In this document: one piece after another, positions 1-64,000 of the stretch | How positions within the stretch are numbered: the first letter of the stretch is position 1 | How the letters are laid out: each line of letters starts with the position of its first letter | From: a bacterium | GTDB lineage: Bacteria; Myxococcota; UBA727; JAUIJE01 | Direction of reading: 5' to 3' | Assembly: GCA_030431455.1 (NCBI GenBank) | Contig: JAUIJE010000003.1 | Coordinates: 8,360-72,359 of the forward strand | Length of the DNA: 64,000 nt | The notes under the pieces: model-generated | What the model saw: the letters and a program-made list of their open reading frames with translations, nothing else | What the model was told of the DNA's origin: nothing | Databases searched by the model: none | Position numbers and translations under genes: made by a program

Positions 1-752
1 TGGTTGACATCAGCGAGGACCACAGCCGGGTCCGCTCGTTGGTCATCGCCACCGACGAAGAGCGCATGATCGCGGACGAGACCCGGCGGGTGGCCGGCGG
101 CGGGGCCGAGGTGCAATCGGAAATGCCCATTCCCATCGCGGTGAGCGCGCGGCACATTCACCTCACCCGGGAGGCGATGGACGCGCTGTTCGGGCCGGGG
201 AGCGAGCTGACCTCGTACCGGCCGCTGTCCCAGCCCGGTCAGTTCGCCTGCCACGAACGGCTCAACATCGTCGGGCCCCGGGGGCGCATCGACGGGGTGC
301 GCATCCTCGGTCCCCTGCGGCCGGCCTGTCAGGTGGAGATCTCCCGCACCGACGAGTTCCATCTCGGGGTGGACGCGCCGGTGCGCCACTCGGGGGATGT
401 CAAAGGCACCGCCCCCATCATCCTCGAGGGGCCCAAGGGCACGCTGCATCTACAAGAGGGGCTGATCTGCGCCTGGCGCCACATCCACATGCACCCCGAC
501 GACGCGGCCCGCTACGGGGTCAAAGACCGCGACGAGGTGATGGTCGAAATCCGAGGCGGCGACCGCGACCTCATCTTCGCCGACGTGGTGGTGCGGGTCT
601 CGCCCAAGTACGCCCTCGAGATGCACATCGACACCGACGAGGCCAACGCGGCCGAGCTGCCCCCCAAAAGCGAAGGGTCGCTGGTCGGGGTCGAGGGCCG
701 CCAGGCGGTCCTGCTCAAGCGCAAAGCCTGGCCGCAGCCCGCGGGGGAATAG
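1..752 (+). CDS. 5'-partial CDS: acetate kinase C-terminal segment fused in frame to a PduL-type phosphate acyl(propanoyl)transferase
   Basis: The frame is open from nt 3. The first residues, VDISEDHSRVRSLVIATDEERMIADETRRV, match the conserved C-terminus of acetate kinases (..VIPTNEELMIA..). The following ~215 aa carry the PduL hallmark (SARHIHL) and a duplicated PTAC-like fold. No stop separates the two parts. Confidence 0.6.
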   Translation, partial: VDISEDHSRVRSLVIATDEERMIADETRRVAGGGAEVQSEMPIPIAVSARHIHLTREAMDALFGPGSELTSYRPLSQPGQFACHERLNIVGPRGRIDGVRILGPLRPACQVEISRTDEFHLGVDAPVRHSGDVKGTAPIILEGPKGTLHLQEGLICAWRHIHMHPDDAARYGVKDRDEVMVEIRGGDRDLIFADVVVRVSPKYALEMHIDTDEANAAELPPKSEGSLVGVEGRQAVLLKRKAWPQPAGE

Positions 753-780
753 CCATCCCGGTCGGGGGGTTGGGCCCCAG

Positions 781-1446
781 ATGGGCGCCACCCGACGACA
801 ACTCTTGATCGGCACCGCCGCGGGCCTGGCCACGTCCGGGGCCCGGGCCGAGGCCCTGGACGTGCGGACCGGGGACCTGATTTTTCACACCTCGCGCTCG
901 GGCCAGAGCGCGGCGATCATGTGGGCGACAAAAAGTTTGCTGTCCCATTGCGGGATGGTGCGCGTGTACCGCGGGGCCCGCTACGTCATCGAGGCGCGCG
1001 GGCCGGTCCAGGTCACGCCGTTTGACACGTTTGTGCGCCGGGGACGCTGGGGCCGGTATCTGGTGCAACGGGTGCCCGACCTCGACGACGAGGCGCGGCG
1101 TCGGGTCTGGAAAGCGGCCAAGGCGTACCTCGGCCGGCCCTATGACGGGCTGTTCTTGTTCGGCAACCGCGCGATCTATTGCAGCGAGCTGCTCTGGCTC
1201 GCCTACCGACACATCGGGCTCGAGCTCGGCACCATCGAGACCGCGGGGGCGCTCGATGTCGACAATGTCATTGTCGACCAAGTCTTGCAGAAACGTTGGC
1301 GACGGCACCCCTCTTGCCGCGGCCTGGCCCACCTCGAGGCCTGCAAGGCCCGCCTCTTGGCCCAGCCGATGATCACCCCCGAGGCGCTGGCCGACGACGA
1401 GCGGCTGGCCACGGTGTTCGACAACTACCCGCTCGGGCTGCGCTGA
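781..1446 (+). CDS. YiiX-like (DUF830) permuted papain/NlpC-P60 family hydrolase, Tat/Sec-secreted
   Basis: N-terminal RRQLLIGTAAGLA twin-arginine-like signal. The architecture resembles YiiX-family permuted-papain amidases. 221 aa. Confidence 0.5.
   Translation: MGATRRQLLIGTAAGLATSGARAEALDVRTGDLIFHTSRSGQSAAIMWATKSLLSHCGMVRVYRGARYVIEARGPVQVTPFDTFVRRGRWGRYLVQRVPDLDDEARRRVWKAAKAYLGRPYDGLFLFGNRAIYCSELLWLAYRHIGLELGTIETAGALDVDNVIVDQVLQKRWRRHPSCRGLAHLEACKARLLAQPMITPEALADDERLATVFDNYPLGLR
1258..1278. repeat. Perfect 21-bp palindrome GTCGACAATGTCATTGTCGAC inside the CDS
   Basis: Read directly from the sequence: the 10-nt arms are exact reverse complements around a central T. It contains the window-wide over-represented CAATGTC/GACATTG motif and encodes V-D-N-V-I-V-D using the rare codons AAT and ATT. 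Confidence 0.8.
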
Positions 1447-2336
1447 ACCTGCTCGTCGGCCGCGCGGTCGACGAGCACCGAGCCATCGGGGGCGAGGGTG
1501 TACGTCACCGGGCACCCCGGGGCCCAGCCCGCGACCACGACCTCGACGTGCACCCGGTAGCGGCGGTCGCCCAGCGCCCGCTCCTCGTCGGTGGGCGCGT
1601 GGAGGGCAAACATGTCCAGCGCCACCTCGCCCCGGGGCGTGGCCAGGTCCAGGCGGGCCTCCTGCGCGCCCTGGCGCAACGAGACGCTCGTGACCTCGGC
1701 CTGGCCGGTGAGGGCGAGGCCGCGCAGGGTCCCGGGCGCGTCGAGCTCCAGGGACAGGCGCAGCCGGCCGTCGTCGCGCACTTTGCGGCTGCCGCGCACG
1801 TCGCGCACCGCCGCCTGCGCGCCGGGCACCGGCGCGCGGGGGGCGAACACCGGGCCCAGCCGCGCGAACCCGTCGGCGCGGGCCGCCCGCGCCCCCCGTT
1901 CGAGGCAGAACAGGTCCCAGCCCGCCCGGCGCCCGAAGGCGTGCAAGGCCGACTCCGCCACCAACCACGCGGTGGCGTCGTCGAAGCGCGCCCCCACCAG
2001 GTCGGCCAGGGCCGACCACGGCCGCTCGTCGTCGGTGGGAAATTCTGCATAGCCAGTGGCCCCGTCGTCGCACACCGCCTGCATCGACATCCACAGGCTG
2101 CGCTTGACCAAGGTCTCGGTCAGGTGCCGGGCCACCGGGAGCAGGGCCGTACGCAATGTCTCTGTGCCTGCCCCGGCCCGGGCCAGCGGGTACAAGTAGA
2201 GCGCCCCATCGCGGCCCACCCGGGTGAACACCACGTGGTCGGCGCTGGTCCCGGACGCACAGTACGCCGCCACCGCCTGCTCGACGTCTTCGAGGCGGTG
2301 CCGGGGCTGGATGCGCACATTGTGAAAGGACGCCAT
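1425..2336 (-). CDS. hypothetical protein
   Basis: 303-aa ORF with normal amino-acid composition, unlike the RGP-rich ORFs on the other frames. I recognise no domain. Confidence 0.45.
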   Translation of the reverse strand: MASFHNVRIQPRHRLEDVEQAVAAYCASGTSADHVVFTRVGRDGALYLYPLARAGAGTETLRTALLPVARHLTETLVKRSLWMSMQAVCDDGATGYAEFPTDDERPWSALADLVGARFDDATAWLVAESALHAFGRRAGWDLFCLERGARAARADGFARLGPVFAPRAPVPGAQAAVRDVRGSRKVRDDGRLRLSLELDAPGTLRGLALTGQAEVTSVSLRQGAQEARLDLATPRGEVALDMFALHAPTDEERALGDRRYRVHVEVVVAGWAPGCPVTYTLAPDGSVLVDRAADEQVQRSPSG

Positions 2337-2407
2337 GGCGTCCTTTCAGTACCACGCGGGGCTCTCGTCCCGCCTCTTTTGCGCCCGATCCGCGCGGGCG
2401 GGACCGC

Positions 2408-3658
2408 TCAGTAGGCGGGCTTTTGGTAGGTCAGGCGCACCACCGGCGCGTCCAGGGTGGCCACCGCCCCCGCCCAGGCGCCGGACGCGCCGTCTTCGGG
2501 CCAGAGCTCGACGTCGGCACGGGGCAGGCCGCGCACGATGAAGCGGCCCTGGTCGTCGGTCTTGACCACGCCGGTGAGGCCGGTGTCGCGCACGCGGTAC
2601 CGCACGGGCTCGAACGCCCGCACTTGGCCTTCCATGTCCCGCACGAACCCCGCGACCTTGTGCCCCACCGCGGCCACGATCTCGAGGTCGCTGGGACCGG
2701 CGATGCCTTGGGTGGCGGGGATGTCGAGCGAGCCGATGTACCCCGTGCGGCGGGCGGTGAGGGTGTGGGCCTGACCGGGCACCACCGGGATGGAGAACGC
2801 GCCGTCCTCGTCGGTGGTCACGCTCACCGGGGGCATCAGCGGGTTGGGGTTGGGTCCGAGGAACACCTCGGCGAAGGGCACGCGCTTGCCGGTGGCGGTG
2901 CGCACGATGCCGGTGGCCTCGGGGCGGTGGGCGAGGGAGAAACGAACCGTGGCCGACGGCGCGTTGTCCTCGACGGTGATGGTCTGGGTCTCGGGCACGT
3001 GGTGGGGCGCGGTGGCGAGCACGGTGTATTCGCCCGCGGGCACGGGGAGCACAAACGATCCGGTGTGGTCGACGGTGGCGTGCAGCACGCCGGCGAACGC
3101 GGTCTTGCGCGTGGGGGCCTGCTCGATCATGACCTCGAGCCCATCGGGGATGCGGCCCTCGAAGCCGGTGACGCGCCCGCTGAGCTGGTGGGTCGCCGCG
3201 GGCAAGGTCACGGCGACAAAGCCGCGCTCCTCGTCGCCGGTGCAGGTGAAGTTGGCGGGGGCGAGGTGGGCGTGACCGGGGGCGCTGGCCTCGACGTGGT
3301 AGGTGCCCGGGGGGAGGTCGATGAAGCGGTGGGTGCCGTGCCGGGAGGTCACCGCTTGCCAATGTTGCAGAGAGGCCGAGCGGCCCACACGGTACAGGCC
3401 GACCTGGGCGTCCGCGAGGGGGCCGGCGGCGTCCTCGACGAGCAAGCCGAGCTGGCAGCCGCGCTCAAAGGTGTTGTCGGTGGCGACGAAGGGGAGATCG
3501 ACCGGCGCGGGGGCGGCGGCTTCGGGCGGGGTGTCGGGGGCGCTGCTCAGCCACAGGGTGGCCACCGAAAGCACCGCCACCCCGAGGGTCGCGCCCGCGG
3601 CGCCGAGATGGATGGCGGTGATGCCGCGGTCCTGGAGTCGGTAGATCAACGCGCGCAT
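2408..3658 (-). CDS. membrane-anchored carboxypeptidase-regulatory-like (CarboxypepD_reg/SdrD-B-like) beta-sandwich repeat protein
   Basis: N-terminal TM helix (ITAIHLGAAGATLGVAVLSVATLWL) followed by several ~80-aa repeats with the PG-Y/DG-F pattern typical of CarbopepD_reg_2 domains. Confidence 0.55.
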   Translation of the reverse strand: MRALIYRLQDRGITAIHLGAAGATLGVAVLSVATLWLSSAPDTPPEAAAPAPVDLPFVATDNTFERGCQLGLLVEDAAGPLADAQVGLYRVGRSASLQHWQAVTSRHGTHRFIDLPPGTYHVEASAPGHAHLAPANFTCTGDEERGFVAVTLPAATHQLSGRVTGFEGRIPDGLEVMIEQAPTRKTAFAGVLHATVDHTGSFVLPVPAGEYTVLATAPHHVPETQTITVEDNAPSATVRFSLAHRPEATGIVRTATGKRVPFAEVFLGPNPNPLMPPVSVTTDEDGAFSIPVVPGQAHTLTARRTGYIGSLDIPATQGIAGPSDLEIVAAVGHKVAGFVRDMEGQVRAFEPVRYRVRDTGLTGVVKTDDQGRFIVRGLPRADVELWPEDGASGAWAGAVATLDAPVVRLTYQKPAY

Positions 3659-3813
3659 GAAGGAGCCTTTCGCCTGACAGGTAGAGCCAGGATACCAGGG
3701 CGATTTCGATCCCTGATTCCCGGGCCGATGCGCCCGGTCACACGACGGTAGACAAATGTAGGTGCGGTGCTGCCCCGCTTCCGTTCGGGCGCCAATTTTG
3801 GGAAACGAGGGCG

Positions 3814-5499
3814 ATGTTTCCCATTGTCGTCACGGTGTTGGGGCTGTGCGCCCTGGTGTTGGGCTTTCGATTCTACTCGCGGTACCTCGCCGACCGCGTG
3901 TTCGGCCTGTCCGCGACCGAGCCGGTCCCCGCGGACACGCTGGCCGACGACGTGGACTTCGTGAAGACGCCGCGCAGCGTGCTGTGGGGCCACCATTTTG
4001 CGTCCATCGCCGGGGCCGCGCCGATCTTGGGGCCGGCCATCGCCATCGTGTGGGGCTGGGTGCCGGCGGTGTTGTGGATCGTGGTGGGGGTCATCTTCAT
4101 GGGGGCCGCGCACGACTTTGGGGCCCTGGTGATCTCCATGCGCCACGACGGGAAAAGCGTGGGCGCACTCACCGAGACGTTCATCGGGGCCCGGGCCAAG
4201 CTGCTGTTCCTGATCGTGATCTTCTTTTTGATCTGGCTGGTGGGGGCGGTGTTCGCGTTCTCCATCGGGCGGCTGTTCGTGGCCTTCCCCCAGAGCGTGC
4301 TCCCGGTGAACCTCGAGATCGTGGTCGCGGTGTTCATCGGGTGGTGGGGGTACAAGCGCAAACGCAGCCTCACGATTCCGAGCATCGTGGCCCTCGTCGG
4401 CCTGTACGCGGTGATATTCGGCACCGCTGCAGGTACATTGTGGTCGCCGGCCGCGGGCAGCGTGTTCGCGAACATCAACTTCTGGCTCGTGGGCCTGCTC
4501 GTCTACGCATTCGTGGCCTCGAGCCTGCCGGTGTGGCTGTTGCTTCAGCCCCGGGACCTCATCAACAGCCACCAGCTCCTCGTCGGACTGGCCGCGTTGT
4601 TCGTGGGCTTTTTCTTGTCCTCGCCCACCTTTGACGCGCCCCCCATCGGGGACTGGGCCAACCTCCCGGTGGTGTTCCCCTTGCTGATGGTCACCATCGC
4701 CTGCGGGGCGGTGAGCGGCTTTCACGGCCTGGTCTCGTCGGGGACCACCAGCAAACAGATCGCCTCCGCCGCCGACGCCCGCCCCATCGGGTACGGGGCG
4801 ATGTTGTGCGAGGCTGCATTGGCATTGCTTTCGACCATGGCCGTGGCCACCGGGGTCACCGTGCTCGGGGGCGAACACGTCTACAGCGCGATGTACGCCC
4901 CCGTGATCGAGGGCGGCGGCTTTCCTGGGGTGGGCGATGCCCTCAAAGGCTTCGTCACCGGGGCGGGCAGCATGCTCGCCCACCTCGGCCTGTCCATCGA
5001 GACCGGGCGGGTGGTGGTCGCGGTGCTCGTCATCTCTTTTGCCGCCACCAGCCTCGACACCGCGTTCCGCATTCAACGCTTGGTGGTGGCGGAAATCGGC
5101 GCCATGGCGCGCATCGCCCCTTTGCAGAACCGTTGGGTGGGGGGCCTGCTCGCCACCGTCACCGTCGGGGTGCTCATCTACGCCGACCAGGACGCGGGAG
5201 CGAAGTCCCTGTGGCCGGTGTTCGGCGCCACCAACCAAGTGCTCGCCGCCATCACCCTGCTGCTCTGCGCGCTTTACCTGCGGTTGCAACGGAAGAAGAC
5301 CTGGCCTTACCTTGTGCCCGCGGTGTTCATTATGCTGGTGACGTTCTCGTCGATGGGCATTCAGGTGTTTCACGACGCGAGCGCGGGCAAAGCCCTGGTC
5401 GCGACCGTGGGGGCGACCATCGCCGTGCTCACGGTGTGGGTGGCCTTCGAGGGCTTTTTGGCCCTCAAGCGCCCGCTCCCCGAGGAGGAAGTGGCCTGA
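3814..5499 (+). CDS. cstA: carbon starvation protein A (CstA family peptide/pyruvate transporter)
   Basis: 561-aa polytopic membrane protein whose N-terminus (MFPIVV..FRFYSRYLADRVFGL) and overall layout are canonical for CstA. Confidence 0.9.
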   Translation: MFPIVVTVLGLCALVLGFRFYSRYLADRVFGLSATEPVPADTLADDVDFVKTPRSVLWGHHFASIAGAAPILGPAIAIVWGWVPAVLWIVVGVIFMGAAHDFGALVISMRHDGKSVGALTETFIGARAKLLFLIVIFFLIWLVGAVFAFSIGRLFVAFPQSVLPVNLEIVVAVFIGWWGYKRKRSLTIPSIVALVGLYAVIFGTAAGTLWSPAAGSVFANINFWLVGLLVYAFVASSLPVWLLLQPRDLINSHQLLVGLAALFVGFFLSSPTFDAPPIGDWANLPVVFPLLMVTIACGAVSGFHGLVSSGTTSKQIASAADARPIGYGAMLCEAALALLSTMAVATGVTVLGGEHVYSAMYAPVIEGGGFPGVGDALKGFVTGAGSMLAHLGLSIETGRVVVAVLVISFAATSLDTAFRIQRLVVAEIGAMARIAPLQNRWVGGLLATVTVGVLIYADQDAGAKSLWPVFGATNQVLAAITLLLCALYLRLQRKKTWPYLVPAVFIMLVTFSSMGIQVFHDASAGKALVATVGATIAVLTVWVAFEGFLALKRPLPEEEVA

Positions 5500-6674
5500 T
5501 GGCCAAGTGGAAACCCAAGCTGGTGGACGGCACGGACCTGACCTCCCTCGACCTCAACGCCGAGGAAGGGTTCGTGCTGTCGCGGGTCGATGGGCGGACC
5601 ACCGTTGACGACCTGACCCACGTGACGGGCATGAACCGCGATCAGGTCAAAGGCATCCTCAAAAAGCTCATCCGCACCGGGGCGGTGGATCGGCCCCCGC
5701 CCCGCGCGGCGAAGAAAAAGGCCGCGGTCCCCAAGACCGCCCCGGCCCCGGTGCCGGAGATGGACCTGCCCGTCCCCGACCTCGACGAACCCCGCGACGA
5801 GGACCAAGACCACGACGAGGACGACGAGGGGTCCGGGGCCGCGGCCGCCACCACCCCGGCCCCCGTGGACACCGGCGACGCCGACGACGGGTCCTCCGAC
5901 GACGGCTCCGCCGAGGACGAGGCGCCGCTTGAGTCCGACGAGGATGTCGAGGACGACGAAGGCGAAGCGGTCGACACCGGCAACCTGCGCAAGCTGTTCG
6001 AGACTGAGCTGCACCCCCTCGACGACGATGTGCGCATCAAGAACGCCCAGACCGCGGAGGGCGCGGTCCTCTCCGCCTACTGCTTCGACCCCAACCCCAA
6101 GGTCATCCAATCGGTGATGCAGAACATGAAAGCCGGGCTGCAGCATGCCCGGCTCATCGCCCAGCACCACCGCAATGCGGCTGGACTTCAGGCCCTGGCC
6201 AAAAAGTCCCAGTTCTTGCGCGACCGCCAAGTCCAGCGTTGGTTGTTCAAGAATTCTCAACTCCCCGAAGCTTTGTTCAAAGCCATCCTGTTGAAGAAAC
6301 GCCTCACCGACGTGTACGGCCTGGCGGTGAGCCGGGAGGTGACCGAGAAGGTCAAGGGCACGGCCAAGCGCTCCTTCCGCAAACGGTTCATCAGCGCCCC
6401 CGCCGAGGAGAAAGCGATCCTCATCCACAAGTGTGAAGGGCGCTGTCTCAACCTCCTCATCGGGGTGCCCCTCGACGGCCGCACCGCCGCCTTGCTCACC
6501 CAACGGGCGGTGCACTCCACCCTCCTGATCCAAAACCTCGCCCGCTGGCCGACCACCCCGCCCTCGGTGCTCCAACATTTGGCCAAACAAGGGCCGGTCA
6601 AGCGCCAACCCAACCTCCGCCAACTCATCATGCGCCACCCCAATGCCCCTGCAGCGCTGAAGGCCGGTCGCTGA
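5499..6674 (+). CDS. hypothetical protein translationally coupled to cstA (ATGA overlap); acidic D/E-rich linker
   Basis: The start ATG overlaps the cstA stop (ATGA at 5497-5501). An N-terminal ~70-aa domain (MAKWKPKLVDGTDLTSLDL..) is followed by a K/P/A-rich and then a D/E-rich low-complexity linker, then a ~230-aa C-terminal helical domain. It is not the small DUF466 (YbdD) partner usually found after cstA. Confidence 0.55.
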   Translation: MAKWKPKLVDGTDLTSLDLNAEEGFVLSRVDGRTTVDDLTHVTGMNRDQVKGILKKLIRTGAVDRPPPRAAKKKAAVPKTAPAPVPEMDLPVPDLDEPRDEDQDHDEDDEGSGAAAATTPAPVDTGDADDGSSDDGSAEDEAPLESDEDVEDDEGEAVDTGNLRKLFETELHPLDDDVRIKNAQTAEGAVLSAYCFDPNPKVIQSVMQNMKAGLQHARLIAQHHRNAAGLQALAKKSQFLRDRQVQRWLFKNSQLPEALFKAILLKKRLTDVYGLAVSREVTEKVKGTAKRSFRKRFISAPAEEKAILIHKCEGRCLNLLIGVPLDGRTAALLTQRAVHSTLLIQNLARWPTTPPSVLQHLAKQGPVKRQPNLRQLIMRHPNAPAALKAGR

Positions 6675-6679
6675 CCGGC

Positions 6680-7162
6680 GTGGCCGTTCATGTCTTCGCC
6701 TACGGGTCCAACATGGACCTCGACGACGTGGCCCGGTGGTGCCGCGAAAACGGCCACCACGCCCCCGCGGTCCACGGGCTGGAGGTCGCCACCCTCCCAG
6801 GCCATCGGTTGAGCTGGAACTACCGCTCCTGGGCCCGCCGCGGAGCGGCCTGCAATGTCATGGCTTCCCCCCACCACCGGGTGTGGGGCCTGTGCCTCAC
6901 CGTCGACGACGCGGCCCTGGCGGCCCTGGACGAGAAGGAAGGCGACGCCTACCACCGCACCCGGCGTGGGTTGCGAACCCTCGAGGACCGACCTCGAGAC
7001 GCCTGGGTCTACGAGGTCAAACCACATCGAAGAGAACCCGCCGACATCGCGCCCCGGGCGCACTACCTCGGCCTGGTGATCGCCTCCGCCGAGCGGCATG
7101 GCTTTCCCCCCGCCTACCTCGACGGGTTGCGCGCCATCGTGCCCCTGGCCGACGACGAGTGA
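6680..7162 (+). CDS. gamma-glutamyl cyclotransferase (GGCT/AIG2-like) family protein
   Basis: The N-terminal VFAYGSNM motif is diagnostic of GGCT/AIG2-like proteins. GTG start. 160 aa. Confidence 0.7.
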   Translation: MAVHVFAYGSNMDLDDVARWCRENGHHAPAVHGLEVATLPGHRLSWNYRSWARRGAACNVMASPHHRVWGLCLTVDDAALAALDEKEGDAYHRTRRGLRTLEDRPRDAWVYEVKPHRREPADIAPRAHYLGLVIASAERHGFPPAYLDGLRAIVPLADDE

Positions 7163-7300
7163 CGTGCCGGCCGAGCTCGTCCGGTCGGGCCCCCGAGGCC
7201 GCAGATTTTCGACACCCCGCGCGGGGCCGGCCCGCGTGCACACGCGCCGGTCCGCGCTGGCATCGCTTTTGCTCAAGCCCCTCAGAGACCAGTCGAAGGA

Positions 7301-8044
7301 ATGAACATGTCAATGCGCGGAATGTGGTTGTGTGGGGCTTGCTGGGCCGGGTTGCTCGTCGGCTGTGGCCCGGCCCCGGGGACGGACGCGGGCGCGGGGC
7401 CCGACGCCGGTGTCGTCGACGGCGGGGACGACGGGGGGGCCGGCGGCCTCGACGCCGGACCTGGCCCCGACGCGGGCGGCGCGGACGCGGGCCAGGGCTT
7501 CGACGGGGGAGACCTGGGGGACGCGGGGGACGTGGGCAGCCACCTCACCGTGCTCGCCAACGAGGCGCAGTACCAAGCGCTCGCCGACGACATGGGCTGG
7601 ATCAAGTTCTTGGCCCCCATCGACGGCGTGGCCCGGACCGCGCCGCTCCTCGAGGACTGTTACTTCCAGAACATGAACGAGGCCGCGTACCACATCATCT
7701 TTCTGCAGCAGTTCGCCGAGACCGCGGACATCACCTACCAGGAGTACCTCGATTGGGTGCTGCGCCGGCCCACCCGACGCTGGTGGGGGGGCGGGGTGCA
7801 GCTGATCAACCAGCCGCACCCGGGCGGCGCGGGGCCGCGCACCCTGGTTTTTACGGTCTACGCGGAGGCGATGGGGATCTCTTCGCTGACGGTGGCGGAC
7901 ATCGTCGAGGTGAACAACATCCTGCACACCTGCGTCGCGTTCGCGCCCGAGCTGCTCGCGTTCCAGGCCAGTGACATTGAGCAGGAGACCCTGGTGGCCC
8001 AGAACGCGGCCGAACTGGAAGCCGCGGGGGTGGACGTATGGTGA
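7301..8044 (+). CDS. lipoprotein, hypothetical
   Basis: Signal peptide with LLVGC lipobox, followed by a D/G/A-rich low-complexity spacer and a ~150-aa globular domain. Confidence 0.5.
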   Translation: MNMSMRGMWLCGACWAGLLVGCGPAPGTDAGAGPDAGVVDGGDDGGAGGLDAGPGPDAGGADAGQGFDGGDLGDAGDVGSHLTVLANEAQYQALADDMGWIKFLAPIDGVARTAPLLEDCYFQNMNEAAYHIIFLQQFAETADITYQEYLDWVLRRPTRRWWGGGVQLINQPHPGGAGPRTLVFTVYAEAMGISSLTVADIVEVNNILHTCVAFAPELLAFQASDIEQETLVAQNAAELEAAGVDVW

Positions 8045-8697
8045 GGGCAACGACATTGGTGAGTGTGGGGTTGATGCTCTCGATGGCCTGTGGCCCGGGC
8101 CCCGCGGGTGCCGATGGCGGGGACACCCCCGACGGGGGCGGCGTCGAGGCCGACGCGGGGGCGACACCGGACGCGGGGGAAGCGGCCGACGCGGGCGCCG
8201 ACGCCGGTCCGGGCCTGGACGCCGGCGACGGGCCCGACGGCGGGACCGGTCTCGACGCGGGCGTCGGGGGCGATGCCGGGGTGGACCTGTGCCACGAGGG
8301 ACTCACCGGGGTGACCGGCCTCGTTCACCATGTGCACCATTTTGTGGGGGAGGACGGCATCGATGTGTGGCTCACGCGCGACTACGTCGGCCAAGGCGCG
8401 GGGTCCTCGAGCATCTATGAAGCGACCCGGCTCAGCGTCGTACAAGGCGATCTGGACGTGTGCATCACCGACCCCGACGCGCTCACCTACGATTCGACGC
8501 ACCACAACTTTGACGACAGCGTGACCGGGGTGGTCGATGACCAGGTGACGTTTTACCTGCACGTGGGCATGGACCTCGAGCCCCCCTACCCCTTCGTGAC
8601 CACCCTCGAACGCCGGGCGACGTCGGACGGAACGGTGCTCGCGGGGCCGTTCGTCGTCGAGCAGGCCGAGGACGACGAGAGCTCGTGGCCTTTTTAG
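8038..8697 (+). CDS. lipoprotein, hypothetical
   Basis: Signal peptide with LSMAC lipobox and a D/G/A-rich spacer. It overlaps the previous lipoprotein gene by 7 nt. Its first codons ATG GTG AGG GCA ACG ACA TTG carry the GACATTG motif. Confidence 0.5.
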   Translation: MVRATTLVSVGLMLSMACGPGPAGADGGDTPDGGGVEADAGATPDAGEAADAGADAGPGLDAGDGPDGGTGLDAGVGGDAGVDLCHEGLTGVTGLVHHVHHFVGEDGIDVWLTRDYVGQGAGSSSIYEATRLSVVQGDLDVCITDPDALTYDSTHHNFDDSVTGVVDDQVTFYLHVGMDLEPPYPFVTTLERRATSDGTVLAGPFVVEQAEDDESSWPF

Positions 8698-8703
8698 GCC
8701 GCG

Positions 8704-10116
8704 CTATGCCGGGGGGAGAAACTTCCCGGGGTTGAGGATGCCGGCGGGGTCAAACGCGGCCTTGAGCCGGCGCTGCAACGCGATGACATCGGGGGAAAGC
8801 TCCAGCCCGAGGTAGCGCATCTTGGCCAAGCCCACCCCGTGTTCGCCGGTGATGGTGCCCTGGCGGTCGACGGTGGCCTTGAACAGGTCTTCCATCAGCG
8901 CCTCGACCCGGGGCATCTCGTCGTCCTCGTCGAACAAGATCTGCACGTGGAGGTTGCCGTCCCCGGCGTGGCCAAACGCACAGGTCTCGAGGTCGTGCTG
9001 CTGCCCCAGCGCGCCCACCACCGCGACCATCTCGGGGATCTTCGAGCGGGGCACGACGATGTCCTCGCTCACCTTTTGTTTTTTGATTTTGCGCGTGGCC
9101 TCGGACAGAAGCCGGCGCGACTCCCAAATGCTGCGGCGTTGCCGCTCGTCGGTGGCGAGCGCGGTGTCGATGGCCCCGCATTCGGTGGCTTCTTCGAGGG
9201 CGCGCGTCAGTTGGGCAAAGGTGCTGGTCTCGTCGTCGCCGTCGGTCTCGACGATGATCGCGGCCTGGGCGTGGTCCGCGAACGGATAGGGAGACCCATG
9301 GTCGCGCACCGCGCGGATGCTGCGGCCGTCCATGTATTCGAGCGTGCGGGGCAGAATGCCCGCGGCGAGGATGCGCGCCACCGCCCGGGCCGCGTCCTCC
9401 GACGACGAGAACACGCAGAGCGCGGTCTTCACCACCCGGGGCTGGGGCAGAAGGCGCAGGGTGATGTTGGTGATGAGACCCAATGTGCCTTCACTGCCGG
9501 TCATGAGCCGGGTGAGGTCATAGCCGGCCACGCCCTTGAGGGTGCGGCGGCCGGTGCGAATGGCTTCGCCGGTGGGCAGCACCACGTCGAGGCCGAGCAC
9601 GTATTCGCCGGTCACGCCGTAGCGCAGGGCGCGCGGGCCGCCGGCGTTCTCCGCCACGTTGCCGCCGAGGGTGCACCACTGCAGCGAGGCTGGGTCCGGG
9701 GGGTAGAACAGCCCCGCTTCCTCGACGACGTCGTGCAGGTCGCGCAACACCGTGCCGGGGGCCACGTCGACGACCATGTTCTCGGTGTCGAGGCTTTGCA
9801 CCCCCACCATGCGGTCGAAGCCGATGACCACCCCGCCGTAGACGGGCACGCAACCACCGGACTTGCCCGTGCCCGCGCCGCGCGGGGTCACGTAGACACC
9901 GCGGTGCGAGGCCTCCTGCATGATGTGCGCGACCTCGGCCGCGGACTGCGGCTGCACGTACACGTCGGGAAACGCGTGAGCCAATCCCGGCGTCTCGTCG
10001 TGCGAGATGGGCTCGAGCTGTTCGCGATCGGTGGTGACGTGCTTTTTGCCCACGATGCGCTCGAGGGCGGGCACGAAGCCATCGGGCAGCGGCTTTTTGT
10101 GCGGCGATGTGGACAT
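8704..10116 (-). CDS. glcD: FAD-linked oxidase (GlcD / D-lactate dehydrogenase family)
   Basis: FAD-binding PCMH domain motifs (TPRGAGTG.. GG; VYGG) and the C-terminal FAD-oxidase_C layout. 470 aa. Confidence 0.85.
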   Translation of the reverse strand: MSTSPHKKPLPDGFVPALERIVGKKHVTTDREQLEPISHDETPGLAHAFPDVYVQPQSAAEVAHIMQEASHRGVYVTPRGAGTGKSGGCVPVYGGVVIGFDRMVGVQSLDTENMVVDVAPGTVLRDLHDVVEEAGLFYPPDPASLQWCTLGGNVAENAGGPRALRYGVTGEYVLGLDVVLPTGEAIRTGRRTLKGVAGYDLTRLMTGSEGTLGLITNITLRLLPQPRVVKTALCVFSSSEDAARAVARILAAGILPRTLEYMDGRSIRAVRDHGSPYPFADHAQAAIIVETDGDDETSTFAQLTRALEEATECGAIDTALATDERQRRSIWESRRLLSEATRKIKKQKVSEDIVVPRSKIPEMVAVVGALGQQHDLETCAFGHAGDGNLHVQILFDEDDEMPRVEALMEDLFKATVDRQGTITGEHGVGLAKMRYLGLELSPDVIALQRRLKAAFDPAGILNPGKFLPPA

Positions 10117-10118
10117 GA

Positions 10119-13100
10119 CTACAAGCTATCGTCGAGGTCGTCGTCGGGCAAACCCCAGCCGAGCTCGTCCTCGCGCTCGACCAGGTCTTGCAACACCTCG
10201 CGCAACGAGCGGGCGTCGTCCTCGGTGAAGTCCCGGACCCCGCCGAGGCCGTCGTCGTGGCCGAACACCAACGCCCCCATGCGCAGGTCGGCCACGCCCT
10301 CGGTGGCCAGCGCACAGGCGTAGGCCGAGAGCTGCTGCCAGGTGGACTCGGACCGGGCCGCGGTGACCGAGGACTTGAGTTCGAGGATGATCGAGCGCTC
10401 GCCCTTTCTCGCGATGAGATCGGCCACCCCGCTGACCACCACCGGGCGGTCAAAGGTGGAGAGCGAGAACGAAAGCGGGGTCTCGAACGCGAGGTCATAC
10501 CCGTCGTCGACCAGGGCCTTCACCGGCCCTTCGAGGGTCAAGCGGGCCCGCTCGACCTGCTCTTTGCCGTGGGGGGTGTGGCTGTCTTGGCCCTCGGCCC
10601 GGGCCACCGCGGACAGGACCGCGTCGAGGCTGGTGCTGTCGTCGAGGGGCGCGCCGTGCTCGAACGCGCGGGCCACGAGCCGGTGCAGCACACGCCCCTT
10701 CCGCTTGGCATAGATGTCGATGGGGCGGGACCCGCGGTGGGCGCGGCCGCCAAAGTCACTGGGCAGGACGCGGAGCGGGCCTTTGGGCGCCTGGGTGGTG
10801 GGCACGTTCTCTGACGAGAGCGCGCGGGCCGCCAGCGGCCGGCGCGGGCCGGGCACGACGTCGACGCGCTCGGAGGGCAGCAACCGCTCGAACGCGTGGG
10901 GGTCGCGGCTTTTGGTCTGTTCGATGATGCGGCGGAGGCTCATGGCCTCGGTGTCGCGCTCTTCCCCGACGAGATAGAGGCGGCGCTCGGCCCGGGTGAG
11001 GGCCACGTAGAGCACCCGGGCGAGCTCGGCTTGTTCTTTTTGGGCCGCGCGCTCGGACAACGTGCGCATCGTGGTGGGCACCGGGTGCCGCCGGCTGTCG
11101 AGGGCGGAGATGGTGCGGCCCCGGGCCGAGACCGCGACCCCGAGGTCAGGGTCGTAGGCGAGATTGGAAAAGGACGGCGGGGGCCGGGCCCCGAGGTCGG
11201 CCACGAACACCACCGGAAACTCCAGGCCCTTGGCCTGGTGGATGGTCATGATCCGGACCGCGTCCGCGTCGGGCTCGAACACCGAGGCTGGGCCCTCCTT
11301 GGGGGGCCGGTCGAGGGTGTTGTAGAGCTTCTCGATGGTGGGGGTGGCGTCGCCGGAGAGGATGCCGCGGAGTTTTTCGAGGTTGGCGAACCGGTCCACC
11401 GCGTCCGAGGTCACGCCCACGGTGAGCAGATAGCCGGTCTCGTCGAGCAAGCGGTCAAAGATCTGCCGCAGGGGGGTGTCGGCGAGACGATTCCGCAGTT
11501 CTTTGAATATCGAATCGAGGTGCAGGAGGCGATCGCCCACCGCCCCGGTGAGCTTGGTGGGGTCTTTGCACAGCTCGGCCCAGCAGAACCGGCGCGCGGG
11601 GGTGAGACCGGTGAGGGCCACGAGGTCGTCGTCAGGGCAGGCCACAAACGCGCTGCGCAAAAGGGCCAAGGTGGCGAGCTCGTCCTCGGGCTCGGTGAGC
11701 AACCGGAGCGCGCAGATCGCGTCGGTGATCTCCGGCCGGGTGTAAAAGCCCGCGCCCCCGGTGATGTGGGCCGGGACCCCGACGTGGGCGAGGGCGAAGG
11801 CGATGTCCGTGGCCGGGGCGATGCGCCGCACGAGCACCGCCATGTCCCGCGGGCGCAGCTTTTCGCCGGTGCCGAGCGGGTTTGTCTCGTCGAGCAGGTC
11901 GCGGATCTTGCGCGCGACCATCACCGCCTCGGCGCGGTCGGCATCGTCCATGTCCCGGGCCAGCGGCTTGAGCATCGCCCCGCCCACCGAGCCCCCGCGC
12001 TTGTGGGGCACGAGCCGGTCCTCGGCATTGAACGGCACCCCAAACGGCCCTTCGGCCAGCGAGTGGGCGGACACGAGGTTGACCAGCTCGAGCACCGCCG
12101 GCTCTGAGCGGTAGTTGACCGCGAGGTTGCGCCGGGTCCCGGTGGCGGGCATCGCCTCGGTGCCCTCGACGAGCACGTCCCGGGTATGGGCAAAAATGCG
12201 CGCGTCCGCCCCGCGAAAACCGTAGATGGATTGTTTGGGGTCACCGACGACAAACAGCCGACCGGGGGCGAGGCGCAGGCTGCCCATCGCCTGCTCACCT
12301 TTTTGGAGCGGCGCGGCCTGGTCCGGGGTCTCGGCCAGCAGCGCGACCAAATCCTCCTGCACCGGGGACGTGTCCTGGTACTCGTCGACCAGCACCCGGT
12401 CGAACCGCGACTTGATGCGCGCCCGGGCCGCGAGGTCGTCGCGCAACAAGTCGCGCGTGCGCACGAGCAGGTCGCCGAAGCCGAGCACCCCGCGCGCGTC
12501 GAGCTCGCGGCGCACCCGCTCCTCGAGCTGCTGCAACATGCTGCACACGACCTCCGCCTGGGGCGCGCTGGCCACGTCGATGAGCGCGGCGCACAGCTCG
12601 TTCAGGTCACCAAAGAACCGAAGCCGGGCATCGTGCACCGCGCCCCGACCAAACGGACGGTCCTCTTTGCGCAGCCGCTCCACCGCGCTCACGATGCGGC
12701 CCTCGTCGTCGGGGCCGGTGTGCTGCAAGGCGTCGAACAGCATCTCCGCGCGGGTGCGCAAGGTGGCCATGCGTTCGATCGCGAAGCGGTCGCCGCTGTG
12801 CTCGGTGGCGGCGAGCAGGTCGCTCAAGGCTTCTCTCAACCGTTGGGCCGCGTCCTTGCGGCGGGCCTCGGCCGCTTTTTGGGTCCTGGCCGGGGTGAGC
12901 TCGGCGGCGGACTTGCCCTGTTCGGACAAGCTTTTGTACACCCCGGCGAGCTGGCTCACGAACCCAAAGCCCGAGCCCGGCGCGCGCAGCTGAAACCGCG
13001 CGGACAGCTCGGCCACGACCTTGTCCCCCGACGAGAGCCGGTCGAGCACGACCCCCTCGGCGGTCTCCGCGAGCAGCAGCCGTTCGTCGGCGTCGTCGAG

Positions 13101-13508
13101 CAGCTGAAAGCCGGGGTCGATGCCCGCGGACAGCGCGAGCTCGCCCTTGAGCAGGCTCACGCACAAGGCATGGAAGGTCGAGATGGGCGCGCCGGGCAAG
13201 TGGCGCGAGAGCCACTCGGCGTCGCTGGGGGTCAGCGGGGGCAAGCCGTGCTCGTCGAGCCGCGCGCTCAGCTCCTCGGGGATGAGACGGGACCGGGCGA
13301 TTTCGGACAGCTGCCCGGCCACGCGGCTTTTCATCTCCGCCGCGGCTTTGTCGGTGAAGGTGATGGCCACCACCCGGTGGGGCGAGCGCACCTTGCCGTC
13401 AAGGTCAGCGCCGAACAAGCTGGCCACGTATTCGCCGACCAGGGCGCGGGTCTTGCCCGCCCCGGCCCCGGCCACCACAATGACATTGGGGGTGCGGGGC
13501 GCGGTCAT
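10119..13508 (-). CDS. addA: AddA/RecB-like UvrD-family helicase-nuclease
   Basis: The real start is at MTAPRTPNVIVVAGAGAGKTR (Walker A); the upstream R/P-rich extension of the ORF is rejected. UvrD helicase motifs follow, with a C-terminal PD-(D/E)xK nuclease motif (GVADLIARKGERSIILELKSS). The ATG overlaps the addB stop (ATGA). Confidence 0.8.
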   Translation of the reverse strand: MTAPRTPNVIVVAGAGAGKTRALVGEYVASLFGADLDGKVRSPHRVVAITFTDKAAAEMKSRVAGQLSEIARSRLIPEELSARLDEHGLPPLTPSDAEWLSRHLPGAPISTFHALCVSLLKGELALSAGIDPGFQLLDDADERLLLAETAEGVVLDRLSSGDKVVAELSARFQLRAPGSGFGFVSQLAGVYKSLSEQGKSAAELTPARTQKAAEARRKDAAQRLREALSDLLAATEHSGDRFAIERMATLRTRAEMLFDALQHTGPDDEGRIVSAVERLRKEDRPFGRGAVHDARLRFFGDLNELCAALIDVASAPQAEVVCSMLQQLEERVRRELDARGVLGFGDLLVRTRDLLRDDLAARARIKSRFDRVLVDEYQDTSPVQEDLVALLAETPDQAAPLQKGEQAMGSLRLAPGRLFVVGDPKQSIYGFRGADARIFAHTRDVLVEGTEAMPATGTRRNLAVNYRSEPAVLELVNLVSAHSLAEGPFGVPFNAEDRLVPHKRGGSVGGAMLKPLARDMDDADRAEAVMVARKIRDLLDETNPLGTGEKLRPRDMAVLVRRIAPATDIAFALAHVGVPAHITGGAGFYTRPEITDAICALRLLTEPEDELATLALLRSAFVACPDDDLVALTGLTPARRFCWAELCKDPTKLTGAVGDRLLHLDSIFKELRNRLADTPLRQIFDRLLDETGYLLTVGVTSDAVDRFANLEKLRGILSGDATPTIEKLYNTLDRPPKEGPASVFEPDADAVRIMTIHQAKGLEFPVVFVADLGARPPPSFSNLAYDPDLGVAVSARGRTISALDSRRHPVPTTMRTLSERAAQKEQAELARVLYVALTRAERRLYLVGEERDTEAMSLRRIIEQTKSRDPHAFERLLPSERVDVVPGPRRPLAARALSSENVPTTQAPKGPLRVLPSDFGGRAHRGSRPIDIYAKRKGRVLHRLVARAFEHGAPLDDSTSLDAVLSAVARAEGQDSHTPHGKEQVERARLTLEGPVKALVDDGYDLAFETPLSFSLSTFDRPVVVSGVADLIARKGERSIILELKSSVTAARSESTWQQLSAYACALATEGVADLRMGALVFGHDDGLGGVRDFTEDDARSLREVLQDLVEREDELGWGLPDDDLDDSL

Positions 13509-16500
13509 GACGCGTCCTCGGGCGCGGCGAACGCATCGTCTTTTTTGCACGCCCGGGCCAGGCGGCAAAAGCGGCACGTACGCGAGGGCCGCGCCTCGAT
13601 GCGCCCCTCGAACAGCGGGTCGAGCACCCGGCCCAGCCCGTGGGCGAGCCCGTCCTCGGCGTGGTCGTCGAGCACCCGGCGCGTGAGCTGCCCATCTTTG
13701 CCCAGCACGTCGCTGGCTTCGCCATCGCGGAGCGAGACCAAGTAGGCGTACAGCTCGGGCCGGCCCTTTTTCATCCCGTGCGCGACGAGGCGCAGGTAGA
13801 GGGGGAGCTGGAAGTGTTCGGTGAGGATTTTTTTGCTCCACACCTTGCTGCGCACCGCTTGGCCGGTGCTGTTTTTGTAGTCGACCACGACCAGGGCTTT
13901 GCGCCGGCCGTCCTCGCTGGGCGGGCTCGCGTCCACCCGGTCGATTTCGCCCCCGATGTACAAGGTGCGGCCCGAGACCTCGATGGGCACCGCGGGGGCC
14001 GCGGGCGGGGGCGCGCCGCGCTTGTGGACCCCGATGTTGCCCTCGAACTTGAGCGGGACCACGTCGGGGACGGGGGGCGTTCGGGCCAGGTTCGCCACGG
14101 TACGAGACAGTGACATTTTGAGCCAATCGATGTTGGCCGAGAGCGCGGCCAGGTGCCCGGTCTCTTTGCCCGCGAGCAGCGGCGCGGCCTCTTCGTCGAC
14201 GAGGGCGAGCAGGCGGGCCTTTTCATCGGCGTTGTAGGTCTTGATCGCCACCTGGCGCTCTTTGCGCGACCGGTAGTACCGCTCGAGCACCTTGTGGGCG
14301 AGCGAACCGAGCACCCGGGCGTCCGCGTCCTGGCCCCCCTCGGGGTTGGTGTCGACCTTGGCCATGTGTTCGACAAAGCCCTTGAAGGGACATTGGGCGA
14401 GCGCCTCCAGGCGCGTGGGGGTCAGGGGGCGCTCTTCTTTGAGCCCGAGCAGGTGCCCGTACTGCTCGTGCACCCGGGCCGCGTCCACCCGGAACGCAAA
14501 CGGCGCGGACTTGTCTTCCCCCGGCCGGGCGGCGAAGAACTTGGTGCGCTCTTGCACCATCTGCACCGTGCGCGCCACGAGCCCGGCCCGGTCGTCGTCG
14601 ATGACCAAGGGCTCACCTTTGACCAACTGGTCTTTCAGCGCGCGGCCCAATGCCAATGTCGCTTCTTTGGGGTGCGCATCGACGGCGAAGGCCGGCCCCG
14701 CCTGCGCCGCCCCCGGCTCGGCCCCGAGGGCGATGAGCGAGGCCTCAAAAAAATCAGACACCGCCCGCTCACGCCCCTTTTCGTCGCGCACCGACGCGGT
14801 GATGAGCAGGCCCTTGTCGGCGGCCGCGGCCGCGGACTTGAACCACAGAAGCTCGAGGGCTTGGCGCGGGGCCACCGCCCCGGGCTCGATGCTGTCTGCC
14901 TCGTCGAGCCAGAGCACGCGCTGGCCGAGGCTCTTGTTGACCAGGATCTTGTCCGCGTCGGGGAACAGGGGATTTTTCCGTTCGGGGCTGGGCAGCTTTT
15001 GGTGCACGCAGTCGGCGATGACCACGTAGTCGAAGCGCAGACCAAACGCCGCCGGCAGGCTCATCATCTCCACCGCGCCGAGGTTGCGCTCGGGGGCGGG
15101 GCGCGTCTTTTGTTCGGCCAGCACGCGCTCCAGCAACCGGGTGAACGCGCTGAGCTCGACCACGCCCTCGTCGTCGCCGTCTTTGAGCAAGGCCTCGACG
15201 GTGCGCTCGGCCTCGTCGAGGGTCTCGCGCACCGCGGTGGTGCCCGCGCCCTCGGCCTCGACCAGCGCCTCCTCCGCGAGGGACCGCGCACACTGCAAGT
15301 ACGCGCGCAGGGTGGCCCGGCGTTTGATCCTGCGCACGTCGAGCATGGTGGCCTCGACGAGGTCGAGGGCCATGCGCGCGCGGTCCTTTTCCTCGTCGCG
15401 GGCGTTGCCCTGCAAGAACCGCTCGAGCCGGTGGCGGTAGCCGCCCTCGGGGCGGGTGCTGTCCTCGGCGTCGGCCCGGGCCACCGCGGTGCGCAGGGCG
15501 CGCGCCACCCGGCCCAATGTCTCTGGGGCCGCGCGGTGGCGGTAGGCGATGCGCGAGAGCAAGGCGAGCACCTGGTCGCGGGGCGCGCCATCTCGACGGA
15601 GCTCGAACAAATCGAGCAGGGCCCGGCCCGCGGGGGTGTCGAGCAGGGGGCGGCCCTCGCGGCGGCGCACGTCGAGGCCGAACGCGGAGAGCTCGTCTTC
15701 GATGCGGTCCGCGCTTTTGTCGAGGTTGCGCAACAGCACCGCGATGCGCGGGGCTTCGTCGGCGGTGCGGGCCCAATGGCTGACCACGCCGGCGATGCGC
15801 CGGGCCTCCTTGGCCGCGGTGGACACCCGCTCGACCCGCACCGGCAAGTCCGCGGTCAACGCCTCGTCGGTGACCGCCGAGGTGTACCAGGTCTCGACGA
15901 AGTCCCGGGTGGGCGACCCCTCGCCGAGGGGCTCGTGGAACAGCTCGAGGTGCGGGGCCTCGTAGTGTTTTTCGATCTCGTCCGCGATCCAGCGCACCGC
16001 GGGGGAAAAGCCGCCGCCCACGTCGAGGGGCAAGACGTACTCGAGGGGCAGGCCACGGTCGGCGAGGCCGAGCACGCAAGACAGCTCGGTGCGGGTGGGC
16101 TCGACCACCTTATCGATGCGCACCGCGCGGTACCGCAACAGCGAAGGCGGAATCTCGACCTCGTCCATCGCCAATGCCAGTGCATACGAACGGTCCACAA
16201 AGAGCGAACGCTCCATGCGCCCTTGCACCCGGCCCGCGAGCTTCAACAGGTCGGCGATGGACTCTTGGCGCGCGCCCTGGCCGGCCAAGCGGGGCACGAC
16301 CTCGGACAGGCCCACACGTTCGTCGGTGAACCCGCGCGAGAGCCGGGCGAGCTCGACCGCGAGCCGCGCCCCCCACGGGCTTTGCCGGGCCAGCTCCAAC
16401 GCCGCGGCCCAGAGCCGCGCGTCATCGTTGCGCACCAGGGCCGCGTGCCGCACGAACGTGATCAAACGCACGCGTTCGAGGAACTCTTCAAACGTGCACA

Positions 16501-16654
16501 GCACCGCGCCCCCGATGAGGTCCGGGGGCGCGGTCCAGGCCCCCGGATCTGTCATGGCGCGCCGGGGCACGACGACCAATGTTGGTCGGGCGGGAGCGGG
16601 CGCCGGATCATCGGGAAAGAACCCGAGCTGGTCGTCGGTGGGCGGAGGCGCCAT
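13505..16654 (-). CDS. addB: AddB-like PD-(D/E)xK nuclease subunit with C-terminal Fe-S Cys cluster
   Basis: 1049-aa protein directly upstream of, and translationally coupled to, the UvrD-type subunit. The C-terminus CRFCRLARAC, plus an upstream Cys, resembles the AddB iron-staple nuclease domain. Confidence 0.65.
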   Translation of the reverse strand: MAPPPTDDQLGFFPDDPAPAPARPTLVVVPRRAMTDPGAWTAPPDLIGGAVLCTFEEFLERVRLITFVRHAALVRNDDARLWAAALELARQSPWGARLAVELARLSRGFTDERVGLSEVVPRLAGQGARQESIADLLKLAGRVQGRMERSLFVDRSYALALAMDEVEIPPSLLRYRAVRIDKVVEPTRTELSCVLGLADRGLPLEYVLPLDVGGGFSPAVRWIADEIEKHYEAPHLELFHEPLGEGSPTRDFVETWYTSAVTDEALTADLPVRVERVSTAAKEARRIAGVVSHWARTADEAPRIAVLLRNLDKSADRIEDELSAFGLDVRRREGRPLLDTPAGRALLDLFELRRDGAPRDQVLALLSRIAYRHRAAPETLGRVARALRTAVARADAEDSTRPEGGYRHRLERFLQGNARDEEKDRARMALDLVEATMLDVRRIKRRATLRAYLQCARSLAEEALVEAEGAGTTAVRETLDEAERTVEALLKDGDDEGVVELSAFTRLLERVLAEQKTRPAPERNLGAVEMMSLPAAFGLRFDYVVIADCVHQKLPSPERKNPLFPDADKILVNKSLGQRVLWLDEADSIEPGAVAPRQALELLWFKSAAAAADKGLLITASVRDEKGRERAVSDFFEASLIALGAEPGAAQAGPAFAVDAHPKEATLALGRALKDQLVKGEPLVIDDDRAGLVARTVQMVQERTKFFAARPGEDKSAPFAFRVDAARVHEQYGHLLGLKEERPLTPTRLEALAQCPFKGFVEHMAKVDTNPEGGQDADARVLGSLAHKVLERYYRSRKERQVAIKTYNADEKARLLALVDEEAAPLLAGKETGHLAALSANIDWLKMSLSRTVANLARTPPVPDVVPLKFEGNIGVHKRGAPPPAAPAVPIEVSGRTLYIGGEIDRVDASPPSEDGRRKALVVVDYKNSTGQAVRSKVWSKKILTEHFQLPLYLRLVAHGMKKGRPELYAYLVSLRDGEASDVLGKDGQLTRRVLDDHAEDGLAHGLGRVLDPLFEGRIEARPSRTCRFCRLARACKKDDAFAAPEDAS

Positions 16655-16732
16655 GGAATCGAGCTTAGGCCGGGAACGTTTCCAGACAAAGGCGGGTCAG
16701 TCCGTCTAAGATTGAAAGTTGAGCGCGTCGGA

Positions 16733-17584
16733 ATGGGTTTTTTCACCGCCCTGTCCCATTTTTTTGGAGCCCGTCGCCGGTTTGTGCGCCGGCTCGGCAG
16801 CCTGTGCCTGGTGGTGCTCGGGGTGCACGCGGCCGGTGACCTCATCGACAACGGCGTGTTCGCGGTCCTCGACAAGGTCGACCTGTTTTTCGACGAGCTG
16901 GTGTGGAAGGTCCTCGACACCGTGGCCGGCTGGGGCCTGTTCTCGGTCGACCGCGCCGCCGATTGGTCGACCCGGTTTGCCGACTGGGTCGACGTCGAGG
17001 CCAAACAAACGCTGGGTCTGTGGCTCGCGCTGATCGTGGAGATCGGGGTGGTGCTGGTGCTGCTCGACTTTGTGTGGGGGCGGCGCCAAGCGTCCCACGA
17101 TGTGAAGGAGCGCGGCATCAAGGGCGAGTTCATGCGCTCGGTGCGCGAGCTGGGCGAAGCGTTCACCGCGTTTGACCTCGAGCGGGTGGCGATCGTGCCC
17201 GTGGTGCTGTGCTTTTCGTTGAGCGGAGCGCTCTGGGCCGGGCGCGGTCTGGAGACGATCTTTTCGCAGCTGTTCACCGACGTGGCCCCGCTGTGGCGCT
17301 TGGGGGTCAACGTCGCCGCGAGCGGCGGCCTGCTCGCGGCCTTGCTGTTGGTGTGGCGCTTTGTGCCCGACCTCGTCGACGGGGCCATCCTGCGCGCCCA
17401 CGACCGCGCCCTCGAACAGCTCGACACCAAAGAACTCGACAAGCCCCCGCCGATGAAAAAGCGTCTGCGCATGGCCCTGCGGGGCGCGCCGTTGGCGTTT
17501 GTGGTGCTGCCCTTGGCGGTGGTGAGCGTGTTCACCGAGGGTTCATTCCTCGAGCTCATCGGGCGGATCGGAGCGGCGCTGTGA
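16733..17584 (+). CDS. membrane protein, hypothetical
   Basis: Several hydrophobic helices (MGFFTALSHFF.., LWLALIVEIGVVLVLL, VPVVLCFSLSGALWAG, LLAALLLVWRFV). Only the 3' part of the long spurious ORF 14153..17584 is taken as coding, because its 5' part lies antisense to addB. Confidence 0.45.
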   Translation: MGFFTALSHFFGARRRFVRRLGSLCLVVLGVHAAGDLIDNGVFAVLDKVDLFFDELVWKVLDTVAGWGLFSVDRAADWSTRFADWVDVEAKQTLGLWLALIVEIGVVLVLLDFVWGRRQASHDVKERGIKGEFMRSVRELGEAFTAFDLERVAIVPVVLCFSLSGALWAGRGLETIFSQLFTDVAPLWRLGVNVAASGGLLAALLLVWRFVPDLVDGAILRAHDRALEQLDTKELDKPPPMKKRLRMALRGAPLAFVVLPLAVVSVFTEGSFLELIGRIGAAL

Positions 17585-18777
17585 CCGACTTCGACCTGAG
17601 CAAGTTCGACTTGCCCCCGGCGGGGGCCAGCGCGGCTGAGCCCAAAAAGGACGTGAAGGTCCGCGGGCTGTTCGACGCCCTGCTCTGCCTGGTGCTGCTG
17701 TACGGGGCCTACGCCCACACCCCGGTGGGGGCGGTGCTCGAGTACGGGGTGCGCACCGCCTTGGGCAGCAAGAACAAGCCGTCGCTGTTCGCGTCGTTTC
17801 GCGGGGCGGACACCGAGGTCAAGCTCGATGCAGCCTCATTTGATGGCCAGTCGGTGCACGCCGCGGACCAGCTGCCCTCCCCCATCGAGGACGCGGTCAA
17901 GCTCACCAAGGTCAACGGGGAGTTGCTGGCGTCTCTCGTCGCCCTGCACGGCAGCTGCGAACTCGGCGGGTGCACGATCAAGACCCCGCCCTTCTTGGAG
18001 GACCTGCTCGAGGCCGACCTCAGGGACGACACCGTGCCCATTGCTCAAGTGGCATTGGGTATCGCCAAGGGCAAGCGCCGCTTTTTGTCCGCCGAGACCG
18101 CCACCGAAGCGATGTTCATCGCCCCCTTCGTCGTCGAGCGCGCGGTGCGCCAAGCCGAAGCCTCCGGCCTCGACCGGCCCGAAGACATCAACGTGCACAG
18201 CGACTTTTTCCCCGCCAACATCCGGCGCGGGGCGATGCAGGACGCGATCCAGGTCCTCGCCCTCTACCGCATGCGCACGTTGGCCTGGCCCACCCCCGCC
18301 ACCGCCCGCGTGACCTCGCCCTTCGGCTACCGCACCCACCCCGTGCTCAAGACCCGCCGCTTTCACAATGGCACTGACATCGGGGTGCGCACCGGCACCC
18401 CGCTGCGCTCGGCCCACCGCGGCATCATCAAACGCAGCGGGTATGACTCGGTGAGCGGCAACTACGTGCACATCGACCACGGCTTCGGCATCGTCTCCAC
18501 CCACTGCCACATGAGCGAGACCCAGGTGAAGCAGGACCAGCACGTGGGCCGCCTCGACGTCGTCGGTTTGTCCGGGGCCACCGGCCGGGTCACCGGGCCC
18601 CACCTCCATTACATTGTGCGGGTGGACAAAAAGGCGGTCGACCCCCAGGCCTATGGCGAGGCCCCCCGCCGCAAGACCAAGCTCGACATGGACGGCAAAG
18701 AGCCGGTGACCCCCAAGGTGTTCCAGAAGAAGAACACCCCCGACGCCGGGCCGGACGCAAACACCCCCGCGCCCTGA
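17581..18777 (+). CDS. M23 family metallopeptidase (LytM/lysostaphin-like)
   Basis: M23 motifs HNGTDI and GPHLHY in the C-terminal domain. The start is tentatively a GTG overlapping the upstream stop (GTGA); the start is uncertain. Confidence 0.7.
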   Translation: MTDFDLSKFDLPPAGASAAEPKKDVKVRGLFDALLCLVLLYGAYAHTPVGAVLEYGVRTALGSKNKPSLFASFRGADTEVKLDAASFDGQSVHAADQLPSPIEDAVKLTKVNGELLASLVALHGSCELGGCTIKTPPFLEDLLEADLRDDTVPIAQVALGIAKGKRRFLSAETATEAMFIAPFVVERAVRQAEASGLDRPEDINVHSDFFPANIRRGAMQDAIQVLALYRMRTLAWPTPATARVTSPFGYRTHPVLKTRRFHNGTDIGVRTGTPLRSAHRGIIKRSGYDSVSGNYVHIDHGFGIVSTHCHMSETQVKQDQHVGRLDVVGLSGATGRVTGPHLHYIVRVDKKAVDPQAYGEAPRRKTKLDMDGKEPVTPKVFQKKNTPDAGPDANTPAP

Positions 18778-18908
18778 TCGCCTGGCGATCGGCGCATATC
18801 GCGCACCCGCGAAAATCTGGCCCCTGGCGCCGCATGCCCACGCGGTCCCGCCGAGGTGGGCAAAGGTGGCACACTCGCTGCACAAGCCCGGGCACGAAAG
18901 GCCTCGCC

Positions 18909-20492
18909 ATGAACCGTGCATTGACGTTGTCCCTCCTGTTCTCCGTGTTGTCCGCCTGCGTGCCCGACGGCGGCGTGGCCGAGCCCGAACCGAGCGCCGA
19001 GCCGGAGCCCACGCCCGACGCCGGAGCGCTCGACGGGGGCGGGGACGCGGGCTTTGCCGACGCGGGCGCCCCCGACGCGGGCGGCGACGATGCCGGGTGT
19101 GTCGACGACGCGCCCTGCGCCAATGTCACCTGTGGCTTGGTCACGGACGCGTGCGGGGCGACGGTGTCGTGCGGCTCGTGCGTCACCCCCGACGAGCTCG
19201 ACCAGCTCGCGCCCCGGGTCGACGAGGTCGTCGACCACCTGTGGTCGACGTCGTATATGCAGGATGTGTTTGACCTCGACCCCAACGCGGTCCGCGAACA
19301 CGCCTTGACCGCCTTCGAGAACATCCCCGACCCGGGCCGCGCCCACATCGCCGCCCTCGGCCGCGCGGTGCGCGGGTTCAAAAATGGCCACACCGGCTTC
19401 GGCCTGTCGCTGGGCGGGACCTGCCGCGAACAATCCGGGGCCGACAGCGGCATCAGCGTGTACGGCGTGTGTGCGCACCCCCGGGGCGATCACTTCGTGG
19501 TCAGCCAGGCCCCGGGCACGTCCAACCCCCTGGCGCTCGACCTCGGGGACGAGGTGTTGGCGGTCAACGGCCTGTCCGGTCCCGCTTTGCACCAATTGAT
19601 TCTCGACGACGCGGTCTGCGGCAATGGCGCGGGCAATGACTCGGTGGCCCACGACCTCGCGGCGGCGGCGCTGTTTTCATGGCTGCGCCCCGGGGATGTG
19701 CTCGACGTGCGCGCGCCCGACGGCACCTTGCACACCGTGGTGGTCGGGGACGAAGAGGCCGCGCCGGTCTACTGCCGTTACCCCGCGGGCCCGACCGGCA
19801 CGCCTTTGGTCACCGCCACCTTGCGCCCCGACAACGTCGCGGTCATCGCCCTCACCCGGTTTGTGTTTTTCCCGGGCGAGCCGGGCTACGACGAGGACTA
19901 CCTCACCCAGCTCGCGAACATGACCCAGGCCATCGAGGACGAGCTCGACACCGTGCGCGACGACGCGGTGGGCGTCGTCTGGGACCTGCGCGGCAACATC
20001 GGCGGCTACACCTTCGCCGGCCTCGAGGTCGTCTCGGGCATGCCCGGGGCGATGTCGACCTTCATCGCCCGGTGTTGGTATCGCGTGCCCGGCTCCGACC
20101 CCCTCGACTACCAGGACAGCGGCCCGTTCCAGCTCACCCCGAGCCCGCGTTTTGACGTCGGGGTGCCCGCGGCGGTGCTCATCGACGGACGCACGATCAG
20201 CGCCGGCGACTACTTTGCCCGCGCGGCCCAGGTCGCCACTGACGCGCGGCTGTTCGGTCGACCCGCGGCGGGGGCGTACGGCGGCGGCGGCGCCTACATC
20301 GAGCTTTCCGAGAGCCCCGGCTATTACCTCAGCTACGACCCCTACCGCTGCGACGACGAGGAGGGCTTGCCGCTGGAGACACGCTCGGTCGAGCCCGACG
20401 AGCTGGTCGAGCTCTCCCCCGACGACCTCGTGGCCGGCCGCGACACCGTCGTCGAGCGGGCCGCGGCGTGGATCCTCGACCAAGCCCCCTAG
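18909..20492 (+). CDS. S41 family (C-terminal processing/tail-specific-like) serine peptidase, lipoprotein
   Basis: Signal peptide MNRALTLSLLFSVLSAC (lipobox), a D/G/A-rich spacer, then S41 motifs VWDLRGNIGG and DGRTISAGD. Confidence 0.7.
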   Translation: MNRALTLSLLFSVLSACVPDGGVAEPEPSAEPEPTPDAGALDGGGDAGFADAGAPDAGGDDAGCVDDAPCANVTCGLVTDACGATVSCGSCVTPDELDQLAPRVDEVVDHLWSTSYMQDVFDLDPNAVREHALTAFENIPDPGRAHIAALGRAVRGFKNGHTGFGLSLGGTCREQSGADSGISVYGVCAHPRGDHFVVSQAPGTSNPLALDLGDEVLAVNGLSGPALHQLILDDAVCGNGAGNDSVAHDLAAAALFSWLRPGDVLDVRAPDGTLHTVVVGDEEAAPVYCRYPAGPTGTPLVTATLRPDNVAVIALTRFVFFPGEPGYDEDYLTQLANMTQAIEDELDTVRDDAVGVVWDLRGNIGGYTFAGLEVVSGMPGAMSTFIARCWYRVPGSDPLDYQDSGPFQLTPSPRFDVGVPAAVLIDGRTISAGDYFARAAQVATDARLFGRPAAGAYGGGGAYIELSESPGYYLSYDPYRCDDEEGLPLETRSVEPDELVELSPDDLVAGRDTVVERAAAWILDQAP

Positions 20493-20590
20493 CGTCCCGC
20501 GCCGAGACGCCGGACCAGAGCGACCGGTGCGTGGCCTGACTCGACAAAAGGGGCGAGGGTCAGGTACTCCTCCGTACCGAAGGAGGATGT

Positions 20591-21868
20591 ATGCGTTTTT
20601 CGTCTGTTCTGGGGGCCCCGGTGGTTGCGGCCTTGCTGCTCTGTTCGTCGTCGAGCCTCGCGGGGGGGCTGGACATGCTCCAGCCCAAAAGTGGCAAGGT
20701 GATCTACGTCTCCCCAAAGGGCAAAAACAAGAACGACGGGACCGCCGCCGCCCCGATGAAAAACATCGACAAGGCCATCGCCAAAGCCAAAGCCGGCGAC
20801 ACCATCGCGGTGGCCGAAGGCCGCTACAAAGGCACCTTCAGCGTCGGGCTCTGGGAGCTCGACAAAGACCTCCACATCTACGGTGGCTTTGCCAAGGACT
20901 TCAAATCCCGTGACGTGCAAAAGCACATCACCCTGCTGCAACCGGACAACACCCGGTTCGACAAGTCGGGGGTCAAGCCGTTCTTCGCGGGCAAGCAGAA
21001 CTTCAAGTTCAAAGACCTCGTCATCGACGGGTTTGTGTTCGAACAGGGCGAGATGACCCCCTACGAAAAATCCAAAGGCAAGCCCGACGGGGTCGAGACC
21101 GGGATGATGCGCATCGGACCGGGCATGAAAAACCCCGACACCCCGTGCCTCAACCTGCAAGGGGACAACATCCGGATTCGCCACAATGTCTTTGTCAACT
21201 GCGCCGGCGGCGGGGTCCGCCTGGGCCTCGACGGCAAGCAGGGCGCGGTGGTGGAGAACAATGTGTTTGTGGCCAACCGCTACGCCGCGGTCAACAGCCG
21301 GGGCCTCAAGCCCAGCGGGATCGGGAAGACGGTGGTCAAGAACAACACCATTTTGTTCACCTGGACCCGGGCCAAGGATTTCCAGAGCCAAGGCTATGGC
21401 GTCGAAGTCCTGAGCAAGACCGGCTACGTCATCGAGAACAACATCATCGCCCTCAACATCGGACCCGGGATCAACAGCCAACGTTTCAACACCGACATCG
21501 TGATGAACGGCAATCTGTTCTGGGGGAACAAAAAGAAGGACCTGTGGTTCAACCCCTCTTCCAATGTCTCTGTGCAGATCGATGCCGCGGAGTTCGAGGA
21601 CCTCGAGGTGGAGAACGACGGCAACGAGAACAAACCCACCAAGCTCGACGTCAACCCGGCCTACCTCGCGGGGGTGATCAGCGCGTCGTACTCCGAGAAG
21701 GTCGACTACGACCCCGAGTCCCCCGCCAATCTGATGCGCGAGCTGTTCGGGCTGAACAAGCAGGGCAAGATCCAAAGCAAAGTCACGATGTTCGCCAACC
21801 GCTACCCCTGGAAAAACGCGGTGGGCTTGTTCGGGGCGGTGAAGGGCAAAGGCGCGCAAAAGCCCTGA
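20591..21868 (+). CDS. secreted right-handed parallel beta-helix repeat protein (pectate-lyase-fold, DUF1565-like)
   Basis: AGGAGG RBS 5 nt upstream of the ATG and a signal peptide. Repeated beta-helix rungs (NNxFVANRY, NNTILF, ENNIIALN, NGNLFWGN). The protein is Lys/Asn-rich and the local GC (~58-60%) is well below the window average. Confidence 0.7.
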   Translation: MRFSSVLGAPVVAALLLCSSSSLAGGLDMLQPKSGKVIYVSPKGKNKNDGTAAAPMKNIDKAIAKAKAGDTIAVAEGRYKGTFSVGLWELDKDLHIYGGFAKDFKSRDVQKHITLLQPDNTRFDKSGVKPFFAGKQNFKFKDLVIDGFVFEQGEMTPYEKSKGKPDGVETGMMRIGPGMKNPDTPCLNLQGDNIRIRHNVFVNCAGGGVRLGLDGKQGAVVENNVFVANRYAAVNSRGLKPSGIGKTVVKNNTILFTWTRAKDFQSQGYGVEVLSKTGYVIENNIIALNIGPGINSQRFNTDIVMNGNLFWGNKKKDLWFNPSSNVSVQIDAAEFEDLEVENDGNENKPTKLDVNPAYLAGVISASYSEKVDYDPESPANLMRELFGLNKQGKIQSKVTMFANRYPWKNAVGLFGAVKGKGAQKP

Positions 21869-21941
21869 CCCGCGAAATGCGCACCCGCCATCAAGCGCGC
21901 CTCCCGCTCGCCCCTTAGGGTGGCGTGCAGGAGGTCCGGAC

Positions 21942-22565
21942 ATGGCCAAGATCGACGTCAAAAAGCAGTTCCCCGCGGCCTACAAGATCACCCCCCGGGA
22001 TGGCGTGGTGGTGCGGGACATCCCCCCGCTGCGGTTTTTGATGATCGACGGCGAAGGGCCCCCCGGCAACGACGCCTACACCGCCGCGGTGGAGGCGCTG
22101 TTCTCGGTCTCCTACGCCACCAAGTTTGCGGTCAAAAAAGGGCCCAGCGGCGTGGACTACGGCGTCATGCCCCTGGAGGGCTTGTGGTGGGCCGACGACC
22201 ACGACGCCTATCTCACCGACCGCCGCGACGAGTGGAAATGGACCCTGATGATCTTGCAGCCGGACATCGCCACCGACGAACTGCTGCGTGACACCATGCA
22301 GAGCGTACAGGCCAAAAAGGGCCTCACCGCCATCGACCACCTGCGCATCGAGACCCTGGAGGAGGGATGCTGCGGCCAAGTCCTCCACATCGGCCCGTTC
22401 ACCGAGGAAGGCCCCACCGTCGAGCGCTTGCACGCGGTCATCGCCGAACGCGGCACGCTGCGGGGCAAGCATCACGAGGTGTACCTCAGCGACGTGCGCC
22501 GGGCGGATCCCGCACGCTGGAGAACCATCATCCGGCAGCCGATGACCGCGGCCCCGGCCGTCTGA
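21942..22565 (+). CDS. GyrI-like small-molecule-binding domain protein
   Basis: 207 aa. CAGGAGG RBS. The layout and conserved WWADD..W and HIGPF..P segments resemble GyrI-like/AraC-effector-binding-domain proteins. Confidence 0.55.
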   Translation: MAKIDVKKQFPAAYKITPRDGVVVRDIPPLRFLMIDGEGPPGNDAYTAAVEALFSVSYATKFAVKKGPSGVDYGVMPLEGLWWADDHDAYLTDRRDEWKWTLMILQPDIATDELLRDTMQSVQAKKGLTAIDHLRIETLEEGCCGQVLHIGPFTEEGPTVERLHAVIAERGTLRGKHHEVYLSDVRRADPARWRTIIRQPMTAAPAV

Positions 22566-22566
22566 G

Positions 22567-24372
22567 TCAGGGCAGGACGCGCTCGAAGCGCAAGTCGAGT
22601 TCGTCGAGGTCCCGGGCGTATTCGACCCGCACCGTGTCCTGGGTGCGGTGTTCGGTGAGGGTGAACGCCCCCTGGGTGGGGATGCCGGCGGGCACCCAGC
22701 CGAGACCGTCGGCGAGCTCCACGTAGGCCCCGATGGCCTGGGCGGTGGCGGGGTTGACCTCGACGCTGAACGGAACCGGACCGGGAGAACTCAAGGTGCA
22801 GCGGCCGTCGTCGCGCACCAAGCGAACCTGATGCCGGCCATCGCGCAGCAGCGTGCGCAGCAACACGCCGACGTGACGCCCCAAAAATGCCCGAACGTGG
22901 GCACGGCCCTGGTGGCCCAGCGCCTCCGCTCGGCACACAAATGTCACTGCCCGCTCGAGGCGCCGCAATGCGTCGGCCAGCTCCAGTTGCCCATGGCCCC
23001 ACCGTTCGAGGGTGCGCTCGATGGCGGCCGGGGCGGCGGCCACGACTTGAATCTCGTGCCCGGTGCGGAACCGCAGCGCATCTTGGGCGGTGAGGTCACC
23101 AGGGGCGGCCGTGGCCACGGTGATCACCCGCCCCAGCTGGCGCACCGGGACCATGCGGTGCTGGTCGAGGGGGCCGCACAGGTCGACCAGGTCGGGCAAA
23201 AGCCCGACGGTGTCGAGGTCGATGGTGGGCACGCCCCACACCTCGCCCAATGCATCTGCAATGTCCGCCTCGGCGAGCAGCCGGTAGGTGGTCAGTCGGG
23301 TCGACGCTCCAGGGTCGTCGAGCCGTGCCACCTGGGCGACGTGGTCGGTGATCAACCCGCGGGCGCGCAACGCGGCGATCACCGGGGCGTCTGGGTCTGG
23401 AGGCGCCCACGCGTTGTGCGATCGGTGGGCGCGCTCGACGGAGTCGGCCTCGAACTCTTGTTCGTACAGCCGGGTGGCGTCCCGGATCGCTGCCGGGGCC
23501 GCGGCCAGCGGAATCATCGGGCCGACCACGCTTTCACACAGCCACACCGCGGTCTGGTCAGACGGATCGAGCATCGCCACCCGGCGGAAGCGGCCGCTTC
23601 TTCCCAATGGTACTGCGTCGCAGACCTGCATCCGGCGGAGCTGGTCGCGGTGTTGGTACACCCCCGCCTCGGCGAACTCCTCGCGGGGGTTGGCCCAGCC
23701 GGTGCCATAGAACGCCCCCATCAACTCGGCCGAAAGATTCTCGTCGTCTTCGCTGCGCGAGCCGAGGAAGTCGAGCAGGGGCTGCCGGGCGGCCATCGCC
23801 TGCGCGTCGAGGGCGCGCACCTCTGCGGGCGAAAAGTGCCCCAGGGCCACCAACGCCCGGCGCACCGGGCCGTTGAACTCGTCATCGGCCACCCGCGAAA
23901 AACCATCCGGGCTCTCGGGCAACTGCACGAGGGCGGCGTACAGGCGCGACTCGGGCAGAACCACGACGTGGATCGGCAACCGGCTCCAGCGCGCGGCGGC
24001 GGCGATCGCGCCGGCGCGGTCCGGGTCATCCATGCCGAGCCAGAGGCTCTCCTCGTCGACGTGCAGGGGCACCATCCCGTGCAGCCGGCAGCCGTCGGGG
24101 GGCAGGACATAGACCGCTTCGGGGAGCGGCTCGCCATCGGGCCAGGTGCCAAACCGCACCGACACCGCCTCTTTCTCGTCCGCGGGGGTGATCAGACGGC
24201 CGGGCGCGGGCCGCCGGACCCACCGCCGCCACAGGGCCAAAAGCCCACGACCGACCCAACGCGCAAGCAGCAGCCACAACGGCGACGACGGCGTGTGAAA
24301 CCACGACGGCGCCGGCCGCTGGAGGTTGAGGCGCACCATCTGCCAATGATGACCCGCCCGGCCCGGCCCCAC
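22567..24372 (-). CDS. tandem GspE-N/MshEN (T2SS-E N-terminal) domain protein, putative c-di-GMP-binding regulator
   Basis: Two segments resemble T2SSE_N/MshEN domains (ITDHVAQVARLD..LAEADIADALGEVWGVPTIDL and MVPVRQLGRVITVATAAPGDLTAQDALRFRTGHEIQVVAAAPAAIERTL). It sits immediately downstream of pilT on the same strand. Confidence 0.5.
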   Translation of the reverse strand: MGPGRAGHHWQMVRLNLQRPAPSWFHTPSSPLWLLLARWVGRGLLALWRRWVRRPAPGRLITPADEKEAVSVRFGTWPDGEPLPEAVYVLPPDGCRLHGMVPLHVDEESLWLGMDDPDRAGAIAAAARWSRLPIHVVVLPESRLYAALVQLPESPDGFSRVADDEFNGPVRRALVALGHFSPAEVRALDAQAMAARQPLLDFLGSRSEDDENLSAELMGAFYGTGWANPREEFAEAGVYQHRDQLRRMQVCDAVPLGRSGRFRRVAMLDPSDQTAVWLCESVVGPMIPLAAAPAAIRDATRLYEQEFEADSVERAHRSHNAWAPPDPDAPVIAALRARGLITDHVAQVARLDDPGASTRLTTYRLLAEADIADALGEVWGVPTIDLDTVGLLPDLVDLCGPLDQHRMVPVRQLGRVITVATAAPGDLTAQDALRFRTGHEIQVVAAAPAAIERTLERWGHGQLELADALRRLERAVTFVCRAEALGHQGRAHVRAFLGRHVGVLLRTLLRDGRHQVRLVRDDGRCTLSSPGPVPFSVEVNPATAQAIGAYVELADGLGWVPAGIPTQGAFTLTEHRTQDTVRVEYARDLDELDLRFERVLP

Positions 24373-24415
24373 GACCGGCGCGCCAACGCTGTCTCAAGGC
24401 GGGCGCCGGGGGCGC

Positions 24416-25621
24416 TCAGAACCGTTCGATCTTGAAGTCGTCGTCGACCGGGGCGCCGGTCTGGCTCCGGACCGGGTTCTGCGGGGGCTGGCTGGGCGCG
24501 GCCGGCCGGCTCTGGCTTTGTTCGAAGTCGTCCCAGCGGGAGTCGGACGTGCCCCCAATGCCACTGACCCGCAGCTTGAAGTCGTCGGGGTTGGTGGCCT
24601 GGCGCACCGCCTCTTCGAAGGTGATGAGTTTGCGCGAGAGCAGCGACATCAAGGACTGGTCAAAGGTCTGCATCCCGTAGGTGGTGTAGCCGGCGGAGAT
24701 CGCGTCGTTGAGTTCTTTGGTGCGGTCTTTGTCCTCGATGAGCTCGCGCACCCGGGCGGTGGCCCGCAGCACTTCCACCGCCGCGACCCGGCCGCGCCCG
24801 TCGGCGCGGGGCACCAGGCGTTGCGACACCACCGACCGAAGAATCGCGCCCAGCTGGAGCCGGACCTGCTTTTGTTGGTAGGGCGGAAACGCCGCCACCA
24901 CGCGGGTGATGGTCTCGGTGGCGTCGAGGGTGTGCAGGGTGCTCATCACCAGGTGACCGGTCTCGGCCGCGGTCATCGCGGTCTCGATGGTCTCCAGGTC
25001 GCGCATCTCACCGACGAGGATGACGTCGGGGTCTTCGCGCAGGGCGCTCTTGAGGGCCCGGGCAAAGCTGCGGGTGTCGACGCCCACTTCGCGCTGGTTG
25101 ACGATGGACCGCTTGTCACGAATGAGGAACTCGATCGGGTCTTCGATGGTGAGGACGTGGCACGTGCGGTTGGTGTTGATGTGGTCGATGAGCGCGGCCA
25201 GGGTGGTGGATTTGCCCGAGCCGGTGGTGCCGGTGACGAGGATGAGGCCACGCTCTTCGCTTGCCACCTTTTCGAGCACGGGGGGCAAGTTGAGCTCGGC
25301 GATGGTGAGGATCTTGAACGGGATGACCCGGAACACGATGCCCACGGTGCCGCGCTGCATAAAGCAGTTGACCCGGAACCGGCCCAGGCCGGGCACGCCG
25401 TAGGCCAGGTCGATCTCGTTTTCCTTTTTGAAGACATCCTTTTGGTAGTTGTTCATGATCGAAAAGGCCATGCGACCGACCTCTTCGGGGGGCAGCCGGC
25501 GCGCGTCTTTCAGCGGCACCAACGACCCGTCGACCCGGAACATCGGGGGCAGGCCCGCCTTCAAGTGGATGTCCGAGGCGCTGCCTTTGATCGCGACGGT
25601 GAGGATGTCGTTGAGCTCCAC
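24416..25621 (-). CDS. pilT: type IV pilus twitching-motility ATPase PilT, with a ~50-aa C-terminal extension
   Basis: Walker A GTTGSGKSTT. PilT-specific motifs (EDPIEF, AHLVMSTLHT, AIRNLIRE-like VRELIEDKD). 401 aa. Confidence 0.9.
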   Translation of the reverse strand: MELNDILTVAIKGSASDIHLKAGLPPMFRVDGSLVPLKDARRLPPEEVGRMAFSIMNNYQKDVFKKENEIDLAYGVPGLGRFRVNCFMQRGTVGIVFRVIPFKILTIAELNLPPVLEKVASEERGLILVTGTTGSGKSTTLAALIDHINTNRTCHVLTIEDPIEFLIRDKRSIVNQREVGVDTRSFARALKSALREDPDVILVGEMRDLETIETAMTAAETGHLVMSTLHTLDATETITRVVAAFPPYQQKQVRLQLGAILRSVVSQRLVPRADGRGRVAAVEVLRATARVRELIEDKDRTKELNDAISAGYTTYGMQTFDQSLMSLLSRKLITFEEAVRQATNPDDFKLRVSGIGGTSDSRWDDFEQSQSRPAAPSQPPQNPVRSQTGAPVDDDFKIERF

Positions 25622-25694
25622 GCTGGCTCCTTCGTTCGGCGGTCAGGCTATCTCATCTCGAACCGTGGCATCGGCAGGCGATACAGTCCGTGTC

Positions 25695-26897
25695 ATGTCG
25701 ACCATCGCCCTCGGGGACCAAGCGCTCCCGCTGGACGTGCCCGGTCTGCGCCGGCTCACCGCGCCGCCCTCGGCCGGGACCGGCCCCGACCGCGCCGGCC
25801 TCCTCGCGCCCTTGTTGCGCGCCCTCGACGGGGCCCGGCGCCCGGTCTTGCTCGTGCCCGATCACACCCGCGCCCCCGGCGCGCTCTGGGCCCTGCCCGC
25901 TTTGTGCGCGGCCGCCCCCCGCGCGCGGGTGGTGATCGCCTCGGGCACCCACGCGCCGATGACCCCCGGCGCGGTCCGCGCCCACCTGCCCGCCCCGGTG
26001 CCGCGGGACCGGGTGCACGTCCACGACGTGACCCGCGGCCCCTACGCCGACCTCGGCGACGGCCACGCGATCTTGCGCCTGGTGGCGGACGCGGACGTGG
26101 TGGTCGCGGTCTCCCAAATGGTTCTGCATTACCTGGCGGGGTTTGGCGGCGGGCGCAAAATGCTGTTCCCCGGGGTGGCCTGCGCACAGACCGCGCGCTG
26201 GGTGCACGCCGCTTCGCTGTCGGCGACCTCCCGGGGTCGCCCGGCCACGGTGGCGCTGGGCGTGCTCGACGAAAACCCGCTGCACGCCCGCATCGAAGCC
26301 CTGTGCCACCGGCTCACGGGTGAGCTCTGGGGCGTGTGCAGCGTGCTCGAGGGCGGTCGGTTGGTGGACGCGACCGCCGGTGAACTCTTTGCCCACCACC
26401 GGGAGCTGGCCGTGCGGTACCGCGCCAACAAGACCGTCTCGGTGACCGCGCGGCCGAACCGCGTGGTGGTGAGCGCCGGCCCCGCGTCGTCGTCGCGCGA
26501 CCTCGTACAGGCCCACAAGGCCCTGTACACCGCCGCGCAGCTGTGCGCTGAGGGGGGCCAGATCCTGCTGGTGGCGGGCCTTGGCGACCGCGCCCCCGGC
26601 GCGGTGGAGCGGCTGGTCGCGGACCGTGATGCAGACTCATTGTTGGCGGATGCCCTGCACGACTTTGCCATCCCCAAACAGACCGCGTGGTCGATCAAAG
26701 ACATCCTCGCGCGGTTTGAGGTCACGGTGTGCTCGCCGCTGGCCCCCGCGCGGGTCCACCGCTGGGGCGCGCGCGCCATCGCCCCCGGCGCGCTCCCCGC
26801 CACGGTGCGCGCGTGGTGCGCCGACGACGACGAGACGGTTTGGCTCGACAGCGGGCCGGTGCGGTTTGTGTTCGGCGCGCAGAGCGCGCGCAGGTAG
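25695..26897 (+). CDS. LarA-like (DUF2088, lactate-racemase N-terminal domain) protein
   Basis: LVPDHTRAPGA resembles the LarA/DUF2088 I(S/P)DHTRP segment. The start is taken just outside the pilT overlap. 400 aa. Family assignment is tentative. Confidence 0.45.
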   Translation: MSTIALGDQALPLDVPGLRRLTAPPSAGTGPDRAGLLAPLLRALDGARRPVLLVPDHTRAPGALWALPALCAAAPRARVVIASGTHAPMTPGAVRAHLPAPVPRDRVHVHDVTRGPYADLGDGHAILRLVADADVVVAVSQMVLHYLAGFGGGRKMLFPGVACAQTARWVHAASLSATSRGRPATVALGVLDENPLHARIEALCHRLTGELWGVCSVLEGGRLVDATAGELFAHHRELAVRYRANKTVSVTARPNRVVVSAGPASSSRDLVQAHKALYTAAQLCAEGGQILLVAGLGDRAPGAVERLVADRDADSLLADALHDFAIPKQTAWSIKDILARFEVTVCSPLAPARVHRWGARAIAPGALPATVRAWCADDDETVWLDSGPVRFVFGAQSARR

Positions 26898-26904
26898 ATG
26901 CGCG

Positions 26905-28653
26905 CTAAAGCCGCAACGACTCGATGTCGTCGGGGGCGGCGCCGTCCGGGTCGACGGTGACGGTGTAGCGGCCCGAGCGGGTCTTGGACTTGCTGACGAC
27001 CTTGCCGCTCACGAGGCCGCCCTTGGCGGTCTTGAGCGTGACCTTGGCGCCGACCTTGAGGCGCTGGGCCTGCTTGGCCGCGACGGTGGCGTAGACGGTG
27101 CTGGGGCCGGACGACTCGATCACCGCCACCGCGCTCCCCGCGCGCAGGGCATCGCCGGCCTTGACCGACAGGCTCTTGACCTCGCCGGAGATGGACGCGG
27201 TCACCGTGCCCCCCGCCCCGCCCTTTTTGGCTTGGGCCAGCTTTTTGCGCTCCTGCTCCAGGGCCTGTTTGGCCTCTTCCGAGCCGGAGCTGTTCACGAC
27301 TTCTTCGAGGGCGGCCACGCTTTCTTCGAGCCGGGCCACGTCGTCACCACCGCTGCCCGCGGCCACGACCAAGGTGTCGCCGGCGTCCACTTTGTCGCCC
27401 ACCGCGACGGCCACGCGCTCGATGGTGCCCGACACCTTGGCCGACACCGTGGCCTTGCGCGCGCGCGCCGCAGTGACATTGACGGGCACCCACGTCACCT
27501 TGCTCGGGGGCTCCGCGGCCGCGGCCGCGGCCGGCTCGGGGGCGGGCTCGTCGTCGTCCTCGTCCTCATCGGCGGCGGCCGCGCCGGACGCGGTCGCCGG
27601 TTTGCGGCGGGTGGACCGGCGGGCCTTGGCGACCTTCTTGGGCGCGGGGGCCGGCTCGTCGGTGGCCGGGGGCGTGGGGGGCGGATCGGGCTCGGCCGGC
27701 TCGTCGGCCGCGGGGGCGGGCTCGGCGGGGGCGTCGTCGACGGGCGCGTCTGCCGCCGGGGCATCCGCGGGCGGGGGCTCGGTGCCGGGGGCCGGGTCTG
27801 CGGGATCTGGGGGCGCATCCCCGGGCGCGTCCACCGCCCCGGCCCCGAGGGGGGTGTCGGCGGGGGGCGGGGGCGCGGGGTCGGTCGGCGCGGGGTCCTC
27901 GTCGGCCTGGGCCACCACCGGGATGGCCCCGTCCCCGACGAACAACATGCCCGCGTAGGCCCCGCCCCCGATGAACAAGGCCACGAACAGCCCGATGAAA
28001 AACGACGGCCACGCCGAACCCCGGCGCACGGGTGCAGTGACATGGGGCCGGGACAGCTCGGTGTTTTTTGGGTCCCAGGCGTCGGTGGGCGGGGGGGTGA
28101 GCGGGGCCTCCACCGCGATCTCGGGCGGAGAGAACTCCACGAACTCGCCCGGCGCGGGCTCCGCCACCGGGGGCATCGGGGGGTCGACCGAGGTGTCCGC
28201 ATCCACCGAGGTGTCCTCGGCGGAGACCAAAAACGGGGCTTCGTCCGCGGGGGCCGCGCGGCTCGGAACCGATGTCGACATGCCCGGGCTCACCGCGGTC
28301 TTGTCGCTCATGCCCTCGGTCTGGGAGAAGCGAAGCTTGCAGCCACAGATCTGGATGGTGTCGCCGTCGACCAGGGGCTGGCGGCGGATGGCCCGGCCGT
28401 TGACGATGGTGCCGTTGCGGCTCTCCTCGTCGATGAGCACGTATTGCTCCCCGTCGGCCACGATCTTCGCGTGGGTCTTGGAGACCCCGGGCTCCTGGGG
28501 CAAGTACAGGTCACTGCCCGGCCGCCGGCCGATCACAAATGTCCCTGCAGACAGCTCCCACGAACGGCCCGCCACCGTGCCTTCGATGCACACGATCTGC
28601 CCGGACAAGACCGAGGGCAGCTGGAAAATGACGGTGCGTTCGTTGTCGCTCAT
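26905..28653 (-). CDS. FHA-domain membrane protein with a Pro/Ala/Asp-rich periplasmic linker and a C-terminal biotinyl/HlyD-like barrel domain
   Basis: N-terminal FHA domain (GRRPGSDLYL..SKTHAKI..NGTIVNG), a single TM helix (AWPSFFIGLFVALFIGGGAYAGMLFV), a long P/A/D-rich low-complexity region, and a C-terminal lipoyl/HlyD-like fold. Confidence 0.7.
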   Translation of the reverse strand: MSDNERTVIFQLPSVLSGQIVCIEGTVAGRSWELSAGTFVIGRRPGSDLYLPQEPGVSKTHAKIVADGEQYVLIDEESRNGTIVNGRAIRRQPLVDGDTIQICGCKLRFSQTEGMSDKTAVSPGMSTSVPSRAAPADEAPFLVSAEDTSVDADTSVDPPMPPVAEPAPGEFVEFSPPEIAVEAPLTPPPTDAWDPKNTELSRPHVTAPVRRGSAWPSFFIGLFVALFIGGGAYAGMLFVGDGAIPVVAQADEDPAPTDPAPPPPADTPLGAGAVDAPGDAPPDPADPAPGTEPPPADAPAADAPVDDAPAEPAPAADEPAEPDPPPTPPATDEPAPAPKKVAKARRSTRRKPATASGAAAADEDEDDDEPAPEPAAAAAAEPPSKVTWVPVNVTAARARKATVSAKVSGTIERVAVAVGDKVDAGDTLVVAAGSGGDDVARLEESVAALEEVVNSSGSEEAKQALEQERKKLAQAKKGGAGGTVTASISGEVKSLSVKAGDALRAGSAVAVIESSGPSTVYATVAAKQAQRLKVGAKVTLKTAKGGLVSGKVVSKSKTRSGRYTVTVDPDGAAPDDIESLRL

Positions 28654-30665
28654 GGCGCGGCGGGCTCGCTCGGGGGTTGGATATCAAACAATACCGCACC
28701 CGCCTTCTCGCCTTTTTTCGCCACCCGGGCCTCGGCCACGACGCGGCGCGGCAGCACCCCGTGCGCCTCCAGGTACGCCTTCACCACGTCGGCGCGCTCC
28801 TGGGCTTGGGGGAGGCCCTTTTTCTTCTTGGCCAGCACCACGACCTTGACCTGTTCGATCCCGCGCTCCACCAGCAACACATCCACCACATCGTCGAGCA
28901 CAAACGCGGCCGCGCTCAGCAGCTCGGCGCTGCGCGAGGAGAACGCCACGTTGGCCGCGGTCTCGATCCGCCCCTCCACGCGCTTGGCGATGCGCCGGGC
29001 CGGGACTTTGTTGAGGCGGAACGCAACCTGAACCGGCTCGCCCATCACCGCCTCCACCACCCGGCCCGCGCGCAGGTACCCGTCGCTGTGCGCCTGCAGC
29101 ACCCAGGTCCCGGGCTCCACCGCGGTGGTGAACCGCCCGCCCTCGACGTCGACCTCGACAAAGCCTGAGCCGTCCTGCCGGGTCAACTCCACCGTGCCCG
29201 GGAGGGCCACGTCGTCGACTTCGCCCCGCACCGAGCCTTGCAGCGTCACCCGCTGGATCGGCCGCTCCAGCACCACCCGGCCGGGGGCGCCGTCTTCCAA
29301 TGTCACAGCGTTGTCCTCGAAGCCCTCCAGCGACACCGTCACCCGCCGGGTGGCGGCGGTCTCGGCCCACCCCCGGACACACCCGTCGTCGCCGGTGAGG
29401 CTGTCCGGCAACCCCCCGTCGCTGAACGACACCCGGGCCCCGGGGAGCGCGAGGCGCGCGCCGTCGGTGACGCAGACCTCCACTTTTTGCACCGCCGGCG
29501 CCGCGCCGTCGGGGGTGGCCGCCCCCTCGGGAAAATCGCCGCCCGCCGCCTCCGCCGGGGCCGACGACGACGGTGACGACGACGAGAACGCGTCCATGGA
29601 CACCGTCACCGAGCCCCCCGCGAAGTACAGCGGATTCAACGGTTGGCCATCGACCACGTTGGCCAGCGAGGGCGGGACGTAGCCGGCGTTTCCGGTGGGG
29701 CCAATGTCACAGAACAGCTCGAAGGTGACACCTTGAAATGGCGTCACCCGCACCCCCGGGGTCACCACCGTGTGGGGATCGAACACAAAGTCATAGTCGG
29801 CGCCCGAGGCCCCGCGCCCCGCGGGCACCATCAACGCGCCCTGCCACCAGGCCTCGACGAACGGGGTGACAAACGGCAAGGGCACCTCGACCGCCACCCC
29901 GCCAAACGCTTGGTCGTACCACCAATAGTCGCCGGCGGCGGCGAGCACGTGGCCGTCGACCCCTTGCAGGTAGTACCGGGCCCGGGTGTCGACCGGCGCG
30001 AGGTAGTGGGCGTTTTGGTACCGGTACCCGCCGTTGAGGTGGGCGCGAAAGGGCAAGCCGTAGGCGTCCGCGAGGTCGACGGTGACCAGGGCCGCGACCT
30101 GGGCGGAGAGGTTGAGGTAGTCCGGCACAATGCCATTGAGACGGGCCGGCATCGTGACCTGGGCGGACAGCCCCGCGGCCACGGGAATGGGAAAATCTGT
30201 GAACAGCCCCACGAGGCCCACCGGGTTGAGCTTGGCCCCGACGGAGAACTGGGGCGCGGCTTGGCGGGTGGAGTAGTCGCCGATGGTGTTTTCCGTGCCC
30301 GCGCCCAGGGCCTGAGCGGACAGCTCGACGAGGTCAAAAAAGCCCAGCGCGGCCGCGCCCCGGGCCCGCACGATGACCTGCTGGTCGACGTCAGGCCCGA
30401 CAAAATCCGGCAGATAGAACCCGCCCCCCGAGAGCTGGGCGGTGGCGGCCACCGGGCCGTACACCCGGGCCGAGGTCACCCGGCGCACCCCCACGAAGCC
30501 GTAGCGGTTGAGCACCCGGTCCGACGAGCCGAAGCCGAAGCCGTCGTCGCCGTCGTCCACGTCCGCCGCGGGCGCGGCCGCGGGTGCGTCCTGGGCGTGT
30601 GCGAGCGCCCCCCACAGACAGCCGAGGGCGGCCAGGGCGGGCGCGCAGGTTCGGGTCCCCCACAT
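28650..30665 (-). CDS. outer-membrane protein with C-terminal OmpA-like peptidoglycan-binding domain
   Basis: Signal peptide MWGTRTCAPALAALGCLWGALAHA. C-terminal OmpA_C-like segment (..AFSSRSAELLSAAAFVLDDVVDVL..VVLAKKKKG..RADVVKAYL). The stop of the upstream FHA gene overlaps by 4 nt. Confidence 0.65.
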   Translation of the reverse strand: MWGTRTCAPALAALGCLWGALAHAQDAPAAAPAADVDDGDDGFGFGSSDRVLNRYGFVGVRRVTSARVYGPVAATAQLSGGGFYLPDFVGPDVDQQVIVRARGAAALGFFDLVELSAQALGAGTENTIGDYSTRQAAPQFSVGAKLNPVGLVGLFTDFPIPVAAGLSAQVTMPARLNGIVPDYLNLSAQVAALVTVDLADAYGLPFRAHLNGGYRYQNAHYLAPVDTRARYYLQGVDGHVLAAAGDYWWYDQAFGGVAVEVPLPFVTPFVEAWWQGALMVPAGRGASGADYDFVFDPHTVVTPGVRVTPFQGVTFELFCDIGPTGNAGYVPPSLANVVDGQPLNPLYFAGGSVTVSMDAFSSSSPSSSAPAEAAGGDFPEGAATPDGAAPAVQKVEVCVTDGARLALPGARVSFSDGGLPDSLTGDDGCVRGWAETAATRRVTVSLEGFEDNAVTLEDGAPGRVVLERPIQRVTLQGSVRGEVDDVALPGTVELTRQDGSGFVEVDVEGGRFTTAVEPGTWVLQAHSDGYLRAGRVVEAVMGEPVQVAFRLNKVPARRIAKRVEGRIETAANVAFSSRSAELLSAAAFVLDDVVDVLLVERGIEQVKVVVLAKKKKGLPQAQERADVVKAYLEAHGVLPRRVVAEARVAKKGEKAGAVLFDIQPPSEPAAP

Positions 30666-30778
30666 GGGGGGAGGTTTTCGCCTCCGGCGGCGTAAATCAA
30701 GTTCCCCCGGGGCCGGGCCGGCCAAAACCCCTTTAGATCTCGGGCGGTTTCGGGCAGGGTCGCGCGCCTGGAGGCTTT

Positions 30779-31648
30779 ATGATCCCGCTCGATCTGTCCG
30801 GAAAAACCGCCCTCGTCACCGGCTTGGCCGACAACGTGGGCTTCGCCTGGAGCATCGCCAAAGCCCTGCAGGGGGCCGGCGCCGATGTCATCGCGTCCCC
30901 CCACCCGCGGGTGGCCGGCATCCTGTCCCGGTTCCTCACCCGGGAAAAAGACAAGGACAGCCGGGCCCTGCCCGGTGGCGGCGAATTTGCGCCCAAGGCG
31001 GTCATCCCCTGCGACGTGAGCTACGACGTGGCCGATGACGTGCCCGCCGACCTGCGGGACAAAAAAGGCTACGAGGGCCTCGACGTCTCCATCGAAGGCC
31101 TGGTCAAAGGCGTGAAGGAACATTGTGACGGGGTGGACATCCTCGTGCACTCGGTGGCGTTCTCGCCCGAGATTTCCAAGGACCACATCGACGTGAGCCG
31201 CGCGGCCTACATGACCGCGATGAGCGTGAGCTCGTATTCGTTGGTGTCGCTGTGCCGCGCGATCCGCCCCTTGATGGCCGGGCGCGCCGGGTCGGTGACC
31301 TGCCTGAGCTACCTCGCGGCCGAGCGCGTGGTGCCCTTCTACGGTGGGGGCATGGCCTCGGCCAAAGCCGCCCTCGAGTGCGATGCGCGCATGTGCGCGT
31401 GGTTCATGGGCGAGGACGGCCACCGGGTCAACGTCGTGAGCGCGGGGCCGTACGCGTCGCGGGCGGCGAAATCCATCGGCGACATCCAGAAGATGGTCGA
31501 CTACTGCGCCGAGCGTTCGCCGATCAAAGCCGCGGTCACGCCCGAGCAGGTGGCCAACACCGTGCTCTTCTTGTCGTCGAACATGTCGTCGGGCATCACC
31601 GGCAGCACCGTGTACGTCGACAGCGGCTACCACGCGATGGGCATGTAG
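30779..31648 (+). CDS. fabI: enoyl-[acyl-carrier-protein] reductase (FabI family SDR)
   Basis: LSGKTALVTGLADNVGFAWSIAKAL N-terminus and Y-x6-K catalytic region typical of FabI. 289 aa. Confidence 0.85.
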   Translation: MIPLDLSGKTALVTGLADNVGFAWSIAKALQGAGADVIASPHPRVAGILSRFLTREKDKDSRALPGGGEFAPKAVIPCDVSYDVADDVPADLRDKKGYEGLDVSIEGLVKGVKEHCDGVDILVHSVAFSPEISKDHIDVSRAAYMTAMSVSSYSLVSLCRAIRPLMAGRAGSVTCLSYLAAERVVPFYGGGMASAKAALECDARMCAWFMGEDGHRVNVVSAGPYASRAAKSIGDIQKMVDYCAERSPIKAAVTPEQVANTVLFLSSNMSSGITGSTVYVDSGYHAMGM

Positions 31649-31683
31649 GACGTTCGTCTCCCTGCACTGACATGGTGGCCTGT

Positions 31684-31715
31684 CTCCACTCGGTCGATCG
31701 CCCGAGCGGAGACAT
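31684..31715. terminator. Imperfect GC-rich hairpin GTCTCCACTCGG-N7-CCGAGCGGAGAC downstream of fabI and upstream of the paralog-A start (possible terminator or attenuator)
   Basis: An 11/12 inverted repeat is visible in the sequence. There is no downstream T-run, so the function is uncertain. Confidence 0.3.
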
Positions 31716-31769
31716 CGGCGGGGCCGGGCGCGCGATAACGTCCCTGGTGCCTCGGCACCGGGAGGCCCG

Positions 31770-34310
31770 ATGACGATCCGCCGTACGCCCACGTCCACGT
31801 ACAAGCCGAAGACCCAACGCAAGAGCATCAAACCGAGCCCCACGCGCACGACCTCGAACACGACGTCGAGTTCGTCGAGCTCGTCGACGCGCACCCCGGC
31901 CAGCACCGCCACCCAGCAGGCGAGCCGCACCCGGGCCGCGAACGCCGATGCCACCGCCCGCGCGCGGGTGGGCGCGTCGAACCCGTCCGGCACCGGTCGC
32001 GCCGGCGCGAGCGCCGCGCCCCCGCCCGAGAGCGCCCAAAAACGCGTCGAGCGCACCCGGGCCGACGCCCAAGAGGCGATCACCGCCGCCAACGACGTGC
32101 GCGCCCGGTACGACGACGCGCGCCGCGACCTGCTCCAAGCCTCGCTGCCGCGCTTTCTCGGGGGCAGCTCCCCGGCCGAGCGCGGGGACCTCGACAAGCT
32201 GCGGCGCCGCACGTCCCTGTTGCGCGACGCGAGCTTAAACGCGGACAAGAACGCGTACGAAAAAACCCAAACCGCGCTCGACGCCCAGCGCGAAGCCGGC
32301 GTCGCCCCCGCGCGCGCCCGGGTGTTCGGCGGCCAAGCGCCGGTGCCCACCCACCTCGAGAACCTCACCCCCGGCGAGCGTCAACAGGTCGCGGGCCAGG
32401 ACGTGCCGAGCCGCATCGCCAACATCCCCGACCGCATCTACGCGCAATCGGAAGAAGGCCAGCGCGAGGCCCAGGTCAACGCCGCGGTCGACGACATCAA
32501 CCGCGCGGTGGACGGCATCGACAGCGACGCCGACAAAGGCACGCGCAACGGCCAGACCATCAACGCCACCGAGACCCTCGAGCGCACCTTGCGCGAGGCC
32601 CCGCCCGAGCTGCGCGGGGAGATCCTCGAGCAGAGCCGGGACGCCATCGAGCGGCTGACCCCCAACCTCAAGGACCTGAACAAAGACGAGACCACCCGCG
32701 CGGTGGAAAATCTCACCACCGCCACCGAACACGCCGGCGCCCAGAACGCGCATCTGCTCACCGACCCCATCGCCGAGCAGGTGCAGGCGGGTTCGCTCGA
32801 GGAGCGCGGGTCGTTCTTGGGGCGGCACGATCACCGCAGCGAGCAGGAGTTTTCCGACTCGGTGCACGAGGTAATGCAGGACTCGGGGTCGGACCTGTTC
32901 GCCCGGTCGTTGGCCAACCAGCTGCACGAACGAGGCGACACCGGCTTTGCCAATGCCATTGCCACACACGGCGGGGTCCCGGGCAAAAACCTGCTCGAGC
33001 GCGGGAGCGAACTGTTCAGCAACGCGGTGGACAACGTCACCGGCTTCGTCGGCGACATCGCCAACGCGGGGGGCGATTTTATCCGCAACAAGATCGCGGA
33101 CATCGCCCAGATCGACCAGCGCGTGGCCGAGCTGAACTCCGAAGGGGATTCGTTCACATTGGGTCTCGGGGGCGAAGCCGCCGCCGGGGTCTCGGTGGGC
33201 GCGTCCGCCGAGATGGAGGTGCAAAGGACCGACGACGGCTACACCGTGACGGTGACCGGCGAGGCCTCGGCGGGCATCTTTGGCCAACTCGGGGCCAAGG
33301 CGGGGATCGGAGGCGGGGCCCTCGAGGGCCAGGCCAACGTCACCGGACAGGTCCAGGTCGAGGCCCACTTCGATTCCCTCGAGGAGGCCCAGCGGGCGGC
33401 CAGCACCATCGCGGGCATTGGCATTGGCACGGCGGTGGGCGGACCCGCGGGGGCGGTGGCCACCGGCGCCACCGCCACCGACGAGCTGCGGGCGTTCGGC
33501 GAGAACGTCACCGCCACCCGGATCGGGGTCGAGCTGTCCGGCTCGGTGGCGGCCGAGCTCGGGACCGAGGTCGGCCACGCCGGCCTCGGGGGCAGCGCCG
33601 AGATCGAAGCGTCGACGTCGGCCACGGTGGAGATTCGCCCCGGCGAAGCCCCGGCGTTGATCGTGGGCAGCGAGCTGTCCGGCGAGGCCAGCCTCAACGT
33701 GGGCATGGGCGATCTGGAGATGCCGGGGGGCGGTTCGCTCAACCTCGGCAGCGTGGGGGCCAAGGGCGGCGTCAGCGTCGAGACCCGCATCCCCCTCGAA
33801 GGCTTCTCGGTGCAGGACGCGCTCACCGATCCGGTGGGCACCCTGCGCGCGATCCCCGGCCGGATCGCAGACAGCGAAACCACGCTCAAGGCTGAAGTGA
33901 CATTGGAAGGCGAAATCAACCCCAGCATGAACCTCCCGGGGGACAACCAGGTCGGGTTCAACGGGGGCGGGGGCGCGCTCACCGCGGAGATCGCCGCCAC
34001 CATGCCCACCTCGGAGCTCGGCACCGCCGCGCGCCGGGCCCTGTCCGGCGATCTCGGGGGGGCGATTCGCGGCTTGTCCGACGAGGCCCAGCTCGACATT
34101 CAGATCGCCGCCCTCGACCGGCGCGGCTTCGAGATCGACGCGGACATCTCTGCGGGCATCTTCAAAGTCGGCGTCGAGGCCGCGTACATGACCGACGACA
34201 AGACCGACATCTTCACCTTCGAGGGCACGCCGCGCGAGCTCGGCCGCGAGGCCGCGGACTTCTTCGACACCCTCACCGACCCGCTGACCGAGAGCGTGAC
34301 CGGGGGTTGA
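31770..34310 (+). CDS. large hypothetical protein, paralog A of a tandem pair (no recognisable domain; C-terminal Gly/Ala-rich amphipathic beta-like segments)
   Basis: GGGAGG RBS. 846 aa with an S/T-rich N-terminus and no signal peptide. It shares long colinear similarity with the next gene (e.g. HRSEQE..DLFARSL..GGVPGKN..ELNSEGD.FTLGL..AHFD..A.TIAGIGI..AEVTLEG). Confidence 0.6.
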   Translation: MTIRRTPTSTYKPKTQRKSIKPSPTRTTSNTTSSSSSSSTRTPASTATQQASRTRAANADATARARVGASNPSGTGRAGASAAPPPESAQKRVERTRADAQEAITAANDVRARYDDARRDLLQASLPRFLGGSSPAERGDLDKLRRRTSLLRDASLNADKNAYEKTQTALDAQREAGVAPARARVFGGQAPVPTHLENLTPGERQQVAGQDVPSRIANIPDRIYAQSEEGQREAQVNAAVDDINRAVDGIDSDADKGTRNGQTINATETLERTLREAPPELRGEILEQSRDAIERLTPNLKDLNKDETTRAVENLTTATEHAGAQNAHLLTDPIAEQVQAGSLEERGSFLGRHDHRSEQEFSDSVHEVMQDSGSDLFARSLANQLHERGDTGFANAIATHGGVPGKNLLERGSELFSNAVDNVTGFVGDIANAGGDFIRNKIADIAQIDQRVAELNSEGDSFTLGLGGEAAAGVSVGASAEMEVQRTDDGYTVTVTGEASAGIFGQLGAKAGIGGGALEGQANVTGQVQVEAHFDSLEEAQRAASTIAGIGIGTAVGGPAGAVATGATATDELRAFGENVTATRIGVELSGSVAAELGTEVGHAGLGGSAEIEASTSATVEIRPGEAPALIVGSELSGEASLNVGMGDLEMPGGGSLNLGSVGAKGGVSVETRIPLEGFSVQDALTDPVGTLRAIPGRIADSETTLKAEVTLEGEINPSMNLPGDNQVGFNGGGGALTAEIAATMPTSELGTAARRALSGDLGGAIRGLSDEAQLDIQIAALDRRGFEIDADISAGIFKVGVEAAYMTDDKTDIFTFEGTPRELGREAADFFDTLTDPLTESVTGG

Positions 34311-34313
34311 TGG

Positions 34314-34345
34314 TTCAGCAATAAATTGCTGATTTTACAGTCATT
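34314..34345 (+). terminator. AT-rich perfect 18-bp palindrome TCAGCAATAAATTGCTGA followed by a T-rich tract, between the tandem paralogs (terminator or operator)
   Basis: Seen directly: 8-bp arms with a 2-nt loop, then ATTTTACAGTCATTTT. This is an unusually AT-rich patch in a 70% GC context. Confidence 0.35.
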
Positions 34346-34399
34346 TTCGTCGTCTTTGGCCGCGCCAAAAGCCGCCGCGGTCCGATAGATCCCTCACCC

Positions 34400-36835
34400 A
34401 TGGTTGTCCGGCGCTCCCCGCCCCCGTCTGTCCAGGTTCCGCGCTCCCGCGCCGCCGATTCGGCTGTCCCCGCCGCGTCGGCGCAGGAGACGACGGCCGC
34501 GTCCCCCGCCGCGTCCCCAGACGGCATCGACCGCGGGCCCGGCCAAAGCGCCCGGCCCGGCCAAAGCCCCGATGTCGCCGGGTTGCGCGCCGCCGCCCGG
34601 GCCGCGCTGGCCGCGGCCCAGGAGGCCCGCCACGCCGCAGACCAGGCCCAGGACGCGCTGTTGCGCGCCGAGCTGCCGGTGGTCAGCCACGAACTCGGCG
34701 CGCTGTTGCCCCCGCCGTTGCCCGGCCACGACGCAGAGACATTGTCACGGCTCCAGGCGCAGGCCACCCGCCTCGAAGACAAGAGCGCGGCCGCCGACCG
34801 CGCCGCCCACGACGCGCTCAACGCGGTGCTGCACGCCACCCACGGCGCCGGCCAAGCCCCGCATCACGTGCGGCTGGGGGGCCACCTCGCGCCGCTGCCC
34901 GCGCGGCTGTCGCAGCTTCTCGACGAGGAGCGCGCGGCGTTGGCCGGCCAGCCGGTGCCCGACCGCATCGCCCGCGTGGCCCAGCCCGACGACGGCGCCG
35001 CCCGCCGCGCCACAATGCTCAAGGGTCACCTGCGCACCCTGCGCGACGCGGTGGACGGCATCGACGGGCGCAAAAAGGCGCGGAACCGGGCGACCTTGGC
35101 CGCGGTCGCCACCGTCGCGCGCACCGTGGCGGACGCCCCCGCCGAGCTGCGCCCCATGTTGCTGCACCAGGCGCGCCCGGTGTTGATGCGCCTGAGCCTC
35201 GCGCTCCAGGACCTGGGCCCCGACGACACCCGCGCCGCCGTCGAACAGCTCAGCGCCGCGGCCGAGACCCTGGGACCGGCTCAGGTGTTTTTGCTCACCA
35301 GCCCGCTGGCCAGCGAAATCGCCGCCGGCAGCCTCGAGGAGGACAACACCTTCCTCAACCGGCGGCGACACCGGAGCGAACAAGAGCTCTGCGACGCCGT
35401 GCACGCGGTCATGAACGACACCGGCCACGACCTGTTCGCGCGGTCGTTGTGCCAACAGCTCGTGGTCCTCGACGATCTGGGCTTCGCCCAGGCGGTGGCG
35501 GTGGGCGGCGCGGTCCCGGGCAAGAACACCTGGGAACGCGGCAGCGAGCAGCTCGACGACGCGCTCCGGGATGTCAGCGCCTTCGTCGGCGACCTCGCCA
35601 ACTCGGGCGGCGACTACCTGCGCGAGCGCATCGCCGACTTGAGCGGCATCGACCACAAGATCGCCGAGCTGAACAGCAAGGGCGACAAGTTCACCCTCGG
35701 GCTCGAGGTCGAGGTCGCCACCGGGGCGGCGGTGTACGCCGCGGCCGAGCTCGAGGTCAAACGCAAAAAACACGGCCACTACGAGGTCACCATCTCGGGG
35801 GCGGCGGGGGCGGGCATCTTTGGCGCCCTCGGGGCCAAGGCCGGCCTGTTCGGCGGGGCCCTCGATGGGGAGGCCTACGCTTCTGGGTTCGTCGAAGTGG
35901 AGGCCCATTTTGACACCCGGGAAGAAGCTCTGGCCGCCGCCCGCGCCATCGCCGGCATTGGCATTGCGAGCGGGCTGACCGGCCCGGTGGGCGCCCTGGT
36001 GGTGGGGGCCACGGCCAAGGACGAACTGCGGCCTTTCCTCGACGGGCTGCACGCCACCCGGCTCGGCATTGAGCTCGAAGGAAAAGCCGAGCTCGACCTC
36101 GGCTTTGCCATCGGCCACGGTGGGCTCGCGGCGGAAAATGAGATCAAGGCCACCGCGTCGGCCACGGTAGAGCTGCGGCCGGGCCGCGCCCCCGCGCTGG
36201 TGGTGGCCAGCGAGCTCGAAGGCGAAAGCGTGCTCCGGCTGGGCCACGAAAAACTCAAGCTCCCCGGCGGGGGGGAACTCGAGCTGGGCAGCGTCGGGGC
36301 CAAGGGCACGGTGAGCCTCGAGACCAGCGTGTCGCTCGAGGGCATGAGCCTGCGCGACGTGCTGCGCGACCCGGTCAAGACGGTGCGGGGTCTGAAGAGC
36401 CGGCTCGCCGAGGCCGAGACCACCCTCGCCGCTGAAGTGACATTGGAAGGCCTGTACAACGCCGAGGGCGACCTGCCCCTGCACAGCGACATGAAGCTCA
36501 CCGCGGGGGGCGCCGCGGTCACCGCCGAGCTGGCCGCGACGTTGCCCCACAAAGACCTGGGCGAGTCCGCGCGGCGGGCGTTCGGGGGCGACCTCAAGGG
36601 GGCGCTGTCCGCGCTGTCCGACGAAGCGGTGCTCGAGGTCGAGACCCACGCGCTGGACAAGCGGGGGTTCGACATCGAGGCCGGCATCGAGGTGGGCATC
36701 TTCGCCATCGGGGTCGCGGCCGAGTATCTCACCGAGGACAAGACCAAGATGTTCGCCTACGAGGGCAGCCCGCGCGAGCTGCTCGACGAGGCGGCGGACT
36801 TTTTCCACCGCGTCACCGGCTCGATCACCGCCTAG
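34400..36835 (+). CDS. large hypothetical protein, paralog B of the tandem pair
   Basis: 811 aa, colinear with paralog A. It shares identical nucleotide blocks with paralog A (GCTGAAGTGACATTGGAAGG; GGCATTGGCATTG). Confidence 0.6.
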   Translation: MVVRRSPPPSVQVPRSRAADSAVPAASAQETTAASPAASPDGIDRGPGQSARPGQSPDVAGLRAAARAALAAAQEARHAADQAQDALLRAELPVVSHELGALLPPPLPGHDAETLSRLQAQATRLEDKSAAADRAAHDALNAVLHATHGAGQAPHHVRLGGHLAPLPARLSQLLDEERAALAGQPVPDRIARVAQPDDGAARRATMLKGHLRTLRDAVDGIDGRKKARNRATLAAVATVARTVADAPAELRPMLLHQARPVLMRLSLALQDLGPDDTRAAVEQLSAAAETLGPAQVFLLTSPLASEIAAGSLEEDNTFLNRRRHRSEQELCDAVHAVMNDTGHDLFARSLCQQLVVLDDLGFAQAVAVGGAVPGKNTWERGSEQLDDALRDVSAFVGDLANSGGDYLRERIADLSGIDHKIAELNSKGDKFTLGLEVEVATGAAVYAAAELEVKRKKHGHYEVTISGAAGAGIFGALGAKAGLFGGALDGEAYASGFVEVEAHFDTREEALAAARAIAGIGIASGLTGPVGALVVGATAKDELRPFLDGLHATRLGIELEGKAELDLGFAIGHGGLAAENEIKATASATVELRPGRAPALVVASELEGESVLRLGHEKLKLPGGGELELGSVGAKGTVSLETSVSLEGMSLRDVLRDPVKTVRGLKSRLAEAETTLAAEVTLEGLYNAEGDLPLHSDMKLTAGGAAVTAELAATLPHKDLGESARRAFGGDLKGALSALSDEAVLEVETHALDKRGFDIEAGIEVGIFAIGVAAEYLTEDKTKMFAYEGSPRELLDEAADFFHRVTGSITA

Positions 36836-38816
36836 CCGCCCGCTGTTCGAGCCCGAGGGCCACCGCCAAGCTCGCCGCGCAGAACACGTCGAGCCCAGCC
36901 TCGGACGGCGCCGCCCCCACCACCGCGGAGACCGCCCCCACCCGGGCCGCAATCGTGGACAGCCCGACCTCTGCCAATGTCTGCGCAGACCGTTCGAGGG
37001 CTTTTTGGCGCCGGGCGGATCGGCGCCCCACCCCCGCTTGCGCCAGCTCTTCGAGCCCGGCGCGCGCCTGCCGCAGCGCTTCTTGCACCGGGTCGGCGGA
37101 GGTCTCGAAGCTGGGCACGACCTCGAGGTCGTCCGGCCGCGCCACCGGCTGATGCAGATCGAGGGCGATGACCCGGTCGGTGACCAACAACATGGGGCGA
37201 AGCTCGGCCCCCCGCGGCGACAAGGTCAGCACCCCGGACAGGTACCGCACCGCGTTCGCTTTCACCGCGGCCAAAAAGACATCCACCGCGCCCGGGGTCA
37301 GGGCCCGGTGCTCGATGACCGCCTCCACCGCGACCCCGTCGTGTCCCACCACCTGGGCCCGGGCTTGCTGCGCGCCCGGCGCGTACACCGGCTCGGACAC
37401 CTCGGCCGGGCACAACGCGACGACGTTCTCGGCCAGCACCCGCGGCCGCAAAAACCGCGTGGGGCGGCGGCGCCAATGTGACAGGACCGGCGCGAAGTCC
37501 CGGTGCAGAACCTTGTCGGACCAGGACGCCCAGTCTCCCGACTGCGGCATCACCGACACTTTGCTCAACATCGCCTGGCCGAGGACGAGCGCGCGGTTGG
37601 GCCGGCGCTTGACCGCCTCGGTGAGCAGGTGCCCCTCGGCCAGGGCCCGGAGCTTGACCCCCCGGGCCATCAACCGCCCCCCCAGGGCAGGCCCGGTCGC
37701 CTCCCCCTGCGCGGGCCCGGGAAAACTCTTGGCCAGCACCAGCACGTTGCCCTGGTCGGGCTCGAGCAGCACCACCTCGGCGCGCACCTTGTCATCGTCC
37801 CGCCAGAGGCGGCAGCCCAATGAAACAGCACGCAAGCGCTTCAGCCGGGTCTCGGTCTTGACCTCGGTGCCGAGCACTTCGCTCTGGGGCAGGGGCGCGT
37901 CCTCGGTGTTCGCGGTGCGGCGCCTGGCCTCCAGTTCGCTCACCAGGTGCAGCAGCCGGGCCCCGGAAAAGCGCGCCGACCGGGTCTGGTAGGCCTCCAG
38001 TTGGTCCACGAGGTCGTCGGCACAAGACGCGGGCCAGGTGAAGCCCGCGTCGACGAGCGCCCCCCGTGCCGACCGCAGGCGGGCCACCATCGCGGGGTCG
38101 CAGCCCGACGCCCCCCCGAACAGCAAGCTGACCAGGCCGTCGCGGGCGGGGGCAAACGCTCCGTCGACGTCGAGCCGACGGGCGGGCTGGAGGTATACGG
38201 TGTGGGGGCGCGCGGCGCGACCGGATGCCCGCACCGCCCACACCGCCAAGGCGTGGTGCACACACGCCCCGCTGACGTCGCAATCGCATTGTGCGAACGC
38301 CAGGTCGCCCCCCAGCACAAACCGCACTGTGGAGGTGGGCAGCTCTACGGTGAGAATGCCCCCGGGCCCATCCAGGACCTCGGCCCGGAACCCCGCCCGC
38401 CGGACCTTCTCCGCTTGGCGGTACAGGCGGGCGTGCAGGTGGGCCTTCAGCGCGTCGTCGTCGATATCCGCCACCGGGGCGGCGGCCGGGGCGGACGCAG
38501 CGCCGGTTCCGGCCGCGTCGGGGCCGGAGGGGGCCGCCCGGGCGCGGTAGGCCATGACCAGCAGCAACGCGTGGCGGCACACCCCGGTGGACGCGCAGCT
38601 GCATTGGGCGTCGGATAGGGCGGTGCCGGGGGGCAGCCGGGTCTCGACCGCGTCGTCCTCGCTGACCACGGTGCCGTCGGCCTCGATGCGCAATGTCTCC
38701 GGACGGCCGGCCTCGCACAGCCGCCGGGCGCGCTTGACCAACCCCCGGTTGCTGAGCGCCACCAAGCGGTCGTCGTCGAGCACGAGGAGGTCGTCGCGCG
38801 CGCTCACCGGAGACAA
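36825..38816 (-). CDS. SWIM zinc-finger domain protein (YehQ-like component of MoxR-vWA system)
   Basis: SWIM CxC..CxH signatures (CSCASTGVCRHALLL and CDCDVSGACVHHAL). It is the last gene of the AAA-DUF5682-vWA-SWIM operon. Confidence 0.7.
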   Translation of the reverse strand: MSPVSARDDLLVLDDDRLVALSNRGLVKRARRLCEAGRPETLRIEADGTVVSEDDAVETRLPPGTALSDAQCSCASTGVCRHALLLVMAYRARAAPSGPDAAGTGAASAPAAAPVADIDDDALKAHLHARLYRQAEKVRRAGFRAEVLDGPGGILTVELPTSTVRFVLGGDLAFAQCDCDVSGACVHHALAVWAVRASGRAARPHTVYLQPARRLDVDGAFAPARDGLVSLLFGGASGCDPAMVARLRSARGALVDAGFTWPASCADDLVDQLEAYQTRSARFSGARLLHLVSELEARRRTANTEDAPLPQSEVLGTEVKTETRLKRLRAVSLGCRLWRDDDKVRAEVVLLEPDQGNVLVLAKSFPGPAQGEATGPALGGRLMARGVKLRALAEGHLLTEAVKRRPNRALVLGQAMLSKVSVMPQSGDWASWSDKVLHRDFAPVLSHWRRRPTRFLRPRVLAENVVALCPAEVSEPVYAPGAQQARAQVVGHDGVAVEAVIEHRALTPGAVDVFLAAVKANAVRYLSGVLTLSPRGAELRPMLLVTDRVIALDLHQPVARPDDLEVVPSFETSADPVQEALRQARAGLEELAQAGVGRRSARRQKALERSAQTLAEVGLSTIAARVGAVSAVVGAAPSEAGLDVFCAASLAVALGLEQRAARR

Positions 38817-39925
38817 TCCGCCACGAACTGGGCCAAATGCGCGGGGGTCATCGCGCCCACGAACGCGCCGAGGTCGGCCAGGGTCTGGCCCAACTGCCGG
38901 TCGTAGTCAGGGGCGGCGTTGTCGTCGAGGGCGGCGAGCACGAGCACCTTGGTGCCCTGGCTGCAGAGGTCCCGGACCTGCTGGATCAACCAGCGCGCGT
39001 CCCCCCCTTCGTAGAGGTCGGTGAGCAGCACCATGATCGCGCGGCGGGGCGACGCCACCAGGGAGGCCCCGTAGGAGACGGCGCGGGCGATGTCGGTGCC
39101 CCCGCCGAGCTGCACCTTCATCAGGGTCTCCACCGGGTCGGTGACGTGGTGGGTGAGGTCGACCACCTCGGTGTCGAACACGCAAAGGTGGGTGCGGATC
39201 TGGGGCAAGCCGTGCAAGCACGCGGCGGTCACCGACGCGTGGATGGTCGAGGGCAACATCGAACCGCTTTGATCGACGAGGATGATGATTTGCCATTTCT
39301 CGGAATGTCGACGTGCGCGGGACGAGAACACCGCGCGCTCGAGCACCAGCCTTCGGCGCGCGGGGTCGTAGTGCTTGAGGTTGGTGCGCAAGGTGGTGCG
39401 CAGATCGAAGTTGGCCGCGATCTTGTGGGCGCTGCGGCGGCGGCGGTCGAGGGTCCCGGTGAACGCGGTGCGCACCTCGACGGCCAGGCGCTCCATCAGC
39501 TCGCGCACCACCTGCTGGATGATCTTGCGGGCCATGGCGAGCACCTTCTCGTTCATCAGGTGCTTGGTGCGCAAAACCGCCTGAAGCAGTGACTCGGACG
39601 GCACCGCTTGTTCGAGAATGGCGGGGTCGGTGACGACCTCGTCGATGTGGTACCGCTCGACCGCGTCGGTCTGGAGGCGCTCGATGGTGTCCTGCGGGAA
39701 CAGCTCGTGGATCGCGTGGATCCACTCCGGCACCGTCAACGTCGACGGGCCCGGGCCGCCCTCGCGGGTGTGCAGGTCGCGCTCGGCCATCGAGGGGTCG
39801 CGGTCGTACAGCCAGGACAACGCCGCGTCCATGGCCGAGACCTCGCCTTCGCCCCGCCCGAGCACGGCCTCGCTGGCTTGGCCCAACACCAGGCGCCAGC
39901 GGTCGATGGGGTCGAGGTCGCTCAT
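38804..39925 (-). CDS. vWA-domain protein (YehP-like)
   Basis: vWA/MIDAS region IILVDQSGSM..T. The start is chosen at the ATG overlapping the upstream stop (ATGA); an alternative start lies 21 nt upstream. Confidence 0.7.
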   Translation of the reverse strand: MSDLDPIDRWRLVLGQASEAVLGRGEGEVSAMDAALSWLYDRDPSMAERDLHTREGGPGPSTLTVPEWIHAIHELFPQDTIERLQTDAVERYHIDEVVTDPAILEQAVPSESLLQAVLRTKHLMNEKVLAMARKIIQQVVRELMERLAVEVRTAFTGTLDRRRRSAHKIAANFDLRTTLRTNLKHYDPARRRLVLERAVFSSRARRHSEKWQIIILVDQSGSMLPSTIHASVTAACLHGLPQIRTHLCVFDTEVVDLTHHVTDPVETLMKVQLGGGTDIARAVSYGASLVASPRRAIMVLLTDLYEGGDARWLIQQVRDLCSQGTKVLVLAALDDNAAPDYDRQLGQTLADLGAFVGAMTPAHLAQFVADCLR

Positions 39926-42228
39926 GGGGTGCTCTCCTCGGGCCACCAGCCGTAGTCGATGCCCTGGACCGCCACCGCGCGGTCGAGGGCCCGGGCCTCG
40001 ACCAGCTCGTCCGCCGACGCCGCCGGGCGCAAGAGGTCACGCGCGTCGGGTGGCGCCTCGGCCCCGAGCAACGCGGCCACCACCGCGGCCAGCGCCTCCC
40101 GCTCCCGGGGCGGAAAGTACGCGAAGGAATGCCGCAGCGCGGGCAACGTGGCCAAGAACTCCGCTTGCGACAGCTGGCACAACACCTCGTGCACCGCCCC
40201 GACCAGCGACGGGTCCACGCCGATCTCGACCCGGGCGAGACAAAACAGACCGGCGAGAAAGTCCCCCAGCTGCGACGGGGGCGCGGCCTGGAGCATGGCC
40301 CGGCGATCCCCGGGCAGCCGGCTCGGCGCGTCCTCGTCGTCGTCGACAAGGCTGATGTGCGCGCCCCACGCCGCCCCCCGCAGCCCGCACGGGCAGTCCG
40401 CGTCCAAGGCGCGGCGGCGGAAGGTGGCGCGCACCGCGGCGCCGGTGGCGTCGGCGACCCCGCCATGCCGGACCACGTCGCGCAGCCCCAGCGCCAAATC
40501 CAAATGTGACTGGGTGAGCCCAGCGGTCGCGCCGGACAACATGTCGGCGTGCCACAGGGCGCGGTCGGTCAACGCCTCGAGCAGGGCCGCGACCTGGGGG
40601 TCCCCTTGCCCCCCGAAGCGCGCATCGTGGCGGTGCACGGCCAACAGCCTCGACAGCGCCGGGCCCACCTCGTCGAGCTTGGCGTGTTGCATACGTTGCG
40701 CGAGCACGGCCAAGGCCCGCGCGTCGATGTCGGCGAGCCCGGCGAACCGGGACATCAACAGCACCTCCACCAAGGCGTCGAGCGGGGCGTCGGCTTCGAG
40801 CATCTCGGACAGCCGGCGCCGGGCTGCGTCCTCGATGGTGGCCCCGTAGGCCCCCGCCTCGATGGCGCTGGCCTCGGTCTCGAGCGTCCACCGCACGTTC
40901 CAATGCTCTTGGAGCTCGACGTCGTGAACGGTGGCCGGCCCCGCGGCGCGCACGACGCCGTGGATATCGAGCAGGCGGAGGCGGTGAAGCACCGCGCTCT
41001 GTTGGCGGTGCGCGGCTTGGTGCAGGTCGAGCGACACCGGCACGGTGTCGGCCGAGAACGCGACCCCCCACGATCGCAGGGCGGCGTGTACGTCGTGCAA
41101 CAGCGGGGGCCGGGGGGTGTCGGGGTGCAAGCGGCCGCGGTCGTCGCCCGACAGCACCCGCAGGATCTCCACCAACAACGGGTCGGTGTGGGCGGCGATG
41201 GGCGCGCGCCGGGTCCAGGGCAGCGGCATGTCGAGGGCGCCCTTGACCAACGACGCGGCCAGGCCGTCGAGGAGGTCGACGCGCTGAACCGCCTCGTGAC
41301 CACGCAGCCGGGCCAGGCCTCCGGCGAGGGTGCGGGCGGCGATCAGGTCCGCGGTGGAACACGTCTGGTTCTTGTCGCGGAGGCGGACCACGATGCGGGC
41401 CAAGGCCTCATCGACGGCGCGTTCGGGGCCGTGGTCCCACACCATTTGGTAGTAGCCGGGGGAGGGCATGCCCGACTGGTACCCGGTGAAGCTGTCCAGG
41501 CGGTGAAAGGTGTAGGGCACCAAATAGGTGCCAAGCTCCGCGTCCTCCTCGGGGACGATGTCGGCCGGCGGCGTGTCCGACGGGGTCGCGTCCTCCAGCG
41601 CGGGTTGGTGAAAACCACCGCACACCACCACCACGGTGTCGTGCCGGGCGAGGGCGTGGGCCACGTGCGCCCGCATGTAGGCCTCACGGCGCTCGTCCCG
41701 CGCCTCCGCGGGGTTGGCCTCGCGCAACAGCCGAAAGTAGATTTGGTGGCGTTCGGCCCGCACCTCGTCGTCCAAGGCTTGCTCGAACACGTGGTCCCAC
41801 ACCGCGTCGTACCCGTCGGCGGAGAAGGCCTCGCACAGGCGCTCGGCCCAGGGCATGGGGGCCCGCGGGGCATGGTCGTAGACACGGTCCCGGTAGCGGT
41901 TCTCGACGTCGGCGAAGGCTTCGTGCCAGGCCGGCAGATCGATGAACGCGAGCTCGGCCCCGGTCTGCTGCCCCGCGCGCAAGGCGCGCCACTCCGGGGA
42001 ATAGCCACAAAAAGGGGTCCAGGAGCCGTGCGTGTGAGGCCCCTGCCGATGATGCGAATAAAGCGCCACCGGGGGCTGGTGGTCGAGCAGCAACTCCGGC
42101 AGCCGGGGGGTAAAGTCCGCGGGTCCCTCGACGAGCACCGCGCCCGGGCGCAGCCGGTCGATGGTGCGCTCGACCCAGCCCGCGCAGGCGGGGCTGTGGT
42201 GACGGACACCGAGCACCACCAATGTCAT
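39922..42228 (-). CDS. DUF5682 family protein (YehM-like)
   Basis: 768-aa protein positioned between the MoxR-like ATPase and the vWA gene, as in E. coli yehLMPQ. It starts MTLVVLGVRHHSPACA. Confidence 0.6.
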   Translation of the reverse strand: MTLVVLGVRHHSPACAGWVERTIDRLRPGAVLVEGPADFTPRLPELLLDHQPPVALYSHHRQGPHTHGSWTPFCGYSPEWRALRAGQQTGAELAFIDLPAWHEAFADVENRYRDRVYDHAPRAPMPWAERLCEAFSADGYDAVWDHVFEQALDDEVRAERHQIYFRLLREANPAEARDERREAYMRAHVAHALARHDTVVVVCGGFHQPALEDATPSDTPPADIVPEEDAELGTYLVPYTFHRLDSFTGYQSGMPSPGYYQMVWDHGPERAVDEALARIVVRLRDKNQTCSTADLIAARTLAGGLARLRGHEAVQRVDLLDGLAASLVKGALDMPLPWTRRAPIAAHTDPLLVEILRVLSGDDRGRLHPDTPRPPLLHDVHAALRSWGVAFSADTVPVSLDLHQAAHRQQSAVLHRLRLLDIHGVVRAAGPATVHDVELQEHWNVRWTLETEASAIEAGAYGATIEDAARRRLSEMLEADAPLDALVEVLLMSRFAGLADIDARALAVLAQRMQHAKLDEVGPALSRLLAVHRHDARFGGQGDPQVAALLEALTDRALWHADMLSGATAGLTQSHLDLALGLRDVVRHGGVADATGAAVRATFRRRALDADCPCGLRGAAWGAHISLVDDDEDAPSRLPGDRRAMLQAAPPSQLGDFLAGLFCLARVEIGVDPSLVGAVHEVLCQLSQAEFLATLPALRHSFAYFPPREREALAAVVAALLGAEAPPDARDLLRPAASADELVEARALDRAVAVQGIDYGWWPEESTP

Positions 42229-42232
42229 GGCA

Positions 42233-43336
42233 TCACGTCCCGAGACGGTGGCGGGCCTCGTACAGCGCGGTCCAGTGGGCGCCCTTCTTCTTGGGCACCC
42301 GGCGCTCGAGGTAGGCGCGCAGTCGTTTGAGGTCTTCGGCGTCGTCCTTGGCCGCGACCCCGGCCAAACATTCGACCAGGTCGGCGGCGGAGACTTTTCC
42401 CTCGGTGAGGTAGTGGCTGCGCACCCCCAACAGGTGCGCCACGCTCACCGCTTCGGCGGTGGACAGCACCGAAGACAACCGCTCGGTGGCGTGGCCCTGG
42501 GTGGTGACCCCGGTGCGCAGGTCGCGGAAGGTGGTGACCAAAATCTCGAGAATCTCGTCGGGGGGCCGCGTGTGTACGCCCGAACGTTCGAGCAGGCGGG
42601 TGGCTTCGCGCTTGACCAGGTTGAGCTCGACCTGGAAATCGTTGATGGGAAAAATCGTCTCAAAGTTGAGCCGGCGCTTCAGCGCCGCGCTCATCTCGTG
42701 CACCCCGCGGTCGCGGGTGTTGGCGGTGGCGATGAGGTTGAAGCCCTCTTTGGCAAACAACATCTGCTCGAGCTCGGCCACCGCGAGCTGGCGGTCGGAC
42801 AGCACCGACAAGAGCGCGTCCTGCACCTCCAGCGGGCAGCGGGTGATTTCTTCGAAGCGCACGATCGCGCCTTCTTTCATCGCGGTGTACAGCGGCGCGG
42901 GCACGAGGGCTTTTTCCGTCGGGCCTTCGGCCACGAGCAGCGCGTAGTTCCACGAGTATTTGATGTGGTCCTCGATGAGCGAAGCCCCCCCTTGGATGGT
43001 CAACGTCGACCGCCCTGAGATGGCCGCGGCCAGAAGCTCAGACAGGAGCGACTTGGCGGTCCCGGGCTCCCCGACAAGCATCAGGCCCCGATTTGTGGCA
43101 AGCGTGACCATGGCCCGCTCGACCAGCGACGGGGCCCCGACGAACTTCTTGCTGATGTCGCGGTCGCCATCGCCGAGGATAAACGCCCGCACCGCGGGGA
43201 GCGAGAGCCGCCAACCGGGCGGCTTGGCCGCGGTGTCGTCTTGGGCCAGCCGCGCGAGCTCGTCGGCATACAGCACTTCGGCGGGGGGCCGCTGCAGGTC
43301 CGGCGACGGGGACGGGCGCGATTTGGACTTGGGCAT
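42233..43336 (-). CDS. MoxR-like AAA+ ATPase (YehL-like)
   Basis: Walker A GEPGTAKS, Walker B/sensor regions and the MoxR-type lid. The real start is at MPKSKSR.. (ATG at 43336). Confidence 0.8.
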   Translation of the reverse strand: MPKSKSRPSPSPDLQRPPAEVLYADELARLAQDDTAAKPPGWRLSLPAVRAFILGDGDRDISKKFVGAPSLVERAMVTLATNRGLMLVGEPGTAKSLLSELLAAAISGRSTLTIQGGASLIEDHIKYSWNYALLVAEGPTEKALVPAPLYTAMKEGAIVRFEEITRCPLEVQDALLSVLSDRQLAVAELEQMLFAKEGFNLIATANTRDRGVHEMSAALKRRLNFETIFPINDFQVELNLVKREATRLLERSGVHTRPPDEILEILVTTFRDLRTGVTTQGHATERLSSVLSTAEAVSVAHLLGVRSHYLTEGKVSAADLVECLAGVAAKDDAEDLKRLRAYLERRVPKKKGAHWTALYEARHRLGT

Positions 43337-43416
43337 GGGGCCTCCACCAACCGGTGTGACGGTACCCCAAACGGTCCGGTTTTGCCGTGCTAAAGATCGC
43401 GCCACCGGAGGTGACG
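43337..43416. promoter_or_regulatory. Divergent intergenic region between the MoxR-vWA-SWIM operon and the WGR-DUF4132 gene
   Basis: 80-bp spacer between two divergently oriented starts. GGAGGTGA Shine-Dalgarno before the ATG at 43417. Confidence 0.3.
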
Positions 43417-46400
43417 ATGACCGTGCAGCGCTTCGAACTCTCGGACGGCAAGAGCCACAAGTTCTGGTCGGTGAACGTACAAGGCGCGGACGTGCACATA
43501 CATTGGGGACGCATCGGAACCCAAGGGCAAAGCAAGGTCAAGTCGCTCCCCTCCGCCGCGGCCGCGTCCCAAGAAGCACAAAAGCTCATCGCGTCCAAAA
43601 CCAAGAAGGGCTATGCGCCAGTGACGCCCCACGACGACGACGCCCCCGCCCCCGTCCCCGCCGTCCCCCGGTCCACTCCCGCTTCCCCGCCACCCGCGGT
43701 CGCCGCGCCCCCCACCGCGCCGCCACCGGAGCGCGCCGCCCCCGCGCCTGCCGCGACCATCGATTGGCCCGACGAAGAGACCTTCGTCGTGCCCGACGCG
43801 TGGTCCCGCAAGGCCAACCCACCCAAGGCGCGCACCTCGACGCCGGCCAAGGTGGCCAAGACCTGGGCCGCCCTACAAGCCCGTTGGGCCTCCACCGAAC
43901 TCCGCTTCGTCAAGCCGATGCTGCTCGCGTCGCTCCCGGCCCTCGATCAGATCCTCCAAGCCCCCGCCGCCCCGGCGAAGGCCGACGCCCACGTCGACGC
44001 GCACCTCGGCGCGGTGGGCCTTGTCATCACCGTGCACCAACCCGCGCTGGGCACCGACGTGGTCGACTTCTGGCTCCGCCACGGCCCCGCGCATGCGGTG
44101 GACGCGCTGTTCGCGTGCATGCCCTTGGTGAGCAGCTCCATCGCCACCAAAGACCGCTATCCACATTTGATCACGCCCCTGGCGGATCACCTCGCCAGCC
44201 TGGACGACGCCGCACAGAAATCCTTGGCCGCTTCCCTGGAGGCCCACAGCCAAAAGAGCGTCGACGCCCTGGTCGCGGCCACCCTGCTCACCCCGCGTCC
44301 CCAACCTTGGTCGGATGCTCTGCTGCAGTCCCCCCAGCACAAGACCTGGCGCGAACAACACCGCGACATGACCCTCGACCTCCTCGCGCGTTCGGCCTGT
44401 CGCCCCGCCGATGTCGCCGCGCTGCTCGACGTCCGCCATCTTTGGAACGTCGACTGGCGCCCCGTGTTTGCCCGCGGCGGACGCGAGACCCTGGAGGCGG
44501 TCCTCGAAAACCCGCCGCTCAACCGGACGGTGTCCATCGAGCTGCTCGCCGCCGTGCCCAGCGATGCCACCGCGCGCACCTTGTTCGCGCGCGCCCAAGA
44601 GGGCGACCGCCACGCCATCGGCGCGTTCGATGACCTCATGGGACGTTTTCCAAAGCGCGCCCTCCGCACCTGTCTGCCCGCGGTGCGCGCCGGGGACGAC
44701 TTTGCCGAACGCACCGCCCGCCGCCTGGTGCTGACCTGGCCCGGGCTCGAAGACCAACTCGGGCTCGACGACGAGGACCGCGCCCGGATCGCGGCCTTGC
44801 TCCCCGACGATGTTCCCGACGCCGCGCCCGAAGACGTGCCCGACATCCTGCGCCACCCCCCGTGGATGTCCCGCCCCCCCGAACCCAAAGCGGTGAAGCT
44901 CGACCTCACCGCCCCCGACCTCGCCCCCGCGCTGACCTGGACCGACGACGAGCGGTCCGCGATCGTGGCCGCGGGGCGCGCCGCGGGCGCCGAGCACACC
45001 TACGGCCCGCTGTACAAGCTCGCGTGGGGGGACGACACCCTCAAAAAGGGCAATCCCCCCATCGACATGTGGGGGGGCGGCGCCGCCGCTCACCTCCCCC
45101 GGGCCATCGAACGACACGGACTCGACGTGTTGCACGCGGTGCTCGCCTATTCCTACGTCGGCCCCTTCCTCGGTGCCGTGCTCAAGTGGTGCACATACAT
45201 TGCAGACCCGGTGCTGGTTCCCCTCGCGGCACGCAAGTTGCGCACCAAGCGCGACCACAAACCCGCCGCGGCGTGGCTCGAGCAACACCCCACGTTCGCG
45301 GCCCGGCTGCTCATTCCCGTGGCCCTGGGCAAAAAGACAAGAAAGCAAGAACGCGACGACGCCATGGCCGCGTTGCTGCACATCATGGACAATTCCGGAG
45401 ATGACGAAGTGTTGGCCGTGGCGCGAGATTATGCGCCAGAAGCCGCCGCCTACCTCGAGGCCCGGGGCGCGATCGCCCCCGTCCACCGCCTGCCCAAAAA
45501 GCTCCCCGCGCCCCCCGACTATCTCGTGCTCGGGGCGCTGCCCCGTCCGGTGTTGCACGCCGGGGGCGCGCTTCCCGAGGACGCGGCGTCGAACTTTCTG
45601 ATCATGCTCGCCCTGTCCACCCTCGACGAACCCTATCCCGGTCTCACCGAGGTGGTGGCGGCCTGCACCCCCGCGTCGCAGGCGCGCTTTTCCTGGGCGG
45701 TGTTCGAGGAATGGGAAGCGCAGGGCATGCCCAGCCAGGACAGCTGGTTGTTCGAACAGCTCGGTCACCTCGCCGACGACGGGGTGGTCCGTCGATTGAG
45801 CAAAAAGATTCGGGAATGGCCGGGGGAAGGCGGACACGCGCGGTCGGTGAAGGGGCTCGACGTGCTCGCCGCCATCGGCACCGACGTGGCCCTGATGAAC
45901 ATCTACGCCATGAGCCTGAAGTTGAAGTTCAAGGGGCTGAAAAAGACCGCGGGGGAAAAGGTCGCGGAGATCGGCGAAGCCCGGGGGCTCACCGCCGACG
46001 AGATGGCGGACCGGTTGGTGCCGCGCTTCGACCTCGACGACGAAGGCCGCATGCCACTGGACTACGGCCCGCGGTCGTTCACGGTGGGTTTTGATGAACA
46101 GCTCAAACCATTCGTCCTCGACCAATCGGGCAAACGGCTCAAGAACCTCCCCAAGCCGGGGCAAAAGGACGACCCCGATCGGGCGGTGCCCGCGGAAGCG
46201 AAGTTCAAGCAGCTCAAAAAAGATGTCCGGGACGTGGCCGGCCAGCAGCTTTATCGGTTCGAGCAGATCATGGTCCGGCAGCGCCGCTGGTCGCGGGCCG
46301 ACTTCCAAACGTTTGTGGTCGACCACCCGCTGCTCGTGCACCTCGCCCGCCGCTTGGTGTTCGGCCAGTTCGACGCGGCGGGAGAAATTGTGAACAGCTT

Positions 46401-46941
46401 CCGGGTGGCCGAGGACCGGACCTTCGCCAACGTGGACGACGACGAACTCGACCTCTCAGACGATCACGCCGTGGGCCTGCCCCACCCCTTGGACTTCCCC
46501 GCGGGGGCGGACGCGACCTGGGCCGCGGTGTTCAGCGACTACGGCCTGATTCAACCCTTCACCCAGCTCGGCCGCGAGACGTTTGTGCTCGACGACAAGC
46601 GGGCCAAAGAACGCGCCTACGCGGGCCTGGAGGCGACGCTGGTGCCCACCGGCAAGGTCCTCGGGCTTGAAAAGCGTGGCTGGCAACGGGGCGAGCCCCA
46701 GGACGGCGGCTGCATCTGGTGGATGAAAAGAGCGCTCGGCGACGGCCGCACCGCCTACCTCGCCCTCGACCCCGGCATCGTGGTGGGCCTGCCCGGCGAG
46801 TTCCCTGAGCAGACATTGGGCAAAGTCACCATCGAGGCCGCGCGGTGGGGCCCGTCCCCCGAGGGCGAACCCTTCTCAACCCTCACCCCCGTCGAGTACA
46901 GCGAGCTGATGCTCGACCTGTCCACCCTCACCGCGGGCTGA
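43417..46941 (+). CDS. WGR-domain plus DUF4132 protein (YehI/MolR-like)
   Basis: N-terminal WGR domain (RFELSDGKSHKFWSVNVQGADVHIHWGRIGTQGQ), a proline-rich linker, then a ~1000-aa region typical of WGR-DUF4132 proteins. Confidence 0.7.
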   Translation: MTVQRFELSDGKSHKFWSVNVQGADVHIHWGRIGTQGQSKVKSLPSAAAASQEAQKLIASKTKKGYAPVTPHDDDAPAPVPAVPRSTPASPPPAVAAPPTAPPPERAAPAPAATIDWPDEETFVVPDAWSRKANPPKARTSTPAKVAKTWAALQARWASTELRFVKPMLLASLPALDQILQAPAAPAKADAHVDAHLGAVGLVITVHQPALGTDVVDFWLRHGPAHAVDALFACMPLVSSSIATKDRYPHLITPLADHLASLDDAAQKSLAASLEAHSQKSVDALVAATLLTPRPQPWSDALLQSPQHKTWREQHRDMTLDLLARSACRPADVAALLDVRHLWNVDWRPVFARGGRETLEAVLENPPLNRTVSIELLAAVPSDATARTLFARAQEGDRHAIGAFDDLMGRFPKRALRTCLPAVRAGDDFAERTARRLVLTWPGLEDQLGLDDEDRARIAALLPDDVPDAAPEDVPDILRHPPWMSRPPEPKAVKLDLTAPDLAPALTWTDDERSAIVAAGRAAGAEHTYGPLYKLAWGDDTLKKGNPPIDMWGGGAAAHLPRAIERHGLDVLHAVLAYSYVGPFLGAVLKWCTYIADPVLVPLAARKLRTKRDHKPAAAWLEQHPTFAARLLIPVALGKKTRKQERDDAMAALLHIMDNSGDDEVLAVARDYAPEAAAYLEARGAIAPVHRLPKKLPAPPDYLVLGALPRPVLHAGGALPEDAASNFLIMLALSTLDEPYPGLTEVVAACTPASQARFSWAVFEEWEAQGMPSQDSWLFEQLGHLADDGVVRRLSKKIREWPGEGGHARSVKGLDVLAAIGTDVALMNIYAMSLKLKFKGLKKTAGEKVAEIGEARGLTADEMADRLVPRFDLDDEGRMPLDYGPRSFTVGFDEQLKPFVLDQSGKRLKNLPKPGQKDDPDRAVPAEAKFKQLKKDVRDVAGQQLYRFEQIMVRQRRWSRADFQTFVVDHPLLVHLARRLVFGQFDAAGEIVNSFRVAEDRTFANVDDDELDLSDDHAVGLPHPLDFPAGADATWAAVFSDYGLIQPFTQLGRETFVLDDKRAKERAYAGLEATLVPTGKVLGLEKRGWQRGEPQDGGCIWWMKRALGDGRTAYLALDPGIVVGLPGEFPEQTLGKVTIEAARWGPSPEGEPFSTLTPVEYSELMLDLSTLTAG

Positions 46942-46956
46942 CCGACGGCGGGCGGC

Positions 46957-48039
46957 TCAGCCGAACGCTTGTTTGTAGTTGACCCCTTCGGCCTCTTCGG
47001 TCGGGTCGAACGCGTCGTCGGTCATGGACTCAAAAAACCGGGCCAAGGCGTCGCCCACCTCGGCGGGGGTCTCGAGCAACACCGCGCGTTTGCGGAACTG
47101 GCTGCCCCCGCGCAGGCCGCGCGAATACCAAATCAAGTGCTGCCGAAAGGTGCGCACCGCCTGTTCCTCGGCGGAGTAGCGCATGCGTTTTTGCAGGTCG
47201 GGGTCGCGCTCCTCATCGAGCTGCTGGTGGAACGCCACGTGGGCGGCAAAGTGTCGCACAATGGTATTGTATCGATGCTCGGGACCCGGCGCGGGCAGAG
47301 ACCGCCCCGCCTTGCAGCTCTCGAACACCCACGGGTTGCCCAATGCCCCCCGGCCGATCATCACCGCGTCGCAGCCGGTCTCGGACAGCCGGGCCATGGC
47401 CTCCTCGTAGCTGGTGATGTCCCCGTTGCCGATGATGGGCATGTCCACCGCCTCGACCATGCGCGCGATGTGGTCCCAGTTGGCTTTGCCCTTGTACATC
47501 TGGGCCCGGGTCCGGCCGTGCACCGCCAACGCCGCGCAGCCCGCGTCCTCGAGGTGTTTGGCCATGTCGAGGCAGGTGATGCTGTGCTCGTCCCAGCCGG
47601 TGCGGATCTTGGCGGTGATGGGCACTTGGTCGTCGACCGCTTCGCGCATGGCCTTGACCAGGTCCGCGGCCCGGGCCGGCTCGGTCAAAAGCGCGCAGCC
47701 CGAGCCGGTCTTGGTGACCTTTTTCACCGGACAGCCCATGTTGATGTCGATGATGTCCGCCCCGATGCGCACCGCCTCTTGGGCCGCCGCGCACATGGGC
47801 TCGATCTCGCCGCCGAAAAGCTGCACCGAGTAGGGCCGCTCTTTTTCTTTGTCGTAGGTGAGGTACTGCTGCGTGCGGCGATTCTTGTAAAAGATGCCTT
47901 TGGCCGAAATGAGCTCCGTCGTGCACAACCCCGCGCCCATCTCCTGGGCCAACACCCGAAACGGCATCTCGCTCACCCCCGCCATGGGGGCGAGCAACAC
48001 CGAGGGCTCGATGGTGAAAGGGCCGATGCGCAGGCTCAT
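46957..48039 (-). CDS. dusB: tRNA-dihydrouridine synthase (DusB-like)
   Basis: Dus motifs LAPMAGVSE, IDINMGCP, catalytic Cys, KIRTGWD. The start is at MSLRIGPF. Confidence 0.85.
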   Translation of the reverse strand: MSLRIGPFTIEPSVLLAPMAGVSEMPFRVLAQEMGAGLCTTELISAKGIFYKNRRTQQYLTYDKEKERPYSVQLFGGEIEPMCAAAQEAVRIGADIIDINMGCPVKKVTKTGSGCALLTEPARAADLVKAMREAVDDQVPITAKIRTGWDEHSITCLDMAKHLEDAGCAALAVHGRTRAQMYKGKANWDHIARMVEAVDMPIIGNGDITSYEEAMARLSETGCDAVMIGRGALGNPWVFESCKAGRSLPAPGPEHRYNTIVRHFAAHVAFHQQLDEERDPDLQKRMRYSAEEQAVRTFRQHLIWYSRGLRGGSQFRKRAVLLETPAEVGDALARFFESMTDDAFDPTEEAEGVNYKQAFG

Positions 48040-49147
48040 GCTTCTTTCGGTAGCGATGGTGTGCAGCGTCGTCAACGCCGCGGGCTGCTCGGCCGCCGAC
48101 CACCCCGGCCCCGCCCCCGACCGGTGTGGCCGAAGGCCCCTGCCCGCGTTCGTGCTCGGGGCGAACGTCATCGACCACCTCGACGACGACGCGCGCGGCT
48201 TCGGCACCAAAAAGAGCCGTACCACGCTGCGCCGCCTGGCCGGTCTCGGCCTCACCGGGGTGGTGCTGCCGGTGTCGCTCACCACCCCCGGCTTGTCCGC
48301 CACCGAAGTCGCGGCCGGGCCCCGGCTTTACGGCGCGGGGCGGGCGCGACTGGTGGCGATGATCGACCAGGCCAAGCAGGAGCGGCTTTTGGTCACGGTG
48401 GTGCCCCACGTCTTGCTCGACGACGGGCAGTGGCGCGGCGATCTCGCCCCCGCGTTCGACGGGGTGGCGTCGGAGGCCGCGTGGCGGGCGTGGTGGGACA
48501 GCTATGCTCAGTTGGTCCTGGTGCTGGCCGAGGCCGCCGAAGAGGGGTGCGCGGATGTGTTGAGCCTGGGCATCGAGTTCAAGTCCTTCTCGCGCGAACC
48601 CTTCGCCGCGGCCTGGATGGATGAGCTCGCGGACGACGTGGGCCAGGTCTTCGGGGGCGCGCTCACCTACAGCGCGAACTGGGACGAGGTGGAGATCGTG
48701 CCGTTTTGGGAGAGCCTCGATGTGGTGGGCATCAACGCGTTCTATCCGCTGGTGAAAAAGGGTGCGCCCGACGACCAGGCGGCGCTGTTCGCGGGGGCCG
48801 CGCGCATTCATGAGGGGCTGGCGACGATGTTCCCGGCCCAGCGGGTGTGGTTCATCGAGCTCGGGTTCAAGTCCACGGTGCGCTCGTATGACGAGCCTTG
48901 GAAATGGATCGACGAGGTGCCCGACGACGCGGTGTCCGAGCGCGCCCAACTGCTCGGCTATCAGGCCCACGCCCGGGCCTTGCGCGCCCAGCCCGCGGTG
49001 GATGGGGTGTTCTTTTGGGCCGTGCCCGCCGACCCCGACGACCGCGCCCACGCGTACAAGTTCGAGGACGAACGGGGCTTTTCCTTTTTGGACAAGCCCG
49101 CCGAAGCGGTGGTGCGCGACCTCGCCCAAGCCCCGCCCGCGCGCTGA
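48038..49147 (+). CDS. TIM-barrel glycoside hydrolase-like lipoprotein (GH113/GH5-like)
   Basis: Signal peptide LLSVAMVCSVVNAAGCS. Putative catalytic NWDE and FIELGF segments with (beta/alpha)8 periodicity. The family is uncertain. Confidence 0.5.
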   Translation: MLLSVAMVCSVVNAAGCSAADHPGPAPDRCGRRPLPAFVLGANVIDHLDDDARGFGTKKSRTTLRRLAGLGLTGVVLPVSLTTPGLSATEVAAGPRLYGAGRARLVAMIDQAKQERLLVTVVPHVLLDDGQWRGDLAPAFDGVASEAAWRAWWDSYAQLVLVLAEAAEEGCADVLSLGIEFKSFSREPFAAAWMDELADDVGQVFGGALTYSANWDEVEIVPFWESLDVVGINAFYPLVKKGAPDDQAALFAGAARIHEGLATMFPAQRVWFIELGFKSTVRSYDEPWKWIDEVPDDAVSERAQLLGYQAHARALRAQPAVDGVFFWAVPADPDDRAHAYKFEDERGFSFLDKPAEAVVRDLAQAPPAR

Positions 49148-49203
49148 GCCCCGGGGCGCCGCCGCGGGCATGTTTTGCCCGCCCCGCGTGTTAGCCTCAG
49201 GCG

Positions 49204-50019
49204 ATGGCCCCGTCGTCTGAAGCGGTCCCGAAGTCAAAGAGCACCCTGCGTCGCTACCTCGACCAGAGCCGCGACCCCGCCAATGCGGTGTTGTTTGTGC
49301 TGCCGCTGTTTGTGGCCTACCAGCTCGGCATCTTGTTCGCGGGGGGCCTGCGCAACGGGGTCGACTTCGTCACCACCGCGCTGTTCCTCGTCATCCGCGG
49401 CGCGGTCAAGCTGCTCACCGGCGCGGCCGCCGACGGTGACGTGCTCATCGGCTACATCGGGCTCAACCTCGTGGTGCTCGCGGGCATGCTCGTGGCCCTG
49501 CGGGTGCTCAACGCCAAGGGCAAGCTGCGCCCCCAAATCTGGCCCTGGATGTTGCTGGAAAGCTTCGTGTACGCGCTCTTTTTCGGGGCCGCGGTCAACG
49601 GCCTGATGCACGCCTTCGGGCTCGACCACCTGCTGGCCACGGTGGCGGAGACGTCGCTGGAAGTGACCTCGATGAAGGAGCTCAACCCCGTGCAGGCCCT
49701 GGTGGCGAGCGTGGGCGCCGGGCTCTACGAAGAGCTGGTGTTCCGGGTGCTGATCTTGGGCGGCATCTTCGCGGTGTTGAACAAGCCCGGTCGGCTCACG
49801 CCCTTTCTCGCCGGCGCGGTGGCGGTGATCGTCTCCAGTTTCATTTTCAGCGCCATCCACCATGTGGGCTCGCTGGGCGACGCCTTCTCGCTCGGGGTGT
49901 TCTTTTTCCGCTTCTTCGCCGGGGCGGTGTTGGCCACGATCTACGCCACCCGCGGCTTCGCCATCGCGGTCTACACCCACGCCCTGTACGACGTATTTGT
50001 GCTCCTGCTCCGGCTCTGA
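49204..50019 (+). CDS. CPBP (CAAX) family intramembrane metalloprotease
   Basis: EELVFR motif, FxxxH and HALYD motifs, 6-7 TM helices. Confidence 0.75.
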   Translation: MAPSSEAVPKSKSTLRRYLDQSRDPANAVLFVLPLFVAYQLGILFAGGLRNGVDFVTTALFLVIRGAVKLLTGAAADGDVLIGYIGLNLVVLAGMLVALRVLNAKGKLRPQIWPWMLLESFVYALFFGAAVNGLMHAFGLDHLLATVAETSLEVTSMKELNPVQALVASVGAGLYEELVFRVLILGGIFAVLNKPGRLTPFLAGAVAVIVSSFIFSAIHHVGSLGDAFSLGVFFFRFFAGAVLATIYATRGFAIAVYTHALYDVFVLLLRL

Positions 50020-50097
50020 CCCGCGCGTACGCCCGTCGCGCCGGCACCGTTTGGCGACCAAACACGCGTCACAATCCCTTTTCGTCGTCCCTGGCCA

Positions 50098-52635
50098 ATG
50101 GTATTTCGTGGCGTGCCCCTCGACGTCAAACGCTCCGGTCAACTCGGCAACGCCGCCTTTGCGTTGGCGCTGTTTTGTGTGTGTGCGGTGGGCCCCCTCG
50201 TCGGCGTGGTGCACCCACCCATCGTGGTCGGGGTGTTTTTCTGTGCCCTGCTCGCCCTCGTCCTGCACGTCGTCGATCGGCTCTGGGCCCGGCGCCGCCC
50301 CTCGTTCGCCCCGCTGTACGCCTCGCTGTTCGTCGTGGGGGCCGCCCTCAGCGTGGTGCAACTGCTGCCCCTCCCCCACGCCCTGCGCGCGGTGATCGAG
50401 CCCGCCACCACCGAGCGGGTGCAGTGGGTGCTCTCCGCCCTGTCCCCCGAGGCCCTCGAGAGCTTTTGGCCCTCGCTCTCCACAGATCCGGCCCAGACCG
50501 GCCATGAGCTGATTCGGCTCTGCACCGGCCTGTTTGTGTTCTTGGTGCTCGCCGACCGCTGCCGCAAGCGCACCCACCGCCGCACCGTATACCGCGCGCT
50601 CATCGCCAGCGGCGTGCTGGTGTTGATCATCAGCATTGGGCACAAGGTGGCCCAGACCGATTGGGTGTGGGGCATGTTCCGGGCCACCGGCCGCACGCCC
50701 CTCGCCGGGCCGTTGGTCAACCCCAACCACCTCGCGCGGCTCTACGGGGTCATCGCCCTGGTCGCCCTCGGCTACGGGTTCACCGCCCGGGGCCGCAGCG
50801 AGCGGCTGGTCAGCTTCGGCGTCGCCGCGGTGCTGAGCGCGGCGGTGTTTTTGACCTTGTCCCGGGGGGGCGCGTTGGCGTTTGTGGGCGCGGCCGGCTT
50901 GCTCGCCCTGCTGTTCACCCGGGTGCCCGACGAGCCCGACGACAAACATCCCGTGCGCGTGGGCTGGTCGCTGGTGGCCTTGCCCGCGTTGGTGTTCGCG
51001 GGGTTGGCGGTGGCGATCTACCTCGCCCGCGAGGGGTTCTTGGCCGAGCTCGAGATGTCCGCGGACACCACCTTCGAGACCTCCAAGACCGCCATGTACG
51101 GCCCCGCCCTCCGGCTGTTGCAGGACCATTGGCTGCTGGGGGTGTCCACCGGGGGGTTCGAGACCGCGTACCCAGGAGTACTCAACGTCGGCGAACTCAA
51201 GAACCGCACCTTCAGCCACATCGAAAACGGCCTGCTCCAGGTCTTTTTGGACCACGGCGTCATCTTTGGCGCGGCCTTGGTCGCGCTTTTGTTGTTCGTG
51301 GCCCAGCGGGCCTTGTCGTCGGTGAGCGCCCGCCGCGACCTGGTGCCGTTGTGCGCGCTGGCGTTCATGCTGCTCGGGGATGTGTTCGACTTCTTTTTGG
51401 AGATCGGGGCCGGGACCTTGCTCGCCGCGGCCCTGCTCGCGCTGGTGGCCGGGCGCGCGATGGAGCAGCGCCGCACCCGCCGCCATCTCCCCCGCGCCCT
51501 CTGGGCGCCCGCCCTCGCCGCCCTGGTCGTGGTCTGCCTCGCCGCGGTGCCCGCCGCCCTGCTGCACACCCGCTGGACCGTCGACCAGACCCTGCGAACC
51601 CCCGACCTGCCCACCCTCACCCTCGAGCAGGCCCTGGCCCGCCGGCCCCTCGACGGCTTCATCGCCTACCGCCTCGCCGCCGACGCGCGCAAACGGTCGC
51701 ACCCCCGGCGCGCCCTCCGCTGGGCCAACCGCGCCATGGTGCTCTGGCCCAACCTCGGCCCCGCCCACATCGAAGCCGCCCGCGCCCTGTGGTCGGTGGG
51801 CCGCTACGAGCAAGCGTTGCTCGAGTACCGCCTCGCGTGGCGGGCCAAGGCCTTCTCCCACCAAAAGCTCATCGAGGAGCTGAGCCGGCGCACCTCGTCC
51901 CTCGACGCCCGGCTCCGGGCGGTGCCCAACGACGACGCAGGCGCGTTCTCGGCGGTGTGCCGCAGCTTCGAACAGGCCAAAGAGCACACAAAGGCATTGG
52001 AATGCCTGGACCGGCTCTTGGCCCAACACGACCTCGCCGACGCCAAGACCCGGGTGGTGCACGCGGCCCTGGCCGCGGGGGACGTGGACGGGGCCGAGGC
52101 CCGGTTCCAGCGACATTTCCCCCACCAAAACCAGACCGGCCCCGTGCTCGAGCTGCAGAGCAAGATCGAAGAACGGCAGTACGGCCTCGACGAGGCCTAC
52201 ACCCGCGCCCAGGCCCGGGTCCCGGCGGGACAGGCCGCGCCCTTTTTGTGGTGGAAGCTCTACGCCGCCCAGCGTCTGCGCAAGACCGCGGACGCGCTGC
52301 AGATCGCCAAGGCCCTGCGCCCCCTGGTGCACCACCCGCGGGAGCAGGACCGCCTCGACAAGGCCGAGGTCTCGCTGTGGCACGCCCTCGGCAACCTCGG
52401 CGAAGCCCTGCGCGTGGCCGAACGCTGGGCGCGCCGTTCGCCCCGGGACAAGGAAGCGCTCATCGCGTTGCTCGGCCTCGAGATCGAGCTCGACCTGTTC
52501 GCCCGGGCCACCGCCACGTTGCGCCGGGCCGAAGCGGTGGCCAAAGACGACGCCCGCTTGTCACGGTTGCGTCAGTCGTTGGGCGAGCGGCGCGACGAGA
52601 GCAAAGAAGAACGCGCCCGCGACCTGCTCAAGTAG
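50098..52635 (+). CDS. O-antigen ligase/polymerase (Wzy_C) family membrane protein fused to C-terminal TPR repeats
   Basis: About 12 TM helices with a Wzy_C-like LSRGGALAFVGAAGL loop, followed by ~350 aa of TPR-like helical repeats. Confidence 0.65.
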   Translation: MVFRGVPLDVKRSGQLGNAAFALALFCVCAVGPLVGVVHPPIVVGVFFCALLALVLHVVDRLWARRRPSFAPLYASLFVVGAALSVVQLLPLPHALRAVIEPATTERVQWVLSALSPEALESFWPSLSTDPAQTGHELIRLCTGLFVFLVLADRCRKRTHRRTVYRALIASGVLVLIISIGHKVAQTDWVWGMFRATGRTPLAGPLVNPNHLARLYGVIALVALGYGFTARGRSERLVSFGVAAVLSAAVFLTLSRGGALAFVGAAGLLALLFTRVPDEPDDKHPVRVGWSLVALPALVFAGLAVAIYLAREGFLAELEMSADTTFETSKTAMYGPALRLLQDHWLLGVSTGGFETAYPGVLNVGELKNRTFSHIENGLLQVFLDHGVIFGAALVALLLFVAQRALSSVSARRDLVPLCALAFMLLGDVFDFFLEIGAGTLLAAALLALVAGRAMEQRRTRRHLPRALWAPALAALVVVCLAAVPAALLHTRWTVDQTLRTPDLPTLTLEQALARRPLDGFIAYRLAADARKRSHPRRALRWANRAMVLWPNLGPAHIEAARALWSVGRYEQALLEYRLAWRAKAFSHQKLIEELSRRTSSLDARLRAVPNDDAGAFSAVCRSFEQAKEHTKALECLDRLLAQHDLADAKTRVVHAALAAGDVDGAEARFQRHFPHQNQTGPVLELQSKIEERQYGLDEAYTRAQARVPAGQAAPFLWWKLYAAQRLRKTADALQIAKALRPLVHHPREQDRLDKAEVSLWHALGNLGEALRVAERWARRSPRDKEALIALLGLEIELDLFARATATLRRAEAVAKDDARLSRLRQSLGERRDESKEERARDLLK

Positions 52636-53684
52636 GTCGTGAGCAGACCGGTGGCGTCCTGGGCCCGGCGGGCCGCCCACCGCGCGATGTAGGCCGCGGC
52701 CGCCCCCGCCTGGTCGGGGATGAGGGCCCGGCCGGGCATGCCCCGGATGGCAAGGGGTGCGCCGTCGATGCCGAACAGCGCGGACAGAAGCGCGGCCTTG
52801 GCCGCGGGGGGGGCCAGCTCGTCGAGCACGGCCGGGTCGACCCGCGCCCCCAGCCGGCGCTGGACCAAAGACAACAGCGCCCACAAGGCGTGTGCCGCCC
52901 CCGCGCGCTGGGCCCAGGGCACGGCCTCCGCGGGCGCGCCGGGGAACCGGCGGACGAGCCCGGCCACGTCGAGCATTTGTTTATCCCGGCCGGACAGGCC
53001 ATCCCCCGCGAGGTTGGCCGCGGAAAAGGCGAGCCACGGCCCGGGGGCGAGCCCCCACCAGGTCTCGCTCCCGGTGTCGTAGGCCACCCGCTCGTCGAGC
53101 GCGGCCGGGCCAATGTCTCTGAGCGGTTGGTCGGACAACCCGGTGTGCACGTCGACGACCAACTGGGCCCCGGGGGTGGGCCAATGCCAAGGCCGGCCGT
53201 GGGACGCGGCCACGGTGGCTTCGAGCCCCGGGAAGTCGAACTGCCGCGCGCCCTGTTCGCGCAGGAGCTGGGCCACAATGTCTCTGTCTTGGGGCGCGAC
53301 CAGCAGGTCAATGTCTGTGCACCCGCGGTGGCCCCGGCCCCCGAACAGCAACGGGTCCGAGACCAGCCCCTTCAAGAACGCGTGGGCCACCCCCCGATCG
53401 GTCAGCCGGCGGCTCAGCTGTTGGGCCCGCGCGCTGAGCGCGGTGGACGCGAACAGCGCCTCGCGGGTCTTGGCCGACAGCACCGATTCGTCCTCGGCCA
53501 CGTCGAGGGCCAAAAGGCCTGAGAGCACCGGGACCATCAAGCGCTGGCGGTCGGCCCGGGCCAAGACCGCGTCCCGCACCGCGGCGAAGCGGCTCGGATC
53601 GAGCCCCTGGGGGGGCGGCTCGAGGTAGGCGCGCAGGGCGTGGGTGAACGCCCAGTCGACGGCGTGTTCGTCCGGCTGGTTCAC
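52572..53684 (-). CDS. nucleotidyltransferase-fold family protein (polysaccharide-locus associated)
   Basis: GCTDIDLLV matches the NTase-fold hG[GS]..D.D motif. Its 3' end overlaps the convergent Wzy-TPR gene by 64 nt. Confidence 0.45.
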   Translation of the reverse strand: MNQPDEHAVDWAFTHALRAYLEPPPQGLDPSRFAAVRDAVLARADRQRLMVPVLSGLLALDVAEDESVLSAKTREALFASTALSARAQQLSRRLTDRGVAHAFLKGLVSDPLLFGGRGHRGCTDIDLLVAPQDRDIVAQLLREQGARQFDFPGLEATVAASHGRPWHWPTPGAQLVVDVHTGLSDQPLRDIGPAALDERVAYDTGSETWWGLAPGPWLAFSAANLAGDGLSGRDKQMLDVAGLVRRFPGAPAEAVPWAQRAGAAHALWALLSLVQRRLGARVDPAVLDELAPPAAKAALLSALFGIDGAPLAIRGMPGRALIPDQAGAAAAYIARWAARRAQDATGLLTTYLSRSRARSSLLSSRRSPND

Positions 53685-53709
53685 GCGGGCGAGGCTAACA
53701 GAGCGCCGC

Positions 53710-55632
53710 TCAGCCGCGCAGGGCGATGATCTCGGCGGTGTCGCGCTTTTGCCGCGGCGCGGGGGCGTTTTTCTGGGACGCGCCCCCGGTGCCGCCCGAG
53801 TCGAACTCGGGCACGATGGTCTTGATCCCGCGGCGCAGCTCGGCGGGGGTGGCGTCGTCGGCCTGCTCGGTCAAGGACGCGACCTGGGCTTGGACCCAAG
53901 CCCACTCGTAGGTGCGTTTTTGGCCCACGAAGATCTTGGGGTGTTTTGTCTTTTCTGCGTTCTCTTCGTCGCGGGCGAGCTCTTCGAAGAGTTTTTCCCC
54001 CGGCCGCACCCCGGTGAACTTGATCTCGATGTCCTCGTCGGGAACGAAGCCGGACAAGGTGATGAGGTCGCGGGCGAGGTCGACGATTTTGACCGGCTGG
54101 CCCATGTCGAGCACGAAGATTTCGCCCCCGTCGCCCATCGAGCCGGCCTGCAAGATGAGCTGACAGGCTTCGGGGATGGTCATGAAGTAGCGGGTCATGT
54201 CCGGGTGGGTGACGGTGACGGGGCCGCCGGTCTTGATCTGTTCTTTGAAGATGGGGATCACGCTGCCGGCGGATCCAAGCACATTGCCAAAGCGCACGGT
54301 GACGAACTTCGTCTCGCTCCGCGCCGACAACGTTTGGATATAGATCTCCGCCACCCGCTTGCTCGCCCCCATCACGCTGGTGGGGTTGACCGCCTTGTCG
54401 GTGGACACCATCACGAACCGCTCCACCGAGAACCGGTCGGCCATGTCCGCGAGCACCTTGCTGCCGCGGATGTTGTTCTTCACCGCTTCGCCCGGGTTCC
54501 ATTCCATCATCGGCACGTGTTTGTGGGCGGCGGCGTGGAACACCACCCGGGGCCGGTGCTCCTCGAACAGGCCCTGCATCCGGGCCTGGTCGGCCACGTC
54601 GGCGATGGCCGGCACCACGTCGAGCTCGGGGAACTGGCCGACGAGCTGGCGGTGGATCTCGAACAGGTTGTTCTCCGCGCGCTCGACGAGGATCAACCGC
54701 CGGGGCCCAAACCGCGCCACCTGGCGGCAGAGCTCGGACCCGATGCTGCCCCCCGCGCCGCTGACCAGGACCACCGCCCCGTGCACGCTCTCGGAGATGA
54801 CGTCCGACTCCAATGCCACAGGATCACGCCCGAGCAAGTCCTCGATCGCGACGTCCCGGATTTGATTCACCCGCACCGTGCCGTCGATGAGGGAGTTGAT
54901 GCCGGGGATGGTGCGCACGTCGACCTTGGCCTGCTTGCACACCGCGAGGATGCGCCGCATCTGGGTCCCGGTGGCGGTGGGGATGGCCACCACCACCTCG
55001 TGCACGTCGTGGCGCTTGACCAGCTCGGGCACCAGGCCGATCTTGCCGAACACCGGGAGGTTGTGGATGCGCGAGCCCTTTTTGCGGACGTCGTCGTCGA
55101 CAAAGCCCACCGGTTGGTAGCGAGAGGTGTGCGATTTCTGCACCTCGCGAACCAGCATCTCGGCCGCGTCCCCCGCCCCCACGATGAGCAGCCGGCGCTT
55201 CTCCGACGCGCGGGAGGCGATCTCAGCGCTGACCTCGCGCAGCTTGCGGATGCCAAAGCGCAGGCCCCCGACCATAAAGATGGTGGTGCCGAACTCGATG
55301 ACGAAGATGGAGCGGGGGAAGCCCTTGGCCGAGGTGAACACCACGAACAACAAAAACAGCGTCGAGCCGAGGGCGGTGGATTTGAACAGCGCGACCAGGT
55401 CTTTGGCCCCGGTGTAGCGCCACAGCCCCTGGAAGTTGCCGAACACCGCCGCGGACAGGACGCGCACGGTCAAAAGCGCGCCCCCCCACACGTAGATGCG
55501 GGGGAAGAGCACGTCGGGGAGCGAAAAGTCGAAGCGGAGCAGGAACGCGGTCACATACGCGAACGACCACAACGCGACGTGGACGAGCACGATGAACACA
55601 CGGCGGTAGCTGAGAAGGATGCTCTCAGACAA
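53710..55632 (-). CDS. pglF: membrane-bound UDP-N-acetylglucosamine 4,6-dehydratase (PglF/CapD/WbpM family)
   Basis: N-terminal 4-TM domain, a Rossmann VSGAGGSIG motif, and SDR dehydratase motifs. The TTG start at 55632 has an AGGAGG SD 6 nt upstream; the upstream RSG-rich part of the ORF is rejected. Confidence 0.8.
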   Translation of the reverse strand: MSESILLSYRRVFIVLVHVALWSFAYVTAFLLRFDFSLPDVLFPRIYVWGGALLTVRVLSAAVFGNFQGLWRYTGAKDLVALFKSTALGSTLFLLFVVFTSAKGFPRSIFVIEFGTTIFMVGGLRFGIRKLREVSAEIASRASEKRRLLIVGAGDAAEMLVREVQKSHTSRYQPVGFVDDDVRKKGSRIHNLPVFGKIGLVPELVKRHDVHEVVVAIPTATGTQMRRILAVCKQAKVDVRTIPGINSLIDGTVRVNQIRDVAIEDLLGRDPVALESDVISESVHGAVVLVSGAGGSIGSELCRQVARFGPRRLILVERAENNLFEIHRQLVGQFPELDVVPAIADVADQARMQGLFEEHRPRVVFHAAAHKHVPMMEWNPGEAVKNNIRGSKVLADMADRFSVERFVMVSTDKAVNPTSVMGASKRVAEIYIQTLSARSETKFVTVRFGNVLGSAGSVIPIFKEQIKTGGPVTVTHPDMTRYFMTIPEACQLILQAGSMGDGGEIFVLDMGQPVKIVDLARDLITLSGFVPDEDIEIKFTGVRPGEKLFEELARDEENAEKTKHPKIFVGQKRTYEWAWVQAQVASLTEQADDATPAELRRGIKTIVPEFDSGGTGGASQKNAPAPRQKRDTAEIIALRG

Positions 55633-55720
55633 CGATCCCCTCCTGTTTGGGTAGGTGCCTTCTGTGGGCGGGATCGTTCTTTGAAAAGTGGGATCTAGGC
55701 CAATTCCTTTGAGATTTGGC

Positions 55721-57241
55721 TCAACTCGGCCCACCTGGGGCCTGGACCGCCTCGATGTCGGCGATGTCGACCCCGAAGACCCCGTTGCGCCAGTGCACTG
55801 TGCCGGCCGGCTGCCAGGGCGCAGCCATGTTGGACAAAAGCCGGTCGCGCTCCCAGCGCATCTCGTCGGAGATGACCTTGACCCGGACCTCAAAGGTGAG
55901 GTCATCGAGCAAGAGCCCCTCCCGGGCGGCCCAATAGGCGGTCCAGCGCTTGGTGGCCTTTTTGAAGCGAACGCGTTTGAACCGTGGTCGGTTGGTGCGG
56001 AACGACGTGTACACCCAGCCCCGGCCTCGGTTGTAGCCCGCGGCTTGCCCCTGCTCGTCAATGAGCGGCAGCCAGGTCTCCGTTTGGTCCTCGTCCCGGT
56101 GCACCAGCGCGATGATGTGGTTGTAGCCCTGAAAGTGCATGTCCAAGAACACGGGGTGGGGGTGGACGCCGATCACCGACCGAAAGGCCTTGGCGACGCT
56201 CTTGGCCGATCGCTTGGCCGACCGCAGGGTGGACTCTTCGGCCACCAACCCCAGGGCCGCCCGGCCCACCGTCGAGCGCGCCATGGTCTGGGTGGACTGG
56301 AGCACAAACACCGCCGCCAGTACCGCAGGAAGAAGACGCGCGACGTCGGGCAAGCCGCCGCGCAGTCCTGGCAGATGCGACCATCGTGCTCGCCGCGCGG
56401 GGTCCGGGGGCCCAAAGATCGGCCGCAACCAGCCATGGGGAATCAAGAGCGCGTACAGCGCCGCCACCCCGAGACCGAACCAAGGGATGGGGAACGCGAC
56501 CATGATCCCCAGGTGCAGTCCCATTCCGATGCACAACAGCGGCAACCTGGCCCGGCGCGTCCAAAACACAAACAGAAACGCGGTCTCGAACGCCAACGTC
56601 AGGTGGCTGAGGGTGAGCACCAGCCAGCGTTGGTTGAGCACCGCGTTGAGCGGCCCCGCCGGGGCCCACGTCGCCCAGGGCATCGACGCGGGGAACCACA
56701 TGCCCAGCCCACCGCGCCACATCGGGCTTCCCCACTTGTAAAACACCGAGTCAAAGTAAGTGAGGCCGGCGCCCAAAAACAGGAACGCCCACGCCCACCC
56801 GCGCGGAACGGTGGCTTTCCATGGTTGTCCCCGTCGTCGCGCCCACGCCGCGTCCACCGACAACCGGGCGGAGAGCGGGGCGAAGGGCAACAGGAACGCG
56901 AGCTCCACGATGACGTAGTCGTTGTGGTACTCCCACGACCTGGTTTGGCCGAAGGTGAAGATCGACAACACGAACAGCAACGTGGCCATCGTCCGGGTCT
57001 TGAGCCCCACGATGAACAGCAGCGTGACCACGATGGCGCCGGTCCACACCAGATGCCGCCAGGACCAGAGCGAATCGTAGGGGGGCACCCGGTACATCAG
57101 TGCGTCCATCGAGAACCACTGCACCATCTCGCCCAGAAGCGAGCAGCCCCACAGAACACGAAACAGTGCCAAGCCGATCCCGTCGATCGGCTTGGCAAAC
57201 GCATCGGTGAGTCGGGTGTAGGCGCGGACCAGCGCGTTCAT
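55721..57241 (-). CDS. HTTM (vitamin-K-dependent gamma-carboxylase-like) domain membrane protein with ~190-aa C-terminal extension
   Basis: HTTM N-terminus (GIGLALFRVLWG..) and a multi-TM core. The start ATG overlaps the upstream aminotransferase stop (ATGA). Confidence 0.6.
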   Translation of the reverse strand: MNALVRAYTRLTDAFAKPIDGIGLALFRVLWGCSLLGEMVQWFSMDALMYRVPPYDSLWSWRHLVWTGAIVVTLLFIVGLKTRTMATLLFVLSIFTFGQTRSWEYHNDYVIVELAFLLPFAPLSARLSVDAAWARRRGQPWKATVPRGWAWAFLFLGAGLTYFDSVFYKWGSPMWRGGLGMWFPASMPWATWAPAGPLNAVLNQRWLVLTLSHLTLAFETAFLFVFWTRRARLPLLCIGMGLHLGIMVAFPIPWFGLGVAALYALLIPHGWLRPIFGPPDPARRARWSHLPGLRGGLPDVARLLPAVLAAVFVLQSTQTMARSTVGRAALGLVAEESTLRSAKRSAKSVAKAFRSVIGVHPHPVFLDMHFQGYNHIIALVHRDEDQTETWLPLIDEQGQAAGYNRGRGWVYTSFRTNRPRFKRVRFKKATKRWTAYWAAREGLLLDDLTFEVRVKVISDEMRWERDRLLSNMAAPWQPAGTVHWRNGVFGVDIADIEAVQAPGGPS

Positions 57242-58449
57242 GCGCGGTGTTGTTGCACAAGCTCCCGCACGCTGTCGATGACGGTCTGTTGTTCGTCGTC
57301 GGTCATGCCGGGAAAGAGGGGCAGGCTGATGAGCCCCTCGTAGGCGGCCTCGGCCACGGGAAACATGCCCGGGCCGGTGCCGTAGGTCTGGCGATAGTAG
57401 GGATGCAGATGCAGCGGCATCCAATGCACGCTGCAGCCGATGCCGCGTTCTTTGAGCGCGTCGATGAAGTCGTTGCGCGAGATGCTCAGCGTCCCGGGCA
57501 CAAGCCCAATGGGGAACAGGTGCCAGGAGCTTTGCCGGTCATCGTGTTCGGTGAGGGTCCAGAGCGCGGGCTCGTCGGCGAAGGCACTTTGGTACACCCC
57601 GGCGAGACGGCGGCGCTCTTGCCAGAGCTCATCCGCGCGGGCGAGCTGGTGCAGGCCGATGGCGGAGGCGATGTCGGTGAGGTTGTACTTAAAGCCGGGG
57701 GCGACGATTTCGTAATACCAACTCGCCTTGGTGTCGAAGCGGCGCCAGGCGTCTTTGCTCATGCCGTGCAGGGACATGACCCGCATGCGATCGGCGAGCT
57801 TTTCGTCGTCGGTGACGGCCATGCCCCCTTCGCCGGTGGTGATGCACTTGTTGGCGTAAAAGGAAAAGCACACGATGTCCGCGGTGGTCCCGCAGGGCCG
57901 CCAGGTGTCGCCCTCTCCCTTGGCGTAGGCAGGCATGCAGTGGGCCGCGTCCTCGATGAGGGCCAGGTCATAGGCCTCGGCCAAGGCGCGCACGCCGTCG
58001 ACGTCGGCCATCTGCCCCGCGTAGTGCACGGGGATGATGGCGCGGACTCTTTGGTACGGCGGCTTGAGCCCGGCCACGGGCTGGCCTTGGCGGATGGCCT
58101 CGAGGGTCTCGCCCGCCTTTTGGGTGTCGATGCACAATGTATCTGGTCGGCAATCGACCATCACCGGCACCGCGTCGAAGTAGCGCACGACCTCGGCGGT
58201 GGCGGCGAAGGTGAAGGTGGGCACGATCACGAGCTCGCCGGGCTGGATGCCCACCGCCTCGAGGGCGAGGTGGAGCGCGGCGGTGCAGGAGTTGAGGGCC
58301 ACCGCGTGTTTGGCCCCGACCTTTTGCGCGAACTCCTCTTCGAAGCGTTTGGTCTTGGGCCCGGTGGTGAGCCAGCCCGAGCGCAAGGTGTCGACGACCT
58401 CGTTGATCTCAGCGTCGGTGATGTGGGGGCGGAAGAACGGGACGTTCAT
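57238..58449 (-). CDS. DegT/DnrJ/EryC1/StrS sugar aminotransferase (PglE/WecE-like)
   Basis: PLP-dependent sugar aminotransferase fold with a SFYANK-type Lys motif (FSFYANKCITTGEGG). Confidence 0.85.
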   Translation of the reverse strand: MNVPFFRPHITDAEINEVVDTLRSGWLTTGPKTKRFEEEFAQKVGAKHAVALNSCTAALHLALEAVGIQPGELVIVPTFTFAATAEVVRYFDAVPVMVDCRPDTLCIDTQKAGETLEAIRQGQPVAGLKPPYQRVRAIIPVHYAGQMADVDGVRALAEAYDLALIEDAAHCMPAYAKGEGDTWRPCGTTADIVCFSFYANKCITTGEGGMAVTDDEKLADRMRVMSLHGMSKDAWRRFDTKASWYYEIVAPGFKYNLTDIASAIGLHQLARADELWQERRRLAGVYQSAFADEPALWTLTEHDDRQSSWHLFPIGLVPGTLSISRNDFIDALKERGIGCSVHWMPLHLHPYYRQTYGTGPGMFPVAEAAYEGLISLPLFPGMTDDEQQTVIDSVRELVQQHRA

Positions 58450-59123
58450 GTCGGGGTCTCTTTTGTGGAGAGCTGGGCGAGGCATTCGTCGAGCACCGAT
58501 TGTTGTTCGGCGGGGATCTTGCCGAGGACCGAGAGCGCGGTCTTGGCCACGATGCCGAGGTCGAACAACAGCGATTGCGACTCAACCCCGCGCTGGGCGA
58601 GCTCGAGTTTTTTGGGCAGGACCACTTCGCGGTAGGCCCACTCGCGGTCGGTGGCCCGGGCGAGGATGTCCTCTTCGTGGCGAAAGGTGAGCGAAGACAG
58701 ATCGGTGATGCCGGGCCGGACCTGGAGCACCGCCTGCCAGCGCGGGTCTTGCTCGTCGACGTAAGCCGGGGCTTCGGGCCGCGGCCCGACAATGCTCATG
58801 TCCCCGCGCAACACGTTGATGAGCTGGGGCAACTCGTCGAGTTTGGTCTTGCGCAAGATGCGGCCCACGGGGGTGATGCGGGCATCGCCGGCCGCGGTCA
58901 CCGCCGGGCCTTGTTTGTCCGCGCCTTGGGTCATGGTGCGCAGCTTGAGCGTGGAAAAGGGCCGACCGTCTTTGCCGATGCGGCGGTGGGCGAACAGCGC
59001 CGGCCCGTCGGAGGTGGCCTTGACCAACACTGCCCCGGCCGCGAGCAAGGGCACGGTCAACGGGGCGGTGCCAAGCACACAGGCGACATCGAGCCCGCGT
59101 TTCAATCGCCGGTAAAGACTCAC
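58446..59123 (-). CDS. undecaprenyl-phosphate sugar phosphotransferase (PglC/WbaP-C-terminal-like bacterial sugar transferase)
   Basis: Conserved PRP..E catalytic segment (DMSIVGPRPE). The GTG start has a GGAGGG SD and overlaps the upstream stop (GTGA). Confidence 0.75.
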   Translation of the reverse strand: MSLYRRLKRGLDVACVLGTAPLTVPLLAAGAVLVKATSDGPALFAHRRIGKDGRPFSTLKLRTMTQGADKQGPAVTAAGDARITPVGRILRKTKLDELPQLINVLRGDMSIVGPRPEAPAYVDEQDPRWQAVLQVRPGITDLSSLTFRHEEDILARATDREWAYREVVLPKKLELAQRGVESQSLLFDLGIVAKTALSVLGKIPAEQQSVLDECLAQLSTKETPT

Positions 59124-59773
59124 CGCACCCTCCGGGCGGGCGCGCCGACGTAGAGGCCGGGTTCGGTGAGGTCTTGGGTGACCACGGTGCCGCCGCCGGT
59201 CTGGACTCGGTCGTGGATCGTCACGTTGTCGATGACGGTGGTGCCGATGCCCAAAAAGCACTCGCGTCCGACGGTGACGTAGCCCGCAAGGTTCACCGCC
59301 GGGCCGAGAAAGGTGTGGGCCCCCACGGTGGTGTCGTGGGCGATGACGCAACCGGCGTTCAGCAAAGAATTGGCCTCTACGCGCGCGCCCACGTCGAGCA
59401 CGCAGCGGGGGAACAGCACCGCGCCGTCGGCCACGGTGGCGGTGGGATGTACGTAGGCGCTTTCGTGCACCACCGCGGCGAACTGATGACCGGCCTGGAT
59501 GAGCGCGGCAAACAGCGACGCCCGGGCCTCGAGATGTTTGTAGCCGATGCCCATGACCAGGCGGTCGAATGGACCGCGGGGGTCATGTTGGCGCTTGAGC
59601 GGCTGAATCGCCCCGAGCACGGGCAAGCCGGTGACTTGGGTCCCAGGCTCGAGGGTGTCGTCGTAAAAACCCACGCAACGCCATTGTCCAGACGTCGCCA
59701 GATGGGCGGCCAGGGTCTGGCCGAGGTCGCCGGCCCCGAGGATGGCCACGGGCACTTTGTCGGCCGGGCTCAT
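59120..59773 (-). CDS. PglD/NeuD-like sugar N-acetyltransferase (hexapeptide left-handed beta-helix)
   Basis: N-terminal Rossmann-like AILGAGDLGQ and C-terminal hexapeptide repeats. ATGA overlap with the upstream gene. The R/P-rich 5' half of ORF 59120..60589 is rejected. Confidence 0.75.
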   Translation of the reverse strand: MSPADKVPVAILGAGDLGQTLAAHLATSGQWRCVGFYDDTLEPGTQVTGLPVLGAIQPLKRQHDPRGPFDRLVMGIGYKHLEARASLFAALIQAGHQFAAVVHESAYVHPTATVADGAVLFPRCVLDVGARVEANSLLNAGCVIAHDTTVGAHTFLGPAVNLAGYVTVGRECFLGIGTTVIDNVTIHDRVQTGGGTVVTQDLTEPGLYVGAPARRVR

Positions 59774-60774
59774 GTGCCGAGCTCGCGGACAGGGGTGGGG
59801 CGCGCGGCCTCGAGCGGCACCGCTTGCTCGTCGAGGTTGAACGTCCGTTGCACGCCGTAGATGGGCCGCGCCTTGGCCTCGGCGTAGAGCCGCCCGAGAT
59901 AGCTGCCGATGAGGCCGAGCAGAATGATCTGCACCGAGCCGAGCAAGAGGATGACGAGGATGGTCGAGGTCCACCCAGACATGCCGATGCCGAACACGAG
60001 CTTGCGAATGAAGGCGTACAGGCCCCACAGCGAGGTGGCGGCGAGCAAGGTCACGCCAAAGCTGATGCCAAGCTGAAGGGGCTTGTCCGAAAACGCGATC
60101 ATCGCGTTGAGCGCCAGGCGCATGCGACGGCGGAAGTTGAACTTGGTCTGGCCGGCAAAGCGCGGGCGGTGCTCGACCTCGAGGGTGGTGCGGCGCATGC
60201 CGACGAGCATGAAGATGCCCTCGATGAAGCGCACGCGCTCTTTGTGCTGCAAGAACGCTTCGGCGAAGGGCCGGTTGAAGATGCGCATCACCGACAGGCC
60301 GGTGGGGATTTGCAGCCCCGTCATCCAGTTGAGCGAGGTCCAAAACACCTTGGAGAAGAGCCGGGTCGAGAGCGAGGCCGAGCGCTCTTTGCGCACGCCG
60401 AACACGAGGTCGTAGCCCTCTTGGGCCTTTTGGTAGAAGTCGACGATGCGCTCGGGCGGGTCTTGCAGGTCGGGGTCCATCATCAGCATCCACCGCCCGC
60501 GGGCGTGTTCGATGCCGGCGGTGACCGCCGCCTCCTTGCCATGGTTGCGCGAGAGCTGCACGAGTTTGATGCGGTCGTCGTCCGCGCAAAGTGCAGCGGT
60601 GAGTTCGACCGTGCGGTCCTGGCTCCCGTCGTCAACAAATACGATCTCGTACGTGAGGTCCTCGTCGTCGAGAGCCGCGCGCACCTGGCGCACAAACTCC
60701 TCCACGCACTCTTCCTCATAGTAGAGCGCCACGATGAGCGAGAGGTCCGGGCGATCGCTCACCCTGCCCCCCAC
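59770..60774 (-). CDS. GT2 polyprenyl-phosphate glycosyltransferase (ArnC/GtrB/DPM1-like)
   Basis: GT2 DxD region (VFVDDGSQD), a conserved core, and two C-terminal TM helices. An alternative GTG start at 60762 would give a GTGA overlap with the upstream gene. Confidence 0.8.
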   Translation of the reverse strand: MGGRVSDRPDLSLIVALYYEEECVEEFVRQVRAALDDEDLTYEIVFVDDGSQDRTVELTAALCADDDRIKLVQLSRNHGKEAAVTAGIEHARGRWMLMMDPDLQDPPERIVDFYQKAQEGYDLVFGVRKERSASLSTRLFSKVFWTSLNWMTGLQIPTGLSVMRIFNRPFAEAFLQHKERVRFIEGIFMLVGMRRTTLEVEHRPRFAGQTKFNFRRRMRLALNAMIAFSDKPLQLGISFGVTLLAATSLWGLYAFIRKLVFGIGMSGWTSTILVILLLGSVQIILLGLIGSYLGRLYAEAKARPIYGVQRTFNLDEQAVPLEAARPTPVRELGT

Positions 60775-61469
60775 TGGGCCACGGCGTACGCGGTCAGCCC
60801 CGCCCAGCTCTGTACATACGGACAGTCCACGTGCGGTCCATAGCGCCCCGCCACGTCGAGCAAAACCGGGGAAAGCCCCGCCCCGCGCGCCCCGGTCACG
60901 TCGGCCACATAATCGTTGCCCACGTACACACAGTCCGCGGCGGCCAGGCCCGTTCGCGCCAAAAAGCCCGCGAACGCTCCCGGGGCGGGCTTTTCCACCC
61001 CGAGCGCTTGAGACGAAAGCGCCGCGCGAAAGAAGCCGTCCAGCCCCGCGTCGGCGAGGACCCGTTCGAGACCAAGGTCCCAGTTGGCCAACACGTACAA
61101 ATCCGTACGCGCGGCAAACGTGTCCAGCGCGGCCCGCACCCCGTCGTGCGGGACCCAGCGACGTTGGGCGCGCACCGCCTCGACCATGCGCGGCCCGAAC
61201 GCCTTTTCGTACGAACCAAGCCCCAACGCGGACAGCACCGCGCGGTTGAGCCGCGCGTAGAACGCGGCCTTGTCCTCCTCGGTGGCGAGCTCACTTGAAT
61301 GCATCTGCATCGCAAAGTCGACCCGGGCGTACGCCTGCGTGACCGCCGCCAGAGGGACCTCGACCCCGAGGTCCTGCAACACCCCGGCGCACATCTCTTC
61401 GCGGCGCGGCGACAGGTGCAGCAAGGTATCGCCACAATCGAACACCAACGTGGGCCACGCTTCGCTCAT
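60759..61469 (-). CDS. HAD-superfamily hydrolase
   Basis: Motif I FDCGDT at the real N-terminus (MSEAWPTLVFDCGDTLL) and a YVGND motif IV. The upstream RGP-rich ORF extension is rejected. Confidence 0.6.
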   Translation of the reverse strand: MSEAWPTLVFDCGDTLLHLSPRREEMCAGVLQDLGVEVPLAAVTQAYARVDFAMQMHSSELATEEDKAAFYARLNRAVLSALGLGSYEKAFGPRMVEAVRAQRRWVPHDGVRAALDTFAARTDLYVLANWDLGLERVLADAGLDGFFRAALSSQALGVEKPAPGAFAGFLARTGLAAADCVYVGNDYVADVTGARGAGLSPVLLDVAGRYGPHVDCPYVQSWAGLTAYAVAQWGAG

Positions 61470-62425
61470 GCCACCACCAGTTCGGTCCAATGCCGAAACA
61501 CGGTCGCTTCTTGGGGGGCGTGTCGGGGCATGGCCTGGCCGTGCACGAAGTGGTCGTAGAGCCGGATGGGGTCGTTCACGCCCAGGGCGACCCGCATCGC
61601 GGTCGAGCCGGACAAACGCGGATTGATTTCGAACACCCGCGGCGTGCCCTGCTCGTCGAGCCGCAGCTGCACATTGATGGCCCCGCGCGCGCCGGTGAGC
61701 GCGGGGGCCAGCCTGGCAAAGAAGTCGTCCAGGAACCCATCGGTGCGGGGTCGGCACCACATCGTGCGCCCGTCGCGCAATCCGCGCTCGCACACCACCG
61801 TGTCGCAGAGGGCGCCGTCCCGGTCGAACAACAGCCCACAGGTGTATTCCGGCCCCTCGACGTAACGCTGCGCGCAGGGCGCATCCGTGGAGAGCCACGC
61901 GGACAGAAACGAGGTCTCGTCGTGGCAGATGGAAATCGCGCTCGAGCCGTGACCTGCCCGGGGCTTGACCACGAGCGGCAACCCCAGCTGCTCAAGCACC
62001 TGCTGGGCCGCGACCTCGGGCCCGCAGGTCGGCAAATGGGGCAGGCCGGCCCGATCCAGCAACATTTGGGTGCGGACCTTGTCGCTGGCGTGGTGCACAA
62101 AATCGGGCGAAGCCACGAGCACCTGCGCGCCGGTCTTCTGCTCGACCTCGGTCCGGTGTTCGGCCCAGAGCGGAATCTCTTGGTCGATGCCCAAAAAGAG
62201 GCACTCGATGTCGTGGGCCATAAGCTGCGCGGAAATCGCGTCGATGTAGCCGGGGTCTTTGACCAGAGGGGGACGGTGGTGCGCGTCGACGAGATGAAAC
62301 CCGGCACAGTCGGAGGACGCATCCAAGCCGAGCAGGAAGAAGTCGCGGCCCGACGTGCGCAGGGCCTTGATCACCCCGAGGCCGACATCGCCGCTCACCC
62401 CGGTGATCGCCACCCGCCCGGTCAC
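61466..62425 (-). CDS. ATP-grasp domain protein (CarB/PurK/DdlA-like ligase)
   Basis: ATP-grasp core (LPLVVKPRAGHGS, EINPRLSG). The GTG start overlaps the upstream stop (GTGA). Confidence 0.6.
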   Translation of the reverse strand: MTGRVAITGVSGDVGLGVIKALRTSGRDFFLLGLDASSDCAGFHLVDAHHRPPLVKDPGYIDAISAQLMAHDIECLFLGIDQEIPLWAEHRTEVEQKTGAQVLVASPDFVHHASDKVRTQMLLDRAGLPHLPTCGPEVAAQQVLEQLGLPLVVKPRAGHGSSAISICHDETSFLSAWLSTDAPCAQRYVEGPEYTCGLLFDRDGALCDTVVCERGLRDGRTMWCRPRTDGFLDDFFARLAPALTGARGAINVQLRLDEQGTPRVFEINPRLSGSTAMRVALGVNDPIRLYDHFVHGQAMPRHAPQEATVFRHWTELVVA

Positions 62426-63234
62426 GCGCCCTCCGCCATGGCCAAGATGGTGTCGCTGAGCGGGGTGAACGGTCGGGCGAGCAGCTCGCGCGCCGGCCCC
62501 GCGTCATAGGACGCGGGCTTGCCACCGTCGCCCGTGCGGTCGTCGACAACGTCACTGGACGACTGGAGCGCGGCTTTGACCGCATCGGCGAGCGCGCGCA
62601 TGTCGAGGGTCGTGTCCGAAAAAGCGTTCACCACGTCCCGGTCCTCGTCGAGCAGGCGCGCCGCCAAGTCGGCCACGTCCTCGACCGCGATGAAGTTTTG
62701 CACGTACGCCCGTGGACCGACCACCCGCAACGGGTCGCCGGCCTTGGCCGCGGCCACGAAGGTGGGCAACACCGATCGCAGCGTGGGCGCGGGACCCGCG
62801 ATCGAGCTCGGCCGCAACACCGAAAGCCGCGCGCCGAACGCCTGCCGCAACACCTGCTCGGCCGCGGCTTTGTCCGCGCCATACGGGCCCGGGGCCGGGG
62901 CCGACGCAAAAGGTCCCCAGCCGGGGACCTCGTCGGTGCCGTACACCGAAACCGACGAGAGGTACACCACCTTGCGCAATGCTTGTGCACGCGGGCTCTC
63001 CACCAACGCCTCGGCCAGCGCGCGGTTCGGCCAGGGGGCGCCCCCCCGACGGGGCAACACCCCGGCCACGTGCACCAGTTCGCTCACGTCGTCGAGCGCC
63101 GTGGTCCAGCTCGCGGGCTGCGCAAGGTCGCCACCGGCTCGGTCGTGCGCGCGCCCGGTGCGTCCCGCGCGTGACAACGCAGAGACCACGTGACGGCCCA
63201 CGAACCCCGCCGCTCCGGTGACGAGGGTGGTCAT
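62422..63234 (-). CDS. NAD-dependent epimerase/dehydratase (SDR)
   Basis: N-terminal TGAAGFVG Rossmann motif. Y..K active-site motif not checked. Translationally coupled to its neighbours. Confidence 0.7.
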   Translation of the reverse strand: MTTLVTGAAGFVGRHVVSALSRAGRTGRAHDRAGGDLAQPASWTTALDDVSELVHVAGVLPRRGGAPWPNRALAEALVESPRAQALRKVVYLSSVSVYGTDEVPGWGPFASAPAPGPYGADKAAAEQVLRQAFGARLSVLRPSSIAGPAPTLRSVLPTFVAAAKAGDPLRVVGPRAYVQNFIAVEDVADLAARLLDEDRDVVNAFSDTTLDMRALADAVKAALQSSSDVVDDRTGDGGKPASYDAGPARELLARPFTPLSDTILAMAEGA

Positions 63235-64000
63235 GTCGCGACCACGCTCCCCTCGTCGCGCACGTGCTCGAGGTAATCACGATAGACCGAACGCGGGAGC
63301 TGTTGGACCAACTGCGCGAACGCATCGTGCGACAGGTACCCGCGCCGGTACGCGACCTCTTCCGGGGAGCCGATGATCAGCCCTTGGCGCGACTGCAGCG
63401 CGTGCACGAAGCTCGAGGCTTCGAGCAGATTTTCCGGTGTACCGGTGTCGAGCCAGGCGATGCCGCGGCCCATCGGCCGGGCCCGGAGCTGACCATTCTC
63501 GAGGTAGACGCGGTTGAGGTCGGTGATTTCGAGCTCGCCCCGCGCCGAGGGCGCAAGCGCCTTCGCATACGCGGGGGCGTGCTCGTCGTAGAGGTACATG
63601 CCGGGGACCGCCCAGGGTGATTTGGGCTTTTTGGGTTTTTCTTCGAGGGACACGACCTGAAAGTCCGCGTCCACCTCGACCACGCCGTACGCGCTCGGGT
63701 CGGCCACGCGATAGCCGAACACGGTGGCGCCTTCTTTGAGCTGTTCGACCTCTTCGCGCAAAAAGTCGAGCCGGCCGTAGATGAAGTTGTCGCCGAGCAT
63801 GAGCATGCTCTTGTGCCCGTCGAGGAACGTCTCCGCGAGCACCAACGCTTCAGCGATGCCGCGGGGTGCGGCCTGCTCTTGGTACGCGAGCGACACGCCC
63901 CAGCGCGACCCGTCGCCCAGCAACTGTTCGAACCGCGGGAGGTCTTCGGGCGAGCTGATGATCAGAATCTCACGCAGCCCGGCCACCATCATGGTGGTGA
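63231..64000 (-). CDS. rfbA: glucose-1-phosphate thymidylyltransferase (RmlA/RfbA); N-terminus lies beyond the window
   Basis: C-terminal ~255 aa of RmlA (..GYRVADPSAYGVVE.., EITDLN, SHDAFAQLVQ). The ORF runs off the window end. Confidence 0.85.
   Translation of the reverse strand, partial: TTMMVAGLREILIISSPEDLPRFEQLLGDGSRWGVSLAYQEQAAPRGIAEALVLAETFLDGHKSMLMLGDNFIYGRLDFLREEVEQLKEGATVFGYRVADPSAYGVVEVDADFQVVSLEEKPKKPKSPWAVPGMYLYDEHAPAYAKALAPSARGELEITDLNRVYLENGQLRARPMGRGIAWLDTGTPENLLEASSFVHALQSRQGLIIGSPEEVAYRRGYLSHDAFAQLVQQLPRSVYRDYLEHVRDEGSVVAT

What the first reader, a model, noticed from the sequence alone, without database searches (positions are those of the whole stretch)
53710..64000. Ten-gene sugar-modification operon with chained ATGA/GTGA start-stop overlaps, including HTTM, ATP-grasp and HAD genes embedded in a pgl-like (diNAcBac-type) pathway
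On the minus strand run rfbA, an epimerase, an ATP-grasp protein, a HAD protein, a GT2 transferase, a PglD-like acetyltransferase, a PglC-like phosphoglycosyl transferase, a PglE-like aminotransferase, an HTTM protein and a PglF-like dehydratase. Seven consecutive junctions share the overlapping A/GTGA arrangement. The PglF-E-D-C set implies synthesis of a 2,4-diacetamido-trideoxyhexose on undecaprenyl phosphate. The ATP-grasp ligase plus HAD phosphatase suggest an additional amino-acyl or other ligated decoration. An HTTM (gamma-carboxylase-like) membrane protein inside such an operon is unusual and has no known role in glycan synthesis.
Basis: partly seen in the sequence, partly recalled or inferred. 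Interest (0 to 1): 0.6.

Follow-up and report, generated by a model that had tools for sequence, protein, structure and literature searches.

The report
Vitamin-K-carboxylase-like enzyme in amino-sugar operon
A tightly packed surface-sugar operon carries a membrane enzyme of the blood-clotting (vitamin K-dependent carboxylase) family, and across five bacterial phyla this enzyme almost always sits beside genes that make an N-acylated 4-amino sugar, which points to an undescribed chemical modification of bacterial surface glycans.

Summary
Ten minus-strand genes lie at the stated coordinates with the stated domains. Eight consecutive A/GTGA start-stop overlaps are present, not seven, and the operon continues upstream of the window end. 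PglF-, PglE- and PglC-like genes form a UDP-sugar priming set. The PglD-like acetyltransferase, GT2, ATP-grasp, HAD and short SDR belong to a separate conserved cassette. That cassette also includes RmlA, RmlB and a second aminotransferase lying just outside the window.

The HTTM protein is a genuine relative of vitamin K-dependent gamma-carboxylase (GGCX). Its predicted fold matches only GGCX. The equivalents of K218, H160, W223, D263 and F299 are 97-100% conserved in 159 subfamily members. In 34 related loci with full flanks, it lies next to a PglD-like gene in 33 and a DegT aminotransferase in 30. In 36 of 37 loci it lies next to exactly one candidate carboxylate-amine ligase (ATP-grasp, WbqC or Ddl-like). 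It travels with PglF or PglC homologues in only 3-4 of 64 loci. About 42% of ATP-grasp cassettes carry it.

Best reading (inferred): an optional periplasmic, menaquinol-dependent tailoring enzyme, probably a carboxylase, acting on the amide-linked acyl or aminoacyl group of a 4-amino-4,6-dideoxyhexose. No paper found describes this.

The parts
63231..64000 (-). G1 rmlA/rfbA, glucose-1-phosphate thymidylyltransferase. The N-terminus is cut by the window end. The full gene is 293 aa in L065.
   Evidence: PF00483 at 151 bits; TIGR01207 rmlA at 319 bits on the truncated protein. Full gene and upstream RmlB, DegT and GT2 seen in L065/L001.
62422..63234 (-). G2 short extended-SDR (epimerase/reductase family), 270 aa. 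First gene of the SDR-ATP-grasp-HAD trio.
   Evidence: PF01370 at 88.6 bits. Closest solved relatives are NDP-sugar 4-epimerases (6wjb, MoeE5), E 1e-10 to 1e-11. The order SDR-ATP-grasp-HAD is conserved in related loci.
61466..62425 (-). G3 ATP-grasp ligase (PylC-like N-domain), 319 aa. Candidate carboxylate-amine ligase.
   Evidence: PF15632, PF02655 and PF21360; NF009402 at 224.8 bits against a cut-off of 218. Closest PDB entry is 2pn1, of unknown function. Orthologues lie beside HTTM in 21 of 34 loci.
60759..61469 (-). G4 HAD-IA phosphatase, 236 aa.
   Evidence: PF00702 at 42.7 bits; TIGR02252 at 86.6 bits. It directly follows the ATP-grasp gene in nearly all loci that carry both: HAD is present in 18 of 34 HTTM-seeded and 22 of 24 ATP-grasp-seeded loci.
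59770..60762 (-). G5 GT2 of the polyprenyl-phosphate sugar transferase type (ArnC/GtrB/PgfS-like), 330 aa, with C-terminal transmembrane helices.
   Evidence: PF00535 at 103 bits. Best NCBIfam matches are PgfS (245 bits) and ArnC (164 bits), both below their cut-offs. Hydrophobic segments at 233-286. It is 43-50% identical to the cassette GT2 in other phyla.
59120..59773 (-). G6 PglD/NeuD/VioB-family sugar N-acetyltransferase, 217 aa.
   Evidence: TIGR03570 at 172 bits against a cut-off of 160.8. Closest PDB entries are PglD, PerB, Neisseria PglB-ATD and VioB. A PglD-like gene lies within 9 kb of HTTM in 33 of 34 loci.
58446..59123 (-). G7 small phosphoglycosyl transferase (PglC-like), 225 aa.
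   Evidence: PF02397 at 175 bits. Homologues are near HTTM in only 3 of 64 loci.
57238..58449 (-). G8 DegT/PglE/PseC/ArnB-type NDP-4-keto-sugar aminotransferase, 403 aa.
   Evidence: PF01041 at 400 bits; PseC at 363 bits and ArnB at 337 bits, both below their cut-offs. It is only 25-31% identical to most cassette aminotransferases (up to 39% in two loci).
55721..57241 (-). G9 GGCX-like HTTM membrane enzyme, 506 aa. It has about nine transmembrane helices (residues 1-322) and a subfamily-specific periplasmic C-terminal domain (about 336-506).
   Evidence: PF05090 at 32 bits. AF2 model pLDDT 84, pTM 0.86. Foldseek against the PDB matches only GGCX, E 4.5e-8. Catalytic-residue equivalents are conserved.
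53710..55632 (-). G10 membrane-anchored PglF-like NDP-HexNAc 4,6-dehydratase, 640 aa from TTG 55632, preceded by AGGAGG.
   Evidence: PF02719 at 406 bits, plus CoA_binding_3. N-terminal hydrophobic segments. The start agrees with the gene call in L001.
52572..53684 (-). G11 NTP_transf_5 family protein, 370 aa, 25 nt downstream of G10. Probably the last gene of the operon.
   Evidence: PF14907 at 76.5 bits. Same strand and a short gap. No homologue in the related loci.
50098..52635 (+). Convergent Wzy_C (O-antigen ligase/polymerase/PglL-type) plus TPR membrane protein, 845 aa. Possibly a partner for the glycan, but its membership in the system is not shown.
   Evidence: PF04932 at 51 bits, plus TPR_19.

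Best explanation
The region is one translationally coupled glycan-biosynthesis operon that joins two modules.

**Module 1 (shown by homology).** This is a priming branch. PglF-like dehydratase G10 and PglE-like aminotransferase G8 make a UDP-4-amino-4,6-dideoxy-HexNAc. The small phosphoglycosyl transferase G7 loads it onto undecaprenyl phosphate.

**Module 2 (shown by conserved synteny).** This is a mobile cassette found in at least five phyla. RmlA, RmlB and a 375-aa DegT aminotransferase (the last two just upstream of the window) make a dTDP-4-amino-4,6-dideoxyhexose.
- A candidate carboxylate-amine ligase adds an amide-linked acid or amino acid. Here it is the ATP-grasp G3 with HAD phosphatase G4 and SDR G2. 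Elsewhere the same slot holds WbqC or a Ddl-like ATP-grasp.
- The PglD-like enzyme G6 N-acetylates.
- The GT2 G5 puts the finished sugar on undecaprenyl phosphate for transfer outside the cytoplasm. In other loci a GT56 (WecF-like) transferase takes this role instead.

**Role of the HTTM protein G9 (inferred).** It is an optional late tailoring enzyme of this cassette. It has the fold and the conserved catalytic residues of vitamin K-dependent gamma-carboxylase, and its C-terminal domain is predicted to face the periplasm. I propose that it uses menaquinol and O2 to generate a strong base. That base would remove a proton next to a carbonyl in the sugar's N-acyl or aminoacyl substituent, and CO2 would then be added. 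This is the chemistry GGCX applies to Glu and MloH applies to Asp. The product would be a malonate-type, metal-binding group on the exported lipid-linked or polymerised glycan.

The enzyme class and the link to the amino-sugar cassette are well supported. The substrate, the product and the quinone dependence are inferred.
For: **Gene identities and operon.**. The operon continues upstream with GT2, DegT(375), RmlB and RmlA, all with 4-nt overlaps. The upstream DegT is 40-45% identical to the cassette DegT in 46 loci.

**HTTM is GGCX-like.**
- The AF2 model has pLDDT 84 and pTM 0.86.
- The only significant PDB matches are 16 GGCX structures, best E 4.5e-8, probability 1.0. There is no GT-C or transporter match.
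- A profile of the subfamily hits GGCX at E 1.2e-3. The alignment places H106=H160, K169=K218, W175=W223, E219=D263 and F255=F299.
- Those residues are 97, 100, 99, 98 and 100% conserved in 159 members that are at most 50% identical to each other.
- Their roles in KH2 deprotonation, CO2 trapping and substrate binding are described in PMC12647623.
- Bacterial precedent: MloH carboxylates an aspartyl residue of a small molecule.

**Topology.** There are 13 K+R in predicted cytoplasmic loops against 3 in the short periplasmic loops, so the C-terminal domain faces out.

**Synteny.**
- 57 genome loci were found in five phyla.
- With at least 8 kb on both flanks (n=34): PglD-like 33, DegT 30, ATP-grasp 21, GT2 18, GT56 11, WbqC 10.
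- GT2 and GT56 never occur together. The trio and WbqC never occur together.
- In 36 of 37 loci exactly one candidate ligase lies beside HTTM: ATP-grasp 23, WbqC 10, Ddl-like ATP-grasp 3. A FemAB/CelD-like gene is present in two truncated loci.
- HTTM is present in 10 of 24 ATP-grasp-seeded cassettes, so it is optional.
- It often follows the Wzm/Wzt exporter or Acyl_transf_3, another enzyme that modifies glycans outside the cytoplasm.

**Precedent for the ATP-grasp plus HAD logic in a capsule.** Cj1438C amidoligase and Cj1435 phosphatase (PMC11800379).

**Known chemistry.** Qui4N is known to carry N-acetylglycyl, acyl-alanyl and other N-acyl groups (PMC3210612).
Against: - No biochemical or structural-glycan data exist for any member.
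- The glycan product of none of these loci is known to me, and no carboxylated substituent has been tied to such a locus.
- Conserved GGCX residues show a competent quinol-activating site. They do not show carboxylation. The Leptospira orthologue is reported, from my own memory, to have epoxidase activity without detected carboxylase activity.
- The equivalents of the GGCX Glu-binding residues N159 and Y395 are not conserved or could not be aligned. N159 is Y105 here.
- The C-terminal domain has no detectable similarity to the GGCX luminal domain or to any solved structure.
- Some carriers are microaerophiles or MAGs assigned to anaerobes (Sulfuricurvum, Arcobacter, Akkermansia-like). An O2-dependent step is less obvious there.
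- WbqC as a ligase is a lead from memory (the E. coli O121 / Shigella dysenteriae 7 N-acetylglycyl-Qui4N clusters) and was not tested here.
- The roles of the SDR and HAD are not resolved.
Confidence: 0.45

Rival explanations
1. The HTTM protein is the membrane transferase (GtrC/ArnT-like role) or the flippase that handles the undecaprenyl-phosphate-linked sugar made by the GT2 G5. HTTM would then be a polyprenyl-binding scaffold rather than a redox or carboxylating enzyme.
For: - G5 is an ArnC/GtrB/PgfS-type polyprenyl-phosphate transferase, which needs a downstream membrane partner.
- No recognisable GT-C or GtrA is present in the operon.
- In L003 the HTTM protein is the only polytopic membrane protein of the six-gene cassette.
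- GGCX binds a polyprenylated quinone, so a polyprenyl pocket is plausible (established knowledge of the family).
Against: - HTTM is equally present in loci that lack the GT2 and use a cytoplasmic GT56 transferase instead. GT2 occurs in 18 loci, GT56 in 11, and never both.
- The fold matches only GGCX, not GT-C enzymes or known flippases.
- The residues kept invariant are those of quinol deprotonation and CO2 trapping.
- About 58% of ATP-grasp-seeded cassettes lack HTTM. Of these 24 loci 19 carry the GT2 and only 10 carry HTTM, so several GT2-containing cassettes work without it.
Confidence: 0.12
2. The HTTM protein is a quinol-dependent oxygenase or epoxidase-type enzyme that performs a non-carboxylating base- or oxygen-dependent change on the glycan substituent. 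Examples are epimerisation, hydroxylation, or oxidation to a keto group. It might instead serve a redox function linked to the DCC-like insert seen in Bacteroidota members.
For: - The same conserved KH2-activating residues apply.
- Many Bacteroidota members carry a DCC/DUF393-like thiol-disulfide oxidoreductase insert (PF04134 in P0010). This suggests a redox cycle.
- The GGCX Glu-binding N159 is not kept.
- A bacterial orthologue with epoxidase but no carboxylase activity has been reported (my own knowledge, not checked here).
Against: - The CO2-pocket residue F299 (F255) and W223 (W175) are 99-100% conserved. That is hard to explain without CO2 use.
- The one bacterial HTTM enzyme with a proven product is a carboxylase (MloH).
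Confidence: 0.2
3. The HTTM gene is a passenger. It modifies a peptide or protein (as SdpB-type or GGCX enzymes do) and merely sits in glycan loci, so the operon is an ordinary O-antigen/EPS operon.
For: - Known HTTM substrates are peptides or peptide-like molecules.
- HTTM is dispensable for about 58% of the ATP-grasp-seeded cassettes.
- One distant locus (L063) has three tandem HTTM genes and no glycan genes.
Against: - 33 of 34 loci have a PglD-like gene, 30 of 34 a DegT gene, and 36 of 37 a ligase gene within a few kb. This holds in five phyla and with different gene orders.
- In the window the gene overlaps its upstream neighbour by ATGA, inside the operon.
- No precursor-peptide-like or propeptide-bearing gene was seen next to it.
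Confidence: 0.08

Closest known systems
[quoted passage not shown]
   Same: - HTTM transmembrane fold; GGCX is the only PDB match.
- Conserved equivalents of K218, H160, W223, D263 and F299.
- The predicted catalytic side faces away from the cytoplasm.
- Like MloH, it sits in a biosynthetic gene cluster rather than beside Gla-protein genes.
   Different: - Sequence similarity to GGCX is marginal: no hit with the single sequence, and E 1.2e-3 with the profile.
- N159 is replaced by Tyr.
- The 170-aa C-terminal domain matches neither the GGCX luminal domain nor any solved structure, and has no Pfam model.
- The genomic partners are amino-sugar enzymes, not peptide or NRPS-PKS genes.
- No propeptide-bearing substrate is evident.
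Campylobacter/Neisseria pgl pathway for UDP-diNAcBac (PglF, PglE, PglD, PglC)
   Same: Homologues of all four enzymes are present in one operon.
   Different: - No PglB (STT3) oligosaccharyltransferase, PglK or pgl glycosyltransferases are in the window.
- The PglD-like gene is the orthologue of an acetyltransferase that travels with a dTDP-sugar aminotransferase and HTTM in loci lacking PglF and PglC.
- RmlA and RmlB are present, so a dTDP branch exists.
Campylobacter jejuni HS:2 capsule amidation system (Cj1438 C-terminal ATP-grasp amidoligase, Cj1435 HAD phosphatase, Cj1437 aminotransferase)
   Same: An ATP-grasp ligase is paired with a HAD phosphatase inside a glycan locus. The logic is to ligate a phosphorylated partner by an amide bond and then remove the phosphate (PMC11800379).
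   Different: - Cj1438C is a TupA-like ATP-grasp fused to a GT2. G3 is a free-standing PylC-like ATP-grasp, and no significant similarity to Cj1438 was found or tested.
- The carboxylate there is glucuronate. Here the likely nucleophile is the sugar 4-amino group, which is inferred.
ArnC/GtrB/PgfS-type polyprenyl-phosphate glycosyltransferase systems (Arn lipid A modification, Gtr O-antigen glucosylation, Streptococcus mutans Pgf)
   Same: - G5 has the GT2 domain plus C-terminal transmembrane helices, and its best family matches are PgfS and ArnC.
- As in Arn, an aminotransferase and an N-acylating enzyme act on the sugar before transfer to undecaprenyl phosphate.
   Different: - Scores are below the equivalog cut-offs (245 against 500; 164 against 529).
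- No GtrA/ArnEF-type flippase or GT-C partner was identified in the window.
dTDP-Qui4NAc/Fuc4NAc pathways (VioA/VioB, WecE/WecD/WecF) and O-antigens with N-(N-acetyl-aminoacyl)-Qui4N
   Same: - RmlA/RmlB, a DegT aminotransferase and a VioB/PglD-type acetyltransferase are present.
- GT56 (WecF family) transferases occur in 11 of 34 related loci.
- Qui4N is known with N-acetylglycyl and acyl-alanyl groups (PMC3210612; PMC7685785).
   Different: The stereochemistry and the position of the amino group were not determined here. No HTTM gene has been described in those characterised clusters, as far as the searched literature shows.

Membership tests
HTTM / vitamin K-dependent gamma-carboxylase family (PF05090) | Match to the HTTM profile above the curated threshold | tested here: met
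   PF05090 at 32.0 bits against a gathering score of 27.7, covering residues 17-271 and the whole 259-position profile. The subfamily profile hits GGCX chains at E 1.2e-3.
HTTM / vitamin K-dependent gamma-carboxylase family (PF05090) | GGCX-like multi-pass membrane fold | tested here: met
   AF2 pLDDT 84, pTM 0.86. Foldseek against the PDB gives 16 GGCX entries at E <= 3e-4, best 4.5e-8, probability 1.0, TM-score about 0.5 on the query. The next hit is at E 0.18.
HTTM / vitamin K-dependent gamma-carboxylase family (PF05090) | Catalytic lysine (K218) and the residues for substrate, CO2 and proton handling (H160, W223, D263, F299) | tested here: met
   K169, H106, W175, E219 and F255 align to them. 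They are 100, 97, 99, 98 and 100% conserved in 159 members. Residue roles are from PMC12647623.
HTTM / vitamin K-dependent gamma-carboxylase family (PF05090) | Glu-substrate binding residues (N159, Y395) and a propeptide-binding luminal domain | tested here: not met
   The N159 position is Tyr in 157 of 159 members. The C-terminal domain modelled alone (pLDDT 82) has no PDB match, best E 0.14.
HTTM / vitamin K-dependent gamma-carboxylase family (PF05090) | Dependence on reduced vitamin K/menaquinone, O2 and CO2; carboxylated product | not testable with these tools
   Needs enzymology or glycan mass spectrometry.
pgl-type UDP-diNAcBac pathway | PglF-type membrane-anchored 4,6-dehydratase, PglE-type aminotransferase and PglC-type small phosphoglycosyl transferase | tested here: met
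   PF02719 at 406 bits with N-terminal transmembrane segments; PF01041 at 400 bits; PF02397 at 175 bits.
pgl-type UDP-diNAcBac pathway | A dedicated PglD acetyltransferase acting on the UDP-4-amino sugar | tested here: inconclusive
   G6 is in the PglD/NeuD/VioB family (TIGR03570 at 172 bits; PglD is the best PDB hit at 81 bits). However, it is the orthologue (40-52% identity) of the acetyltransferase that travels with dTDP-type genes and HTTM in loci without PglF or PglC.
pgl-type UDP-diNAcBac pathway | Oligosaccharyltransferase (PglB/STT3 or PglL) and flippase in the system | tested here: inconclusive
   No STT3 or Wzx/PglK was found among the genes scanned in the window. A convergent Wzy_C plus TPR protein at 50098-52635 could be a PglL/WaaL/Wzy-type enzyme.
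ArnC/GtrB/PgfS polyprenyl-phosphate glycosyltransferases | GT2 catalytic domain followed by two C-terminal transmembrane helices; family-level profile match | tested here: inconclusive
   The domain and hydrophobic segments are present. PgfS scores 245 bits and ArnC 164 bits, both below the curated cut-offs of 500 and 529. It is the same architecture, but not an equivalog.
ATP-grasp amidoligase plus HAD phosphatase glycan-amidation pair (Cj1438C/Cj1435 type) | Adjacent ATP-grasp and HAD genes in a glycan locus | tested here: met
   G3 and G4 overlap by ATGA. The order ATP-grasp then HAD is conserved in nearly all loci that carry both: HAD is present in 18 of 34 HTTM-seeded and 22 of 24 ATP-grasp-seeded loci.
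ATP-grasp amidoligase plus HAD phosphatase glycan-amidation pair (Cj1438C/Cj1435 type) | Sequence relatedness to Cj1438C (TupA-like ATP-grasp) or Cj1435 | not tested
Pfam places G3 with the PylC-like, ATP-grasp_3 and ATPgrasp_Ter families.

The most novel reading that the evidence does not exclude
A widespread subfamily of vitamin K-dependent-carboxylase-like enzymes uses menaquinol, O2 and CO2 to carboxylate an amino-acid or acyl substituent on a 4-amino-4,6-dideoxyhexose. There are about 430 clusters at 50% identity, in Bacteroidota, Verrucomicrobiota, Planctomycetota, Campylobacterota and Myxococcota. The substrate would be a surface polysaccharide after its export. This would be the first glycan substrate for this enzyme family, and a new, Gla-like, metal-binding modification of bacterial cell surfaces.
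Probability: 0.3. Interest if true: 0.85.

Novelty: new variant of a known kind. Interest (0 to 1): 0.7.

Why it matters
GGCX chemistry is known for animal Gla proteins and for one antibiotic pathway (MloH). What the thousands of other bacterial HTTM proteins do is largely open.

This work gives a defined subfamily with a sharply defined genomic partner set: a 4-amino-sugar aminotransferase, an N-acetyltransferase and one of several ligases. It also identifies cultivable carriers. The question 'what do bacterial vitamin K carboxylase homologues act on?' therefore becomes directly testable with a knockout plus glycan mass spectrometry.

If the product is a carboxylated glycan substituent, three things follow. 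It adds a new modification to bacterial surface-glycan chemistry. It links menaquinone and oxygen status to surface structure. It offers a membrane CO2-fixing enzyme with a non-peptide substrate.

The comparison also defines a modular amino-sugar cassette with interchangeable ligases (ATP-grasp+HAD+SDR, WbqC or Ddl-like) and interchangeable transferases (GT2 or GT56). That definition is useful for annotating O-antigen and capsule loci.

Tried and rejected
- **HTTM as a disguised GT-C transferase or flippase.** Rejected as the leading idea. The fold matches only GGCX, and HTTM is present whether the cassette uses the GT2 or a cytoplasmic GT56.
- **HTTM hit as a spurious weak Pfam match.** Rejected by the fold, the conserved residues and a 431-member subfamily.
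- **C-terminal domain as the GGCX luminal or DUF5819-like domain.** Modelled alone, it has no PDB match and no Pfam hit. This is left open.
- **Single-sequence search of G9 against the PDB.** Nothing was found. Only the profile reached GGCX.
- **Literature searches.** Searches for HTTM or gamma-carboxylase together with glycosyltransferase, polysaccharide or O-antigen gave no relevant paper. WbqC has no functional literature in the library. The Qui4N pathway paper PMC2168959 is not held.
- **N-malonyl amino sugars.** Qui4NMal is mentioned for an E. coli capsule. I did not follow it up, and nothing ties it to HTTM.
- **Organism identity.** Cluster look-up returned no names and Rfam found no RNA genes in the window. 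I can only say it is a contig of about 70% GC from an NCBI assembly (736,849 bp), with Myxococcota-like gene content. I ran no further search on this.
- **ATP-grasp, SDR and acetyltransferase against the PDB.** Only the acetyltransferase gave a functionally informative neighbour.

Full report
**1. What is there**

The window has about 70% GC, so I chose reading frames by third-position GC and then inspected start codons. This gives ten minus-strand genes between 53710 and the window end.
- RmlA, cut by the window end
- a short SDR
- an ATP-grasp protein
- a HAD-IA hydrolase
- a GT2 whose best family matches are the polyprenyl-phosphate transferases PgfS and ArnC
- a PglD/NeuD/VioB-type acetyltransferase
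- a small Bac_transf phosphoglycosyl transferase
- a DegT aminotransferase
- a 506-aa HTTM protein
- a membrane-anchored Polysacc_synt_2 dehydratase

Eight successive junctions are ATGA or GTGA overlaps. HTTM and the dehydratase are separated by 88 nt that carry a Shine-Dalgarno sequence and no terminator-like hairpin. An NTP_transf_5 gene follows 25 nt later.

The same overlap type is possible at 6 of 19 other same-strand junctions in the window. The overlaps mark a tight operon but are not peculiar in themselves.

Contigs carrying identical proteins show that the operon continues upstream of the window. The extra genes are a GT2, a 375-aa DegT aminotransferase, RmlB and the full RmlA, again with 4-nt overlaps.

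**2. Is the HTTM call real?**

The Pfam score is marginal (32 bits against a threshold of 27.7), and a single-sequence search of the PDB found nothing. Three further results settle the matter.
- An AlphaFold2 model built on 13 homologues is confident (pLDDT 84, pTM 0.86). Its only significant matches among solved structures are 16 GGCX entries (best E 4.5e-8, probability 1.0). The next hit is at E 0.18.
- A profile of the subfamily reaches GGCX at E 1.2e-3. The alignment places G9 H106, K169, W175, E219 and F255 on human H160, K218, W223, D263 and F299.
- According to the 2025 structural paper, those residues deprotonate vitamin K hydroquinone, hold CO2 and orient the substrate carboxylate (PMC12647623).

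An exhaustive profile search found 431 representatives at E <= 1e-30 among 1.84 billion 50%-identity clusters. In 159 full-length members the five residues are 97-100% conserved.

The protein has about nine transmembrane helices. Positive charges lie 13 to 3 in favour of an N-in topology, which puts the C-terminal domain in the periplasm. That 170-aa domain is conserved within the subfamily and begins with an HxxFxDxH motif. It has no Pfam model. Modelled alone (pLDDT 82), it has no match among solved structures. The Glu-binding N159 of GGCX is Tyr here.

The membrane core is therefore a competent-looking GGCX-type active site. The substrate-recognition part is different.

**3. What travels with it**

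Contexts of the few word-sharing homologues already showed HTTM beside SDR, ATP-grasp, HAD, GT2, PglD-like and DegT genes.

A scan of one genome per species returned 57 loci in Bacteroidota, Verrucomicrobiota, Planctomycetota, Campylobacterota and Myxococcota/Bdellovibrionota. I clustered their ORFs, built family HMMs and annotated representatives.

In the 34 loci with at least 8 kb on both sides of HTTM, the neighbours were:

| Gene family near HTTM | Loci (of 34) |
|---|---|
| PglD-like acetyltransferase | 33 |
| DegT aminotransferase | 30 |
| ATP-grasp | 21 |
| HAD | 18 |
| ArnC-like GT2 | 18 |
| GT56 (WecF family) | 11 |
| WbqC | 10 |

The GT2 and the GT56 never co-occur. The ATP-grasp/HAD set and WbqC never co-occur.

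In the 37 loci with at least 6 kb flanks, 36 have exactly one candidate carboxylate-amine ligase beside HTTM. It is a PylC-like ATP-grasp in 23, WbqC in 10 and a Ddl-like ATP-grasp in 3. Two truncated loci carry a FemAB/CelD-like gene instead.

Homologues of the window's PglC and PglF appear in only 3-4 of 64 loci.

The reverse test used 80 metagenome loci seeded with the ATP-grasp. Of 24 with full flanks, 10 contain HTTM.

HTTM is thus an optional addition to a modular amino-sugar cassette. The cassette is nearly obligatory for HTTM. HTTM is frequently the first gene after Wzm/Wzt or Wza/Wzc export genes, or lies next to Acyl_transf_3.

**4. Reading the window operon**

The 375-aa DegT just upstream of the window is the cassette orthologue (40-45% identity to 46 cassette aminotransferases). 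It sits with RmlB and RmlA. G8, the PglE-like enzyme, is only 25-31% identical to most cassette aminotransferases. G6 (40-52%) and G5 (43-50%) are cassette orthologues.

I therefore split the operon into two parts.
- **A UDP-sugar priming branch:** G10 dehydratase, G8 aminotransferase and G7 phosphoglycosyl transferase.
- **The dTDP-4-amino-4,6-dideoxyhexose cassette:** RmlA, RmlB, DegT375, the trio G2-G4, G5 and G6, together with HTTM G9.

Whether G6 also acetylates the UDP-4-amino sugar, which would give diNAcBac, cannot be decided from sequence.

The GT2/GT56 alternation suggests two delivery routes for the finished cassette sugar. It is either transferred in the cytoplasm by GT56, or loaded on undecaprenyl phosphate by the GT2 for transfer outside. 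The partner transferase for the second route is not identified. A convergent Wzy_C plus TPR protein is the only nearby candidate membrane enzyme.

**5. Mechanism proposed**

What is shown:
- the enzyme families
- the operon
- the conserved cassette
- the GGCX-type fold and residues

What is inferred:
- The ligase slot adds an amide-linked acid or amino acid to the sugar's 4-amino group. The ATP-grasp plus HAD pairing has a capsule precedent. In C. jejuni, Cj1438C ligates a phosphorylated amine and Cj1435 then removes the phosphate (PMC11800379).
- The PglD-like enzyme N-acetylates. N-acetylglycyl and acyl-alanyl derivatives of Qui4N are known (PMC3210612; PMC7685785).
- After export, the HTTM enzyme uses menaquinol and O2 to make a strong base. 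The base abstracts a proton alpha to a carbonyl in that substituent, and CO2 is added. This is what GGCX does to Glu and MloH does to Asp.

The alternation of four unrelated ligase types next to an invariant HTTM, DegT and PglD trio is the main argument that the substituent, not the sugar ring or the lipid carrier, is what HTTM recognises. All phyla found are menaquinone users according to my general knowledge. I did not test this.

**6. Rivals**

- A transferase or flippase role for HTTM fits the unexplained need of the GT2 for a partner. It fails on the GT56-type loci and on the fold.
- A non-carboxylating quinol-dependent reaction (epimerisation, hydroxylation or oxidation) remains possible. 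It is favoured by the lost N159 and by the DCC-like redox insert in Bacteroidota members. It is disfavoured by the invariant CO2-pocket residues.
- A passenger gene acting on a peptide is unlikely given the synteny in five phyla.

**7. Novelty**

Full-text searches for HTTM or gamma-carboxylase combined with glycan terms gave nothing relevant. The only bacterial functions mentioned in the retrieved papers are MloH and a predicted HTTM-DUF5819 complex.

The operon as a whole is an ordinary kind of thing. The HTTM subfamily and its fixed partnership with an N-acyl-amino-sugar cassette is, as far as I can find, undescribed. I rate it a new variant of a known kind, and it is directly testable.

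**8. Limits**

- The organism was not identified.
- The sugar stereochemistry, the ligated acid and the roles of the SDR and HAD are unknown.
- WbqC as a ligase rests on my recollection of the E. coli O121 and S. dysenteriae 7 clusters, not on a test.
- Synteny counts come from MAG-rich collections and from my own ORF clustering and HMM thresholds.

Noticed in passing
window 36825-46941: A five-gene set of unknown function. On the minus strand: a SWIM zinc-finger protein (36825-38816), a VWA/CoxE-like protein (38804-39946), DUF5682 (39922-42228) and a MoxR-type AAA_5 ATPase (42233-43405). Divergent from these, on the plus strand, is a 1184-aa WGR+DUF4132 protein (43387-46941). The set looks like a conserved MoxR-VWA system.
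   Followed up: no
window 47894-53684: Three plus-strand genes converge on the operon: GH113 glycoside hydrolase (47894-49147), an Rce1/CPBP-like protease (49204-50019) and an 845-aa Wzy_C+TPR membrane protein (50098-52635). The 3' end of the Wzy_C+TPR gene overlaps the 3' end of the NTP_transf_5 gene (52572-53684, minus strand) by 64 nt.
   Followed up: partly
L065 1-4351 and L001 1-4011 (upstream of the window end): The operon continues beyond position 64000 with a partial GNAT-like ORF, GT2 (339 aa), DegT (375 aa), RmlB (353 aa) and the full RmlA (293 aa). All are joined by 4-nt overlaps.
   Followed up: yes
P0003, P0004, P0006, P0010 and most Bacteroidota loci (for example L028-L064): The roughly 600-640-aa members of the HTTM subfamily carry an insert of about 110-130 aa between TM8 and TM9. 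In P0010 the insert is a DCC/DUF393-like thiol-disulfide oxidoreductase domain (PF04134) with a CxxC motif. In the others the motif is degenerate. The window's G9 lacks the insert.
   Followed up: partly
L008, L025, L034, L038 (two copies); L063 (three copies): Tandem HTTM paralogues. L063, from a Myxococcota MAG, has three in a row and no glycan genes nearby.
   Followed up: no
window 55721-56230 (G9 residues about 336-506): The periplasmic C-terminal domain begins with a conserved HxxFxDxH motif (H362 96%, F365 98%, D367 85%, H369 93%). It has no Pfam or PDB relative. It could be a metal site or a second active site.
   Followed up: partly
L009, L010, L011 (Verrucomicrobiota), gene after DegT: A 725-aa protein with many N-terminal transmembrane segments, a TPR-like C-terminus and no Pfam hit. 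It is a possible unrecognised GT-C-type partner of the cassette GT2.
   Followed up: no
related loci L003-L064: The slot next to HTTM is filled by mutually exclusive alternatives: the SDR+ATP-grasp+HAD trio, WbqC (PF08889, function unknown) or a Ddl-like ATP-grasp. This suggests WbqC is itself an acyl or aminoacyl ligase for amino sugars.
   Followed up: partly
window 10119-16696: An AddAB-like pair: a UvrD-helicase/PD-(D/E)XK nuclease protein (about 1367 aa) and a second PD-(D/E)XK protein (about 1063 aa), joined by an ATGA overlap. This is ordinary recombination machinery.
   Followed up: no
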